From NCBI GenBank assembly GCA_963924565.1, contig OZ004608.1, positions 4,836,001 to 4,900,000 on the forward strand: a stretch of DNA of 64,000 bases, in the 5' to 3' direction. A program made the position numbers and the translations under genes. Below are positions 1 through 64,000 of the stretch, in pieces; position 1 is the first letter of the stretch; each line of letters opens with the position of its first letter. Under the pieces are notes generated by a model. The model was given only the letters and a program-made list of their open reading frames with translations, made no database searches and was not told where the DNA came from. This DNA is from Ascidiella aspersa. Lineage: Eukaryota.

Positions 1-62
1 AAACACAAGGACTTACACTAGTATATATTTCTAGAATCGGGAATCCCTACTCAACTACTTAC

Positions 63-3000
63 ACTTGTATATTTCCCTCCAGAACTCATCGACTTCTTGT
101 TCAATGACTTCACTCTCCAGCTTCATAAACTCGCCGTCCATCCAACGCTTCTCAGACTTCTGCCACTTTAGGATCGAGCTGTACAGCTTCTGGAAGGGCT
201 CGATTGAAGTCTGGATGCTTTCCACGATCGGATACGAGGTCAGGTCCCACTTGAACAGGGTCTCTTCCTGCATTGGGAAGACGTTAATTTGAAAAAACAT
301 TTAACAATAGATATTTTGTGCTTTTAAGTACTTATTTTAACAAATATACAATTCTTGCATTACAAACAAGACAATTAAATTATATTCATTCTTTGANNNN
401 NNNNNNNNNNNNNNNNNNNNNNNNNNNNNNNNNNNNNNNNNNNNNNNNNNNNNNNNNNNNNNNNNNNNNNNNNNNNNNNNNNNNNNNNNNNNNNNNNNNN
501 NNNNNNNNNNNNNNNNNNNNNNNNNNNNNNNNNNNNNNNNNNNNNNNNNNNNNNNNNNNNNNNNNNNNNNNNNNNNNNNNNNNNNNNNNNNNNNNNNNNN
601 NNNNNNNNNNNNNNNNNNNNNNNNNNNNNNNNNNNNNNNNNNNNNNNNNNNNNNNNNNNNNNNNNNNNNNNNNNNNNNNNNNNNNNNNNNNNNNNNNNNN
701 NNNNNNNNNNNNNNNNNNNNNNNNNNNNNNNNNNNNNNCAAACATGCACATAGTCACACACACACACACACAGACAAACACATAGCCATACACAGACACA
801 TACAGCCACACACAAAAACACATAGCCACACACACATAGACACACATAGACACACACAAAAAGAACTTCTTACCTTATTGATGAAGTGTATCTGCTCCTG
901 TGCGTCAGCCAGCCTCTTCTGTACAGTCCTTGTGTCATTTACGTATTGCTGCATCATGTCCAGCTCACCGCATTCTTCAAGCTCCGAAACCCGCCGGTTC
1001 AACTTCTCCAGCTCCAGGTTAAGGCGCTCCCTCTTCAGAAGAAGCTCCTGCTCACCTGCTTTCTTAGACTCCTCAACGAGCTAAATAACGGAAAAAATAG
1101 ACCTTTATCGTTAGCTTGAGTCATTATTTTGAGTTGTTGGAAAAATAAAATCCGTTTAGATCTAATACACCGTATACACTAGGAAAGGCTTAACGAATTC
1201 GGCTTATTTAGGATTATAGAGCAAGGAAGACCAGGTTAGATAACAATTACCCTGTGGTGAGGTTCGAACTCACGACCTCCGGCCGAACTGTTACCGTCGC
1301 TCTATTGACTAAGCTATTATTGGTATTTTTATATTAAATTTGCATGGTAAAAAAATACAGTTAATCATAAAACTCGTTTTTTTCGTAATAACAAATTTAG
1401 GGAAATGTATGTATACTCATTATCTAATGCATGGTTTCTCATTCGACGCCCAAGCTTGCAAAAATCCTGCAATAAATTTGTAATATTTTTGGGCAAGATA
1501 CGCAAACCAATGTTTAGTATTTTAAGCCCCAAAACAACAAATTTGGCAAACCGGTTTCTGTTTTTTGGCAAACAAAACTTGTATACAACTTCTATTCAAA
1601 AAAAAAATTATTATATGAAAACAATTTTTTTTTACTTTTCATTGTCCAAAAAAACGAAATATTGTGACAAAATGTTGCTTACGTCAATGGTCAAAGATAT
1701 CAAATTCTGTAAACCGGTTAACTAACCACACAAAAAAAATTATACACAAAACTGAAAACCGAGCTCCTTGAAACACTCACATAATCTTGGTTACATTAAC
1801 TTCTATTCAAAAAAAAAATTAAATGAAAAATAATATTTTTCTAAAACAAAACGTTGCTTACGTCATCGTTTTGCTCAAACACGGGCTGAATTGCTTTGGG
1901 CCACGTCATCACTGTGCTGTTGAGGTCAACGTCCTCCTGTGAAAAGATGTGGACGTCCAGGAGGAAGCAAAGTCTCTTGTGGCTCTCCTTGATGCGCTCC
2001 TTTAGCTCCGTGACTCCTGGAGGAACAAGACTGGGTTGACTTTTGCTTGATAACGCAGTCGGGAAAACCACGGTCGCGTATTCCAACGGGCGCGAGTTCG
2101 AATCCTACACTAGTTGTTTGATTGCTTAACATGTCGGGCAGTGATGACGTGTATTCCAACGGGCGCAAGTGCAAATCTTACACTAGTTGCTTAAAAGCTT
2201 CGTTTAGTATGTCGAGCAGTGGTCGTAAATTCCAACGGGTGCGAGTTCGAGTCTTACACTAGTTGTTTAATGCCTAGTACATCGTGAAGTGGATTTGAAT
2301 TACACAAGCTGCTTTAGATAAAGAATTAGCTTTTTGAGAAAGTTTCCTGAACGGTTGGACCATTTAACACGGTATTATACTTTATGTATTTCCGGCATTC
2401 TCAGAAGGCATGTGTTCCTGATAAACCTTGTGGGTGTACGTCAACACATAATGGACCCATTCTGATACGTAAAAGTACCAGTATTATTTTGCTGTAACAA
2501 TCCGGTGATGTTCTACAATAGATAAAACGTATAAATAATAAATATGCCGTTACTACCAGGCATAGTATATTTCAAATAGGTTCCTCTGGCATATATTTCT
2601 TTAACCAACGTTTATATAAATAATGTGCTAAATTTCACTTGGATGTCCACACAATGCTACATGCTTCTGTGTGGGGATTGCTATTGGGTAATGTTTTTAG
2701 TAGAACTTTAACCCTAGCTGTTTGCAAAGTCGCGTTTTTGTTTCCAAAGTCGCTTGATACGAGAGTTGACATGCTACAGTGGTTCCATATAACTGTCGCT
2801 AAGTTTATTTCTTTGTCACAAACTCACCGACAGTCCTTGCTTCTTTCACGAACTCGATCATTGTCATCATTTCCTCGCTGTTTTCCGGATGTTTCAGGCA
2901 TCGTTGTCTGATCTTCTCGAACTGGTTGCAAATGCTGGGGAATAAAGTACGTACAAATGTTTAGCGACAATTCACAGTGTAGCATGTTTGTTTACATACT

Positions 3001-6000
3001 TGGTGACAAGTTTCGATGGTTACAGTTTGAATCCCAGTAAATAAATAGGAATATACAGTTAAAAAAATAGTATTATGGTATTAAAAAGTCATTTTGGTGT
3101 ATTGTTGATCTCCCGCAGACCAAAAATGTTAAACACAACATTATGGTTAGATATCAACCATATTTATCTTAAAAATGTTAATTTAGGCCTGGTAAAAAAA
3201 CATATTTGTCCAAATTAATGATTCCTTTTTTACACCTTGACATAGTAAAAGCATGTAAACATTTCACACCTGTAAATAGTAAACAGCCTATAAATGTAAA
3301 GTTTTCAACAAGTTTATAGTTTAACGTTCAATATCGGAACGTCGGCTTTTAATTAAAACAATTGCCTTTAGGGGAAAATACAAAATACATATTCATCGTT
3401 GTGATTAGGTCCCAGTTACTTACTCTTCATTGTCTACCCTATGGTCGTGTGAAAGTTGGTCGAGGAGGGTTCCGGCATGCTTTTTGGCAAAGTCCACCAA
3501 ACCGCGCTTGATGTCTTCGCAATCCAAGCGAACCTAAGAAAAGAGAGTAGTGATGAAAAATAGTGAATAATTGTGAAAATAGCAACGGTACTTGGCTTTT
3601 CTCAGGGGGTTTCGGAAACATAGAGCTTTGTTTTTACAAGATTTATGGTAACATCTCATAGCTCAGCGGGATAAAATACCTTCGTGCGATTTAGGGGTTA
3701 TATTTAATGTTGCAGAAAAATTGCTGTGGATTAGGCATCTTTTATGTTGAAATGTCCCTCGTAATTTCTACCACATTTTTTGAAATATGACTTATGCAGA
3801 TAAATTCTCAGAAATACCAAAAATAAAGCTACACAAGCTCAGAGGGGAGCAAGTCGAGCAACAAGCCTACACCAATGCTTTTCTGTTAGTATAACCAACT
3901 TCACATTATAGGGGGTCAACAGCACCATATCATTATTCAATGAAAGATACAAACACACAACTAACCATGTTAAAATGTACAATGCTGTCCAGGTCAAGTA
4001 TCTCCGCAGCCACAGCACGGAACTCCCCGATGAAGCTGCAGTAATCCTGGAACGAGTGTTCCTCCTTTTTGAACTGTTCGATCTTTTCAGCTGCCTCCCC
4101 ATTCACCAGGTAGCTGTACATCTCCACTGCGACAAGACGATATATTATAGATGAGACCTCAGGACTCGATGTATATAGGTTGTTGAATTCATGTCAGTAT
4201 AAAAGACAACATACGTATTGGGAAAGAAGGTTTCAAGGGAGCATGACGTTGTATTATTTATTCTGGCTTTGTATTTTTTTTTTACGAGTACAAAAATGTT
4301 TTTTTAAATCTAATGCATTTTTCGATGGTGGTGGTAGTAGAAAGTTTTTGCTCAGTTTGCTTAAAACGCTGGCATTTACCTTACTAAAATGACTGCTAAA
4401 TCTTATGTAATAAACCTTAGTAAAACTTGTTTTATTTAAATCGCTCCAAATATACGTACATTGGGTTGGTTACCTAAGCGTAGTAAAGGTTAAAATCATT
4501 TAAACTACTCCTAAAACAAGTGTATTGTGTTCCCCCAAAAAAACAATATTTCTATAGCCTAACGCTATAACTAGGAAAATCGCTGCATGGCTATGTGTGT
4601 ATTATGTCACATCAATAGAAAAAATTCCAAGTCGTGGTTATTTTTTACATTTTTATTCAGCGCTTTTTTTGGATTGGATATTCTCATTACTAGGCATGAA
4701 GCAATACCTTTTTCGCATTTTGCCAACGTAAAAACCCAAAGGGCGTTAATGCAAATGAAGATCGTATTGACTCCTACAACTCAAGGATCTTAGAAATCTT
4801 ACTCTTTTATGCTAAATGCGCGATATAATGCAGTGTTGGGAGCTTATACTTTATAAAGCCCCATAAACACGTGTTGTATATTCCTTAAATTCCTCAAATT
4901 CCGTCAATAAACCCTACCGAAGAAATCCATGTGTTCTTGCACTTGTTCGAAGTTCTTCTTAGTGGCCAGCCTCAGTGCGACCTTAACCTTCGTGGTGAGC
5001 TGTTCGGACACTGTTGTGTCCACGTTGACTGTGGACGCGGATCCGGCAAGCCAGGACTGGACAGTAGGCACGCTATGCATACTTCCGCTGATCGTGTCAG
5101 CAACGAACAGAATGCAGTCTTCGAGGTCCTGTAGAGGTATGCAAAAAAATCCTTTTTAACGATTTCGACGGTTTAATTTTAATCTGGAGTAAAATAGCTT
5201 TTTGTCGTTTTTCCACTGTTTAAGTTAAGGACTTGACCAAAGTGCACCAAATTAACTGTTTTTAAATGACTTGACTCGACTTAACACACATTACATTTCA
5301 GGTTAAACTTTGAAAAAGTCTAGATTTTATTTTTTTGATTTCACACAAAAATTTTATTTTCACCTGGGAGCTTGGATAAAACTCCATCTTTCCCTCATCG
5401 AAAGTCAGCTCCATTTTAAAGATAGGAAGCTGGTGCTGATTGTCAAGGTCGAACAAGGTCATCCAGTGCTCCAAGGAGCGGGCGACCAAATCTTTCAGCT
5501 AAAATGTAACAAGGTTTTGCACAAAAATTGCTTGTAAGAAATTACTGGCACATCACTTTAACATTACTTTTGTTATAATGTAGTTTTACCCAGTTCTAAC
5601 TTGTTTATTGTAAAAAATCTTGCAGGGTGCCGGTTTGAACAACACAGGAAAACTTATTCTTTACCTTGTTTACCAATAAACTAAAATACTTTGTTTATTT
5701 ACCGTGTATTGAACTGCCAAGTTTGTGTGTAAAGTTAAACAAACAAAAATAAGTCGCTGATAAAAAATAGCAATTTTTTTTATATAAATATATATATATA
5801 ATTGTGTTTTAACAATTCGGTTTCAATAAAAACCAAAAATAACAAAACAATTTAACTTGAAAAGACTAGACAGTGTGGGGTAGACATCTTACACTACTGC
5901 AATAATACATGTTGCACCACAAAACTATCAGGTTTCTGTTGTTGCAGAGATATGATCTGCCCAGAGTGATATGGCAAAACTTTATTAAGTAACCAGTAAA

Positions 6001-9000
6001 TTTCTATTTTAAATGAGTGTTTTTTATTATATCTTTATCTTTTAAAAAGGCTAACATTTGTATGCTGGTAACTCAATACAAAACAGTAAATTAATTAGCA
6101 AACAGAAACTAGTTTGCCAAGTCGAAAACCTTTGAAAAAATAATGTAATTTTAAAATGTAAGGCAAATAAATTAGTTACCTGGTTTCAAACTTTAAAACT
6201 ATTTAAAGCAAACACGAAAAAACATAAATGATTCCAAAAGACTAACAAACTTTTCAAAAATAAAACAAGAATATATAGTGTTTTAATGTTAACTACCTGG
6301 TTTGAGATCAGTGTGCTAACGCAGGCGTAAAATGAGTCCATTTTGTCGCGTCGGATCATCTTAAACTTTTGCTCATCGCCGAAAACGTTGATGACTTTGG
6401 GGTACCATCGTAACATCAGTTTATCCTCAGATTTCTCGCATTCAATGAGGACTTGGTTTCGTAGATGCTCAATTTCGATGGGACCATCTTGCCTGGAAAT
6501 ACAGTTGGAGTATTTATATTTAATAATGAGAAATACAGTGTCGAATACATTGTCAGCCTTGAGAGGGGCTGGAATTCACTTTTGAATTAAGGATATTGTG
6601 TTGGCAGAGTTATATGTTAGAAAAATAAATAGATTGCAGTTGTACACAATTAAGTATGACTGTTTTAGTGGTCAGCAATTAGTAATTGTCTATTTTATTT
6701 GTATTCATGAATAAAGTTATATCATATAAGTAATTAAAATAAATAAAAAATGTTTTAAACTTTGGTTTAGCTATAAAACAACATTTTATTTTGAAGCAGT
6801 GGAATAACACAATATGGTTGTTCAATTAGTTAATAAAAAGCAGCTAAACCGTTAATTATGCCTCAATATAAACAGAATAAATAAATTTAGCCATTTCAAA
6901 ACGGACAATGTCAGTTTCGGAAAAAAAATGCAATAATATATATATATATATATAAAGAATACAGTATATACAATGAGTGTATATTGAATACATTTTTCCT
7001 ATGTAGCAAAGTTTATCCCGAATTGTTGTTAACAGTAAGCACTCAATTACCTGAGGTCTCCTAAATCGACCATCAAAAGGTCCTGGAGGTTATTTTGGCA
7101 CATGAGTAGGACGGTTTGCATGGACGGATGGGTTATCCATAAGTTGGCTTCAATATCTTTCTTTGCTTTTACAAATGTATGATGCCAAGGACTTGAGTAG
7201 TCAATGCCACTGAAATAACAATTGTTTACATTAAAACTGAGTTTTTGCTGTTGTCAATAATAGCAGGAATTTCGTTTACAAACAGCTTTTTAATTCTCAT
7301 GGTGAAGAATGCTATCTGGACCATGACAACATGTCATTAACTGATTTAAAAAAAATTAAGCAAAGTTTGACATAAAAGAGCCATTTAAGTGCCATCATTA
7401 AAGAGCCACAAAAGTAGTTTTAGTAGACATATAATCAATAAGGGGTACAAGCGCAAAAGAGCAATCCGACCAAATAGCCTATAGGCACTTCCTGAGGCTC
7501 TTTACCTGGCTAACAAAGTAGTAACCCAAATCTATAGATAAGCACGTATTGGTGTAAGCGTAAAAAGAGGGATCCGGTCAAACAGCTTCCATTTTAAAAT
7601 GACTGTTTTACTGAAAGTGCCATGATTTATGTTAATTCCAGTTTAAACAACATACGGAAAAAACCTGGCGCTACATGTTGTTTGGTTTTAATTTTATACA
7701 GAAATGAAGTAAGTAGCCATTTAAACAAATTATTATAATACAATTATTACTAAATCATTGTTTTTTATAATTATTATTAAGTTGTTTAATTATTTAACTA
7801 AAAAAATTGGTAAGGGTCACTTTTCTTTTACAATGACTATTTTTGGATCATTTGATGAAAAATGAGAGTAATTAGCAAATGTTTTGCTTGTTCAGTCTTC
7901 CGGTGTAAATATTGCTGATCTGTTTTGCGATGATGTATGTACCTCGGTTCAGAAGGCGGAGGTCCTGCTTGCTCATCGTCCAGACCTTTCACTGATGGCT
8001 TCAGCAAAACATGTTGAACTGTAATGATTGAAAAACATTGTTTGATAAATGTCAACAATGACTATTCTAAAAACAAATGTTAAAGCCTTTTATTAAATTG
8101 TGATTCATTCACCTTTTCACATGTTTTGCATATTAAAAATAATCCATATTTAAATAATTGTTTTGCTTTAAATAATTTGTTTTATATGAAAAAAAAAACA
8201 ATAACAAACCTGAATGTTTATATACTGTAGCATATCAACAAAAGAAAGATTATCATTATTTAAAACAAAAATATTTTAAAAATAGTATAACTTCAGCTGT
8301 GAATCAGCTGCATAAAAAATTAACAAGGTTTTCCAAACATCCTACAAGCTACTTCTGTTCGTGTTTTCCAAACATCCTGCAAGCTACTTCTTGTTCTAGA
8401 CTTTTTACCCATAGATTTTCTTGTGCTTGCTTCAAAGTCTACTTCAACTTCTTTGAAGATGTCCTCGATGAGGCCTTTCTGTGTCTTCGATTGTTGCAAG
8501 TGTGTCGGAACTTTTTGGAGGATCGAGGTCAGCCAGTGTTGCTGCAGGGGAACCACCGGGCCCGATTCCACACACTTTTTCATGTACATGTACATTTGCT
8601 GCAAGCGAAAGAATAAAACACTTCAATTTCTTATAATAATCAAAAACAGCTCGTCTGGTAATTGTAATTCTTCAATTTCTTGTTTTGTTATGAAACTTAG
8701 CTTTTAGTGATTTTTTAATCAAAAGGCTTTAAGAACATTGCCTGATGTAGGGCTATCAAGATTTTAGTCAATTAAGTTTTGCTTTGTTTGGTCAAACTAT
8801 GCTTTCTATGCATTTTAAAAATTGAAATAAGGGAATTAGAAAAAACATAGGAAGTGTAACAAAGGGAACATTAATTATTATTAATGTTTCTGTAAAAAAA
8901 AATAAAAAAAAATTGTATTTTTTACAAATTTATTTATTGTTTATTTGCTGATATAATATAGATGTAAAGTCTTAATTGTTATGTACAACTTCACTTACCC

Positions 9001-10111
9001 TTCTTCTGCGATCTACGCTCATCATCTAAAATAAAGATAGAATAAAGTAAAACATAAACACTTCACTAAGAAATACTAGACAGATAAGTTATTGTTACAT
9101 TCAAAAAGTTGGGTAAATTGAGAATAATAAATAGCAAATAAAGCTCCTAGAAACCTACAGAAGTGGGCATATTTGGTTCGGCTTTCTTTTTTGGAGCTCT
9201 CCGAACGAGTTCTGCGGTGTCTTCGGCGGCTATTTCAGCTTCTTTTACACTGGATTACAAATAAATTAGTTTTAATGAGTACAAAATTATTTTACCAAAC
9301 AGTCTATCAGATATCTTCAAGAATATTAACAAGGGCACAAAAAAAACAACATATGTAGATAGCGATTTTTTTCATGTTTCCTGTTTTACCAAAGGTATAG
9401 ATTTGTGCATGGGTTTAACAAACTAATATTGGACATAATAAGAGATTGAGGTATGTTGACAAACTTTCAGCATCCTAAAATTAATTGGTGAATAAAATAC
9501 ATAAATTATTTGGATAAAACAGATTTTTTTTAACCATTAACTATAATATAATTAACAGGGGAAAATTGAGCAATACATAGTTAATAGATTTTAGGCTAAA
9601 TGTTATTAGATGTTTGAAGCGTCATCATATGCTTCATCAGACACCACTGAAACAAGACATAATGAAAACAAGACATATGATTACAACATGCATAATGGAT
9701 GGAAGTTGTAGCAAGACAATGAAGAAATATCAAAGCCGATACAAAAGTAGGTGCCATTTGTTGATTTTAAAAGTATATCTTTGTATGTTTTCAACCTGGG
9801 CTTCAGAATGAATAAACATTTTTTGAAACATTGACAAATTGCAATCTACTTCTGTATGGTCTTTTTTTATTCTTCATAAAAAACAATATTTTCCAAAAAA
9901 CCTACATAATGTTGTTGAGAACTTGTTGGTAATGTTTGCTTCTCCGGTATGTCATGAGTTTGCTCTTGGAGAAATCCCGGCTAATTGCTCCCCCAGATGC
10001 GACTCCATTCCGGGTTGGAATTGGGGGGAGGCGCTGGTGCCTGTTGGTGGTTTTCGAGGATGTTCCGTTAAGCAAGGAACCAGTAATCTTCTCTTTTGAA
10101 GAAGATGCCAT
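63..10111 (-). CDS. DNAH12: Axonemal dynein heavy chain 12-like, N-terminal 15 coding exons (gene continues beyond left edge)
   Basis: Phase-consistent GT-AG exons: 10111-9906, 9249-9159, 9025-8999, 8598-8409, 8018-7943, 7209-7051, 6492-6297, 5498-5364, 5128-4918, 4126-3966, 3533-3424, 2934-2828, 2016-1862, 1080-874, 267-63. Peptides SKLMTYRRSK, YMKKCVESGPVVPLQQHWL, GIDYSSPWH, WYPKVIN, LPIFKMELTFDEGKMEFYP, VRLDCEDIK, KWQKSEKRWMDG are colinear with the vertebrate DNAH12 N-terminus as I recall it. Confidence 0.9.
397..738. other. Assembly gap (N run) inside a DNAH12 intron
   Basis: 342 consecutive N next to a CA-rich microsatellite. Confidence 0.99.
739..858. repeat. Imperfect (CA)n microsatellite
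   Basis: cacacaca tracts interspersed with catagcca/cataga units. Confidence 0.9.
1250..1317 (-). mobile_element. tRNA-derived SINE-like head
   Basis: Minus strand reads TAGCTTAGTCAATAGAGCG (A-box-like)...GGTCGTGAGTTCGAACCTCACCACAGG (B-box). Related copies at ~37381-37420 (+) and ~40693-40762 (-). No complete cloverleaf. Confidence 0.6.
2071..2292 (+). repeat. Tandem repeat, ~75-bp unit x3, with a B-box-like core
   Basis: Three copies of TTCCAACGGGYGCRAGT(T/G)CRARTCYTACACTAGTTG in a DNAH12 intron. Confidence 0.8.
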
Positions 10112-11615
10112 CTTGCTTGATTCTTAAAACGCTGTGCTATTGTATCATGATTTAAGTTAGAAATCTTGATACCTAAAAGTAGTATAAAAATTTATGAAAG
10201 AAATGTCACTTATGTTTTCTACACAGAAATACTATGTAACACCAGATGCTTTCGAATAAGGCTAACAGAAATCAGTCAGCATGATCATCATATGAACTTA
10301 TAATTGTTTGGCTACATGTCCTAGAACCAGTCTGCATACTATGACAGGCCTAACTGCATTCCATAATTTGTGGCGCCAAATATTCACAAAAAAATTTTAT
10401 TGGCTGAAATCCTATGCCAAAATAGGACGATATATACGTTAGAATGCAATCAGGATGACACATCCAAAATTTTCCAAACTAATTTGTGTGCACATCTAAA
10501 TCTTTTTGCCCTATCCATAAAACGCCTTGGGTATTTACAAACACTGGATATCTGCACACATAAAATATTTGTTGCTGTACACTCAAGATCTCAGCTAGTG
10601 AAATAAAATAAAAGCTGGAATAACATTTTACATAAATTAGTGTCCATTTTTTCTTTACAGAAGTTTTTTTACACTAACTTTTTTAGTGTTTTTTTTTCAA
10701 TTTTGACTGGTGCACACAATGTATACTTATGTATTTTTTACAAGGCTAATAAATAATAGCCTAGGAAGTTGAGGCTTCTGTTGGGCTTAAATGATTTGGC
10801 CATATTGATTTAGAAATTACTTGAAGAAAAAAAACAATCCATATTATTAAGGAAGAGGCTATTTACCTGGACACCAAATTAATTCAAATCCACATACAAT
10901 CACTAATGAGTGGAAGCCTAAAAGAGCAGTCGAGTCAAATAGATAATAGGCAACCTCCGAGGCTATACTCACCTGACAAAGTAATTTAAATTGATTTCTG
11001 AAAAAAATGACTAAAATTATGAAAAACCGGAAAATTAAATTTAATACTACCACCCAGACCCTAACCAAAATCAATAAATATTCACGTATTTGGTGCAAGC
11101 GTAAAAGAGTGATCCGGTCAAATAGCCACTTCCAATTATTAATGGGTGGGATGCCGAACTGGTTTTATTAGCCTTCAAGTCACATGTTTATTACTAAGTA
11201 TATCTGGATCGTGTATTTTTAAGATAGCTAGACATACTTTATGTTAACTACAATTACAAATGTTGCTTGCTGTCCTCGAAAATAAATATTATTATTGACC
11301 TCCAAGCATGTGTAGTTTTTTAAATATATATTACGAAGAATACAAGTTGTTCTTAATCCATTTGTTATAACAAAGAATGTAAATATTACGAAATATAATT
11401 TCCACATTAGTTTTTACACTTTCTCTGGCAAAACCATTATATAAAGTACTAAACTAGTCTGAATAGAGGTAAAATTACATTGCAGTCAGCTTTGGACAGA
11501 TTAATCAAAAAGAGGAATCGTAATAAAATTAATAGAGAGAAGCACTGATTAAAAAAAAGCCAGAAATGTTTTTCTAAATACTTTCAAAAACGTGATTTAA
11601 TGAAGACTTGGCGTA

Positions 11616-11629
11616 GTTGCCTTGGTTAC
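11616..11629 (-). promoter_or_regulatory. RFX X-box upstream of DNAH12
   Basis: GTTGCCTTGGTTAC (reverse complement GTAACCAAGGCAAC) matches GTNRCC-N0-3-RGYAAC, 1.5 kb 5' of the DNAH12 ATG. A candidate 5'UTR intron (donor ~10972, acceptor ~10173) lies between. Confidence 0.6.
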
Positions 11630-12721
11630 AAAACTTAAATGCTCATTAGCGCTATTGGTGGCCATATTTTTAACATTGTTATAGAATGCTAGCAAAACAA
11701 GCAATTTCACGGTTGACCAATATTTATTTAAAGCGATACCTCCCTTATTTGTTTTGTTATTCAATTTCCAAAAGGTACAACGAATTTACTTTGTCGTAAT
11801 GTAAAAATATCTCTGATGCGCGTTTGAGCAAAGAGATAATATTATAATCTCTTTCGTTTGAGTTGTTGTGCACTTCAGGTTTTGTGAAATGCTAACTACA
11901 AGATTTTAACCTTTAGAAATTGTGGAAATCTACATTGCGTTATGTTGGTATTTCACAAATATAAAATTTAGTCTGATGAAATGACTTTAAAATAGGGAAA
12001 CGAATCTAAGTCACAAGGTGTCGCTCGCTAGCGTGTAATTAAAAACAAGAAAAGGGTCTTTTTTATTTAATTTATCTACCTCCTCCTATAATCCTAGATC
12101 CACTAGAAAATAATTACTGTTTGTAACTTTGAAGGCGACACGATGTGTTACGTGCACCAATGACTTTTAAATAATATTCTAAGTATGAGAACATGCCATC
12201 GATCTTTCAATCTAAATTAAGTCGGTGATGGGCCTACATATTTCCCAAAAAGTTTCTATTATAACTTCCAACCATTTTTCATTTAATCTTTACTTTTTTT
12301 TCCGAGTTTTGTTGTTTGCTTTAACCAAGTTGTACAGATTAGCAAATCGTGCCTAAACTGTATGAACATAATTAAGTTGTGATATCTTGGTGTGAAACAC
12401 TTAAAAAATATCGCTTCTGTCCTAAACTGTCAAAAAACAGCCAAAGCCCCTTTAGGCTAAAATCTAGTTACTTGTATTACTGCGCTTGTGCAAAGAAGTG
12501 GCCGTCATCACAAAGTGGAACTCAATGTAGAAAAAAGTGCATGAGAAGTATGGAAAGTTGTAACACTAAATTCTTGGATTGAAAAATAAACAATCTAAGC
12601 GAATATGAGGCTCGGACTAGACACAATGTTTACTCAATTCAAAATAGCACTAGCAACAATTAAATGCAGAATTAACAAATGGGTCAATAATCGCAGTAGT
12701 ACTACATATAACTTTTCGGCA

Positions 12722-12901
12722 CTGGTCTAGAATCCTACAACATTTATACTACCAAAATTACACTACCAAATCAAGTTGTCATAGTTGAAATTGCAAGAAT
12801 GGCATATATATTTAAGAATAAACCAAACCCAAACTCTCGCCCTAACCAAATAATGTTAGCAATATAACCCCCGACGAAAATGTGGTACGATTCTAGACCA
12901 G
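12722..12901. mobile_element. Small non-autonomous element with CTGGTCTAGAAT inverted ends and CCCTAACC core
   Basis: ctggtctagaatcctacaacattt ... aaatgtggtacgattctagaccag. A partial second copy lies at ~27084-27153 in TRMU intron 1. Confidence 0.6.
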
Positions 12902-13191
12902 CCCCAACTTTTCTATTAGATCAAGCGAGGATTAATTTATAAGCTGTAGTAAATATAGATCAGTTAGTTTGCCATATCGTTAACAATAACTCACACCCAA
13001 ATTGTCCCAGAACAATACTCAACATTAGAAGGTAAGTTTTTGCCCGAAAATTCGGTCACAGTGCTAGGCACCCCCCACCCCCCAAAAAATAAAAAATAGT
13101 GCTAATTTAGGGAAATTACGCCACGGCATTGTAACACCTCATTTTGATCAGTAGAAAACGCGCAATTCAAATTCGCGCCACAAAATAAAGT

Positions 13192-16100
13192 TTATTTTCC
13201 TTTTCTTCTGTTCTTTCCGGGAAAGTGCGGAGGCAGGAACTTCTTTCTCTTCTTTAGCTCCTCCTTGACATTGAGTCCGAAGAGCATGTTGACGCAGGGA
13301 CCCCAGATCTCGTTGTCGGCCAGGTAGAGCGCCTGTATGATGAGGTCGTGAAGTTCCTTGCCGAGAGTCCTAGGATCATCGAAGAGGTTGAGAGCAAAGA
13401 GTGCGTGATGCTCTCTCCTGGCAAGAGCAAGGAGGAGCCGGAGCTCAATCAGGAGGGCGGAACTGTCGGGAGAGAAACTCTCGATGGAGCTGAAGTGCTC
13501 ATAGAGCTGCTTGATCCTGAAGCAGTGCGACTCCTCTCCCTCCAGGAGTCTGTTCCGGATGCCGGAATCAGCTCCACCGATGTAGATCTGACTGGTGTTG
13601 CCGATATCTCCGAGGTGATCCGACGTGGTGTCGTTCACCACCAGGAGGTACATGAGGTTCTCCGACGATTCCGGCTTGAATCCGTCCGGGATCGGATGAC
13701 AGAGCTTCTTTATGAGCGTCTTCACTTTAGGATCAATCCACTTCAGCTCCGAAGGAAACTCGAATCCCAGCTCCACGCAGTCGGATGTTTGGACGATCCA
13801 GCGTTGCCATGAAAACTTGGGTTCATCCCTGGCTCTCACCGGGGTCTCGTCACCCTCGGGGACTTCCCGGTTATATGGGTCCTTTTTGACGTAGATGAAT
13901 GGCGGGCAAAAGTCCTCCGCCTCTAATCTTCCGGATGCGTTGAGCGTCGATGGGAGGTTGATGATGGAGGGCTTGTGCTCATAGAGGACCGTCTGGATGT
14001 GAGCTTTTCTCACAACTCCCTTGCGGAACTGCTTCGGAAGGTCGAAGAAGTCGAAGGGACGCGATTCTCCTGACTTAGTGTTCCACCTGAAGACCGATAA
14101 GCAGTGTTAATTGTACCTATTTAAGTCAGTGACTTGAACTGACTGAAATGCACTGAAGCCACTGTTTTTATTGAATTAGTTGACTTGACTATTTTGGGCA
14201 AAAAACATTTTCGGCAAAATCACAAATAACTGTTTTTTTTCTGGTGTGAAATTTACAGCAAACGTCAAATTATATGTTAGGTTATTTTTAGTGTTTTGCT
14301 AAAAGGAACAATTTTTAATTAAAAAAACTCACTCTTAGCGTTGTATTGACTAAATATATTCGAACCCAGCAATCAACACGACGTTTGTGACGAAACAACA
14401 CCAACAAAAAAACATCAGGACGCATTATTGTTCACAAAATATTGCGCGAACTAAAGAACATGATAAAACAACAGTCGGGCAAAAATTAACCAAAGTTTGT
14501 TGTTTTGACCTGAATTTCAATCACCTGTTGCCCAAGTGTTAAACGGCAATATGCAGCAGCTTTATGCAAAAAACTGCATTAAACTAATCTTCTACAGGAT
14601 TACGCAAAAACTCACTTTGGAGAGCACAGGTATGAACATTAAAAAACCTATTCCACGTACCTTATATTGTACTGCTGTTTGATGAGATTCACCGCAATTT
14701 TCTTCGGCGTCTTGGGGCGGAAAGGTTTCAAAATGTCGGGTGGACTTTCGGCGGCCTTAACGCAATCCCTGAGCGCCGCTTTTTCGGCGAATTCCAGCGA
14801 ATTCCCGTTTTCGGTCACCGACTTGGGCATGTACTTGGTCAGGTCCTTGCATTCTAGTATTTCCTCTAGCTTTCCGTCTTTTTCTTCGTCTCCCAGTTGT
14901 CTGTGAACAAAAGCTAAGTTCAAGGTTGAAGGTGTGGCGTGTTCAATGTACAGTTCGTGGACCAAATAAATAAATTTATTTTATTCAAAAATGTTTAAAA
15001 GTCATGTTATTTGTCCCAACTTAAGTCAAGTCAAGTCTTTTTTTTAAATGACCTAAGTTAGGTCAAGTCATTTGAAAACAGTGGCTTAGGTACACTTAAG
15101 TCAAGTCTTTTTTGATGTACTTATTACAAACACTGGTTATTCATGTTGTTAAAAAGTTAAATTGATTCAATCGAGCCGGAATTTAAGTCATTGGCATCGA
15201 CAATTAAACGTTAAACTAATTCAATTGGTTTCCTTTTTGGTCTTTAATTTATATTTTGCATGATACTTCCCAAAAAAGTAAACTTTTTTACGTGTTTACA
15301 TTGAAGTGATGTAATCATCTTTATTTTGCTAAATAACTTCGGTAATTATACGTCGAATGTAAACATTCTTTAAACAATACAATCGCTTTAATTAGAACAA
15401 GATTTTCGTTGAGAGACGCTATTGGTTGAACAGAAACTATTTTCGTTTCGAAAACCTAATATAATTGTGTAATTTATTTCCGTCAATCATTCAATTGTCA
15501 CCGAACAAAGGAAACAAACACGCCACATATCTTATTACGTCATGGGAGCGATAGTGTGACATGACAAGGGCGTCGCGACCAAAATATTTTAAACAGATTG
15601 GTAGATTCAGTTTGCGCAAACAACACAATAGGAAGGTAGCCCATTATAAATAAAAGGTCAAAAATGGTTAAAAAGGATCCAAATTATTTCAAAACACAGA
15701 ACATTGTGATAAAAATTAAAATGAATGGAATTGAATCTTCTGTTCTACTTAAAAAGCTTTAAAAAAATTCAAACAAACTTTAGTTTTCTTGAAAACAGCG
15801 ATTATTACCACGAAATTGTAATCCTACACACTCTTTCGAAACACAATCCCAAACGCAACACAGAAATCAAAAGTAAACGAAATCTGACTTTTGTCCACTC
15901 GATTGAACTGATTTGTAATGTAGTTTAATAATTAAATAATGATTGTTAAAGTCAAAAAGATGTCGATTTACTCAATTTTTTCATTATGGATTTGGCGATA
16001 AAAATGGCGTAGTCATAAGTCTATGCAAATATTTATCTCATTGATAGAACGGTTAATGGCTAGTTTTACGTTAATTTTTTCCTATTGATTGATATGGGTC

Positions 16101-18334
16101 CGTGAGTGTTTGTAAGGGGAAACACCTATAAACGGCTGTGAACCACTGATCTACAGATGGTTATTATATGGCTGGCTATATTTACTATGTTAATCAATGT
16201 TTTAACGAGTACACCGCCACAAAACACTATAGCGGTTATTGTATTTTGCAATGGGCAAGACTGTAGCCTTTACACGAATCAAACTTTTGTGATCAGACAA
16301 AAGTTGGCCTTTTAGTTGAGCCACAAAAGCGGAGTCGAAAATACCACTGCCATTGTTGCGTCACACAGGCTCCTTAGCATTGTGCTGTCACAATGATGAA
16401 TGAAGCGGACGCCGAATGAATTTCGAGCAAAGTGAAAGTAACAAAAACGGATTTGAAACTTGTAGCTTTTGTTAATCTCTTGATTTTACTGATTTTAAAC
16501 CAAGTAAACAGTTGCGGTACATGCAATTTAACCACAAAACCAATGAATACATTGATCTAAATGCCCGAAACAACTATAAGCTTTTAGTCCAAGCAAATAA
16601 AAGCCTTTAATCATTGTTCAAATATTTTATTCCAGATAAGTTTTAAAGGCCATTGTTTCCATTGTTACCTCAGGTCCAACGACATAGTGATGTTATTGTT
16701 GCCGAACAGTGCTTCTTCGAACTTGAGTAACACGGCTTTCTTGATAAGCAGATGTTGTTTCTGTTGTTTGTGGAGTGCCAAGGCTTGTAGGAGTTGCTCC
16801 AAGTCGCTTGTGGGTTTGGCAGCTTTCTTTTTCTGAACAACAAACGTGGCAGTTATGAAGTTAGTGGTTTACAATTGATGGACCGCAACAAAATGTGTTA
16901 GCAGGCTACGCTTTTTAAACATCCACTTATATGTTTTTAAGTGTTAACCATTTTCAACTATTTTTTGTACTTTGAAAAGTCAATGTGGCGAACTTAAAAC
17001 TATTAACATAAGTAAATATAAAGAACATATTTGTTTTTTGTTTAACGCAGCAAATGTTGCAAACAAAACTATTGCAAGTTTTCGGAATTATTCATCTAGC
17101 GGAAAGCTTTTAAAAAAACTTTTTAAGGAATATTTTGTTACTTAAATAATTTCAGTGGAATGGTTTAACTTCTAAATTGATTAATGGTTCAGTGGTTCTA
17201 AAAAAACGTGCGTCGTTTTAATTTTTCAAGGGTGTCTCTTAATGATTTGCTTTGTATCTAAACTAAATTCAATAAATAAAATGCTAACTGGTATTATTTT
17301 TAACTTAACTTAGTTCAAATGACAAGTGCATTTAAAATAACATTAACCAGAATACCGGTTTCAATTGATCATTATTTTCTGATACAAGATATAAATAAAG
17401 AAATCAAAATAAGTAAATTCGTATTGCTGGGTGAGTCGCAAGTCCAACAAATTTCTCCAAAGGAGTTGCAAAAAAAGTTAGAACCACCGGGTTAATTCAA
17501 AGCAATATTTTTATATAGCCTACCATAATTTTTCACCAGGATTAGTTTTTCCAATGCGGACATCATCATACATTCTCCCAATAAATCCCACTTTTATCTT
17601 ATCCTTCTAATTCTCCTATGGCTTGGCACGCCGAACAACAAAACTTTTACAAACGCTATGCAAGAAAAAAACGTTCAGCGGGTTAATTCAAATCAGTATT
17701 TTTATATACCATTATTTTTCTCCGGAATAAGTGCCCCCTATTGCCTATCCCATAATACCATTCCTCTATAACAGTGCTTCTTAAACTTTTTTAGTTTTGT
17801 TCACCCCCAGCATCTATATCCAGATTTCATTCACCCTCGTCTCATAAAAAATGAAAAACTTAAAATTGATTTTGTTTTTTAAATTCTCATCTGCTCACTG
17901 AACAGGTTGAACACCCGGAATATCCGCCCTGCTCGAAAGCTATTATATATTTCTGACGGTTCACCCTTATTCACCCCTGCAAAAATATTATTCACCCTGG
18001 GGTGAACCATTCACCTGATTAGGAAACACTGCTCTATAAAACCCACCTTTATCTTATCCTTCTTATTTTCCTCTCCGTCAGTTTCATCCTCGTCATCTTC
18101 TCCGCTCTGCTCATTTTCCTCCTGCTCACTTTCCTCCTCCTCTTCTGGTTCTTCACTATCTTCTCCTGCGTCCATCCTCTTCGCTCGCTCCGCTACATCC
18201 CTGTCGATCGCATCCTGGATGCCCCCCTTGATTCTCTCCCCGATCGAGAGCAGATCCCGGTACATATCGACGAGAGAGACATCCGACGAGTCCCCCATGC
18301 TCAGGATCTCCTTAAGCAAGCTGTTCTCAGTCAT
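13192..18334 (-). CDS. Uncharacterised ~528-aa protein: acidic tract, C-terminal GIY-YIG-like domain, basic tail
   Basis: Exons 18334-18047, 16832-16669, 14900-14661, 14086-13192 (phases 0,2,2; 1587 nt, open to the stop). Motifs NLMYLLVV...QIYIGGADSGIRNR...H and terminal FGLN; KKRKK...RRKGK tail. Possible non-coding first exon ending near 20323. Confidence 0.8.
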
Positions 18335-20610
18335 GACCGCATAATTTATCCCATGCGCCAGAAGAATTTAATAGCCAAGCAGTTATTCTGGTGCTATTTT
18401 AATGCTCAGCTGTCTATACAACCAATATAGTGATTTTCAGGAAAATAAGCTATTAAAGCTATAAGCAAGAATTGTGTACAAAAGAGTATGTTTTATTTAA
18501 AATACAACCTTAGGCTGATTAGGGCTAGTATAATAATAATGCTAAACTACAATTTTAGCTTCACACAAATATACGAAATTTATTTTTTTACAATTTTTGT
18601 TAATTCAGCATAAATTGCCGTTATGCAATCGTTATGTAAGAGTTATCAACTGCATAAAACTTTCTATAAAATATTAAAATATTTAACACATGCAATGGTT
18701 TCAGTGTTTGCAAAGAACATGCTTACGACAATTTTTTTTTTTGGTTTAAAAAGATTTTAGTTTTATAAAAAGCTGTAAGATTGTTTCTTAAATATTCTAA
18801 AACTTTTCAAAGCCAGTGTAATTTGAAATTGTTATCCAAGACATGATCTGCATCCAACAATTATCAAAACATGAATAAGTCAATAAAAACACGTACGTGA
18901 ATACAACGAACGTGCTTAAAACTAGGTCCGGATTTACTACTGTGTGCTAGGCTGCTAGTGCGTCTCAAAAATATATAAAACATCATGTTTACCATTCTTG
19001 GCCAACAAATTAGTTTCAGTTGGTCTTAAAATCAATGTAAAGTGTAAAATCCACAGTGAAAAATATCACATTGTAAAAAGCCACACAACGTCACTAAAAT
19101 GTTATGTTTAACTTTCATTTATGTGTTTAGCAACTTTTAAAGCGAGAAATTTAAGTTAAAGTCAAATTGTGTTTAAAAAGTTAGGTTTGACGAAAAGCAA
19201 CAACATTCCGTAATAAATTAGGCGTATATCAGGCAGGATTATAAGGAATTTTTAAAGCGAAAATTTATCCAATTCTTTACAGTTACACGACAAAGCATGT
19301 CGGTCGCAAAGGGTTAAATTTAAAAGATCGCCGTTTCTGTGTGGCAGCAATTGCTCAGTGTACTGTACAAACATGTACAGCACTGTACAAAGAAGGCAGG
19401 CAACTTATCAAACAAGATTCCGTGGCACACAAAGTGGCAAAAGCAAACACGAGTTGTTACCCGGAACACAAAGCGATCTTATCGCTGATTTGGGCGATAA
19501 ATTGGCGGAAGTTTGCCCGGCGAATACCGATCATAAAAATTCCACTAGATTTGTGTTGTTTTTAAGCAAAGAAATGCAGCAAAAACACTTGTAAACGGAT
19601 TATATACGTTTTAAGAACGTAAAATTAATATCTTATTAAACATTTATTTGTGCTGAATGCTTTACATGTGTATTAAAACCAGTTACACTCGCTATTTTTT
19701 CCAAACTGGACAAAGAATTATTGTTTAACGTTTGACCCAATAGTACAAAACGGTAGTAGCAAATTTAGTGGATACTTAAGTTAAGCTGACGAATATAATA
19801 ATAATATTTGGGCATTATTGTGCAACGATGGAACAAAAGCCACATATAAATAATTCATCAACAACTTTGGTGTTGTTACAAGCCCAATAAAGCTACAATT
19901 TCTAATAAACTGACAATTTTGTAGGAACGGCTAAGCATTTCAAACGGCTCTAAGCATATTTCATTTATTTAATTAACAACTTAGAATACTAAACAAACCA
20001 TAGACGATTTATAAGGAATCTGCCAGTTTGTCTTAACTGCAAACTTAGGCGAGCCATGCATGTTACTCACATCATGCGATATATTTAGCCAAGCAGAAGA
20101 ATCGTTAATTTACAAAAACAATCAAAGCTAGCAAAACCGCTAAAGACTTGCTACATTGTGGGATGCCCTGTTTTCTACGCTACACAGAAGCCGGCATTCA
20201 GTATAGGCGGGTACAATCTATTTACCTTATGCGCCAAAGCACCTTTAGGACAATCCACAACTTTTCAATTGACAGAGTTTCTTTACAAATCTTCGAATCC
20301 CGACCCAGAACGGACACAGATACCTTACAAGCTGCTTTCACGTTAAATCCCACCCCGCTATTGTTGCGTACACAATACAATTACGACGTAACAATGCGAC
20401 CCGTCAGCTTGCCTTGCGCCATGGCGACCGAACGCCAATCGGTGTGACGATATTGGGAATTCCAAGACACTTTAGAGCAAATCATAATAACTTGAACCTT
20501 TGCCCGGTTGAGTTCCACGTAACAAAGCAAAAACAATAGTCCGTTGTTTTAATCCTCGCCTATCGTAAAATGCAAATGTATTTTTAGCAAGCTATGCTTT
20601 TATAAAAGCG

Positions 20611-20967
20611 CAGTGTTGTAAACAAGTCATTTTGAAATGACCAACTTTCAGTCAAGTCGTTAGTATTTTCGAATAAATAAAAAGTCCCAGTCCACGTCAT
20701 CAATTGCCCAAGTCAAGTTCTAATTAAAGCAAGTCAACTTAAAGTCAAGTCTATGTCATAAAAAGATAAATAACCCAACTTAAAAACAACTTAATAAAAA
20801 AACTTTATTTCAACCCATGTCAAGTTTACGAAAGACCTAATTCAACCCAAGTCATTTGTCTAAAAGACTTAAGTCAAGTCAAGTCATTTGCTCAAAATAC
20901 TTAAGTCAAGTCAAGTGATTTGAAAACAGTGACTTAAGTGCACTTAAGTCAAGTCATTACAACACTG
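20611..20967. mobile_element. hAT-type MITE, AAGTC-repeat family
   Basis: Perfect TIR CAGTGTTGTAA/TTACAACACTG, perfect 8-bp TSD TAAAAGCG, internal AAGTC arrays. Degraded relatives at ~14102-14190, 15000-15135, 43790-43925, 52510-52750, 57910-58300, 62877-63134. Confidence 0.9.
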
Positions 20968-21443
20968 TAAAAGCGTATTTTTATTACAAAACAAACCGTA
21001 TGTCATAGGCGTCTACTGACGCTCAACGTACCGTAGTTCAAACAACGACCAGCAGACCCAATCATAATATTATGACGATGCCAGACAGACGAACTTACAA
21101 TACTTTGAGGGAATATAAAAACGTTTACACACAGCAAATCAGAAACGGTTTATCCTTAGTTCCAACATAGATTATTCGGATGTAGTTCCTAATTACGTTC
21201 CCGTAGTAGGTTTACCATGCACATGTATACGAGACTACAAATAAATGGGCTGGAAAACCGTAAAACGGCAGCGTACTTTCCTTAAACAGTTGTAAAGTCA
21301 TTTAATGCTTCACTATGTTTGTACTGCAATTTCAATTTGCAGGAACGTCAACAAAACGCTACAAATTTTACATTTTCCGATAGTAAATGATTTTTCGTCA
21401 TTTAGAGCAGATGTTTGCTAAGGCTATACCGGTTACGTTAAAC

Positions 21444-21769
21444 CAGGGGTTCTTAAACTGGGGTCCATGGACCCCTTGGGGGTCCGTGAACTAGTTTTGG
21501 GGGGTCCATGAAGCCCTAATTAAAGAACTAGTGTATACTTAGTAATTAATTTTCCAAAGAAAACACTTTAATTAAAAATTAAACGGTTTTGCACTGAATG
21601 CATAGTTAGACTCAATTTAACTTTCACATTTTTCGGACCGAAATAAATAGAGATATGAAGTCTATTTGTATTGTGACGTCATTTCGGAGCATTTCTTGCC
21701 TACCGGGGTCCACGCAAAGCAAAAAAAAATTTTTAGGGGTACGCGGTAAAAAAAGTTTAAGAACCCCTG
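21444..21769. mobile_element. hAT (Buster/Charlie-like) MITE
   Basis: TIR CAGGGGTTCTTAAACT/AGTTTAAGAACCCCTG; perfect TSD CGTTAAAC. Confidence 0.92.
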
Positions 21770-22537
21770 CGTTAAACTTGGCGCGTCTCAAATCACTTTC
21801 TAAAGCGGCTATTTTGCGAACTTCTACGTCATTTTTGCATTTATTCCTGTAACGCGAAAATGTTTTCCATCCCTGAATTACTTAAACCTTTCAGGTCAAC
21901 TGACTCGATAACCATTCTGTGGTTCTTCGTTGATGCTACTGTGTTCGCATTTGTAGCGACAAGCAAACAGTTATCTTTTCTACCTGGTACTTTTTCTATA
22001 AGCCGCCTTAAACGCCTATAAGCCGGTTCGTGCCCGCTTTGTAAGTTAATAGCCAACGAGCTAAATTCCACTCCAGTCACCAGTCAAGTAGTAAACAGCT
22101 CGTCACATTAAAAACGCTTTGAACAATGATTTGAAGTGCTGGAGAGGCGGCTTAACAATCTTGCACTCGAGTTAGGGGCTAAATAGGACTTGTCTCATCA
22201 ATCTTAAAAAGTATCTCTTACGGAACATTTCTTGCTCAATGACCAAGCCCCTTGGTAGGTCTATACTTTGCTTGCGTTAAGTTGTCTTATACACAACAAT
22301 TCTATCTTTTAGAGGCGAAGACTTTGTATTGTCTTTGAGATTAGCTAAAATCCAGGAAATTGCTTAAAAGAGGTTTACCTTTAAAACTGAGATGTCAATG
22401 TAATATTCAGCAAACTTTTGTGTAATTTTTTATTCAAAAGTGAAATAAATTAATAGTGTCCTCGATCGTAGCAGATAAAGATAAAAAAGGCACAATGTCA
22501 TTGTATGATTGCTTGTTGAGTAAAATAGAGGCTAGAA

Positions 22538-22781
22538 CAGCGGTTCTCAACCAGTGGGCCATGGCTCACTTGGGGAGGAATTAAAAAGGAATGTAAAACT
22601 ATTGTTCAGCTGCAAGCATCTCACTAATGCACGGTTGAATAAATAATCTGTTTTGAAATATGTTCTGCTGTGTTTTGTTCTAAACCTATTTTACAGTTTT
22701 TCCTCTCATAAAAATTTATTGGGCCACAGATTTTTTTGCAACGTAAATGGGCCACGAAAGATAAAAGGTTGAGAACCACTG
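22538..22781. mobile_element. hAT (Buster/Charlie-like) MITE
   Basis: TIR CAGCGGTTCTCAACC/GGTTGAGAACCACTG; TSD GGCTAGAA/GGCTAGAT. Confidence 0.88.
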
Positions 22782-23164
22782 GGCTAGATGGAACATAAAG
22801 TTTTTGTTGTGGCAAATTATCCTGGCAGAAAGGATATTCAATTTGACCCATTCTTTTACCCTTTTGTAAACAGCGGACAAATTTTTGCTTTGGTGAAGTA
22901 ACGCTAAAACACCATCAATTTTTTAAATAAATAAATTTAGAAAATAGTTCAATAAGTACTGTAATTAGTGGTACTAATTACCAATTTAGTACCCATCTAC
23001 ATACTACTTGCATAAGTAAGATATTTTTTTATCAGCAAACAATTAAAAAAATAATAAGATTGTGTTTTTCAGATAATTTAGCAGTTACGATCCCCCGGGG
23101 TTCTTACAACGGAAGAAGAGCCACTGATTCCCTAATAAATAAATAATGATTGTTTTAACTGGCG

Positions 23165-26100
23165 TTATCTCACGACGACATCTATGACTTGTTGCCGTTG
23201 CAAAAAATTGTCCGCTCTGCTTTGCATTGCTTCATCAGGGAAAGCCCCGACTTCGCGACCGTACACGTCCGTTAGGTGGAGCCAGAGATCGCGGTTTTTG
23301 CGAAAGGGCGCGAAGTCGAATTCGCTGTAGCGACTTTCGTGAACGGATGGACCGCAATCGGTGATAGCAGCGCCACCTAGGCATTCGTCTCCGCTGTAAA
23401 ATACTGCGTCCTAAAAAAAAATTTAAAGAAAAAATATTTTGATGATAAATTATACAAGGATATGTTTTTTGGAAAAAATGGTAGATTAAAATTTCAAAGT
23501 AAAAATTAGTCGCGCAAAATATATTTCGGCCCAAAATGAAGCCCTAGTTTTTAAAGCCAAACACAGACCAGAAGTAAGAAAAAAGACACTACATTATAGA
23601 ACACTATTACATGGTTGCCACACATTTATAAGAAATTAATTTTCAATGACTTTCCAAAAAATGTATAGGTTTTTGAAGACCTAAAATTACACCAGCCGAA
23701 ATGCTTTGAATATAATTCGAAAATAAAACAGTGCCAGTGTCAACACAAAGAAACAAATATATATTAAATTTTGTATTTCTATGGGACTTTCAAAGCACGT
23801 AACTAATAGGCTACACAAAAAACAAAAAATTAAAGACTATTTAAATACTTTTGGAGAAACATAGGTTTTTTTGAAGACTGAGCAATAACAAATTATTTTA
23901 ACAGACATTTAAAGATTCTAAAACTTTGTGGCAACCCTGTATTACATTTTGTAGATGGAAACGAACCTGTCCCGGGGTAATTGCACGCACAGGATGATCC
24001 AACAACACTAAAGTCTGGTTGTCGCTCACTTTGTGCAACCTGCAGTTCACTGAAATACATATTATAAAGTCATTTCGATTGCTAGATCGAGCTACTTTGA
24101 ATAATACGACTACATTTGTTCAAGAACGGTACCTTGTTTTTGTTTTTTAAATATAGAAAATGTCCATAATATGACAGAAATAGTTTACAGTAGGCTGGCA
24201 CAGATTAACAATAAGAATGAAATGACAAATTTTAATTTGGTTTATAGCGACTGTTTAACATAATATTGAAGAGTAACACTTTACTAATTGTATATTGGTT
24301 AATAACTTGTAAAATAACGGTAAAAAGGATAAAACGACCTGCGTAAGATAATCTGATTTTTATCTATTGCAACGTACAAATTTCAGAGATACGATTTTAG
24401 TGACAGCCAATGCAGACTGCACCAGGGCGACAAAAATAGGTAACATATTATCACACGTGCTAAAGAAACTAGGCTACGCTCTGTAGGAAGAGGAAGCTTA
24501 TGCGCCTTTGCAATTACACAATAACGTCTATTCATTGCTACAGGAACATAACAAAAGTATAAATAATTTCGAGTACGACTGCAAATAATTACTATCAGGC
24601 AACAGTAGTTATGCGCTCTTTACTCTCACCTAGTGGATGGCGATGTTGAAACCTAAATTGGGCCTCCGTAGCGCCTCCAGCGGTAAACTTTGGTGCCGAG
24701 TGAGACACCCAGTGGACGGGTCCGGTTACAAAACTTTTGCTGAAGAGCAGCGGATGATTCGGACCTTCTGCCTAGAAAATATAAAAAGATTTAGAATTAT
24801 TGGTTTAAGAGATGATTGTCAAATTAGAAAAAAAAGGTGTAAAAAACAAAGTAATATAGTTTTCTATTTTTGTCTACTTTTTAGAAATTAATTTTCAACA
24901 TAATTATTGAAATTTAAAAGCCTTTACAAATTACAAATAACAATGGAACAGGTTTTAAAAAAATATGTATATAATAAAAATAGAAAAGTTAAACAAAACA
25001 TATAGCAAGTTTTTGCAAAAGATTTATATAATAATTTCTAAAGTTAAAATATATAGATTGATTTTGACAAAACTTACCACAATTACATCTCCGGTAGTAA
25101 CGTCTTTATGAACCACAACCTGGAGTTTAGCGAGTCCTCCGATACCACTTCGCTGACCAATTGTGTACAAGAAGCAGCCGTTGTGTTCACCGAGAACTTC
25201 ACCGCTGTCATAAGACACAAACTTGCCATGCGATGGCGGTATGTAGTTCTGCAAATTGAATTTAAATAATCAACATTTATTAAGTGACAATTTAAAACAT
25301 AATGGGGGATTAAGTAGTGTTATTGTGTTTATATCGTTTGAGCAAGCAAATTTCTGTAAAATACCAATTTTATACATAATGGGGGTATTTAGCTAAATAA
25401 ATTTTAATATTTGAAAAAAATATTAAAAAAATAAAGTAAAAATTATGAAAATATAGACAAACTTTAATCTTATTCTTACTGGTTTTGACATTTTGTTAAA
25501 GATTATAAATTTATTAGTTTATATATAATTTGTTTTTATTAGGAATTTTTAAAAATTAAAGGGAGTTTTAAATTTAAAATAAAAAATTGCTTCATGAACA
25601 GCAATTTAAAAATAAAAACACTTACTGAAAGAAAATCTTTGAACGATCGCTTTCCAATGAAGCAAATCCCCATGCTTTCTTTTCGATCCAAAGTAAACTT
25701 TATTTCAGAACTCTGAGCAATCTCTTTAACTTTGGACTTTTTTAGGTCACCAAGAGGAAAGTAAGTTCTCTGCAAAGCCTTGTTTGATATCTAAAACAAG
25801 AAATAAAAAAATTTTATACCAAAAATAAAATTAGAAAAACATTTGTTGTTTTTTAGGCCATTTACATCTTAAATCAAACTTTTACTTATTTATCAACCAG
25901 CGTTTGTATATATTTATTTAACAAAATCTATATTGCAAGGTAGCACTTTCAAGTAAAAAAATGTAGTAAGTAGCTATGAGTAAGAGAGGTATCTGACCTG
26001 GTGGAGAAAAAATGTTTGATCTTTAGTTTCATCAATTCCTTTAAGAAGTCTTACATCTAGACCTATAACACACTTTGTTTTACATACATAGTAATAGTTT

Positions 26101-27249
26101 ATGATTTGCTGATAAAAAAAACAACTTAACATTGAGATCAGTACTTCTAAAGCCTAAAAATATCTACAATTTAGGTTAAAAAGATTAAAAGCTTTTTTTT
26201 AAAAACATATAATAGTGCAATTTATGTACCAAGAACTAATTTTTACACTAAATTTATAACTTACAGTGTTGGAACAGGCATAGGCCCCAAAATAACCAAT
26301 AAATAATAATATTATAACAATTATCTGTTAAAGTTATTATACCTTTCTGTTTATTGAAAACTTTTTCTCCAATGGTGGTTCTTGCATAATGACCAGTTGC
26401 AACAATAACATCTTGGCTATCGACAATCCTTTGACACTTCTTGTGGAAAGCATCAAACTTGACGTGTTTATTGCACAAAACATCAGGGTTTGGTGTTTGA
26501 CCATTAATAAAACTGGCAAGTGTTGGTTCAAACACATCAAGCCAATATTCTTTCACCAGGTTTACCTAAATAATAATAGAAAGTAACCAATATTTATTGT
26601 TTAAAGTTAGTCAGAGTGGAAAAACAATATTTAGTTAGTAGAATGTTTTTATAATGTTTTTGCAATATATTTATTTAAAATTTTAGATAATTTTTTTGGA
26701 ATTTTTAAAATGAAAAATTTATTACGTAGAATTTTGAAAAACGTTGCAGGATAATAATTTTTTTGGTAATGTTATACTTTACCTCATGAAATGGTATTTC
26801 AAGGTTTTTGCAAACTTTTTGAGCGTATATTTTATCCTCATCATTTCCACAACTTCCCAATTCATCACGGATGTCCCAATTTCTCATAAAAACACCAACG
26901 ACATCCAGACCTAAAATTGGAAATCATACAATTGAGGTATACATTAAGTATGTCTAGTTACATTTTTTATAAATTTATAAAAAATGTATTAATTCCAATA
27001 TGATGTATATCAATTATTTTATGATGTTTTATTTTTTCAATGCAAAATTGCAAAGGACTGAATAAATATAATAATAAAATTTCACCCTAACAAACCCGCT
27101 CCCTAACCCAAATTATGTTAGCCCGAAAAAAATTTGGTGGGATTCTAGACCAGCGTCAAAGTTTGTTTACCTTTGCGTTTCATTAGCAATGCAGCTACCG
27201 CGCTATCAACGCCGCCAGAAATGGCACAAATAACCTTTCCGAACGACAT
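23165..27249 (-). CDS. TRMU: Mitochondrial tRNA-specific 2-thiouridylase 1 (MnmA family)
   Basis: Exons 27249-27171, 26910-26783, 26565-26343, 26062(or 26056)-25998, 25790-25626, 25248-25078, 24771-24630, 24049-23967, 23410-23165. Motifs SGGVDS (PP-loop), GVFMRNWD, TPNPDVLCN, ATGHYA, KDQTFFL, ESMGICFIG, YTIGQR, RAITPGQ, ECLGG are all intact. Confidence 0.96.
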
Positions 27250-27683
27250 TTCACATATTTTCATATAAATTATCGCCCGGGAGTATTTAAATTATTTTGA
27301 AAATCCTTGGAAGTCAAAACAGAAAAGAAAAATAAATAAAAATAATCTGATCGAAATCGGTTATAAAGCAAGTCAGGTTGAACAGCGGCCATATTGCTTC
27401 TTCTTCATTTAGCAAGCGTAAAAGGGCATTTGCGTCAATCGAAAATGTTTAAGTTAAAGTTCCCAGACGTGTAATATCTTAAAATGTTTAAGAAATAAAG
27501 AAAAAAAACGCAACATGAGCAATTTGTTGTGAAAACTAAAAACCCCCGTAATATTTACGCAAACGTCAAAGGCAAAAGGAGATATTTCAAAAAGAAATCG
27601 CCCATCTTTTTTTGAGAAATCGCTCGCGCGTGAAGCGCTGATCACGTGGTTAGTCAAGCAGGTCCAGTAAAAACGAACGTCAG
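27250..27683. promoter_or_regulatory. Probable bidirectional promoter shared by TRMU and the MULE-derived gene
   Basis: Divergent ATGs only ~760 bp apart; CpG-containing patch TCGCTCGCGCGTG, E-box CACGTG (~27643), YY1-like GCGGCCATATTG (~27385); candidate 5'UTR donor after 27683 and acceptor at 27989. Confidence 0.55.
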
Positions 27684-28013
27684 GTATCAAAAGACCGACT
27701 TGTTTAAAACCTGCTTGAAAGTCAATCAGTTACTCCTTCTGCATAGCATTTTTCGAGCTAATTTAAAGTAAAATTGTTAACCATACTGTTACATAAGTGA
27801 TTTAGTGTTGTTCAATAGAGTAGTTAAAATATTGACTGTTTATTTGATGGAAGCATGAATGTTTCATGCTGTCATTCGGACGAAAATTTATACGCGAAGG
27901 CCTGACGTGTTTTTTGTCTTGTTTTTGGTTTTTAGGCGGTAAGTCGTTAGTAACGAATCCACACTTTTATATGTTTTTCGCAGTTTTAGGCCGAAAAAAA
28001 AACCGCTGGAACA

Positions 28014-31000
28014 ATGGCCGTGGCCAAACCGAATGCGTCGTTTACCTTCACTATTAAAGTGACAGGGGACGAGCCGTCGGATAGTGACACAAACGAGCAA
28101 GAGTTTAAGTTCGATTTAACACCACCCCCAAAACCGAAAAAGCGTAGGGGCAGGCCCCCCTTGAAGAAGGTCAGCGGGCAAGATTCGTCCTTTACGTTTC
28201 CCATCGAAGGTGGTAAGCCTGGCAGACCCAAACGGAGGAACAGGCGACTGCCGTTGAAGCTTCGACAGCAAATCATAAAGAAAGAGATTATTGTTCCACC
28301 GGAACCGGCTGGTGCACAGGTAACAACTTTCATGACTGATTGTTTCGCTGCCTCTGTAGTAAATGATTCTAAAAATGCCCTGGCATTACTGGCTTCATAA
28401 TTTGTTGCTGCCAAAGATTCTGGCAAAATATTTTTCACAGAAACTCTACGAAAATTCTGCAATTATTTAACAGGGTGATATATTTTTTGTAACACGGTGA
28501 TGTATTTTTTGCCTGTCACGGGCTTGGATCTTGACTACTTTTATTGTCAAAGGTTTTTGCAGTAAGGCACTGAAATGCAATCTGGCCTTGTATAAGTAGA
28601 AAAATTGGCGCTCTTTCACTAATGTACGTAAAAATTAATAAAAAAAAAACTTTCTTTAAATGCCGCATACCACAACGCATATTGTTTGGGTTAGGGTGCG
28701 GGTTAGCGTTTGGTTGAGGGTGGGTCAAGTTATTATTAATACTAAACATAATATTACTTGACCCACCTTCACCCAAACGCTAACCCGCGCCCTAACCAAA
28801 ACAATATGCATTGTGGTAAGCGGTATTATTTTGTTTTGTTTTTTGCATAAATTTTCACGTACAATAGTGAAAGAGCGCCGGAAAGGCACTAAAATGCAAT
28901 CGGGCCTTAGGAACATTTATAACGTTTCTTCACTCTTCTTTGTTTACTTTTATAAACATTATAGTTAGTGGGAGTTTGGGTAAAATTTTGAATATTGTCA
29001 CCAGAATGTTATGCAGATATCTATTAATAGGTAGTTAATTATTAAGTGACCCTTTAAAATGTCAGATAACTCTATCACTTACTCACAGTTTCTGCCATAT
29101 GAGAAAAGTAGTTTTATGTACAAATGTTTTGCATTCGTTTTCAGTGGTTCACATCCGCAGAAGATGCCTACAATGCTATACAAGCATTCCAGGTGTCAAC
29201 TTACACCAAATTCATCAAACATTTTACAGACAGACCAAGTAAGTGCTGTGACTGAAGCAGTAGCAAGTAATTCCCCACTAAAATTAACCACTATGTAGCC
29301 TAATATGCCACATCATGGCTGTTCTTGGCATACAAAGACATTTGACCCGAATCCCAGAGTGAGAGGTCTCAGCATTTTTGCAATTGATTGTATTCTATGT
29401 TGTTTGACTTCTATTTGGCTTTATACTAGCGTCTTCAATGACCACAGTAATTATTGTGTGTACCAACTACCAAGATTTAATTGTAAATATACTCAATAAG
29501 CAATATAAACTGAGTGAAGTGTCTTTGTCTAAAGTTCAACAACTTATAAAGGAAAGTGTTTTAGCAGCCTGCTCTTTAAAAGTTTAAATAAATATTACCG
29601 AAAAACATGCCATCAACAAACTAGGCAGACATTACTCATTATTAAAGCGACTATCACTTAATCTCAATCATTTGAACAATCCAGTTCAATATCATTTGTC
29701 AGTATTACTATTAGTTTCAAATATGAAATAATATTTATATCAGGGTCCAGGGATGTTCGATTATAGCAGATTGGAACCGATACCCGATGCCAACTAGTAT
29801 CGGTACTTATCTGATACTAGGGGGGTGTAGGTGCCAATCTGATACCAAATCAAAATAGGCACATCGCGTGCAGTCGACGAAGCTCCGTATAAACACTTGG
29901 AAAATATGCGGGGATTTTCTTAAATTTCATTTTTTTTTAATTTGTAGAATGAATGTCAAAGTCTGGAAGTAGGTAGCATGGTTGGGTTTAGATAAAGAAT
30001 GAATATCAAAGCCCACACAGAAGTAGGTAGCATTTTAAACATTTATTTTCAAAGAATAAAGATTTATGCGAAACATTAACAAAAAGCTACCTATAGTTTC
30101 AGAATAGTTAATTCTAACTACAACCTCCGGCCAATTAGCCATGATTTGTTACCCAATGCAGCAATTCCTCTGGTATATTTATTAAAACTAGTAGGTTAAC
30201 AACTGGTGTTATTTTGTTTGTTTGAGCATATTTATGCGGCATTGGTATTGGATCCGATTGTAATACTTTATATGTCCAAGATTGGATTATAGCAGGGGGG
30301 TTCTAAACCTTTTTTCCTTTATTACCCATTTCTGTCCAGATCAAATTCCCATTACCCAAAATCTAATTTTATTTATTTTACTCTCTAACTGTACTAAAAA
30401 CATAAAACCCCGGTATTCAACAAAATATAGCTTGCTTGTCTTAACACTAACTCTAAATGTACACTTAGCTATACTACTCCAAATAACTCCACTAAGAATA
30501 CCTTCAAAAATATTCACTAAACCGCTGTAATCGAACTGAACTGATTATGAAAACAATAGCTAGGCTAGCAGATACAAGAAAAATCTTACTATTCATAACA
30601 TAAAAATAAAATATGTGAAACCGGCGACAAAAATGATCACTACGACGAAACAATTCTGAAACCTGTTTGGTTGTTTTGAAAGGGCTCGAAACATCAAAAA
30701 AGTGCAAGTAATAAAGCGACTTTATACCTCTTACAGACTTGTGACATTGTTGTTACATTCATATTTTTAAATATTCTGGTTTAGATAATTACCCACTGCT
30801 ATTCTGAAATTACCCACATATGGGTAAATACCCATAGGTTAAGAACCGCTGGATTAAAGTGTCAAGTTTTGGATATCATTAGTATATGCATATGTGTTTT
30901 TGCAAAGTATTTTCATGTTGAGTGTGATTTTCATTTGTCGCTTTTAGATCCTGCTAAAAGGAAGATACGTTGGCATGACCAAACCTGTACTCCTTACGTT

Positions 31001-34000
31001 ATTACCAAGAGTGAACGCCTAGCATGTCACCACGGAAAAGACCGCAACAAAGCCTACAACGATAAGCGACTACTAAAAAAGGTAGAATATAATTAACTCA
31101 TAAAACATGTAGACCTTAATTATTAGCAGTAAAATGTCTTTTTCAAACTAAAAACAAGTCACATTTTACACGAAATTTGTTATTAAATTTGACTAACTTT
31201 TGTAGGACCATACACACTTCTTGAAGCCAGTGTAAGGACACGTTTGTGCCAGAGCTTGTCTTGGAAACATACATAGTTAATTAAATGCACAGTGTTGTCA
31301 ATATTGTTTTAATTTAACATACTTTTACTTTCAGTATTTGGAGAATCCGAATATGAAGCGCAGATCATTTTCAAAAGGAACAATCAAAACTAACTGTGAG
31401 TCATCAATTGGTATCATGGAAGTCCTGAAGTTTCCAGAATTTGTGGTGAGAAGCCAGTTTGAGCATAATTTGTATTATACATACATATCTGTGGATATAT
31501 ATATGTGTGTGTGTGTTTATAAGTAACTGTTTGCATAAAAAACTGTTTTATATCATGGGAAGATTACCAAATTAAAACTTTTATTTTCTTGCATTAACCA
31601 TAGACCTTTATTTTACCAGGGCAGGCACATAACTATTTATTGGCAACTATTATTTAAAGAACATCAGGCATAAGATAAGGATTTCATAAATAAAATGTTC
31701 AAACAGGAAAATAAACCATTCCAAAAACTTTTTGATTTTGTTTTAGTTGCCTGTGATGACAGAATTCCGCAAAAAGTCGATGAGCAAAGACCTCCGGACT
31801 GCGATCAAGCGTGGCGATGAGATGACAACCGAATATGCTTGTCGTGTAATTTTTCCATCGGAGGACTCACACTCTGGCCACATTATTGGAGAAGTAAGAA
31901 TTACTTGTTTTTTACGCTACAAAGGCGTTCTGGTTTAAATCTTAGGTGTCTTTAAGTTGGCGGAAAACTTTTGTAGTGTGCAGCTCAGGGTTATTTTTCG
32001 ATAAATATTTACGTTAAATAATTATTGAAAAATACACTAGGATTCAATATTCTAGATTCTTAGATAAGAAACCTAATATTATAAAATCCCCTTGGATTCT
32101 ACTTTGAACATCCTTAATTGTTACTATTGCAAGCATTTTAGTAAAGCGCAAGGAAATTGCAAATATTTGCCTTGACTAATAGTATATCACAAAAATCAGC
32201 GAATCATGTTATAAATGTCGCCGACTCAAACATTCTGGAAGCCCCGCGATTTTAAAGTTTCAACAACCCTAACCTTAAAACCTTAACTTTATTTCTCCTA
32301 AAAAAAGTTTTATGATCTCAAACCCATCCATTTTTACAGCACTATATTTCCACGCAGGCTGCCGGACTGAACACCATTGACCATCGGCTAGTGGAGCGAA
32401 TCCACGAGCTAGTGTCCGATGGGATGTACAGCATCCCGGAGCTAAAGAGGAGCCTAGAGTCCTTCGTCAAGCACGAGCTCTTCAAGGAGCATCCTCAACC
32501 TAGTCCCAACAACCGGAGGTTCTTCCCGACCAAGCGCGACATCCGCAACCACAGCTACATGGCTTACGCCAAGCGCATCCTGTCCCAGATCGACCAGGAA
32601 TCGATGCACCTTGTTGTCGATGATTGGAAGAAGTTGTCGCAGCCTAACGACAACATCATCTTCCGTCCGCACGTCACTACCACCAATGATATCGGAGACC
32701 AGGTAGAAATCCATAAAAGTTTACGAAATTAGACGAACATCTTTTTTTAGATGTCATTTAAGCGTAAATCGACCAGTGCTTCCCAATCTCTTTTTTAGTC
32801 CGCGACCCACTTTTATTGCAAGTTATATTGTGCGACTCACAATAAGATAAGACCAAATTGGTTAGCAATAATTTGAAATGCAACTAATTGGAAAAAAGAT
32901 TAGCAGTTACATAAAACCTGTATCTTTACTACTGGCGGTTGGCCTACGTACTGAAATAGTTAATGCGACTAAAAACACATCTAATTGTTACGTTTTTGTT
33001 CATTGATGCCTAAATGTTACTTAATGCAAGTTAATGGTAATGCAATAATTTCCCGATCTAATAGAAAACTGTAACATCTAGAATGCTTCGCGACCCACTG
33101 GTTGGGAAGGCTGATTTGGATCTCTTTCCTAAAGATTTTTAGGCGTTATTCTGACGATTTTTGGTCTTATTACGACACTTTTTTATTTGTTGTGCACTAG
33201 CTTTTACCAGAGTGTAGAAAAATGATCGACTTGGCAATATTGCCACATTTACCGTTTAAATCACGACGTCGACGCTACAACGATTGGGGTATGGGATTTT
33301 TAATAATTTTATTTGTTTATTACGGCATAAAAAACACCAAATGTAACTGCATACAAACACAGGCACAGCGCAAGAAATTACGATAACATTAGGGCGTGAC
33401 GTATACTATTGATTACTTTTTGGCTTTGAGATTCACATATAGTGATAAAACAACACAGCAAAGAAAACACCTTGCATTAGGTTTGAATTCATCTCAAAGT
33501 TATGTTGACCTAAGTAAAAATCCCTTTTAATTTGAAAGGAAATCCCCTTTTTGGAAAAACTATATCATTTTATCGTAGTAAATATTGTTTAAGATATAGA
33601 CATATTTGGGAAAAGCAAAAAAAAAATATCCACTGCTATTACCAGTGAACTAATGTATAGGTCTTTCTCTAGGTGTAACAGTGAACTATAGGAATAATAG
33701 TTCGAAGAATTACCTTATTTAAAGTTATCAGACTTTCAAGGCAAAAATTGATTTAATGGCAAATTGAAGTTAAAAAAAAGTGAAGGTTGTAACTTTAAAA
33801 CTTTAAACCTGAAATAACGGGATAAACAAACTGTTCTCACAGGCTGTTACATTGTGGCATATTGTACAATCCAATACTAAAACAACTGTTGTTTTTGCCA
33901 ACGAGTCGTGGAACAAACGCTTTGCTATCATTCCGACTGGTTTTGTCTTTCCACGCGCTTCTAAAAGTTTATTGATTTTGCGACGCACCAAGCAATTGGA

Positions 34001-37000
34001 ATTTTATTTATTTAATTTTGTCAGAAAAAAGCACAAAATGTAAATCATACTCGAAAACGCAGCGCAAGAAATTAAGATAACCTTTAGGTGTGTGTTTTGT
34101 ACAGGTCGCCATTATCTTATAAAATACATTTCAATACACATTTGTATAATAATAAGCAGTTACAAATCACCTTAAACAGATGACGATACATGTTCGTATC
34201 GAAACGTCTTTATAAAGATGATACCGACGAGCATTTCGGATTCGACATTTATTATTAACCACAGGTTTTATTGTTTTTTGCCAACAGGTTGTGGAACAAA
34301 CGCTGCTCTTCGCTCACCAGTTTTCCTGGCAGCGTAAACTCCTCCAGCGCTACGGACAAACCGTTTCTCTTCTCGACGCCAGCGGAAAGTACTCTGGCTC
34401 TGAGTTCGTACTCCCATTATTCTTCCTCACCGTAAAATCCAACATTGGCTACCAGCTGGTGGGGAGCTTTATAACACAGAATAAAGAGGCTCCCGATATT
34501 GAAGAAGCCCTCAAGGTTTTCCAGCAGTGGTCCACCGAATGGAATCCAACCTTCCTTATGAGCGCAAGAAGTCAAGAGGAAATTCTCAAAATCGAAAGGC
34601 TTTTTCCTGGTAAGACATTTCTGGTGTTATGTTTATAGATCAGCGGTTCTAAATTTCGTTTGTATTGGTTTTTGAATCTACTGTTTATTCTGCACGTTAA
34701 TGGGGGTCACGCGGCTTAGATATTAGCATAAGGTTCGCCTTGAACTAAAATTACTTTTACCAATCAGAACTTCGCCCGGAAAATTCCGGCACGGCGTCTG
34801 CGAATTTCCGGGCATTTTGCAATAATTCAATGAATTAGATAACTTTTATTTATCTTGGCTGATGGCCGTATTTGTCTTAATCAAAAACTGAAAACAAGTG
34901 GCACTGTTGACGAATTGTATTTGATGTTGACCAGCTTTCACACAACCGTGCTTTATCAGGTCAGAATTAGAGAACGGTAAAAAAAAAAAAGTAAAGGCGC
35001 AAGCACATAGAATAAAGAGCGAAAAGCTAGACACAAGCACGCCCCACAAGCACACCTGGGCGAACTATCTAAAAACCACACTTTTAGCAAAAAATATTCC
35101 AAAAATATTAATATTCAGTCGTATTAACATCTAATTGTGGAGATTTTCATTTTTACGATCTAAACTACACGGCATACTAGGTTTCCAAGGCTATAAGGCC
35201 CTGGAAAAATTCGGCCATAAATGTTTTTAAGTTTAAATTTTTGTTATGCTGATAGTGATACCGATCCAGTACCAGTACAGTTTTTGCTGAAAAACAAATG
35301 ACTGAGTCGAGTAAATATGTGCCTTGTGTGTGAGTAGATAAATAAATCGTTTCACTTATGCCGTCGAATTAGGCCCTTCTCTAGTAAACAGCCTTAGGCC
35401 TACAGTACCCTTAATCCGGACCTGATCATGATAATGTTAATTTACAGACTGCCGAGCTCTCCTGTGCGAGTTTCAGGGCGTCGCCGACGCTCAAGGCAAC
35501 ATCGACATGAACGATATGAGCATCGTTAAGGTGGAAACCTTCAAGTTCTCAGCCGTGGAACCGTTTCCCCGTTACAAGGCCGACAAACCGGACAAGCGTA
35601 CTCTGAAGCGAATCGACGAAACTCTGAACAAAATCCGCGACGTTACGATGAAGATTAAAACCAACACGGAACTCCAAGAGGTGAAAGTGAAGAAAGACCG
35701 ATATATCGGTTTACCGATAATATCGGCCAAAATTTTGCTTCTACCGATATATCGGTATCGGTAAATTTGAGACGATACTTTTGCTGATTTTTTTTTATGA
35801 AAATAATTAAATATAGCTTTTACTGAAAAAGAAACAATTTTTTATTTTTGGCACAAAAAAATTTGTTCAACATCATGCAATTTTAAAATAAGGGTTAAAT
35901 AAATGTAGAAAAGCTAGATAAACTGAAATCTCTTTGGATTTTAATTTTTAATAATTGAATTTATTACAATATGCTAGGTGTATAAAAAATCGATATCGGT
36001 ATCGGGTATAGGTTGGCAAAAACATAAAAAAATCGGTTATCGGTATCAGTCTGAAAAAGTAATATCGATCTCTAGGTGGAAGTCCAGCTCAACCGACTCC
36101 TGGAGAAGCTACCGGAGGTTCCGGAGGACACAAAGAAGCCTGATCTCGGCAAGAGGAAAGCGGCGATAACAAACGGCGAAGAAATGGATCCGAAGCGTTT
36201 AAAGACCTCCGCTCCCGTGACCCTTGATTTCAGTAACTACTCCATGCCTGGAGGACACCAACAGGAGGTCCACATCCACTCGCATCCCTTTGAAGATGCA
36301 GGAGGACCCCACCAGGAAGTCCAGATCCCCGCGCATCAGTTCGGAGCGGGCGGGCAGGAGGAAAGTTTACAGATCCAAGACCCGATCGAAATCACTCCGC
36401 ACGTCTCAATCTTCGAGACTTACAACATCTCTTTGAACGAGACTCTGCTGAAAAACGGTCCGCACAATCTTTCCTTACTCCAGCTTAAATCCCTCGAACC
36501 AACGATGAGCGAAGACGAAACCGCGCTGCTCGTTTCGCATGACGCTTCCTTCAAAGTCGGCTGGCTCTACGACGAGATAATCAACAGCTACATGTGGTCT
36601 TTGAGCATTAACCACGAGCATATCATCTACGCTTCATCCACCGTAGCTCAAATCATGGAGCGACGCGGTTCTCTGAAACGCCTTTGGCAGAACGTGTCCT
36701 TAGAAAACAAACACTACATATTTATCCCTTGGAACCCTTCAGGAAGCCACTGGGTCCTATTGGTAGTGCATCTAAAGCGTAAGTGTCTCTTATACCTGGA
36801 TCCGCACCAGATGGTGGACCTCGACGCGAACTCAAACGTCCAAGCAGCCAAGCACTTTGTCGATTTCGCCGTCTTCGCAAAGTTCAAGTTCCGCTTGCGC
36901 TTTGTCGAGAGCCCGGTGCGCTCGCTGCAGCCGGACATGGAGAGCTGTGGCGTGTACATCTGCATGTACGCAAAGTGGCTGGCTTCTGGCGATTCGCTGG

Positions 37001-37251
37001 TCCAAGCGCCCGACAGCAACGGTGAAGAAAACGGCGCCTACAGGCAAAACATTTTGGACGAAATTGCCGGCGACTGTTTGAAGGAGATCCTGTCGAACCG
37101 CGAGGTTTGTAAAGTATGCGACGACAACGCCAAAGCAGACTGGATCCAATGTACCAGGTGCCAGCAGTGGCTGCATATTGAGTGCGTGGGTTTGACCACA
37201 GAACAGGCGCAAATGGTCAAGTATTTTGTCTGTCCACTGATCATCCATTGA
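28014..37251 (+). CDS. CaRF-like / Mutator-transposase-derived protein with AT-hooks, Ulp1 (C48) peptidase and PHD finger (~955 aa)
   Basis: Exons 28014-28319, 29145-29238, 30948-31081, 31335-31445, 31747-31893, 32358-32702, 34288-34609, 35448-35680, 36076-37251, phase-consistent. KRRGRPP AT-hook; CaRF-like IHELVSDG..LESFVKHELF..NRRFFPTKRDIRNH; MULE-like LLFAHQ.WQRKLLQRYG..SLLDA..LPLFFLTVKSN; Ulp1 WLYDEIIN/HWVLLVV/YLDP/QPDMESCG; PHD CKVC..WIQCTRCQQWLHIECVGL..FVC. Confidence 0.88.
28564..28908. repeat. Foldback element: ~130-bp inverted arms with CCCTAACC motifs, bounded by 26-bp direct repeats
   Basis: GGCGCTCTTTCAC...GGGTTAGGGTGCGGGTTAGCGTTTGG..GGGTCAAGT mirrored by ACTTGACCC..CCAAACGCTAACCCGCGCCCTAACC...GTGAAAGAGCGCC; AAGGCACTRAAATGCAATCKGGCCTT at both ends in the same orientation. 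Confidence 0.8.
30293..30851. mobile_element. hAT (Buster/Charlie-like) MITE
   Basis: CAGGGGGGTTCTAAACC/GGTTAAGAACCGCTG; TSD GATTATAG/GATTAAAG; internal ATTACCCA repeats. Confidence 0.8.
35688..36074. mobile_element. MITE (CCGATA/TATCGG-repeat family) occupying essentially the whole last intron of the MULE-derived gene
   Basis: Degenerate inverted ends TGAAGAAAGACCGATAT / ATATCGATCTCTA, subterminal CCGATA/TATCGG arrays at both ends, flanked by 8-bp direct repeats GGTGAAAG (35680-35687) and GGTGGAAG (36075-36082). Confidence 0.8.
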
Positions 37252-38434
37252 TCTACGGGCGTCAGACTTGGCAAATCGAACCGTGGTTTCGCGTGGCTTG
37301 ACCACTGAATGGATGGGGTGTGGTCAAGAGTTGTTAGTCCGGTCCTACTAAAACAAAGCGGTATGTTCAAAAATTGTTAGCACGGCTTCGGCCGGTCGTG
37401 AGTTCGAACCTCACTTCAGAAAGAACCGTGGTTCGGCCATTAGGCCAAGGGATGTTGAAGCAGATTGTTCATGGAAATATTTACTTACGAGCGCTGTTTG
37501 CGAGGGTATGGCATTGAACGACAAGGCGGAATGAATCGTGCCTTTTTGATTTTTACATACCTCTCGCACAACTAATAAGCTAGTGCTTCTTTGCCTTGCT
37601 TAGAACCTCGTGTTCACATTGCTGGATGACAGGCCTGTTTGTATGGTCCGGAATTTTGTTTTAATGCGGGTCCACAAAGTAATACATATTGTGAATTTAA
37701 TGATCTTAGATATTGGTAGTAAGTTCCTTTAAAAGTATCTTAAGTACAGACATTCTTAGTCACATCCAAGTTAGTATGCAGCAGACTCATTTTTCTTGTA
37801 GTGACCCTTGTTATTTTAATTCGTGCAGGCCTGTCGTATGCATAGTTTCCATATTTGAACTCCTAACGCTTCACTTCACAATATTCAGGGATCTAGAATG
37901 GTTCATACTTAAATTTTTTCGCACGTCATACTTAATTAAAAAAAAAGAGGAAACAAACAGTGGTGCACAGGTTGCAAAACGTTGGTCACCTCTACTCTTA
38001 TTCTTATTTGTGCTTCTTTTCTTCTTGCTGAATGATTTTGCGCACGTAACTGTACAGTTATTATCCAGGTGTGGCAAATTTCATTCAAATAAGTGTGTGT
38101 TTTGAAACTGTTCAAGGTGTTTTCTGCGTCCTTATGTTATTACTATTCTGTGAACTTGTTGACTTGTCGCATATTTCATGTGATCTGCCCAGTTCGAAAT
38201 AAATTATTGCCAACGGAAAATCGGTTTGCATAAAAAAAAATATTTTTAATTGGTGAAAACAGTGGCGGAAAATTCGAGTATAGGAGACGTTGTAGATCAC
38301 TGCCTAATTTTTTTTATGGAATCCACCATCAGTTTGCTAAATAAAGGGTTACGCCAGTTAGTGTTTCTCCAAATTTTTTCGCGGCGATACAAATCTTTAG
38401 CTTAAAAAAAAACAATCTTGAGAATACCTTATTC

Positions 38435-38713
38435 CAGTGGTTCTTAAACTTTTTGAGACACGCCCCCCTTTTACAATTTTAACAAAACTCGCGCCCCACC
38501 GTGTTTAAAAACAACATTAAGCAGAACAGCAATTTATTCTCGGGTAAGTTGCATTAATGCGAATTGTTTTTGGATACCAAATGTTTAATTCGAGGATTAG
38601 TAGCAGGGAAATATCACTTCACCTTAATGTTTAGTCATAATTCATACAGAGTTTGTCAATTTCTCGCGCCCCCCTTGTGAACCTCACACGCCCCCCAGTT
38701 TTAAGAACCACTG
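38435..38713. mobile_element. hAT (Buster/Charlie-like) MITE
   Basis: TIR CAGTGGTTCTTAAA/TTTAAGAACCACTG; perfect TSD CCTTATTC. Confidence 0.92.
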
Positions 38714-39451
38714 CCTTATTCATTTCATTTAACTTTTTGTAAGGAAACATAACATTAAACGTTATCATAACCCGGTTGGAATTTAATTTAGATACGTCAT
38801 TTCTTCGTGTTGCTTGAGAAACTTTTCTTAATTTTTATCGTTCCATTTTTTCATTCTACGCTAAAAGCTTAATTAAGCCTAAAACGGACTCCCCGAAACT
38901 AACCCACAGACACTACCTTTGAGGGTAACTCCGGTCACTTGCTTTATTACTGTAATTAACTCTAGCAAACGTATTAGAACAGTTTTGTTGTTATTAGTGA
39001 TAAACGAAATGGTAAAAATAACGGCCCAAGTAGACGTAAAAAACGCATGAACATTTGCCGAAAACGTTTAAACAATAAAGCATGTCGCTTTTTACGTCTA
39101 TTTGGGCCGCTATTTTCACCATTAAACTTGTGAACAGATCCGTATATAGGCTAGTGTTCCATGGTGGTAAACCGTTCAGCAAATCCCGTCGCATGTGTGT
39201 ACACTCGTTTGAGAAAAAAGCAACAATTTATTCGTTCAACGACAAACGAAGAAATTCAAGAACCAAAGCAGAAACCATGAGTATCCAGCGGCTACGATTC
39301 CACTTGCATTTCAGCAACACAATATTGCACGAACAACAAAACAAAAAAGAAACCCAAGGAAAAGAAAAGAAAAAACAAGAATTGAATAGAAAATAAACGA
39401 AACTAAAGAAATCCATAACAGAAACTACAGGAAACTGAAAAACCAGGTCTT

Positions 39452-42400
39452 TTACATTTCCGTTTGATCGACGCTGAGACCTTCAAAGTCAATTCTAGCA
39501 GCCGCCCTTAGAGCTTGAGCTTGACTTGTTCCAGCCATGCTTTGACCAATAGGCGACACAACAGGCAAAGATTTCAGCTTGTTGGCGGTCTCTTCTTCTT
39601 CCACAATCGAATCATTGCCGAGGAATGTGGAAAAAGCCCGGCGTTCTTTGAGGCCCTGGCTCGATTTCGCCTTTCGCCGTTTTCTGGGACTAGAATTGCC
39701 GGGGTTGCGATCGGATTGCCGTTGACCTATTTCTCGCATCAGCGCTGAGCGATGGTCGCGACTTAACGGCGGAAATGTGGAAGTTCCAGGGGAAAGTGCT
39801 GACTTTGTAAGATTATTGTTGTTGTTTAGTTGGTCCTTTTGGTTGTTGGTGCTGTTGTTGTTGTTATTGGTTTCTAATTAATGAAAAGAGAATCTGAATT
39901 TGTATTTCACGTATCGCAAAATAATGATTGATAAAAATAACAGTGTCCTGTAATGCCTGGTCATAAAACTTAAGAGTAGCGTTGTCCCAAAGAGTTTTAA
40001 GGTTGTCTATAATTGCGCATTGGCATAGTACTTTAATAAAGCTACAATAAAAAACAAAAATTGGGAGTTTGTTGGCTATAGTTATCAGTATATTATACGA
40101 TTATGACTTTTCCCTTAGGGGTCCAAATTTCCTCCGAATATTGGCGATAATTAATAATTCCCTGCTTTACCATTAAAAGGAAAAAAAATAGCCCAAGATT
40201 CTAATTAAAAGAGGATACAGAATTTCAGAAGGAGAAGTTCATTTAACGTTTACCTTCTAGGTTTCCGTGTCGTATGTCTTCTGACACGCTTGTAGCCTTA
40301 CAATATTGGCTCGAGGTGTATCTTTAAAAGCAAGAAAAATCAGTGCTCCACAAGTTAAAGCCAATAACAGGTTGGAAGTTGATTAATTTCTGCCTATTAT
40401 AGGCTGGAAATTTGTAATACTTTAATTTAACAATTTGTTATACAGTTTAGCACGGCATTTCTTTTTTACTGTAAAAATTTACAGTTTTTGTCCAACTTGT
40501 GAGCCCATACCAATACTCCTAAATGTGTCCCAAAACACTGTAAACATCATTCCATGTTTTATTGAAATTTGGCATCGCTTTCAGTTCGTAATGCGTCCAT
40601 TATAATATGTAAACCGAAACCCATTCTAGACTCACCGAATCTGTCGATCAATAATACAAGCAGGCCAGGCCAGGCCAGAAAAACAACTAGCCTGTAGTGA
40701 GGTTCGAACTCACGATCTTTGGCCACACCGGGACCTTCACTTTACCTACTGAGCTACACAGGCTCTCATAGAGGAGCGAGTCGAGAAACAACCATACACC
40801 AATGTTTGCTACATTATGTTAGTACAAGCAACTTCATATTGAAGGAGATCTACAGTAGGCTACCATATTATCACACATATGTGTGTGCATCATTCATTGA
40901 ATACCTCAATTATGTTACCACATCCAAGACAAAAACAATTTGCCTTAAAATTAGCCAGTTTAAGGAACCCAATTACTTACTTGATAATGTCTCCCAGCCC
41001 GGCCTGTCTTGACGTGAAGATGACCGCCACAATGATGCCCATAAGGAAGATAAATGTGAAGAAGATAAGAGCTGCCAGCTGGTAAGGATGCCTGCAGACC
41101 GCCGTCATAATCACTGTTGAGGTGGAGTTGCTTTCTTTGGAGACGGTTGAAGGATTAGCTGTGGTAATTTCTGCGTCTGAATAAAATCATAAGTTGCAAA
41201 CAACAAATATTAAACATCAGTTGCAATTAAACACACGAGAGTCTGGGTCAACGAAGCTTTCGAACCATGCATATTTTTGCCTGTAGCAGACAAGAGGTGG
41301 TATGTCAGCCAGGCAACTAAATTCCAGAGGTTGTAAGTTCGAATACAACCGGTGCTCTACACTTGTGTCGAAGTCTAAAGCAGGGTTCTCAAACATTTTC
41401 TAGTTGCGGACCCTTTTGATTTATCCGCATGTATACCGTACCACTAAAAAACTGTTACCCTGAGACAAAGCACGTAGTGCTTTTTGAGTTGCTATCAATA
41501 ATTCTGAGTTGTCTGTAATACGAGTTTAAACTTTAGCCAAAATAAATTTTTGGACCATTAGAGCATAGCATGCCCAATTTCTATAAATAATCCTGGATCA
41601 GAATCAGCCCGATGTTAGAACTGAAATTCACTACAGTTGTTGCGATTAGCCATGTCACAAGGGAATGAAAAAGCTCATTTTTAGGATAATACCTCACAAG
41701 GGCGAAAAATACAGTGTTAAAGAAAATGTTGTTTATGGGGAAAGATTTAATAGTTCGCTTCTTATAATAGCATTCAGGTAATAATACTTGTTGATGTCTA
41801 GCAGCAAACCGTAAACATGCGCAGTATTGTCGTTTTTTAGCTTAAACGCTACAGTTAGTAAGATGTAATCCCCACATCAACGTGACCAACTTTTTCTTAA
41901 ATATTACAAAATAAGTGCCAGAAGAATAACTTGCTCGTGACCCCTGTTTGAGAACCTTGTGTCTAAAGCCATTGGCAGCACTGTGTTTACGTACTTTTAT
42001 CGCTGGTGTCTGTTTTGCTCTCAGCTGTCAAAAACTCTGCAGAAGCAATCAGCTTTGTCCTTTCAAACGTCAGTGGTGAACGTCGTTTTCGATTTGTGTT
42101 GCCTGTGCAATTCTGCAATACAAAAAACGGTGTTGTGACCTGATAAATAAACTAAGTGAGCCACATTTGGACAATACTCTGCGAAGCCAAATTACCAAGT
42201 CTTTGAGGCAAAATATTTTGTCTTGTATTTCCAGGGAAAGGGACAGGGGTGACCAGAGTTCATTGAATTTTTAATTGGGACTATTTTAGGTGGAAAAACT
42301 TAACAATTCTTTATTCAATGTAGGCCCACTGTTTCTGCAAGGCATCGTATCAATGACATTGCATCATTAATCATTACCGTGACGAAGATTTCCTATATAG

Positions 42401-45400
42401 ATTATTGAAACGTCGGTACACTTAATAAAAAAAATTGCAGGAAGAACAATTTTTCAATCACTATTTTTTTATTTCCTGTAATCTTTAAATTATAAAATAT
42501 ATAGCTATGTATAGTTTTGGGGTATAAAATTAAATGCTTTTCTAGTTTTCCATGATAATATTAAAAATAGGCCTTACGCTTACCGTTTTGCAAAGTGGGT
42601 TGGATTTCTGACAGAGTGAGGTAACGCAGTGTATGTAGACCGGCAGGTGATTTTTAGGTGGAAGCCACCGAAACACAATGAAGTCAAAAAACAAGCTGGT
42701 CGAAGTGCGTTTTACTATGTTGGCAAAAACACCACCCGCAAGGCAGCTGAAATTAAGAAGTATTTTGAATTGAACTATAGCCTATATATATGAACTGAGT
42801 CATTCGTTTTCTGTTGAAAATGTTTATTATCTCAATCGGGCTGTTTCTTGCCGGTTTGTTTCATTCATACAATGAAGTATAATAACTGCCTGGTACTGAC
42901 CAGCATAAAAACTGCTGTACGTTGTGTAGAACAAAATTGATAAAAAGACGTAACAGAGCTCCTTAAAACTCTATGCGCTTACCGCTGCAGGCTCGCGACC
43001 CCCAGTTCCGGGAAGTCTTGTTTTACGAACATGAATAGGTTACGGAAAACAACCCCAAAGAAAGATTGTTTTAAATAAAAAAGTGATATTAAAAGTTGAA
43101 ACTATAGACCGCAGTTTATCTTAATCCATCGTTCGCCGAGTAATTTGGTTGATTCGCCGACCCAGTTGGGTTTATTGAGACTGGTTCTAAGTAAGTTCTC
43201 AAAATTAGACCATATTTGAGAAGCAATACAAAGACATGCAATACAGATTACACTCGATTTTATGCCACTGTCTTCATGTGTTTATTTACTTACAGCCGAC
43301 AATAGTTCAGTTAAGATATTTAAGTCGCCAAAGCTTCACTGTTAAAGTTAAAGTATTATTGTCGCCGCGAAAAACAATGTTAAGAAACTCTACTATGGAT
43401 ACACGAGTTTGCACGAAAACTCATAAAACCTTACTTCATGTTGATGATCGGGGCTTGGTGCGGGCTTCCATCCACATAATCACTGAAAGGAGAGGCGACG
43501 CACTTGTGAACGAACAACGACTTGTTGCCTGCCATCTGGGGCGACACACTGACAAGGGCATAGATGGCCTTTCCCACGTCAATGATGGGTCGTTGACCCC
43601 AGGGCTGCTTGGCCTGATCGTCTTTGTAGAGCAGTATTTTAACATTTAAACGGTCCCTTAGCGTTTTGACGCTCCTAATAATAAAACGATGAATTGGTAA
43701 ATTTGTCTGATACTATGAGTAATAAAAAATAAAACGCAAAATATAGAAAGCAAAATATTTTTGTAGTAAATAACCGACTTTAACGAATACCCTTAAGTTC
43801 AGCCCAGGTCATTTGTCCAAAATACCTCTGCCCGAACTACGCAAGTCGTCAAGTCATTTGAAGTCATTTTAAAAACATGACTTAAGGTCAAGTAAGTGCA
43901 CTTAAGTCATTGTTTTCAAATGATTTAGAACACAGAAAGGAAAATTGGTGTTACAAAATTTTTTTTACCATTTTGAACGTTTCGAATAACTCTTTGTTGG
44001 AAACAAATTGAGTTAAATGATACCTATACTTCTGTATGGGCTTTGGTATTCTCAATACGTCAGACTAAACGCAATCCAGTTTTCACAAACTAATAAAGGT
44101 TCCAATTACGAACTTACATATTAACGTAGGGCGTAAAGCTGGCCTTGAAAGCTCCACCGTAGCTGCAAGAAACATTGGCGAGGGGGGCCGCTACCGAGAA
44201 GATGGGGACAGTAGGGTGGTTTACGATGTCGCTGTAAATTGTCGCTGAAACAACACTCTCGCCGTTGGTTGAATTGGTCACGGTCACCCCGCAATCCTTG
44301 AATGGAGTCGGGACAAACAACCTGTAGACACCAATAGCAGAGTTAAGCATTTTCATCAGTGTTGGGGTGTGTTTTCATTCAGTTATGTCTAAAATCGGTA
44401 TAACACACTGTAAATTTTTACTTTTTATATATTAGTTGCGAAAATTTTGCAGCAAAAAGGATACAGAATGGGGCTTGGGATACAAATTTCAGGGCATTTG
44501 CAATTGCAGGATTTTCCTCTTTCAGAAAACAGTTCTAAAACCAACTAAATATGTACTAGCTATGCATCATTATCATTTAGTTATGTTTCGACTTAACGTT
44601 TTAGTAACCTGTAAACTTTGACGTTATTGCTGTTGACCGTAGTCGCGTTGGCGCTACAACTGACGTTGGATGAAAATCCAGCAAAATATACTTCGATTGT
44701 GTTATTTCCAAGATTCAAGTGATTGGCATCTATGAGACTGGGAAGTAATTCGACAGTCATACCAGTTGCGGTGCAAACCACCTTGCTAGTGCCGTTTGAC
44801 GCAGCTGGCGTTGGCAATGGCGTGGTCTGATATTTTGTGGTCGCACCAGCAGCAGTGGTCGTCGCATCAGCAGTCGACGCAGTGGTCTGGGCCTTGGTCG
44901 TCGCACCCGCAGTAGTGGCAGTGTCAGTGGTCTGGGCCTTGGTTGTTGCAGTGGTCGCACCAGCAGTACTGGCAGTGGTCACACCAGCAGTAGTGTTAGT
45001 GGTCACACCAGCAGTAGTGTTAGTGGTCACACCAGCAGTAGTGTTAGTGGTCACACCAGCAGTAGTGTTAGTGGTCACACCAGCAGTAGTGTTAGTGGTC
45101 ACACCAGCAGTAGTGGCAGTGGTCACACCAGCAGTAGTGGCAGTGGTCTGTGCCTTGGTTGTTGCAGTGGTCTGTGCCTTGGTTGTTGCAGTGGTCGCAC
45201 CAGCAGTCGTGGCAGTGGTCGCACCAGCAGTCGTGGCAGTGGTCGCACCAGCAGTCGTGGCAGTGGTCGCACCAGCAGTCGTGGCAGTGGTCGCACCAGC
45301 AGTCGTGGCAGTGGTCGCACCAGCAGTCGTGGCAGTGGTCGCACCAGCAGTCGTGGCAGTGGTCGCACCAGTAGTCGTGGCAGTGGTCTGGGCCTTGGTT

Positions 45401-48400
45401 GTTGCAGTGGTCGCACCAGCAGTGGTCTGGGCGATGGTAGTTGGGGCAGCTGTCGTAACAGCCGATATATCTGTTTTACCTAAATGAATTAACGTAGAAC
45501 TTTAAATGGCGTGTACATTTGTTTTGTTTTTAATTCAGTAGAGAGAGTAAAAACTGGCAAACTTGGCCACGGCATTTACCCTTTGACGGTAAATAAATAA
45601 TTGTTATGTCTAAACATTCTATGAAAAAAAATTGACCAATGTAGGATAAAAAGTATTGTTTTTGATACTCACCACACAAAAACCTTTTGTAGGATGATTC
45701 AAGTTGAGCATAACCTTCAAGCTGTACGAACTTTGCGTAGTCAGTATGAGTGGCCATACTTCCAACATATGTCTGGTTTGCCTTCTCAAAACCTGCATCA
45801 ATGAATTAAAACCTTCATCAAGATACATATTACTTTAGGGTGATTAGACATCGCGAAAGTTGTTTAGAATGAAAGGCAGGCTTTTTTATAGAAAAAATGT
45901 GAATTACTTATTTACCTTTTTAATTACGAATGCACAATTAGTTTTCGAACCGAATGCGGCTTAACTAATTTGCTTACCCCTATTATTTGTAAAGAGTTTA
46001 TTTGGTTGATACTTAGCGCAAGTTTATTTCCTAATCAGTAAAAGTATTTTTTTATTAAAATACGAATATTTCCGGTGCCCAATGTTGTTTCTTGGGCCTT
46101 CTAAAACGGTAGTATAAAAAAAACGATTGCAATACCAAGCTACATACTGTTTAATCGCAGTTTGTTTAAGTGCTTGCCATCGTTAAACTCACCAAGCGCG
46201 TACCGCGAGCCCTTACTGGCCAGAGCCTCGCTTAGCTGAGCAACTGATGATGCAACGTTGTACGTGTTATCGAAGTTCAGCACGAAGAATATCCTCGTTC
46301 CGTTACTACTGATGCCAATCACTTGCATCATTGCGTTGCTCAGCATCAAGTTGTAGTGGTTGTTCTGGTTGATGAGACCAGGGATTTCTTCAAACTCCAG
46401 GGTGTCGATGTACTGCGAAAAGGAAACTTGGTTGTGGCTTAATGCAAAAGATTTAAAAAAAAAATTGTTTTTTTGTTATGTTCTTATACGACCTCGGACT
46501 AACAAACGCGTAAGTGTGCTATTTATCGAAAAAAATAACGTTAAAAACTTACTCAAATACTGCTTTCATTAAGCTTTTGAAACTTTTCAAAATATCCACT
46601 TTTTTGCTTTTTATTGCACCGTTCGATGCTTTTACTTCTTTCAAGTTTGCCTAAACTTTCAACCCATTTTTGAAGCTTTAAAGTGTAACGAAAAAAAGAA
46701 GGTAAACATTACTATCATTCCACTTCCATCGTGATGTTAAAAAGTTTTTTTAAGTTGGTTAAAAAAAAAAAAAAAAAGAAAAAAAGTTTTTTTAAGTTTG
46801 GTTTAAATAAGTTGGTTAAAATAATGCTGTGTACTGAAATAAAACATAATATTGTACTTTGATAGACGTATAATAAAATACAAACCTGTAATGCCGCTTT
46901 TTGGGTTGTGAAGTCGACAAACGTTCCACTTGAAGTGTTGATCATGAACATAAAGTGCACATTATCCGCCTCAACCAGTGTCACCATAAGCTTCAAGGTG
47001 GCCCTGTAGAGCGGCCACTGGGTAGTATTGCTCAGCCGCGTCACGAGGAACATCACCTGGGCCACGTGGAATGGACAAGGTCATTCAAGGTCGGGGTTGT
47101 TGTCGGTGGGTTTTGTTTTGTGCTGAGAAATAACTAGGCTTTTGCAAACAAATGCATAGAACAGCCAGTGGCAATGAAATGCTGTTTGAATTAAAGTTGA
47201 AATCTCCACCGCAGAAATTTATATCTTCTGGTTAACCTGGTAAGTCAGTGCTTTCCAACCTTTGGGTTGCGACACGAAATTGCGTGGTCGTTTGATTTCG
47301 TTGGGTCACAGACTGCCACGAGTTTACAGGGCGAGATTTATGAATTGGTTATGATTAAAAGTTGTTAAAATATGAGAACATACCACAAGCAATTGGAAGG
47401 CATGATTTTTGTGTTTTTTTTCGCGTTAGTTTTGCAACAAGTTCAGTGAAAAGAATTGGGTCTCCAAAGCTTGGTTGTTATGTTTACGCTTAGTATGCAT
47501 CACACGTTTCCAAACAAATTGAGGGACACTCCGGAATAAGCAAAAAAATTGCGGGGAATTTTTTTAAACGATTAGGCAAAAGCTTCAAGACTGTGCGCCA
47601 CTCGTTTGTTGTTTACATTTTCTGTGGAAATCGCGTAGTGATTCCGTTGGTTATTCAACAAACAAATAAACAAATTGGCTTCGTGTACGAAATTTAGCGA
47701 ATTTCTTATTACTGGGTCCGTCGCAAGTCCATTATAAGTTTCCAAAGGGGTCGCAAGCAAAAAAAAGTTTTAATAAGCACTGGATTTAAGTCGCAGGTTG
47801 AACTCTCATCACCAGGCAATATTTCCAAGTGTTTTGGGATAGGGTAAGGGTGCCTTGGCTGAGTAGTCTAATAACCTACATAAGTACAGGGGCATTTTTA
47901 ATTGACCCAACAGGCTTTTTTATTCATTAGGCCACAACATAAAGCCCCGGGTTTAACTTTTATCACCAGGAAATATTGCCAAGTGTTGTGGGACAGGGGT
48001 AGGGGTAAAGGGGGCTTACCCGGACCGACTGGGTGGCGGGAAACTGTGTCGGGGACCGTTGGCAGAGCACCGGTCGTTTCTCGCTGCAGAATCCCATAAC
48101 AAAGTCGAGGTTTTGCGGGTTTTGGACTAGCAGGCTTTTCACAGCAGGTGGACTGACAAAGGGTCGATAGTGACCACACTTCATAGTGGCCAATGATACC
48201 CCCAACCACAGGGTCACGTTGTTGCTGCAAGAAAAAAAAATTCGGGTCTTCCTCTAGATTGCTGGAACTCCTAAGAAGACCATGTTCCTCAGTTTTGTTT
48301 AAGGATTGAAGGACAGGACTGTATCTACAAATTGCTGCAAATCTACCAATTGCTGCGAATCTACAAATTCCTGCAAATCTACCAATTGCTGCAAATCTAC

Positions 48401-51400
48401 CAATTGCTGCAAATCTACCAATTGCTGCGAATGTATAAATTGCTGCGAATGTATAAATGGCTGCGAATCTATAAATTGAGCAACGCCCAACTTTCACAAT
48501 TACCGCCCGTATGAAAATGTGGGCTACACTACACGGGGGTAGCTACTTGCTGTATTGTGAACTATACTTATGTTAAATCAAGTACCAGTGTGCAGCTTTT
48601 GGTTTCAAAGCGTTATAATCAAACGCCTTTGAATGGTAAACGAATAAATTCCTAGCAATATTTTGTACAACAAACACTAACATACATCAAATAATTGTTC
48701 AATAACGCAAAATATTGCCAAAACTGATTTAAATAAAGTAATTTCTTCCCGTTATTTGGTTTCACATATCTTACCCCTGTCAAAATCAAGCGCATTTTCT
48801 ACGAAAATACATTATTACGTTTAACTGCCAAATAGATTTTAAGAGCAATAGTAAATATGGATATCACTCATAGACGCTATTGTTTTTGACAGTGGGTGGT
48901 TTTAGAGACCTCATTTAAACATTACATTTAGTACACCTAAATCAAGTCACTGGCTCTAAAGTCATTACAACACTGTTTTTCGGATCGCTCGATGTTTAAT
49001 GTTGAGACACGCCAGATCGTATTAAAGAGCTCGTGTACTTACTACCAGATATAGAACTTGCTCCCAGCGTCAATCTTAATGCCAACATAAGGAAAGAGCT
49101 CATCGTTGTACAACATGTCGACAATGTTGGAGGCAAGATATTTGTTCGAAGTCTCGGTGAGAACTGCGGGTGTCGAATCGTTACAGGCCTTTCCCGCGAA
49201 ATAATCACTGAAGGAGAACGTCCTCGACTTGTCGGCGGCAAAGCATGACGTCACAGCCAGGCCCCAGCCTTCCGGACAGAACTCTGTAGAAAAACGCTCC
49301 ATCTAGAACCTGAACTGTTTTTTTGTAATTTTTTTAGGAGCCGAACCGCAACTGAACAGAGTATTTTAACAACTTGAAACTTGCTGTCAAAAACGGTTTA
49401 TTCTATAGCATGACGTCTTTTAACTTTTAAGATTTGAAAATTTATGAAAAAAAAAGAATAATTAGTAAAACGTTGATATATTTTTCTAATAGATTAGTAA
49501 GGAGCTGCTCGTCACTAATCTCTACATTTATTAACCAACATTTTTATGTTGAACGCAACTAATATTGCATCCGAATACCGGTTATGACAATCTAGTCGAA
49601 CTGGGCTGAACCGGAACTTTTGAATTGCTCGAAACCGAAATCTAACTTAAACCGTATTCCAAAAAAATCCTCCTTAAACAAACCGAGCCCGAACCTAAAA
49701 GTCGAACAGTTCGACTCCGTTGAAATAACACAACCCACTTACTGCAAATGCAGGATGGGAACTGTGATGTTCTGGTCACGATGTTATTTCCAGTGATGAC
49801 GTACAAACTAGTAGCAGTGAGTGAACTGACCGGACTGAGGTGCTCGAGTCCACAAGACATCGTGGAAGTGTATATCGACATCACCTTGGTCGCTGTGCTT
49901 TCGACTCCCCAGAAGCCAATCCCACCGATAAATCCTGAACAAGACGACAGTTTGAAAGTTTGTAAATATAGTTGACGATCAGTTGTCATCAATAGATTAT
50001 ATTAAAAGCCACAAGGTCATATCAGTTTAAATTGAAAATTGTCGATTATAAGGAGTAAATAGACATAAGCAAACTGGTCTATGGCAATTCGCAATTTCCA
50101 CGATTCTATCGAAACGAAGCCGATAGACGATACTACTGCTAGTTCGACACTTGTTGACAATAATAATACTTTAACGACGTTTAAAAAATAGCATATTTTC
50201 AACAACAAAAAAAGAAATCCGACGTTTCGACATCTATTCAAGTCGCTCTTCGGGGTTAATGACGGCGAAAGCCGCCTAAAGGCTGGTTTAACAATTACAT
50301 TAACATTATGCCTGGTAGCAACACTTTACATATTGAATCAGTTATTGCTTTAACTACTCTGAAGAATTACGTTTCAGTGATAACACCAATTGCTATCTGA
50401 TTGCAAAGTTGTACTTTTCCCGAAACTATCGGTTATCAGTATCGAATACCAGATATGGGACACCTCTAATGGCTGAAAGACAAATAAAGTATCGAATACC
50501 AGATATGGGACACCTCTAATGTCTGAAAGACAAATAAATTCTATCTTTCAAACACCCAGCCAACACCAACCTGTAAAGCATTTAGTGCTGGAGTTTGAGC
50601 AATGCGCCACCCTCACACTCGACTTTGCGTCGGCGCCGAGATTGACGTGCATAAGTAGAGTAGGTTTGGTCACGACCAGGGTCATGTTGATGTTGAAGCC
50701 GTTAACGAACACGTCGAAGTCGGTTGGACTGATTCGAACGCAAATGTGAGTGAAGGTGTCGGTGCTAATTGTGAATCCCTTTGCTTCGGCAAGCTGAAAA
50801 GAATGACAAGCACTTTTTGGGAAGAAGTATGTTGGTACAATAATTGACAAAAAATTGCTAAGAGTTGCTGGTATAAGTAAAAGTTGAGCGTACGTCCGTT
50901 TTAAAAAGACAACCGACCAATGCTATTTACGAAATAGATTACATTTGCTAAAACCTTAAAATAAGGTTTGTCGTTCAAAGTAGTGCACAAATATGCAACG
51001 AAAATCTTACGTTTATATACATTCAAGGAGACAAAAGACCTGGTGAAAAGAAAAAAAAATGTATAAAAAAAAATAAAATAAAAAAAGTAAAAACGAATAT
51101 TTGTTCCAGTACGGTGTACGTCAAACATATATTATCGGAAAGCCGTTCCTGCAGAATTTATTTTACCAGGAAGGCGTTTCTGCCCGCCCCGTCTTAATTT
51201 CACCATAACTCCAACAGCCTGTCACATTAGATTAGGGGTGTCCAACTCAAACATGCCGACGTGCCAAATTTTATCTTCTAACTTCTTCCAGTGCCAAAGT
51301 TTAGCAGTTTTTTTTGTTTCTCATATTAAAAATAAACAAAAAATAAAAACCTTGTAATAGTAGAAGTAATTGTTTGTTGTCGTAATTGCTGGGATTTTTT

Positions 51401-54400
51401 TATTAGTGCCTCATGTTGGACACCCCTGCATTAGATATAGCACTCCAAACTCACCAAGGTGTGGTCTGGCAAGCGCAGAGTAACGTTTAAGTTATTGCTG
51501 GTTGACGATTCGCTCTCCAGTCTCACGCCACCAGAAGTGCTGGTTTGCAGGACAATGGTCGGAAAGAAACGGGTCGAAGTTTTGAAGGGCTCGAACCAGA
51601 GACACACCATCTGGTGCTGGGGGTGTGACGAACCAACCGGAACCGTGACGTAAGATGGGGTGACGTCATTATGACGTTGCACCTCGTAGCGGGCGACCGG
51701 CTTGTACTCTTGGGAAGGGATGGCGACGGTTTGAGCTGAAATAAGTTCGGGTGTTTTTATTGGACTCCCCAAAAGACAAATTTAAGTGGCGATAAATTTT
51801 AATCAATAAGAAAATTTATAACAAATTTTTAGTTCATTTTGAATGTAGAATTAAAAGGTTTTACATTTCTTACCAATACATTTTACTTTCGGAATAGCAG
51901 CTGTGAAAATTTAGAGATACGGATTTTCTAGCATTTACTAATAAGCGTCACAAATAGAAATGTTGTTTTTTCGATTTAACGCACAAGTTGGTTTTCAAAG
52001 TTATACAATTGTAATAACGATGAGCAGGCGCGAAATAATTTTTCAAAACTATTTTCACTAGTTCTGTATACTGATAAACATTGTGCTTTGAAGAACTTTT
52101 TTTAAAATCCAGATTCAATGAACTTCCGCCAAACCAAGAAGCATTAAGCGAATAATGTGTAAATTTTGCAACTCCTGTACTTGATTAATCATTCATTTTA
52201 GTTTGCAAACTTCAATGCCGAAAAGCTAACTGACCTGGTGTACTCGCTATTCCAAATTTTTCATTGGTAGAAGCATCCGAAATGACATAGCCCCGGTCGT
52301 AGGTTACGTACTGTCCAGTAATAGCACTCCTCAAGCCAAATGTTGTGGCCGAATACTGGGTGAAAATCCAAGGGTGGTACCTAAAAATAGTATAAAACTT
52401 AATCATTTGGGAAAACAAACTTTGTCATGCTTAAAAAGAAGCTCTTCTGGTGCTCATTCCCTGATTGTGAGGCATCATACATAGGTAGTTGAAACGTTGC
52501 CGTTGCCAAGTGAAGTCTCAGTCAAGTCATTTTAGTCAAAGTCAATTTCCAAATTCAATTTCAAGTCATGTCATCGACATAAAGTTAAAAATATCACAAA
52601 CGCAATATACAGCAAGCCAAAGGTTACATAAATTATGCGCAAAACTCAAATTAAATTTTAATTAAAAACACATAATAGTCAATTGTCAGAACACTTCAAG
52701 TCAGGTCATTTGAATAACCTAGAATTACGTGCACTTAAGTCAAGTCTACGATGTCATGATTGGACAGTCAACAACTCGAGGTTTTAGAAGTAATTTTCTC
52801 ACCCAAGTTTTTCTGGAACGAAGGCCAAAGATTTGTCCTTGAGAACATTGAGCCAGAATCCGCACTGGGCCGATGTTGGACAGCCCATGGTCATTCTGAT
52901 GGCCTTGTACTGACCAAAGTCCACCAGTTCACTTGCCGTAGAAGACGGCGCAAATCTGCGAAACCAAATCAACTGAGTGCGGAATCCATAGTAAATCGAC
53001 ACAGGGTGGTTTTATACAAGAGGTTGCCTCACCATAAGACACATATACAATGTTACAAACAAGTTATTTTAAAGTCGAAGTAAATTTAAAAAATAAATAT
53101 CAAATCAAGTCCCAGTCTTAAGTCATAATTAGAGCAAATCAACTTCCAAGTCAAATCATTGATATAAAACCAAACCAGGTATTAAAGATGGCAAAGTTGG
53201 TCGATTATGTGCAAATAACTCTAAAAGATACCAAAAATACAACATGAAATCTTATCGTTCGTTTAACGTAGAAAAATTGAGATAAGAATTTTATAAAAAA
53301 AAAAGTTAAAATACATACGCTCATTGTTAAATCTGGTCGACCATCAATTAGCAAATGTAACAAACTATTAACGGAACATTAATACATGGAGGTTTATCGT
53401 TTGAGAAACGGATACCCATCAAAAGGTCTAGTAAAGTGTTACCTAACATTTTTAGTCGGTGGCCCAATTTTTTTTTCCAAACAAATCGTGGCCCATGTTT
53501 TTTTACCTCTGTTGATGACTAGAACATAACAAAAGTTTTCCATTATTAGGATTTTTATTTTAACAAAAAATGGATCTTTAATAAGTTTCCGTCTGTCAAG
53601 GGTAAACAAATCGAGCGCACAGTTTTCAAAAGATATTTTAAATATGCCAACAACTAGTTTAGGAAGACAATATGTATAGCTGCAATATTTTCAAAAGGCT
53701 CTATGGCCCACTTAAAATAGTCTCATGGCCCACTACTGAGCCATGGCCCACAGTTTGGGAACCACGGGTATAGGATGACTAGGCTAGGTCTAGGATTTCA
53801 AGTGTATTCATTTTATATAAAACAATTAGTGTAAAACGATAAAATATTGATGTGACACTTAAAATTGCGTTTTCGTGTTATTTTCGAGAATCGTGCAGTT
53901 TTAACTATGGTGTACCAACAGGGCTAGAAAATCAGTGCAAATTTAGCTAATTAGATTAATAAGACGATAAATAGAGAATAATGTTGTGAGAAACCTCCAG
54001 TGTTGTAAACAAGTCAATTTGAAATGACTTAAGTCCCAGTCAAGTCATTTGTAAAATAACTTAAGTCCAAGTCAAGTCCAAGTCATCAGTTGCGCAAGTC
54101 AAGTCCCAGTCAAGTCATAATTAGAGCAAGTCAACTTCAAGTCACGTCCTTGCCGTAAAAATAAAACGTTGAACTATTGGAATGTTTAATCTCGTACGAT
54201 TATGAGCAATAACTGAACTAAAAAATGAGAAAAACGCAACTTATAACAAGTAAATTGTTTTATGTGCAAAAATTTGGATAAATAGTTCAATTTTATTAAA
54301 AAAAGACTTTACAGAAAGCAAGTCAAGTCAAGTCATTTGAAAACAGTGACTTAAGTGCACTTAAGTCAAGTCATTGACGTAAGTCATTACAACACTGGAA

Positions 54401-57400
54401 ACCTCTTTCTTCTGTAAACAGTTGACGCTGCAATGTTGATGCTGATCGCGTGGTTTCCTCCGAACAAAACGTTACCGGTGTTCGGAACCGCTAATACGTC
54501 ACAACTCGCTCCAGCGAAACCGCTCGCACAGATACACGTCACGTTTCTGTGAAAGAAAACTTCAATTGAGTCATTGAGTCAAGTGTTACAAGTCTATTTG
54601 AAAAAACTTAGTGTATTATTTTGAAAAAACTTAGTGTACAAAATAAAAACGTCGAGTCCGAGTGCAAGTTGTTGATTGTGATGACATTTAAATTCCTTTG
54701 ATTTAAAGTCTCGGCCAACCATAGCGTACAACAGTGTTTCTCAATCTTTTTGCGGCGACCCAAAATAATAAGATTACTATAACAGCCAAGCTTTGTCGAA
54801 CCAATTCTAATTGATGAACTTTTTATATTAGAACAAAACACAACAAATATAATAAAACTGTTAATCATTATAAACGATGTCTTCGTATTTCTCCCACAAT
54901 TTTCTTACATTTTAAAGAAATCTTACTGTGAAAAACTCTCAATAAAACCATGTAAACTACTGCAGTCGGCGACCCAACCAAATTATAACGGCGAGGAAGT
55001 GCCCTAAATGTGCTTTAAAATCACGTTCCTACCCTCCGTTGTTGTTACAAGTAGAGCCATTCTTGCATTTGTCACAGGTATCACCAGTGCGACTACCCAT
55101 GGTCGTTGCCGCGATGGTGGTCGTTTCAGCTGGTGTGGTGGCCGCAATGGTGGTCATTGCCGCTGGTGTCGTGGCCGCAGTGGTGGTCGTTGCCGCTGGT
55201 GTGGTGGAGGCAATAGTGGTCGTTGCCGCTGGTGTGGTGGAGGCAATAGTGGTCGTTGCCGCTGGTGTCGTGGTCGTTGCCGCTGGTGTGGTGGCGGCAA
55301 TGGTGGTCGTGGCGGCAATGGTGGTCGTTGCCGCTGGTGTCGTGGCCGCAATGGTGGTCGTTGCCGCTGGTGTGGTGGAGGCAATAGTGGTCGTTGCCGC
55401 TGGGGTCGTGGCCGCAATGGTGGTCGTTGCCGCTGGTGTCGTGGCCGCAATAGTGGTCGTTGCCGCTGGTGTCGTGGCCGCAATGGTGGTCGTTGCCGCT
55501 GGTGTGGTGGAGGCAATAGTGGTCGTTGCCGCTGGGGTCGTGGCTGCAATGGTGGTCGCGGCCGCAATGGTGGTCGTGGCCGCAATGGTGGTCGTGGCCG
55601 CAATGGTGGTCGTGGCCGCAATGGTGGTCGTTGTCGCTGGTGTCGTGGCCGCAATGGTGGTCGTTGCCGCTGGTGTCGTAGCCGCAATGGTGGTCGTAGC
55701 CGCTGGTGTCGTGGCCGCAATGGTGGTCGTGGCCGCAATGGTGGTCGTTGCCGCTGGTGTCGTCGCCGCAATGGTGGTCGTTGCCGCTGGTGTCGTCGCC
55801 GCAATGGTGGTCGTTGCCGCTGGTGTCGTCGCCGCAATGGTGGTCGTTGCCGCTGGTGTGGTGGCGGCAATGGTGGTCGTTGCCGCTGGTGTGGTGGCCG
55901 CTGGTGTAGTGGCCGCGATGGTGGTCGTTGCCGCTGGTGTGGTGGCGGCAATAGTGGTTGGTGCTGAAGTTGTAGCAACGAAGACTAAACAAAAAAATCA
56001 CCAGAAAAATTAATTTACTTCCCATATTACATTACTTTTGTTTCTAATGAACTCTCTGCCGTTCATTTGTTTTAGTGATTACCAAGACCCTCACTTGGTT
56101 TGTGGACGTACGTCATCGCTCCCACGTGACCAGTGGATGACGTAGCGCCTGTTGCTTGCCACTGTGACGTGAACAATGAGCTGTTACTGGAGTAGTAAAG
56201 GTTCCGTCCAGTGTTGAGAAAAGGCATACTTGCAACTTTAATGTCACTTCCAGGAATTGCATTCCATACAGCGGGACTGGTAGGCAACCCAAATGCTCTA
56301 AATTCTAAAAGAGATTTTATTAATGATTTCGGATTTACAAGATTGGTTAGACTTACAATAAGTTAAAACTGGTCTTTTGGCTGTGAAAAATTAATGATTT
56401 GGCAGAACATATCTCAGTGGCCCTCTTTGGCAAATCCGCGTTATTCCTTAATATATAAATTTTAAAATAACTAAATAACAAAATCTTGACACATGACCAA
56501 GGCTGATAAACATTGTTTAACTTGCAGTAATTGCAAAAGAACACTTTGTAGCATTTTGAAACCTATAAAAGTAAATATGAAACCTTGGATATTGTTGGTC
56601 GCAAAAGTTGCCGAGTATTTGGTTTCGACGGTGAAGCACCCATAAGCTTGCACGTCACAATAGGCGTCTGTTGGCGCAACAATGCTCATGTAGGGGTAGC
56701 TGGTGGCTGGGAGGGTCGATCGACTGGCGAACCTTCGAGCGTGCACGGGGTACATGGCACGGGGAACCCCCATCAAAGCTGGAACAAAAGTGTTGGGCCG
56801 TTACGCATTTGATAAACATGTACAAAAGACTAGTAGGGTTTAATGTTGATAATGATCATTATTGTGTATGAACGTGGACGTATGCGTGCGCAGTGTTTTT
56901 TTTAAGGTGTTTTGGGGGACCGAAACGGTACGTGCGTGCGTGCGTGGTATATCCAAACTTCGGACACTCCCACTACACAAGGTAGATAGAGGTGCCCTTT
57001 CCAGAAGGATAAGCTGGTTGAGGCTTTAGCAGGCATGCCACAGTACAGGAAAATCATCTTTTCTTATGTCTATACTTTCGATGGAATACTTTGCCGAATA
57101 CGTAGCGAAACAGTGTTGGAAACAAGTAAAGAATCGATCAGGCCAAATATATCTAAATTGGAAAACGGATGCATAGAAGGAAAAGCGTTTTAAGATTCGA
57201 TAAGTCCACTACAAGATTCGATAAGTCCGGTTAACGTTCTCTACACACAAACAAATACCAAGCCTAGCCCAAGACGCAAACCTTAAACAAATGCTGCACT
57301 CTATAGCAGGGCATAACAGTGCATCATTTTTTAAATAATATAGAACATCGTTTTCATAAGTAAAAAATACAGTTTTTAAGAACAAAAAAGTGAATTATAT

Positions 57401-60400
57401 ACGGTTTCTAATGTTAGCTGTATAGGACTTTTGACTAATTGGAATCGTCAAAATTACTCGTCGAAATTGTTTGTTTAATAATTTAATGAAGTTCCAAATT
57501 ACCAATGATTTAATTTAAGTAACAGGAAAATAAATCACTACAGGAATAAAATAGTGAAACGCTTTCATTTCATGTGGATCAAAAAGGTAACTTTTACTAA
57601 TTGCAAAATTTGCAATAAGTAAAACACTGGTCCCAGAAGATGATCCACGTAATTTGGAATTTGAGTATTTGAGTAAAGACACCAATGACTACAGTAAAAT
57701 CTAAAGACAAGTCTTTAATCGGGAAAGAAATCACAAACCTGTGTTATCTCCGCTTTTTGCAAAAAGAACCGGCATAAAGATGACCGTTGATCGGATGAGC
57801 AAACGGTAACCGCCCGACGGTGGAAAATAATCTTGGAAGGAGTAGGGAACAACTGTTAGGTTCACTGAACCAGTGGAGTTGGAGATCTGCAAAAAAAAAA
57901 CGTGAAACCCAGTGATGTAACGACTTCGATCACAAATAAATTGACTGGGTCTTGTCTCCTGGACAAAAACGAGCGGACTTGACTTGCAAGTCATTTGGGT
58001 GAAATTAATAACTTGATGATATAGTCGTTTGAACAAAATACTGTGGTTTAAATGCATGTTTTCATTAAATTTTTTATCGTATTTTTACACAAAAGAACAA
58101 TTCTATTGCCTAATGTTGAGTTTTTGTTTTTTTAGTTGAGTTAAAGTTCATATTTGTACAAGTTCATCACTTTTCAAAGTTTAACGTTTAATTTTGCATG
58201 GCAAGGACTTCTTTAAAAAATACTTGATTTGGCCTTAAGACTTTGGACTGAAGTAATTTTACAAACGAATTGACTTGAAGTCCCAATCAAGTCGTTAGTG
58301 TATAAAAAGTTGCAAAACATTGTTTTAAAGGCTTTTGCTAAAACTAAAATTTCCCAATTAAAGAAATTTAAAATGAGGTTTAAACACTTATTTAATAGTA
58401 CACAAATGACGTTACGTTTGTCAACAATCTTTGCTATTATGTTCACAAAATCGACATTTCTGACTGACCGTCACAACCGCCGTTTCCCTGAAGGTCACGA
58501 TACGAATGACGTAGCCAGCCGGTCTGGTGACGTCAGGATTGATGACGTATTCGGTTCCCCATAGCGACACGGGGAGGAGTTGCTCGGCCATGTGGTCAAT
58601 GGTCAGGTCGTTGAAGGAACCGGATGGAACCTTAAGGAAAATGAGTTTTACTAAAATCTTTTAACAAAAGATGCTTCTGTGAAGCATAATTGTAATTCTT
58701 GTTGGAAGTTTGACAGTTTAGTCAAATGAAGATAAAAAAAGTTCGAAATGGTAAATTTGATTTTTACTTAAATTGTAAAAATTATAGCGTATGATTTATT
58801 TAACGTATTAGTGTGTAATGCGCATTAAAACGTTATTATGGCGATATGAACTAGTAGTAAAGAGGTAAAATTACAAAACAATAAACTAACCAAATTACAA
58901 CAGAAAATGCATACTGATTATAGTGGATAACTACTTTCATAAAATAAAAGTTTTGTAAGACCATGGTGTTAAACTAGTGACTTTCGACCGGTCTGGACAT
59001 TTGTAAAATTAATAAATTTCTCGTGGAACACTATAGTGTTACGCGAAACACCGGTTGAAAATCACTATGATATCATGATGCGTTTTGTTTAAGTATAAGT
59101 TAGATTTGGTTGACTATAGGTCACGCACTGCTGCGTCCAGCATGACGGAGACGACGCTGATTGGTTGAGAAGCGGTCACGTGCAGGCCGGTGAGATCCGA
59201 AAAGGCCGCGAAGTTTGCGTGCTTGGCTATAATGTGGATAGAACCGGACGTTGCCATGGTAGCATTGGCAACCATGCCAGTTGATGACGTCACTGTGACG
59301 TTGACGCCGGAGTGGAGACTGGTGATGACGAGGAAACTGAGGCGGGCCTCGTAGGAAGTGACAACATAATGCTTTGCCCAGGCACAAACCGGTAATACTT
59401 TGAAGGAAGCTTTCTTCCTAAACAATGAAAGTGGGAATATGGTGAGAACTAGCAAGTTGAAAGTAATATGTTATCACAAATCAGATTCCCACAAGATAAT
59501 TCGGTCGCCTGTTTTGTTCTTAATTATTGTTTTGCCAGGATGTGTGTTGTTCTTCTCTATTATTAGGCCTGAAGCTCCAAAAAATAGCCAAGTTTTTGGT
59601 TTTATTTCGTAGACAGTTTTAGTGTTGATTTATTTTCTCGGTGTTCATTCTGTTTGGTAAAAGCTAATTTGTGACGATTTAACCTTTATATCATTATGGA
59701 CGAACATTCCAAGCTTAAAATTATGAAGCTTTAGTGCAACAATTTGCTTCATGAGCTAAAATCAAATCCTCGTTGTAATTGTTTTACACTATATTGCACG
59801 ATTTTAAATATGTTAACATGCAATTATGGCAAGTAGTTTAATCCAGGTCATTTAAATTTGAACGTTAACTTTTTTCTTACAGATTTGTGCAAAGTCTTAC
59901 CCAGTCGATATTGACGAGATTCGTGCCACAATCTGAAATCCGTCCGTGGACTGCAGCTTGACTCCGTGGTTCGATGGAGAGAGTCCGAATACGTAAGTCA
60001 AAGGGTTTATCTTGTTGCTCGAACTCATCAGATACAGCCAGTTGCCCTGGGTAATCGTAAGGTTTTTTTGGTAGCCGTCCGTAATGTTGCTTGTGGCAAG
60101 CTACAATAAAAAAAAATATATACAAAATATAAAATACAATAGTTTGAAACCGTGTTTTTTTGTGTTTGTGTTAGGACGAACTCGATAGATGTCAATTACT
60201 ACTGTTACAAGTTTATAAAGTTATATCCTGCAATAATAATAAACAAGCAACCATAGAAAACCTATTAAAAAGGGATTAAAATCGATAGGGTTCTAAAGCA
60301 AATATCACTATCACTTAATATACCTACCCTTTAAAATCACTGTTTTTCAACAGTTTCTAGCTGCAACCCAAAACCTAGACCAATATTTCCTAATATTTTG

Positions 60401-62055
60401 GTTCTCGGGACCACCTTTTTATTTAACGGATCCTTTCGAGACATCCTAAGATTAGAATATTACACAAAAAACAGTCGGACATGTTAAAAAAGAGGTTAAA
60501 AAAGTTACTTATTGGAAGTTAATTAGTTTTTTTACAAACTTATAATCTCCTGTAGTAAAATTAAATAAAAGCAACAAAAAACCGAAGTTTTTGTATTCAA
60601 ACGAGAATTAAAGCCGACAGGATGTTTATACATTTGCTATTCAATGTTTAGAGATAGTTTTACTATCATTCTAAAAATAGCCCAATAAATAATATACCTG
60701 GGAGTTCGTGATATTCTTGTAGCTATTAAGGTAGATCTCCACTTTTGTGTTTCCAATCGGTGGAATAAAGAATAAGCTGCCGAATGATGTGCAATTGAGG
60801 TCTCCTTAGAAAAAGCAAGCAAGTTACTTACGACAGAAAATAAACGGGAATACCAAAGGTTAGACAAATACCAACAACTTACTGTTGAATGAGAGAGGTT
60901 TCGATCTTGGAAAAAGGCTGGCACCTGCAAAACAGTTTATAATGTAACTTACCCCATTTACCGGAGAAATCCTATGATTTAATGTAACTTACCCCATTTA
61001 CCGGATAAATCCCATAATTTTATTAGAGCACAAAGAACGTGATTTACATAAGTAAACACGCCTCAATTGACACAAGCTTCTACACCACTACGACTCGTGC
61101 CTGCGTTTAGCTGTTTTATGGTAAGAGTTTACTGGACAGCGCTTTCAAATAGGTCACGAGCAGTTTTTTTTTAAGGTTTGGTTTGGGTGACTGCTAAGTA
61201 GTTTTAAGAGACCGCAAGTGTTTCATTTAAATTCCAAAAGTTGCAAGTCCAAAATTTGGGAAACCGCTGAGAAATTTGGAAAACACCTTAAAAAAACACT
61301 GGTCACGAGTATTACCTCGAACAAAAAATATTTTAAACTATCGCAAAACAATACAACACGCCTCGAATTAAACATGCCTTTATAGCAGCGGTTACCAAAC
61401 TTTTTCTAAAAATATTGCCTGGTGGACCCGTTGCATTACTTTAACATATCGCGGCCTTATTAAAAATGGGTAAGCCTTATTAAAAATGGGTAAGGTCAAG
61501 GGTAAGTTGACCCATGCTTCTTATAGTACACTAGTGCAGTCATGATTCTTTCTTATGTAACAACTTTGTAGTTTGTAACTAATGCGAATAGCAGGTATAG
61601 TACAGCCTAATAATTAATATATGCTTTATTATGTCTTTTATTATGAGACATCATAAAACACGTTATATGATCGAATATTAAGCATAACTAAAGACAATAA
61701 TGATCCCCAGTTTGTGAACGCTGCTTTATAGCAGCACGACTATGACTGTGTTTAGCTGTTTTTTTTCTAGAAGGAATTAGCTTTTGATTAGGTCACGAGT
61801 ATGAACGCGACCAGAATATTAGATCCAAGGGGCAATTTTAATTAACCCATTATTGTGCAAACGTATAACAAAACGGAACCGTTAAAAAACATGTTTTTCG
61901 AAAAATAGTGAGATGGACTTACCAACGGTGCTCACAAAAGTTGGGTCGCTTGGTGGGAAGGTGCATTGGTAGGACATTGCGTGTATGTATCGTTTTAATC
62001 CAACTTTGTAGTTAAACGATGGGGGAAACTTTGACACCAAGGAGTCGCTTTCAAC
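39452..62055 (-). CDS. Large type I membrane mucin-like ZP-domain mosaic protein (IgGFc-binding, Thr-rich repeats, EGF, LamG/pentraxin-like, C-type lectin, VWA, ZP, TM); 5' end unresolved
   Basis: 29 phase-consistent exons, 6813 nt: 62055-61923, 60924-60883, 60804-60698, 60100-59901, 59417-59129, 58630-58469, 57886-57739, 56778-56584, 56304-56095, 55984-55033, 54546-54403, 52955-52803, 52380-52235, 51735-51455, 50793-50571, 49934-49743, 49283-49046, 48224-48020, 47056-46886, 46412-46193, 45792-45673, 45479-44609, 44321-44118, 43674-43435, 42746-42584, 42112-41995, 41176-40981, 40321-40254, 39873-39452. Motifs: DLTGLHVTASQPISVVS and DHMAEQLLPVSLWG (IgGFc-binding); CKNGSTC..CICASGFAGASC (EGF); THICVR..VFVNG; CPEGW..SCF; VVCTATGMTV..DCG..VSCSY..VHKCVASP..VYIHC..LC (ZP); RKRR; LAALIFFTFIFLMGIIVAVIF (TM). 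The first three exons are the least certain. Confidence 0.82.
41381..41960. mobile_element. hAT (Buster/Charlie-like) MITE
   Basis: CAGGGTTCTCAAAC/GTTTGAGAACCTTG; TSD GTCTAAAG on both sides. Confidence 0.82.
44835..45430 (-). repeat. Coding 24-bp minisatellite (mucin repeat 2: ATTATTAG / VTTNTTAG)
   Basis: GCAGTGGTCGCACCAGCAGTCGTG-type units in exon 45479-44609. Confidence 0.95.
48324..48478. repeat. Intronic 18-bp minisatellite
   Basis: AATTGCTGCAAATCTACC-like unit repeated ~8 times. Confidence 0.9.
50428..50538. repeat. Local ~50-bp tandem duplication spanning the end of a MITE remnant
   Basis: AGTATCGAATACCAGATATGGGACACCTCTAATG(G/T)CTGAAAGACAAATAA x2. Confidence 0.85.
51233..51428. mobile_element. 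hAT (Buster/Charlie-like) MITE
   Basis: TAGGGGTGTCCAAC/GTTGGACACCCCTG; perfect TSD CATTAGAT. Confidence 0.88.
53998..54397. mobile_element. hAT-type MITE, AAGTC-repeat family, inserted across a splice donor
   Basis: Perfect TIR CAGTGTTGTAA/TTACAACACTG; perfect TSD GAAACCTC (53990-53997, 54398-54405). Confidence 0.93.
55100..55960 (-). repeat. Coding 33-bp/18-bp minisatellite (mucin repeat 1: TTTIAATTPAA)
   Basis: GCCGCTGGTGTCGTGGCCGCAATGGTGGTCGTT-type units in exon 55984-55033. Confidence 0.95.
60941..61020. repeat. 40-bp tandem duplication
   Basis: AATGTAACTTACCCCATTTACCGGA(G/T)AAATCC x2. Confidence 0.85.
61386..61723. mobile_element. hAT (Buster/Charlie-like) MITE
   Basis: CAGCGGTTACCAAACT/AGTTTGTGAACGCTG; perfect TSD CTTTATAG. 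Confidence 0.8.
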
Positions 62056-63140
62056 CTGCGGGAAATCATGAGAACAAGGTTTTACTAAATATGTTTGGAC
62101 CTAGATTTTGTTTGGGAGTTGGGGGGAGCAGAGGCAGACTTGACTTGGACATTCTTAAAGTTTGCCATTCATCACGTCATACGTCACACGTCACAGCTTT
62201 CCAAGGGCGGGCGTTTCTTCGTGACAAACATAAATACAAATACGCCGTATTCTAATATTATTCAAGACGTTAAGAACGGGCATTCTAGTGACCTGTTCTT
62301 TGGAGTCGTCTTGGCAAGAAACTTGTAAGACAATTAGGCAGCCGTCGGTTCTCGACAAAATCCAGCGCCAACTTTCCCCCACCCGTACCTCACCCGTAAC
62401 TACATTTCTTAATCGCTAAAAAGACAAACCTTTAATTCAGACCCGCAGGTTTTGTAGTCGCTTTTGACTTGTATGGCGGGAATCATCTGAAGTAAAGTCT
62501 TTTTTGAATAACAACCTGAACCTTCCAAGTTGAAGTTGACTTGCTGAAGTTCTAAATGCATTGAAGACCAAATTTAACCTTTTTAATTTAGTATTCGTAA
62601 GCAGGAGACAATAGTTAGTAAGTCAATAGTAAAGAGCTATTGAATTTGGCAAATATATTTCTTTGGGTCAATAATGCGCTCAGTGAATATTTATAAATAA
62701 CATAGAAAAAAACTTAAAAAATGACCAACTTATGCTCATCCGGTCAACTCCTATGTCACCAATATTATTCAATTTATTCTTTAAAATGCTTTGTTGCTGG
62801 TTTTGAGCGGCATGTGTAATTACCTTTTTACCAATTTACAACGATAGTTTATAACGACTCGTCTTTGGCCACCCTGCAATGTTGTAAACAAGCCATTTTG
62901 AAATGACTTCAAACCCAGGAGAGTTATTTGTCAAGTGATTTCAAAAATTAGCGGGAAGTCCCCGTCCCAGTTAAGTTATTATTAGAGCAAGTCCTCCAAG
63001 TCAAACCACTAATGTAATAATAAAACGATAAATCATTAAAAATGGTTAACTCGTCCGATTTAGCAATAATACTTAACTCAAGTACGGCCGACAAAACTAA
63101 CTCCATTCATTGACTTAAGGTCATTACAGCGCTGCTACCC

Positions 63141-63615
63141 CAGGGACGCCGGAGAGGGGGGGGGGGGGGGGAAAGCGCCCCTCCTGCCCTTTGCTAAGGG
63201 GGGCAAGGGGGGTGGGGCAAAAGAGCCCTTTTCATGAAAAATGATAAATACTATGCGACGGAAATCATAGCAGAGTTGTACACGCATTTTTTTATAAGAA
63301 ACTTGGCTCAAGCCGGGTACTAAAAATTTCTTAAATTTTCTATTGTTTAGAAAAAAGAGAACAATAGAACAAAAGAAGGAGTAGGGCTTGAGCTACGGAA
63401 AAATGCAAAAACATTCGTAAAATGACATGGTTGACATTTGTTAAAACATTTTTGGTACCATTTTAAGCCCATCAAGAAGGCGTGGCCGCCAAAATTTTTC
63501 CGGCGGAGTACCCCCGGACCCCACAATATTTCGGCTCGCTACGCTCGCCTGCGGTCTATGTTGCCCTTACCAAAAAATTCGCCCATCTTGCCCTGAAATC
63601 GCTCCGGCGTCCCTG
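63141..63615. mobile_element. hAT-like MITE with G-rich interior
   Basis: Perfect 14-bp TIR CAGGGACGCCGGAG/CTCCGGCGTCCCTG; imperfect flanks GCTACCC/GCTACGCC; abuts a degraded AAGTC-family copy. Confidence 0.82.
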
Positions 63616-63830
63616 GCTACGCCGGACAAAGTATATTTTATGTCACTCTGCAATTTTTCATCAAGATACAGATACATTCGACAAAACAGGTTTTATAAAA
63701 TAAACCGTATTTCGGTTTAAGGAATTTTCAGGGCTTTAAACAACGACAACGGCATGCGCATTTCAGCGTTTCCCTCAAGCTTCTTGTTATTAATATATCT
63801 TTGTATGTGGCCGTATTTGTCTAATTCTAA

Positions 63831-63960
63831 ATAGAGGAATTAGGTGGCACTGTATAAAGACAAATTGTATTAGATTCTCGACAAGCTTTCGCATAACCGT
63901 ACTTCATCAGGTCAAAGTATATACTTTGTCTTTATACAGTGACACCTGATTCCTCTGTTA
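63831..63960. mobile_element. Short foldback MITE with ~38-bp TIRs
   Basis: AGAGGAATTAGGTGGCACTGTATAAAGACAAA mirrored by TTTGTCTTTATACAGTGACACCTGATTCCTCT; TA at the right end. Confidence 0.75.
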
Positions 63961-64000
63961 TTAATATAACTCACCAAACAGAACTCACCCGTGCTTGCAT

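What the first reader, a model, noticed from the sequence alone, without database searches (positions are those of the whole stretch)
28014..37251. Domesticated Mutator transposase fused to an intact Ulp1/SUMO-type protease and PHD finger (CaRF-like chromatin factor)
Seen: an uninterrupted 9-exon ORF with no TIR/TSD evident around it. The CaRF-like region keeps candidate zinc ligands (LACHHG, KTNCES, HSGH). The MULE core keeps the first Asp (LLDAS), but the second catalytic Asp is lost (FLMSA where FMTD is expected), the CxxH motif reads LCEFQ, and the downstream half with the catalytic Glu and SWIM finger is missing. The C48 protease retains W, H, D, Q and C (GWLYDE, SHW, YLDP, QPDMESCG). Two AT-hook-like motifs sit at the N-terminus. 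Known: some Mutator-like elements carry Ulp1 proteases, and MULE transposases have been domesticated as transcription factors (FAR1/FHY3). Inference: a host gene encoding a DNA-targeted deSUMOylase or other Ubl protease. It would also link the CaRF domain to a MULE transposase N-terminus.
Basis: partly seen in the sequence, partly recalled or inferred. Interest (0 to 1): 0.8.

Follow-up and report, generated by a model that had tools for sequence, protein, structure and literature searches.

The report
Tamed transposase keeping a SUMO-type protease
A single-copy, expressed gene in what is probably a sea-squirt genome is a disarmed Mutator-type transposase that kept its DNA-binding, SUMO-protease-like and histone-reading parts. 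Its still-mobile parent transposon sits in the same genome, so the tamed and wild forms can be compared side by side.

Summary
Window 28014-37251 (+) is a 9-exon, about 955-codon gene. A spliced transcript contig supports five junctions, and stranded RNA reads cover the exons only. Pfam, run exon by exon, finds ALS2CR8/CaRF, half of a MULE RNaseH-like core, Peptidase_C48 and a PHD finger.

The new result is the parent. The same genome holds five roughly 10.5-kb, about 99% identical elements with about 43-bp TIRs, copy-specific 9-bp TSDs and a 3' minisatellite (Rehavkus-like MULE). Their transposase already carries ALS2CR8, MULE DDE, SWIM, C48 and PHD. The "fusion" is therefore native to the transposon, and the CaRF domain is a MULE N-terminus.

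The window gene has no TIR or TSD. It lacks the second Asp, the CxxH motif and about 300 residues that hold the Glu and the SWIM finger. It keeps all C48 catalytic residues, and its model matches Ulp1 at Z 22.

It shares the deletion with four tandem paralogs on another contig (dN/dS 0.09-0.17 among them). It gained a new AT-hook first exon and two introns, and shifted to GC3 0.62 against 0.36. It lies head-to-head with TRMU. All 12 listed exonic polymorphisms are synonymous.

Domestication is well supported. DeSUMOylase activity, the DNA targets and cross-species synteny are untested. Another Rehavkus-like protease-bearing transposon was noted elsewhere in this genome (s1-801662).

The parts
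27292..28013 (.). Intergenic stretch shared head-to-head with TRMU; presumed bidirectional promoter region
   Evidence: The TRMU first coding exon with SGGVDS lies at 27148-27291 (-) and a tRNA_Me_trans exon at 26257-26565 (-). The gene's ATG is at 28014 (+). Promoter function is inferred.
28014..28319 (+). Exon 1: start codon and two AT-hook-like motifs (RRGRPP, KPGRPKR); an exon specific to this gene
   Evidence: First ATG of the open frame 27990-28397. Phase-0 donors exist at 28170 and 28320. 28320 is preferred because the frame stays open and GC is 0.53, against 0.33 in introns. No homolog in the C1 paralogs or the transposon copies. Not covered by the reads call.
29145..29238 (+). Exon 2: start of the ALS2CR8-type DNA-binding region (WFTSAEDAYNAIQAF...)
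   Evidence: Matches the transposon exon (37% over 30 aa, E 1e-5) and the ascidian proteins. Splice sites.
30948..31081 (+). Exon 3: ALS2CR8 profile positions 6-56, LACHHGKD motif
   Evidence: Pfam; 46% identical to the transposon exon; splice sites.
31335..31445 (+). Exon 4: ALS2CR8 profile positions 53-91, KTNCES motif
   Evidence: Pfam; piece of the transcript contig.
31747..31893 (+). Exon 5: ALS2CR8 profile positions 94-143, HSGH motif
   Evidence: Pfam; transcript contig.
32358..32702 (+). Exon 6: C-terminal, helical part of ALS2CR8 (profile positions 175-229)
   Evidence: Pfam 45 bits; 44% identical to the transposon; transcript contig; four synonymous polymorphisms.
32703..34287 (+). 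Intron 6, gained in this gene's lineage; holds very high-copy repeats
   Evidence: The C1 paralogs and the transposon are continuous coding sequence across this point. DNA-run depth spikes at 32860-33259 and 34060-34259.
34288..34609 (+). Exon 7: N-terminal half of the MULE RNaseH-like core; first Asp kept (LLDAS), second lost (FLMSA)
   Evidence: 55% identical over 106 aa (E 5e-40) to the transposon's domain, which itself scores 41 bits on PF10551 MULE. Four synonymous polymorphisms.
35448..35680 (+). Exon 8: degenerate CxxH site (LCEFQ), then the linker that follows the roughly 300-residue deletion
   Evidence: Aligned to the transposon's PDCRVLICDFH and to the C1 paralogs; transcript contig.
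35681..36075 (+). Intron 8, gained in this gene's lineage; a high-copy repeat (the MITE intron of finding s1-790855)
   Evidence: Boundaries from the transcript contig. The C1 paralogs are continuous across this point. DNA depth 12,000-34,000 at 35660-35859.
36076..37251 (+). Exon 9: disordered linker, Ulp1/SENP-type C48 domain (about 36385-37080), PHD finger (about 37102-37248), stop codon
   Evidence: Pfam C48 and PHD. SENP2 alignment with W, H, D, Q and C in register. AlphaFold2 model with pLDDT above 90 over residues 100-390; Ulp1 Z 22.3, rmsd 2.2 A, 197 residues aligned.
37252..38211 (+). 3' UTR; its end is estimated
   Evidence: The transcript contig runs 956 nt beyond 37255. The reads call ended at 37255, so collinearity beyond that point was not seen.

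Best explanation
This is an exapted (domesticated) derivative of a Rehavkus-like Mutator (MULE) transposase. The parent transposase, still mobile in this genome, is one polypeptide. It has an ALS2CR8/CaRF-type DNA-binding N-terminus, a DDE RNaseH core with CxxH and a SWIM finger, a Ulp1/SENP-type C48 cysteine protease, and a C-terminal PHD finger.

An ancestor of the window gene and of four tandem paralogs lost about 300 residues that hold the catalytic Glu and the SWIM finger. It also lost catalytic residues, so it cannot cut DNA. The window copy then became an ordinary host gene. It has no TIR or TSD, a new AT-hook first exon next to the TRMU promoter, two new introns, host-like GC-rich codons, expression and ongoing purifying selection.

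Proposed working (inferred). The AT hooks and the zinc-binding ALS2CR8 domain place the protein on specific DNA. The PHD finger reads a histone tail; its nearest solved relatives are H3K4me3-reading ALFIN and BPTF fingers. The intact C48 domain removes SUMO (or NEDD8 or ubiquitin) from chromatin-bound substrates nearby. The retained half of the RNaseH core serves as a scaffold. Because the DNA-binding domain is shared with the active transposon family, sites related to that transposon are plausible targets.
For: Shown:
- Gene model and expression: spliced 3849-nt contig, and exon-only stranded RNA coverage.
- Domains. The exon 9 model matches Ulp1 at Z 22.3, SENP1/3/5 at Z about 20 and NEDP1 at Z 19.4. 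The catalytic W/H/D/Q/C residues align with SENP2.
- Parent element: four copies are 99% identical over 10.5 kb, with copy-specific 9-bp TSDs, about 43-bp TIRs and a 79-bp minisatellite. Its TIR occurs at nine places, which makes five elements. Pfam finds ALS2CR8, MULE (41 bits), SWIM, C48 and PHD on its exons.
- No copy of the window gene above 67% identity in the genome. No TIR in the window.
- The deletion breakpoint is shared with four C1 paralogs, which have also lost D1 and D2. The five form a 100/100 clade.
- dN/dS among the C1 paralogs is 0.09-0.17, and their nucleotide similarity is confined to coding parts.
- All 12 exonic polymorphisms listed between samples are synonymous. If about 3 in 10 random coding changes are synonymous, the chance of this is about 5e-7 (own arithmetic).
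- GC3 is 0.62, against 0.34-0.39 in the paralogs and transposons; intron GC is 0.33.
- Exon 1 has no homolog in the relatives. Introns 6 and 8 are absent from the relatives.
- TRMU lies head-to-head about 760 bp away.
- Similar ALS2CR8-C48(-PHD) genes are annotated in Ciona, Phallusia and Clavelina.
Against: - No ortholog or synteny in another species could be shown.
- The C48-PHD tree cannot say whether the clade arose from this genome's transposons or shares an origin with the Ciona-type genes (AU p 0.39 and 0.69).
- Enzyme activity, substrate (SUMO, NEDD8 or ubiquitin), DNA binding and histone reading are all untested.
- The PHD finger has seven canonical ligands. The eighth is non-canonical here (His391) and absent in several relatives.
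- The E1-E2-E3 junctions were not read-verified.
- RNA depth is modest (2-8x from about 6% of one run).
- The tool did not show 35 variant rows, so non-synonymous polymorphisms may exist.
- Low dN/dS between old paralogs is also seen between active transposon families (0.10), so that measure alone is not diagnostic.
Confidence: 0.72

Rival explanations
1. The gene is a domesticated transposon regulator, not a general chromatin factor. A truncated transposase that keeps the family's DNA-binding domain could sit on the ends of the active Rehavkus-like elements. There it would either block transposition (like a truncated-transposase repressor) or carry the protease to them.
For: The ALS2CR8 region is homologous to that of the active elements in the same genome (33-46% identity per exon). 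The catalytic core is lost while the DNA-binding part is kept under constraint. The truncated form exists as five paralogs alongside at least three active or recent subfamilies. Independent truncations with other breakpoints occur in other ascidians.
Against: The DNA-binding region has diverged strongly from that of the active family, so shared target sites are not assured. No element end or subterminal repeat was tested for binding. The new AT-hook exon and the GC3 shift suggest a role that has moved away from the transposon.
Confidence: 0.25
2. The locus is only an immobilised, non-autonomous relic of a MULE. It happens still to be open and transcribed and has no host function.
For: Its whole architecture is that of a transposon protein. 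The genome is full of decayed relatives. No conservation in another species has been shown.
Against: The ORF is intact across 9 exons although synonymous sites are saturated against its nearest paralogs. All 12 listed polymorphisms are synonymous. The catalytic C48 residues and the PHD ligands are kept in all five clade members. There are no TIRs. It has a new first exon, new introns and a codon shift.
Confidence: 0.08
3. The C48 domain is not a SUMO protease. It is a deNEDDylase or deubiquitinase, or a non-catalytic Ubl-binding module.
For: NEDP1/Den1 matches almost as well as Ulp1/SENP (Z 19.4 against 22.3). CE-clan enzymes acting on ubiquitin are also among the matches. A Phallusia relative (LOC100179154) has lost the catalytic His and Cys, so non-catalytic use occurs in this family.
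Against: The best sequence and fold matches are all SUMO proteases: Ulp1 and SENP1/2/3/5. His, Asp, Gln and Cys are all present in the window protein.
Confidence: 0.3

Closest known systems
Rehavkus group of Mutator-like transposons (Repbase; summarised in Dupeyron et al. 2019, PMC6446971)
   Same: [quoted passage not shown]
   Different: That paper reports Rehavkus only from insects and annelids. The host here is probably a tunicate. No reference Rehavkus transposase was available for a tree. The window gene itself is not an element: it has no TIR or TSD and no complete DDE.
FHY3/FAR1 and MUSTANG: plant genes domesticated from MULE transposases
   Same: A MULE transposase turned into an immobile, constrained nuclear gene that keeps its N-terminal zinc DNA-binding domain.
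   Different: By established knowledge, those proteins keep the whole core domain and the SWIM finger and have no protease. This gene lost the second half of the core and the SWIM finger, and kept a C48 protease and a PHD finger.
Plant MULEs and CACTA elements carrying ULP1-like domains (Benjak et al. 2008, PMC2528002; van Leeuwen et al. 2007, cited there)
   Same: A Ulp1-type protease domain travels with a Mutator-like element. Benjak et al. note an 'affinity' of the ULP domain for transposons.
   Different: Those authors describe the plant cases as transduplicated host fragments. Here the protease is in frame at the C-terminus of the transposase, in animals, and the derived gene has lost the transposase function but kept the protease.
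Zisupton (zinc-finger SUMO-protease transposon of fish)
   Same: A DNA transposon whose protein ends in a Ulp1 SUMO-protease domain. By my recollection of Bohne et al. 2012, relatives are reported in urochordates.
   Different: Zisupton makes 8-bp TSDs and belongs to the KDZ group (PMC12730594). The element here makes 9-bp TSDs and scores on Pfam MULE PF10551.
Vertebrate CARF / ALS2CR8 (calcium-responsive transcription factor; Pfam PF15299)
   Same: The same Pfam domain covers exons 3-6 and the N-terminus of the active transposase.
   Different: Orthology to vertebrate CARF was not tested. Whether CARF descends from such a transposase, or the transposon captured the domain, is not decided here.
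Uncharacterised ascidian genes: Ciona intestinalis LOC100185158, its Phallusia mammillata counterpart, P. mammillata LOC100179154, Clavelina lepadiformis LOC143453306
   Same: ALS2CR8, linker helix, C48 and (in most) PHD, with no DDE core.
   Different: They lack the whole RNaseH part, so the deletion breakpoints differ. They are only 35-43% identical in C48-PHD, and a common origin is neither supported nor rejected. LOC100179154 has lost the catalytic His and Cys.

Membership tests
Active MULE/Mutator element | Terminal inverted repeats and a 9-11 bp target site duplication around the locus | tested here: not met
   No flanking inverted repeat beyond AT-rich chance pairs. The TIR of the related family is absent from the window. 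Blastn with the element's ends finds nothing.
Active MULE/Mutator element | Complete DDE triad with the CxxH motif (and a SWIM finger in this lineage) | tested here: not met
   D1 is kept (LLDAS). D2 reads FLMSA where the transposon has FFMTD. CxxH reads LCEFQ where the transposon has ICDFH. About 300 residues holding the Glu and the SWIM finger are missing.
MULE-derived protein (homology) | Significant similarity to a bona fide MULE transposase core | tested here: met
   Exon 7 is 55% identical over 106 aa (E 5e-40) to the core of an element with TIRs and TSDs, which scores 41.2 bits on PF10551 (cut-off 27.6). Exon 7 alone is below the Pfam cut-off (21.5 against 27.2).
Rehavkus group (the parent element, outside the window) | 9-bp TSD, PHD finger in the transposase, minisatellite before the 3' TIR | tested here: met
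   Four copies have perfect, different 9-bp TSDs. A PHD finger ends the 655-aa last exon. A 79-bp tandem array lies between the ORF and the 3' TIR. The criteria are taken from PMC6446971.
Rehavkus group (the parent element) | Transposase groups with reference Rehavkus transposases in a tree | not tested
Peptidase C48 (Ulp1/SENP) | Pfam family score above the curated cut-off, and the Ulp1 fold | tested here: met
   PF02902 at 40.9 bits, cut-off 20.7. The model matches Ulp1 at Z 22.3, rmsd 2.2 A, with 197 of 221 residues aligned.
Peptidase C48 (Ulp1/SENP) | Catalytic His, Asp and Cys plus the oxyanion Gln and the tunnel Trp | tested here: met
   In the HMMER alignment to SENP2 (1TGZ), GWLYDE pairs with HWLNDE, SHW with VHW, YLDP with YLDS, and QPDMESCG with QLNGSDCG.
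Peptidase C48 (Ulp1/SENP) | Isopeptidase activity on SUMO | not testable with these tools
   This needs an enzyme assay.
PHD finger | Cys4-His-Cys3 zinc ligands | tested here: inconclusive
   PF00628 at 31.8 bits, cut-off 24. C345, C348, C359, C362, H367, C370 and C386 are conserved. The eighth ligand is not canonical: His391 lies at +5 in the window protein, and several paralogs end right after Cys-Pro.
ALS2CR8 / CaRF domain family (PF15299) | Match to the family profile | tested here: met
   Four exons match collinearly over profile positions 6-229 of 235 (22.1, 25.7, 19.4 and 45.0 bits; cut-off 28.9, passed by exon 6 alone). The joined protein was not scored.
Domesticated (exapted) transposase gene | Immobile and single copy, intact ORF older than the current transposon copies, purifying selection, expression | tested here: met
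   copy number; dN/dS and saturation; 12 of 12 synonymous polymorphisms; expression and splicing.
Domesticated (exapted) transposase gene | Orthologs at the syntenic site in other species | not testable with these tools
The species and its close relatives are not in the protein libraries (best external identity 45%).
Zisupton | 8-bp TSD | tested here: not met
   The related active element has 9-bp TSDs. Zisupton makes 8-bp TSDs (PMC12730594).

The most novel reading that the evidence does not exclude
The ALS2CR8/CaRF DNA-binding domain is the native N-terminal DNA-binding domain of Rehavkus-type Mutator transposases. If so, vertebrate CARF would itself be a tamed transposase. Tunicates would also have repeatedly tamed the 'DNA-binding + SUMO-protease + PHD' remainder of these transposases, by independent deletions of the DDE core, into sequence-targeted chromatin deSUMOylases that may act on, or have grown out of control of, the parent transposons.
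Probability: 0.35. Interest if true: 0.75.

Novelty: new variant of a known kind. Interest (0 to 1): 0.6.

Why it matters
Domesticated transposases are well known. It is rare, however, to have the tamed gene, older tamed paralogs and a recently mobile parent element together in one genome. This makes each step readable: core deletion, loss of catalytic residues, a new first exon, intron gain and a codon shift.

The case differs from FHY3/FAR1-type domestication. The transposase core was discarded, and an accessory enzyme (a Ulp1/SENP-type protease) and a histone reader were kept. This points to a transposon-borne chromatin-modifying activity, possibly anti-silencing by deSUMOylation, that a host could reuse.

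It also shows directly that the CaRF/ALS2CR8 domain sits at the N-terminus of a working MULE transposase. I found no paper in the searched library that holds both 'ALS2CR8' and 'transposase'. It further documents recently mobile Rehavkus-like MULEs in a probable chordate; Dupeyron et al. [quoted passage not shown]

Tried and rejected
- Flanking TIRs and TSDs were searched three ways and none was found. There is no minisatellite.
- Zisupton was rejected for the parent element: 9-bp rather than 8-bp TSD, and a Pfam MULE hit.
- Orthology with Ciona LOC100185158: the AU tests reject neither that grouping (p 0.69) nor grouping with this genome's transposons (p 0.39). It is left open.
- A word search with the ALS2CR8 region of the Phallusia protein gave only 2 hits, so no vertebrate CARF was obtained. 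The test of whether CARF keeps a MULE core remnant was not run.
- WRKY/GCM1/FAR1-like fold of the ALS2CR8 zinc region:
  - A profile search against PDB returned only SENP and PHD matches.
  - Pfam at E up to 10 showed no FAR1 hit.
  - In the fold search with the 647-residue Phallusia model, the C48 domain filled the list. Only weak helix-turn-helix and transposase DNA-binding matches (Z 5.8-5.9) appeared for residues 194-274.
  - The ESM Atlas gave GCM and ZSWIM3_N/FAR1 clusters at 0.82-0.86, which are leads only.
  - The question is not settled.
- dS between the window gene and its paralogs could not be estimated (pS 0.91-0.97). This is a composition shift, not a usable distance.
- The spliced exons were never joined.
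Full report
OBSERVATION. The + strand of window 28014-37251 carries nine open pieces that join with GT-AG introns and consistent phases into about 955 codons:
- E1 28014-28319
- E2 29145-29238
- E3 30948-31081
- E4 31335-31445
- E5 31747-31893
- E6 32358-32702
- E7 34288-34609
- E8 35448-35680
- E9 36076-37251

A 3849-nt contig of run X3 is spliced exactly at the E4-E5-E6-E7-E8-E9 junctions. It carries 553 nt further upstream, enough for E3, E2 and about 325 nt of E1, and 956 nt beyond 37255. Stranded RNA-seq reads of run X4, with about 6% of the run read, lie on exons at 2-8x and at about zero on introns. Their first mate lies on the minus strand, as expected for a plus-strand RNA. I prefer the E1 donor at 28320 over 28170 because the frame stays open for 76 more codons and GC stays exon-like. 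Every search, alignment and fold below used single exons.

DOMAINS. Pfam, exon by exon:
- ALS2CR8 lies on E3, E4, E5 and E6, collinear over profile positions 6-229 of 235. E6 alone scores 45 bits against a cut-off of 28.9.
- ZSWIM1-3_RNaseH-like on E7 scores 21.5 bits, below its cut-off of 27.2.
- Peptidase_C48 scores 40.9 bits (cut-off 20.7) and PHD 31.8 bits (cut-off 24) on E9.

HMMER against PDB chains aligns E9 with SENP2. The tunnel Trp, the catalytic His and Asp, the oxyanion Gln and the catalytic Cys are all in register. The best PHD matches are ALFIN-like 3 and BPTF. An AlphaFold2 model of E9, built with 38 aligned relatives, has pLDDT above 90 from residue 100 to 390 and a disordered linker at 16-89. 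It superposes on Ulp1 at Z 22.3 (rmsd 2.2 A, 197 residues), on SENP1/3/5 at Z about 20 and on the NEDD8 protease NEDP1 at Z 19.4. PHD fingers match the C-terminal part at Z about 5. The PHD finger has seven canonical ligands. The eighth is non-canonical (His391) and is missing in several relatives.

THE PARENT TRANSPOSON. Six-frame searches of the window's own genome with E6, E7 and E9 found no second copy of the gene. The best match is 67%. They did find dozens of loci with the same three pieces in the same order at 42-58% identity. Four of these loci (G000:C2:2.835 Mb, C2:18.02 Mb, C3:11.93 Mb, C3:15.31 Mb) are about 99% identical over 10.5 kb. Each begins GGTAGCAATAGTGACCC and ends in the inverted sequence, a TIR of about 43 bp with two mismatches. 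Each is flanked by its own perfect 9-bp duplication: GAGAAATTT, GCCCGGAAT, GCCATTTGT and AAGATGACC. The TIR core occurs at nine places in the genome, which makes five elements. Between the ORF and the 3' TIR lies a 79-bp minisatellite.

On the element's exons Pfam finds ALS2CR8, MULE (PF10551, 41.2 bits against a cut-off of 27.6), SWIM, Peptidase_C48 and PHD. Its sequence reads LLDAT, FFMTD, ICDFH and a CxC...CxH SWIM motif. This is a recently mobile Mutator-superfamily element. It shows the three structural marks that Dupeyron et al. [quoted passage not shown] The 9-bp TSD and the MULE hit exclude Zisupton, which makes 8-bp TSDs. Two things follow. The protease and PHD finger are native parts of this transposase, not additions made at domestication. 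And the CaRF/ALS2CR8 domain is the N-terminus of a working MULE transposase. An ESM Atlas cluster of 85 mostly cnidarian proteins with ALS2CR8, RNaseH-like and MULE domains shows that this pairing is widespread.

WHAT THE WINDOW GENE LOST AND KEPT. Aligned to the element, E7 is 55% identical over 106 residues (E 5e-40). It keeps the first Asp but has Ala/Ser where the second Asp should be. E8 starts at the CxxH site, which reads LCEFQ, and then runs straight into the linker that precedes the protease in the element. About 300 residues with the Glu and the SWIM finger are gone. The C48-PHD part is 50% identical to the element's.

A CLADE OF FIVE, UNDER CONSTRAINT. Four tandem paralogs on another contig (G000:C1:28.285, 28.295, 28.305 and 28.323 Mb) are the nearest relatives of the window gene, at 65-68% identity in C48-PHD. 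They form a 100/100 clade with the window gene. They share the same deletion breakpoint: their next exon begins LDCYVLSYGF, GCHVLTYGF or LDCRVLTH and then enters the linker. They have also replaced both Asp residues. The catalytic core was therefore already lost in the common ancestor.

Since then the copies have diverged a long way. dS among the C1 copies is 0.5-1.9, and nucleotide similarity survives only in coding parts. Yet dN/dS is 0.09-0.17, and all five keep the C48 catalytic residues and the PHD ligands. Within the species, all 12 exonic differences listed between the four runs are synonymous third-position changes, spread over E5 to E9. If about 3 in 10 random coding changes are synonymous, the chance of that is about 5e-7. 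The tool did not show 35 further rows.

The window copy alone has several further changes:
- a first exon with two AT-hook-like motifs that has no homolog in the paralogs or elements;
- two introns (6 and 8) at points where the paralogs and the element are continuous, both full of very high-copy repeats;
- GC3 of 0.62, against 0.34-0.39 in the paralogs and elements, while its introns stay at GC 0.33, which also explains pS above 0.9 against every relative;
- a head-to-head position about 760 bp from the first coding exon of TRMU.

RELATIVES ELSEWHERE. The best named relatives are ascidian:
- Clavelina lepadiformis LOC143453306
- Ciona intestinalis LOC100185158
- a Phallusia mammillata protein carrying the same LOC100185158 label
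- P. mammillata LOC100179154

Each has ALS2CR8, a linker helix, C48 and usually a PHD finger, and no recognisable RNaseH part. The genome is therefore probably a tunicate's; this is an inference. These proteins lack the whole core, so their deletion has different breakpoints. One of them has also lost the catalytic His and Cys. MULE-C48 transposases also occur in insects, for example the thrips gene LOC113215308. The exhaustive search found nothing above 45% identity. It did not find this genome's own 51% elements either, so the libraries do not hold this species or close kin, and absence of orthologs there means nothing. In the C48-PHD tree the window clade, the local elements plus SWIM-bearing externals, and the Ciona-type genes meet in an unresolved node. 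AU tests reject neither grouping.

HOW IT MOST LIKELY WORKS. Shown: an immobile, expressed, constrained protein with a zinc-motif DNA-binding region homologous to a transposase's, half of a dead RNaseH core, a complete Ulp1/SENP-type active site and a PHD-like finger. Inferred: the AT hooks and ALS2CR8 place it on DNA, the PHD finger reads a histone tail, and the protease removes SUMO (less likely NEDD8 or ubiquitin) from nearby chromatin proteins. In the parent element the same module may counter SUMO-dependent silencing. That idea parallels the proposal that transposon-borne TET/JBP enzymes help fungal elements escape methylation (PMC12730594). It is speculation here. A role in controlling the related active elements is a live alternative.

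COMPARISON AND NOVELTY. The kind of thing, a domesticated MULE transposase, is known from FHY3/FAR1 and MUSTANG. ULP1 domains in plant MULEs and CACTA elements are also known (PMC2528002). What differs here is what was kept and what was thrown away, the animal (probably chordate) host, and the presence of the mobile parent beside the tamed gene. No paper in the searched library holds both 'ALS2CR8' and 'transposase'. Another finding of this scan (s1-801662) reports a different, decayed Rehavkus-like element with Ulp1 and USP proteases elsewhere in this genome. I did not test it.

LIMITS.
- The fold of the ALS2CR8 zinc region was not resolved.
- No enzyme, binding or cross-species data exist.

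Noticed in passing
G000:C2:2835109-2845605, C2:18.02 Mb, C3:11.93 Mb, C3:15.31 Mb, C7:14.54 Mb (outside the window; loci L025/L035, L026/L036, L027/L037, L028/L038): Five roughly 10.5-kb, about 99% identical Rehavkus-like MULE copies with about 43-bp TIRs, perfect copy-specific 9-bp TSDs and a 79-bp minisatellite. They look recently mobile. At least two further subfamilies each have pairs of copies with identical search scores (C4:30.96/C7:10.98 Mb and C1:0.80/C7:19.32 Mb).
   Followed up: yes
G000:C1:28284998-28327014, minus strand (loci L032, L042, L033, L034): Four tandem paralogs of the window gene, about 10 kb apart. They share the same core deletion, have both catalytic Asp residues replaced, keep intact C48-PHD frames and show dN/dS of 0.09-0.17 among themselves. 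Their expression was not checked.
   Followed up: partly
window 35681-36075 and 32703-34287: Introns 8 and 6 are absent from the paralogs and the parent element, so they were gained here. Both hold repeats with DNA-run depths in the thousands. Intron 8 is the 'MITE intron' of finding s1-790855. I confirmed its splice boundaries from the transcript contig but did not analyse its ends or TSD.
   Followed up: partly
window 28014-37251, compared with loci L002-L011: The gene's exons have GC3 of 0.62 (E6 0.77) while its introns are at 33% GC. Its paralogs and the transposons have GC3 of 0.34-0.39. Synonymous sites differ at more than 90% of positions, beyond saturation. The cause of this exon-only shift is unexplained.
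   Followed up: partly
window 26257-27291 (-): TRMU (tRNA 2-thiouridylase; tRNA_Me_trans exon at 26257-26565, SGGVDS first coding exon at 27148-27291) lies head-to-head with the gene, about 760 bp between the start codons.
   Followed up: partly
protein P0027 (Phallusia mammillata LOC100179154): A relative with ALS2CR8, a C48-like domain and a PHD finger has lost the catalytic His and Cys of the protease. This suggests a non-catalytic use of the fold in this family.
   Followed up: no
window 40688-40764 (-) and 37396-37419 (+): A tRNA-Thr(GGT) gene lies downstream. A 24-nt stretch in the gene's 3' UTR is 96% complementary to part of it, perhaps a tRNA-derived SINE fragment.
   Followed up: no
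window 28607-28879: A near-perfect palindromic repeat (arms of 75 nt at 89% and 41 nt at 88%) lies inside intron 1 and looks like a foldback MITE. Related pieces lie at 27069-27160 and 12707-12910 and inside an intron of the active MULE.
   Followed up: no
window 44596-45501, 54946-56010, 59117-59470 (-): Long Thr/Ala-rich tandem coding repeats and an IgGFc_binding (FCGBP/mucin-type) exon: a mucin-like gene downstream.
   Followed up: no

Follow-up and report, generated by a model that had tools for sequence, protein, structure and literature searches.

A 387 basepair transposable element interrupts the coding region of an Ascidiella aspersa gene and, together with its flanking target duplication, probably makes up one complete spliceosomal intron. 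The DNA that we analysed is a 64,000-nucleotide stretch of contig OZ004608.1 (positions 4,836,001–4,900,000 of the forward strand; referred to below as ‘the window’, and numbered from its first letter). Our reading of the locus, in which we place good confidence as a whole, is that an old hAT-type MITE resides in what was once a single exon, that it is spliced at exactly positions 35681–36075, and that the surrounding gene has been kept by selection. That the element is spliced out in one form or the other, either at this junction or at a second donor described below, we consider slightly more probable still.

Read on the + strand, exon E of the host gene (35448–35680; phase 1 in, phase 0 out) is preceded by an acceptor, ...tttacag, is supported by its reading frame, and closes with the codons ...GAA CTC CAA GAG (protein end ...ELQE). 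The final base of that exon is also the first G of an 8-bp target-site duplication, GGTGAAAG (35680–35687), whose other 7 nucleotides (GTGAAAG, 35681–35687) would open the intron and whose GT is its putative donor dinucleotide. Past GTGAAAG the strand runs through the element itself (35688–36074), a 387-bp AT-rich stretch without an open reading frame, and then reads ...ATCGATCTCTAG followed by GTG GAA GTC CAG.... The TCTA at the end of the element is joined by a G that closes the predicted intron at 36075. This G is the first base of the right copy of the duplication, GGTGGAAG (36075–36082, + strand), and completes the acceptor AG; the remainder of that copy codes for Val-Glu-(Val). The last coding exon, exon F (36076–37251), starts GTG GAA GTC, comprises 391 codons and a stop, and contains a conserved helix motif, a linker, a Peptidase_C48 (Ulp1) domain and a PHD finger. 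The candidate GT...AG intron between the two exons (35681–36075, 395 nucleotides, phase 0) is indicated by the continuity of the frame and by paralogues that are uninterrupted at the same site. A preliminary description of this DNA, made from its sequence, had placed the exon end, the intron, the element and the flanking 8-mers at these same coordinates, and all were found correct upon re-reading. Its account of the intron as 7 nucleotides of one duplication, a hAT-type MITE and 1 nucleotide of the other duplication holds equally, as does its derivation of the splice sites, with the GT coming wholly from the duplication and the AG assembled from the last A of the element and the first G of the duplication.

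The interrupted gene is a real, single-copy, multi-exon gene of MULE-derived origin that carries a Ulp1 protease and a PHD finger. Open + strand segments from ∼28014 to 37251 code for a three-part protein: its N-terminal part is CaRF/ALS2CR8-like, one exon matches the RNaseH-like (MULE transposase-derived) fold of ZSWIM1-3, and exon F matches PF02902 (Peptidase_C48, Ulp1) at 2.8e-10 and PF00628 (PHD) at 1.4e-7. Upstream of the insertion, the donor of exon D (CTG^GTAAGA, 34609/34610; a caret marks the border of exon and intron) and the acceptor of exon E (tttacag^AC, 35447/35448) keep the frame. Exons E and F are both unique in the genome at the DNA level. Among named homologues, the nearest come from two ascidians, Clavelina lepadiformis and Ciona intestinalis, and are ∼35–41% identical. 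A search of 1.84 billion representatives with exon F returned no protein or transcript from the same species that spans the junction; the best match in that set is 45% identical and starts at residue ∼100. A word-index protein search with the same exon gave identities of at most 41%, and a protein search with exon E gave no candidate. Another intron of this gene (32703–34288), which is absent from the paralogues, was considered as a second transposon-made intron and rejected; the MITE inside it starts ∼66–72 nucleotides from the donor and stops short of the acceptor.

Examination of the genome placed the element in a hAT-type MITE family with hundreds of copies. A search of the 308.6-Mb assembly yielded 846 first-look candidates; the 40 of these 846 that were scored are 72–80% identical to the element, and most of them span positions 4–383 or 1–387 of the query. 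The 17-mer terminal motif TAGAGATNGACCGATAT occurs exactly 460 times in the genome, versus 0 occurrences of a reversed control. To fix the ends of the family, for which 21–31 other copies were used in all, we aligned 21 copies of full length together with flanking sequence of 40 bp. Similarity begins and ends sharply at TAGAGAT(A/C)GACCGATAT ... ATATCGGTCGATCTCTA, corresponding to a terminal inverted repeat of 17–18 bp, and in that alignment the family ends fall exactly at 35688 and 36074. The terminal inverted repeat and the 8-bp target duplication that had been anticipated from the single copy were both recovered by genome search.

We assign the family to the hAT-type MITEs because of its size (∼390 bp), its lack of an open reading frame, its subterminal CCGATA/TATCGG arrays and its TAG.G terminus. 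The short terminal inverted repeats of the family are of the (T/C)A(G/A)NG type that hAT elements have. The left subterminal array (35697–35768) consists of palindromic CCGATA/TATCGG repeats that are conserved across copies, and the right one (35985–36047) of ATCGGTATCG repeats; the repeats of the left array are probably binding sites for the transposase. The ends of this particular copy had been described as degenerate inverted repeats, and comparison with the family bears this out. The left terminal repeat (35688–35704, + strand) has 3 mismatches against TAGAGATNGACCGATAT, all within its first 7 nucleotides (TGAAGAA, versus TAGAGAT in the family). In the right terminal repeat (36061–36074, + strand), 4 bp of the family end ...GATATCGGTCGATCTCTA have been deleted, and the A with which this repeat closes supplies the A of the predicted acceptor AG.

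The family also allowed the flanking 8-mers to be evaluated as a target duplication. Duplications of 8 bp with at most one mismatch flank 25 of the 30 other full copies, and the resulting target logo, nTnnnnAn, has T at position 2 and A at position 7 in 21/25 copies each. This is the classical hAT target consensus. The target of the copy at 35688–36074, GGTGGAAG, matches it at position 7 only. The probability of finding an 8-mer repeat with at most one mismatch at two fixed positions by chance is 3.8e-4, and the family ends directly adjoin GGTGAAAG and GGTGGAAG, which identifies the repeats noted in the preliminary description as a true target duplication.

One family terminus on another chromosome (C3:1818172, + strand) lies 225 bp from a match to the hAT dimerisation domain, PF05699 (C3:1818413–1818553, − strand), which is contained in an open frame of 338 amino acids. 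This terminus and the adjacent hAT-domain frame may belong to the autonomous partner of the MITE, a suggestion based on the coincidence of their coordinates. Another candidate for the autonomous element, the 3.7 kb that separate two family termini on contig C1, holds no transposase open frame and was set aside. A terminus-like match with 3 mismatches elsewhere in the window (33655–33671) was likewise discarded as a second family copy, with no element alignment behind it.

Two tandem paralogues of the host gene on contig C1 (L033 and L034, located via their protease part) serve as an empty-site comparison. They are 53–54% identical to exon F at the amino acid level, the match runs from residue 1–2 of that exon, and in each of them one open frame continues upstream without interruption. 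At the site, L033 reads ATT GAG GCT GAA CTT (protein ...NRALIEAELELNKVLEKL) and L034 reads ATT GAA GTT GAG CTT (protein ...NRSLIEVELELKKVLEKI); the host gene from which 35681–36075 has been removed reads CAA GAG GTG GAA GTC (protein ...NTELQE^VEVQLNRLLEKL). In the alignment of the three (L033 ...ALIEAELELNKVLEKL, L034 ...SLIEVELELKKVLEKI, host ...TELQE^VEVQLNRLLEKL) 0 codons are gained or lost. Searches at the DNA and protein levels found no paralogues of the junction region besides these two C1 genes. The helix motif that opens exon F is also found in tunicate homologues, and there it follows on from the upstream residues without a break. Since no residue is gained or lost relative to the paralogues and the helix motif is continuous in the tunicate homologues, the site appears to have been plain protein-coding DNA until the element landed there, as judged by comparison with paralogues rather than orthologues. 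The two same-genome paralogues read through the site in one frame, which argues that the intron at 35681–36075 is specific to this lineage.

The same comparison supports the earlier statement that removal would leave no scar: precise excision gives a paralogue-like sequence, CAA GAG GTG GAA GTC. It also agrees with the earlier assignment of the single mismatch between the two duplications to the intronic copy, in that the exonic GAA codes for the same Glu that is found in the paralogues and homologues. Because the exonic GAA is the conserved state, the mismatch is a G-to-A change in the intronic copy. One change in 8 nucleotides is the number that drift by itself would give at the observed divergence of the element, and we therefore read no adaptation into it.

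The events that these observations suggest are as follows. A non-autonomous hAT-type MITE landed in a single coding exon at the target GGTGGAAG, duplicating 8 bp. By chance the first bases of the target were GGT, and the last ones of the element are ...CTA, so that the insertion generated G^GT on its left side and TAG^G on its right. The spliceosome would then excise 7 nucleotides from the left duplication, all 387 bp of the element and a single nucleotide from the right duplication, restoring the frame that preceded the insertion exactly (...LQE^VEVQL...). The insertion is old, and the ends of the element have by now decayed beyond the point at which it could be mobilised.

The insertion is indeed old, contrary to the description of this intron as young. 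The family splits into a younger subfamily, with a mean pairwise distance of 13.6%, and an older one (subfamily A), with a mean pairwise distance of 20%, to which the copy at 35688–36074 belongs. Compared with a consensus of the older subfamily, built from 15 members, this copy differs by p=0.127 (K2P 0.139), with ∼6 indel events over its 387 bp. Because some columns at the ends of the alignment are out of register, we use a working divergence of 11–13%. The closest copies in the genome are at most 80% identical to it.

An insertion of this age can be set against the condition of the coding sequence around it, since in a gene killed by the insertion exon F should have drifted about as far as the element. 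In a substitution-only simulation, in which the codons of exons E and F were counted, the probability that the 391 codons of exon F would remain free of stops was 0.010 at d=0.10 and 0.004 at d=0.12. When the density of indels in the MITE is scaled to the 1176 bp of exon F, ∼18 indels are expected there, which makes an intact frame under drift far less likely still. In a comparison of 15 homologues, 48 positions were near-invariant, and exon F has kept 47 of them, among which are the C48 catalytic residues (His, Asp and Cys) and the cysteines of the PHD finger. If 25–15% of its codons had drifted, the binomial probability of 47/48 being kept would be 2e-5 to 4e-3. The upstream exons C and D are intact and paralogue-like. 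The combination of an old copy with an open and conserved exon F leads us to conclude, from the coding sequence, that the gene has evidently stayed under purifying selection since the insertion.

These results bear most directly on the possibility that the gene is dead or dying, either because the insertion broke it or because the sequenced individual carries a deleterious allele, such that the GT...AG arrangement is a coincidence. Coincidences of that type are to be expected at some frequency: ∼1% of random targets begin with GGT, giving a few chance cases among hundreds of family copies, and 2 others were in fact found. The insertion is nevertheless old (11–13% diverged, with degenerate ends and a mismatch between its duplications), and neutral decay since then is incompatible with the 391 + 77 flanking codons that are open and with the 47/48 near-invariant residues that are kept. 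We regard this explanation as very unlikely.

If the element is not removed, translation meets a stop 28 codons into it. A gene that was split rather than killed would then produce, from its upstream exons, a truncated protein extended by 28 element-encoded residues, and the Ulp1-PHD part would have its own promoter, located within the MITE or close to it, and would be translated from exon F codon 37, which is the first in-frame ATG, with the two halves selected independently. Selection on exon F and on exons C and D is compatible with separate mRNAs, there is an in-frame Met at residue 37 of exon F, and many homologues are short, consisting of Ulp1 only or of Ulp1 and PHD. Such a fission would, however, leave the conserved helix motif (exon F residues 1–13) upstream of Met 37, and several out-of-frame ATGs in the element would act as upstream starts. 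Nor would it account for a canonical GT...AG pair situated exactly where removal restores the spacing and phase of the paralogues. We consider separate expression of the two halves unlikely. The simplest reconciliation of an old insertion in an exon with a gene conserved on both sides of it is that the element is spliced out.

The predicted splice sites depart from consensus in places. The donor, GAG^GTGAAA, fits the consensus at positions −2, −1 and +1 to +4, is mismatched at +5 and +6, and is moderate overall. The acceptor, TCTCTAG^G, is preceded by a short and weak pyrimidine tract (TCTCT), and, as read from the sequence, the branch site could plausibly be a CTGAA motif 21 nucleotides ahead of that AG. 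Position 36075 is the sole nearby acceptor that keeps the frame; the AGs at 36049 and 36059 would shift it. With its GT and AG ends, the frame kept across it and a plausible branch site, the candidate intron at 35681–36075 resembles U2-type GT-AG introns.

The exact junction is not certain, because there is a second in-frame candidate donor, AAA^GTGAAG, 6 nucleotides downstream of the first. It is formed by the last G of the left duplication and the mutated end of the element (GTGAAG, 35687–35692, + strand), and its use at 35686/35687, either alone or beside the exact junction, would add two codons, Val-Lys, to the protein. Within the intron its match to consensus is about equal to that of the first site, and introners that add codons have been documented (bioRxiv 10.1101/2022.06.06.494994). 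The spacing of the paralogues, which have no extra residues at the site, favours the first donor, as does its G at position −1, a base that is usually important when +5 is not G. We think use of the second donor quite unlikely, and the junction at exactly 35681–36075 is the one that we would predict.

The preliminary description went further, proposing that any insertion of this family into a target beginning with GGT yields a perfect intron, and that the family may therefore be an intron-generating one. The dinucleotide logic of the first proposal stands, in that such an insertion does gain GT...AG, and we saw no sign that the family makes introns habitually. Among the 30 other full copies (a sample, as distinct from a genome-wide intersection with annotated introns), 0 have an open frame across the junction; the shorter open side in those copies is at most 40 codons, versus open sides of 82/389 codons for the copy at 35688–36074. 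A GGT target is present at only 2 of the copies with exact termini, and the surroundings of both are AT-rich and without the appearance of coding DNA. The preference for T at position 2 of the target, where G is present in 0/25 copies, disfavours GGT. The proposal of an intron-generating family is not borne out by these observations.

Introners, as a class, combine several properties that can be compared with those of this locus. Element and duplication together correspond to an exact intron, the predicted removal of which restores the coding sequence, for the copy at 35688–36074 only, and the intron is absent from the homologous position in two same-genome paralogues; in the 30-copy sample, the family does not occur as introns many times over. 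The insertion works like that of an introner yet lacks this family-level property, and for that reason we class it as a sporadic gain. On what the sequence offers, the locus is best described as one at which an ordinary hAT MITE apparently gave rise to an intron by accident, with no specialised intron-generating family behind it. A broader alternative would be that abundant hAT MITEs are a recurrent and ongoing source of GT-AG introns in this animal whenever a ...CTA end meets a G^GT or AG^GT target, that the decay of the ends and the +4 G-to-A change reflect selected domestication (immobilisation and improvement of the donor, respectively), and that the locus is one member of a diffuse, multi-family introner process. 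We view that scenario as doubtful.

To our knowledge, documented cases of animal introns that consist wholly of an identifiable transposon insertion are still few. Transposon families that create spliceosomal introns, termed introners, have been described in Micromonas, Aureococcus, dinoflagellates and other organisms (bioRxiv 10.1101/2022.06.06.494994; PMC12130899), and the co-option of splice sites from a target duplication is well described for transposon-made introns (reviewed in PMC11282704). A 2022 survey reported families (Florenciella) that take both of their splice sites, in whole or in part, from the duplication or the site of insertion (bioRxiv 10.1101/2022.06.06.494994), and another, from 2025, includes validated introners of the tunicate Styela clava (PMC12130899). 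The mechanism is thus already known, including in a tunicate, and the present locus does not open a new one.

Like the introners, this locus has a non-autonomous, terminal-inverted-repeat DNA transposon and its duplication placed exactly between two exons, with splice dinucleotides recruited from the duplication and an mRNA that would be unchanged upon removal. It differs from them in that one copy among hundreds is seen in the role of an intron, in that the element brings no splice site of its own except its terminal A, and in that its nTnnnnAn preference works against the GGT target that is required. Another tunicate, the appendicularian Fritillaria borealis, also hosts MITE insertions that have turned into introns. 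As summarised in two accounts, the exon/intron borders of these MITE-derived introns carry inverted repeats and duplications, and the introns are mostly non-GT/AG (AG-AC, AG-AT) and rely on an altered spliceosome (PMC11282704, PMC13326754). In contrast, the putative intron described here has canonical GT...AG termini and would need no special machinery.

A further parallel is with one-off insertions into exons that are rescued because splice signals happen to be present at the insertion site or close to it. The locus differs from other such insertions in being unusually clean, with exact boundaries, an intact duplication, a predicted restoration without a scar, and intron-less paralogues in the same genome. 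Every step of the model in which a duplication supplies the splice sites is visible at a single locus: the ends of the element are exact, the 8-bp duplication is intact, the predicted restoration leaves no scar, and paralogues without the intron provide an empty-site control from within the genome. By this evidence, an ordinary hAT MITE that brings no splice signals with it would be tolerable in an exon through a lucky target sequence, which bears on how frequently introns are gained sporadically outside specialised introner families.

As a transposon, the element has nothing unusual about it: the 8-bp duplication, the short TAG.G inverted repeats, the nTnnnnAn target, the subterminal repeats, the length of ∼390 bp and the absence of an open reading frame are all shared with animal hAT MITEs. 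The RNA of the predicted intron folds somewhat better than shuffled sequences (z = −2.98), which is typical of a MITE and from which we conclude nothing about splicing.

The window gene shares its MULE-like, Ulp1 protease and PHD finger architecture with two tandem paralogues, L033 and L034, which lie about 10 kb apart on the minus strand of contig C1 of the same assembly, G000 (positions 28283504-28287145 and 28293959-28297600, respectively). The open frames of both paralogues are long and intact (437-456 aa plus 223-249 aa), and an intron following ...LIPG/...LFPG is common to all three genes. Both paralogues are devoid of the introns found in the window gene between exons C and D and between exons E and F; at the former site each contains a single frame (...NIVFRPREAADQKLLFVHQF...). 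Since the C-D intron, like the E-F intron, is absent from both copies, the comparison of these sequences would be explained either by the gain of two introns in the window gene or by the loss of both in the paralogues.

The C-D intron spans window positions 32703-34288 (CAG/GTAGAA ... CCAACAG/GT, slashes denoting the splice boundaries), and its bounds are not those of a transposon. A MITE that is unrelated to the E-F element, and very abundant (more than 1000 first-look candidates), is located inside it at approximately 32770-33110. Part of the C-D intron duplicates its own acceptor along with the opening bases of exon D, as a 30-nt direct repeat (33892-33921 and 34275-34304, 90% identity; TTTTTGCCAAC.. 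GTGGAACAAACGCT), which may be the trace of a partial duplication in the intron's history.

Exon D (34291-34608) encodes only approximately 106 residues of a MULE/ZSWIM1-3 RNaseH-like fold. It is present in L033 and L034 and missing from the Ciona and Clavelina homologues, which comprise CaRF-like, Ulp1 and PHD regions without this part.

The main donor of the E-F intron is followed, 6 nt downstream, by a second, in-frame donor-like sequence (GTGAAG, 35687-35692). It arises from the final G of the target duplication and the left end of the element, where TAGAG has mutated to TGAAG.

Outside the window, on contig C3 of G000, the interval 1818172-1818553 contains a terminus of the family to which this element belongs (TAGAGATCGACCGATAT, plus strand) and, at a distance of 225 bp, a minus-strand match to Dimer_Tnp_hAT (PF05699) within a 338-aa open frame. 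This locus is a candidate for the MITE family's autonomous hAT partner.
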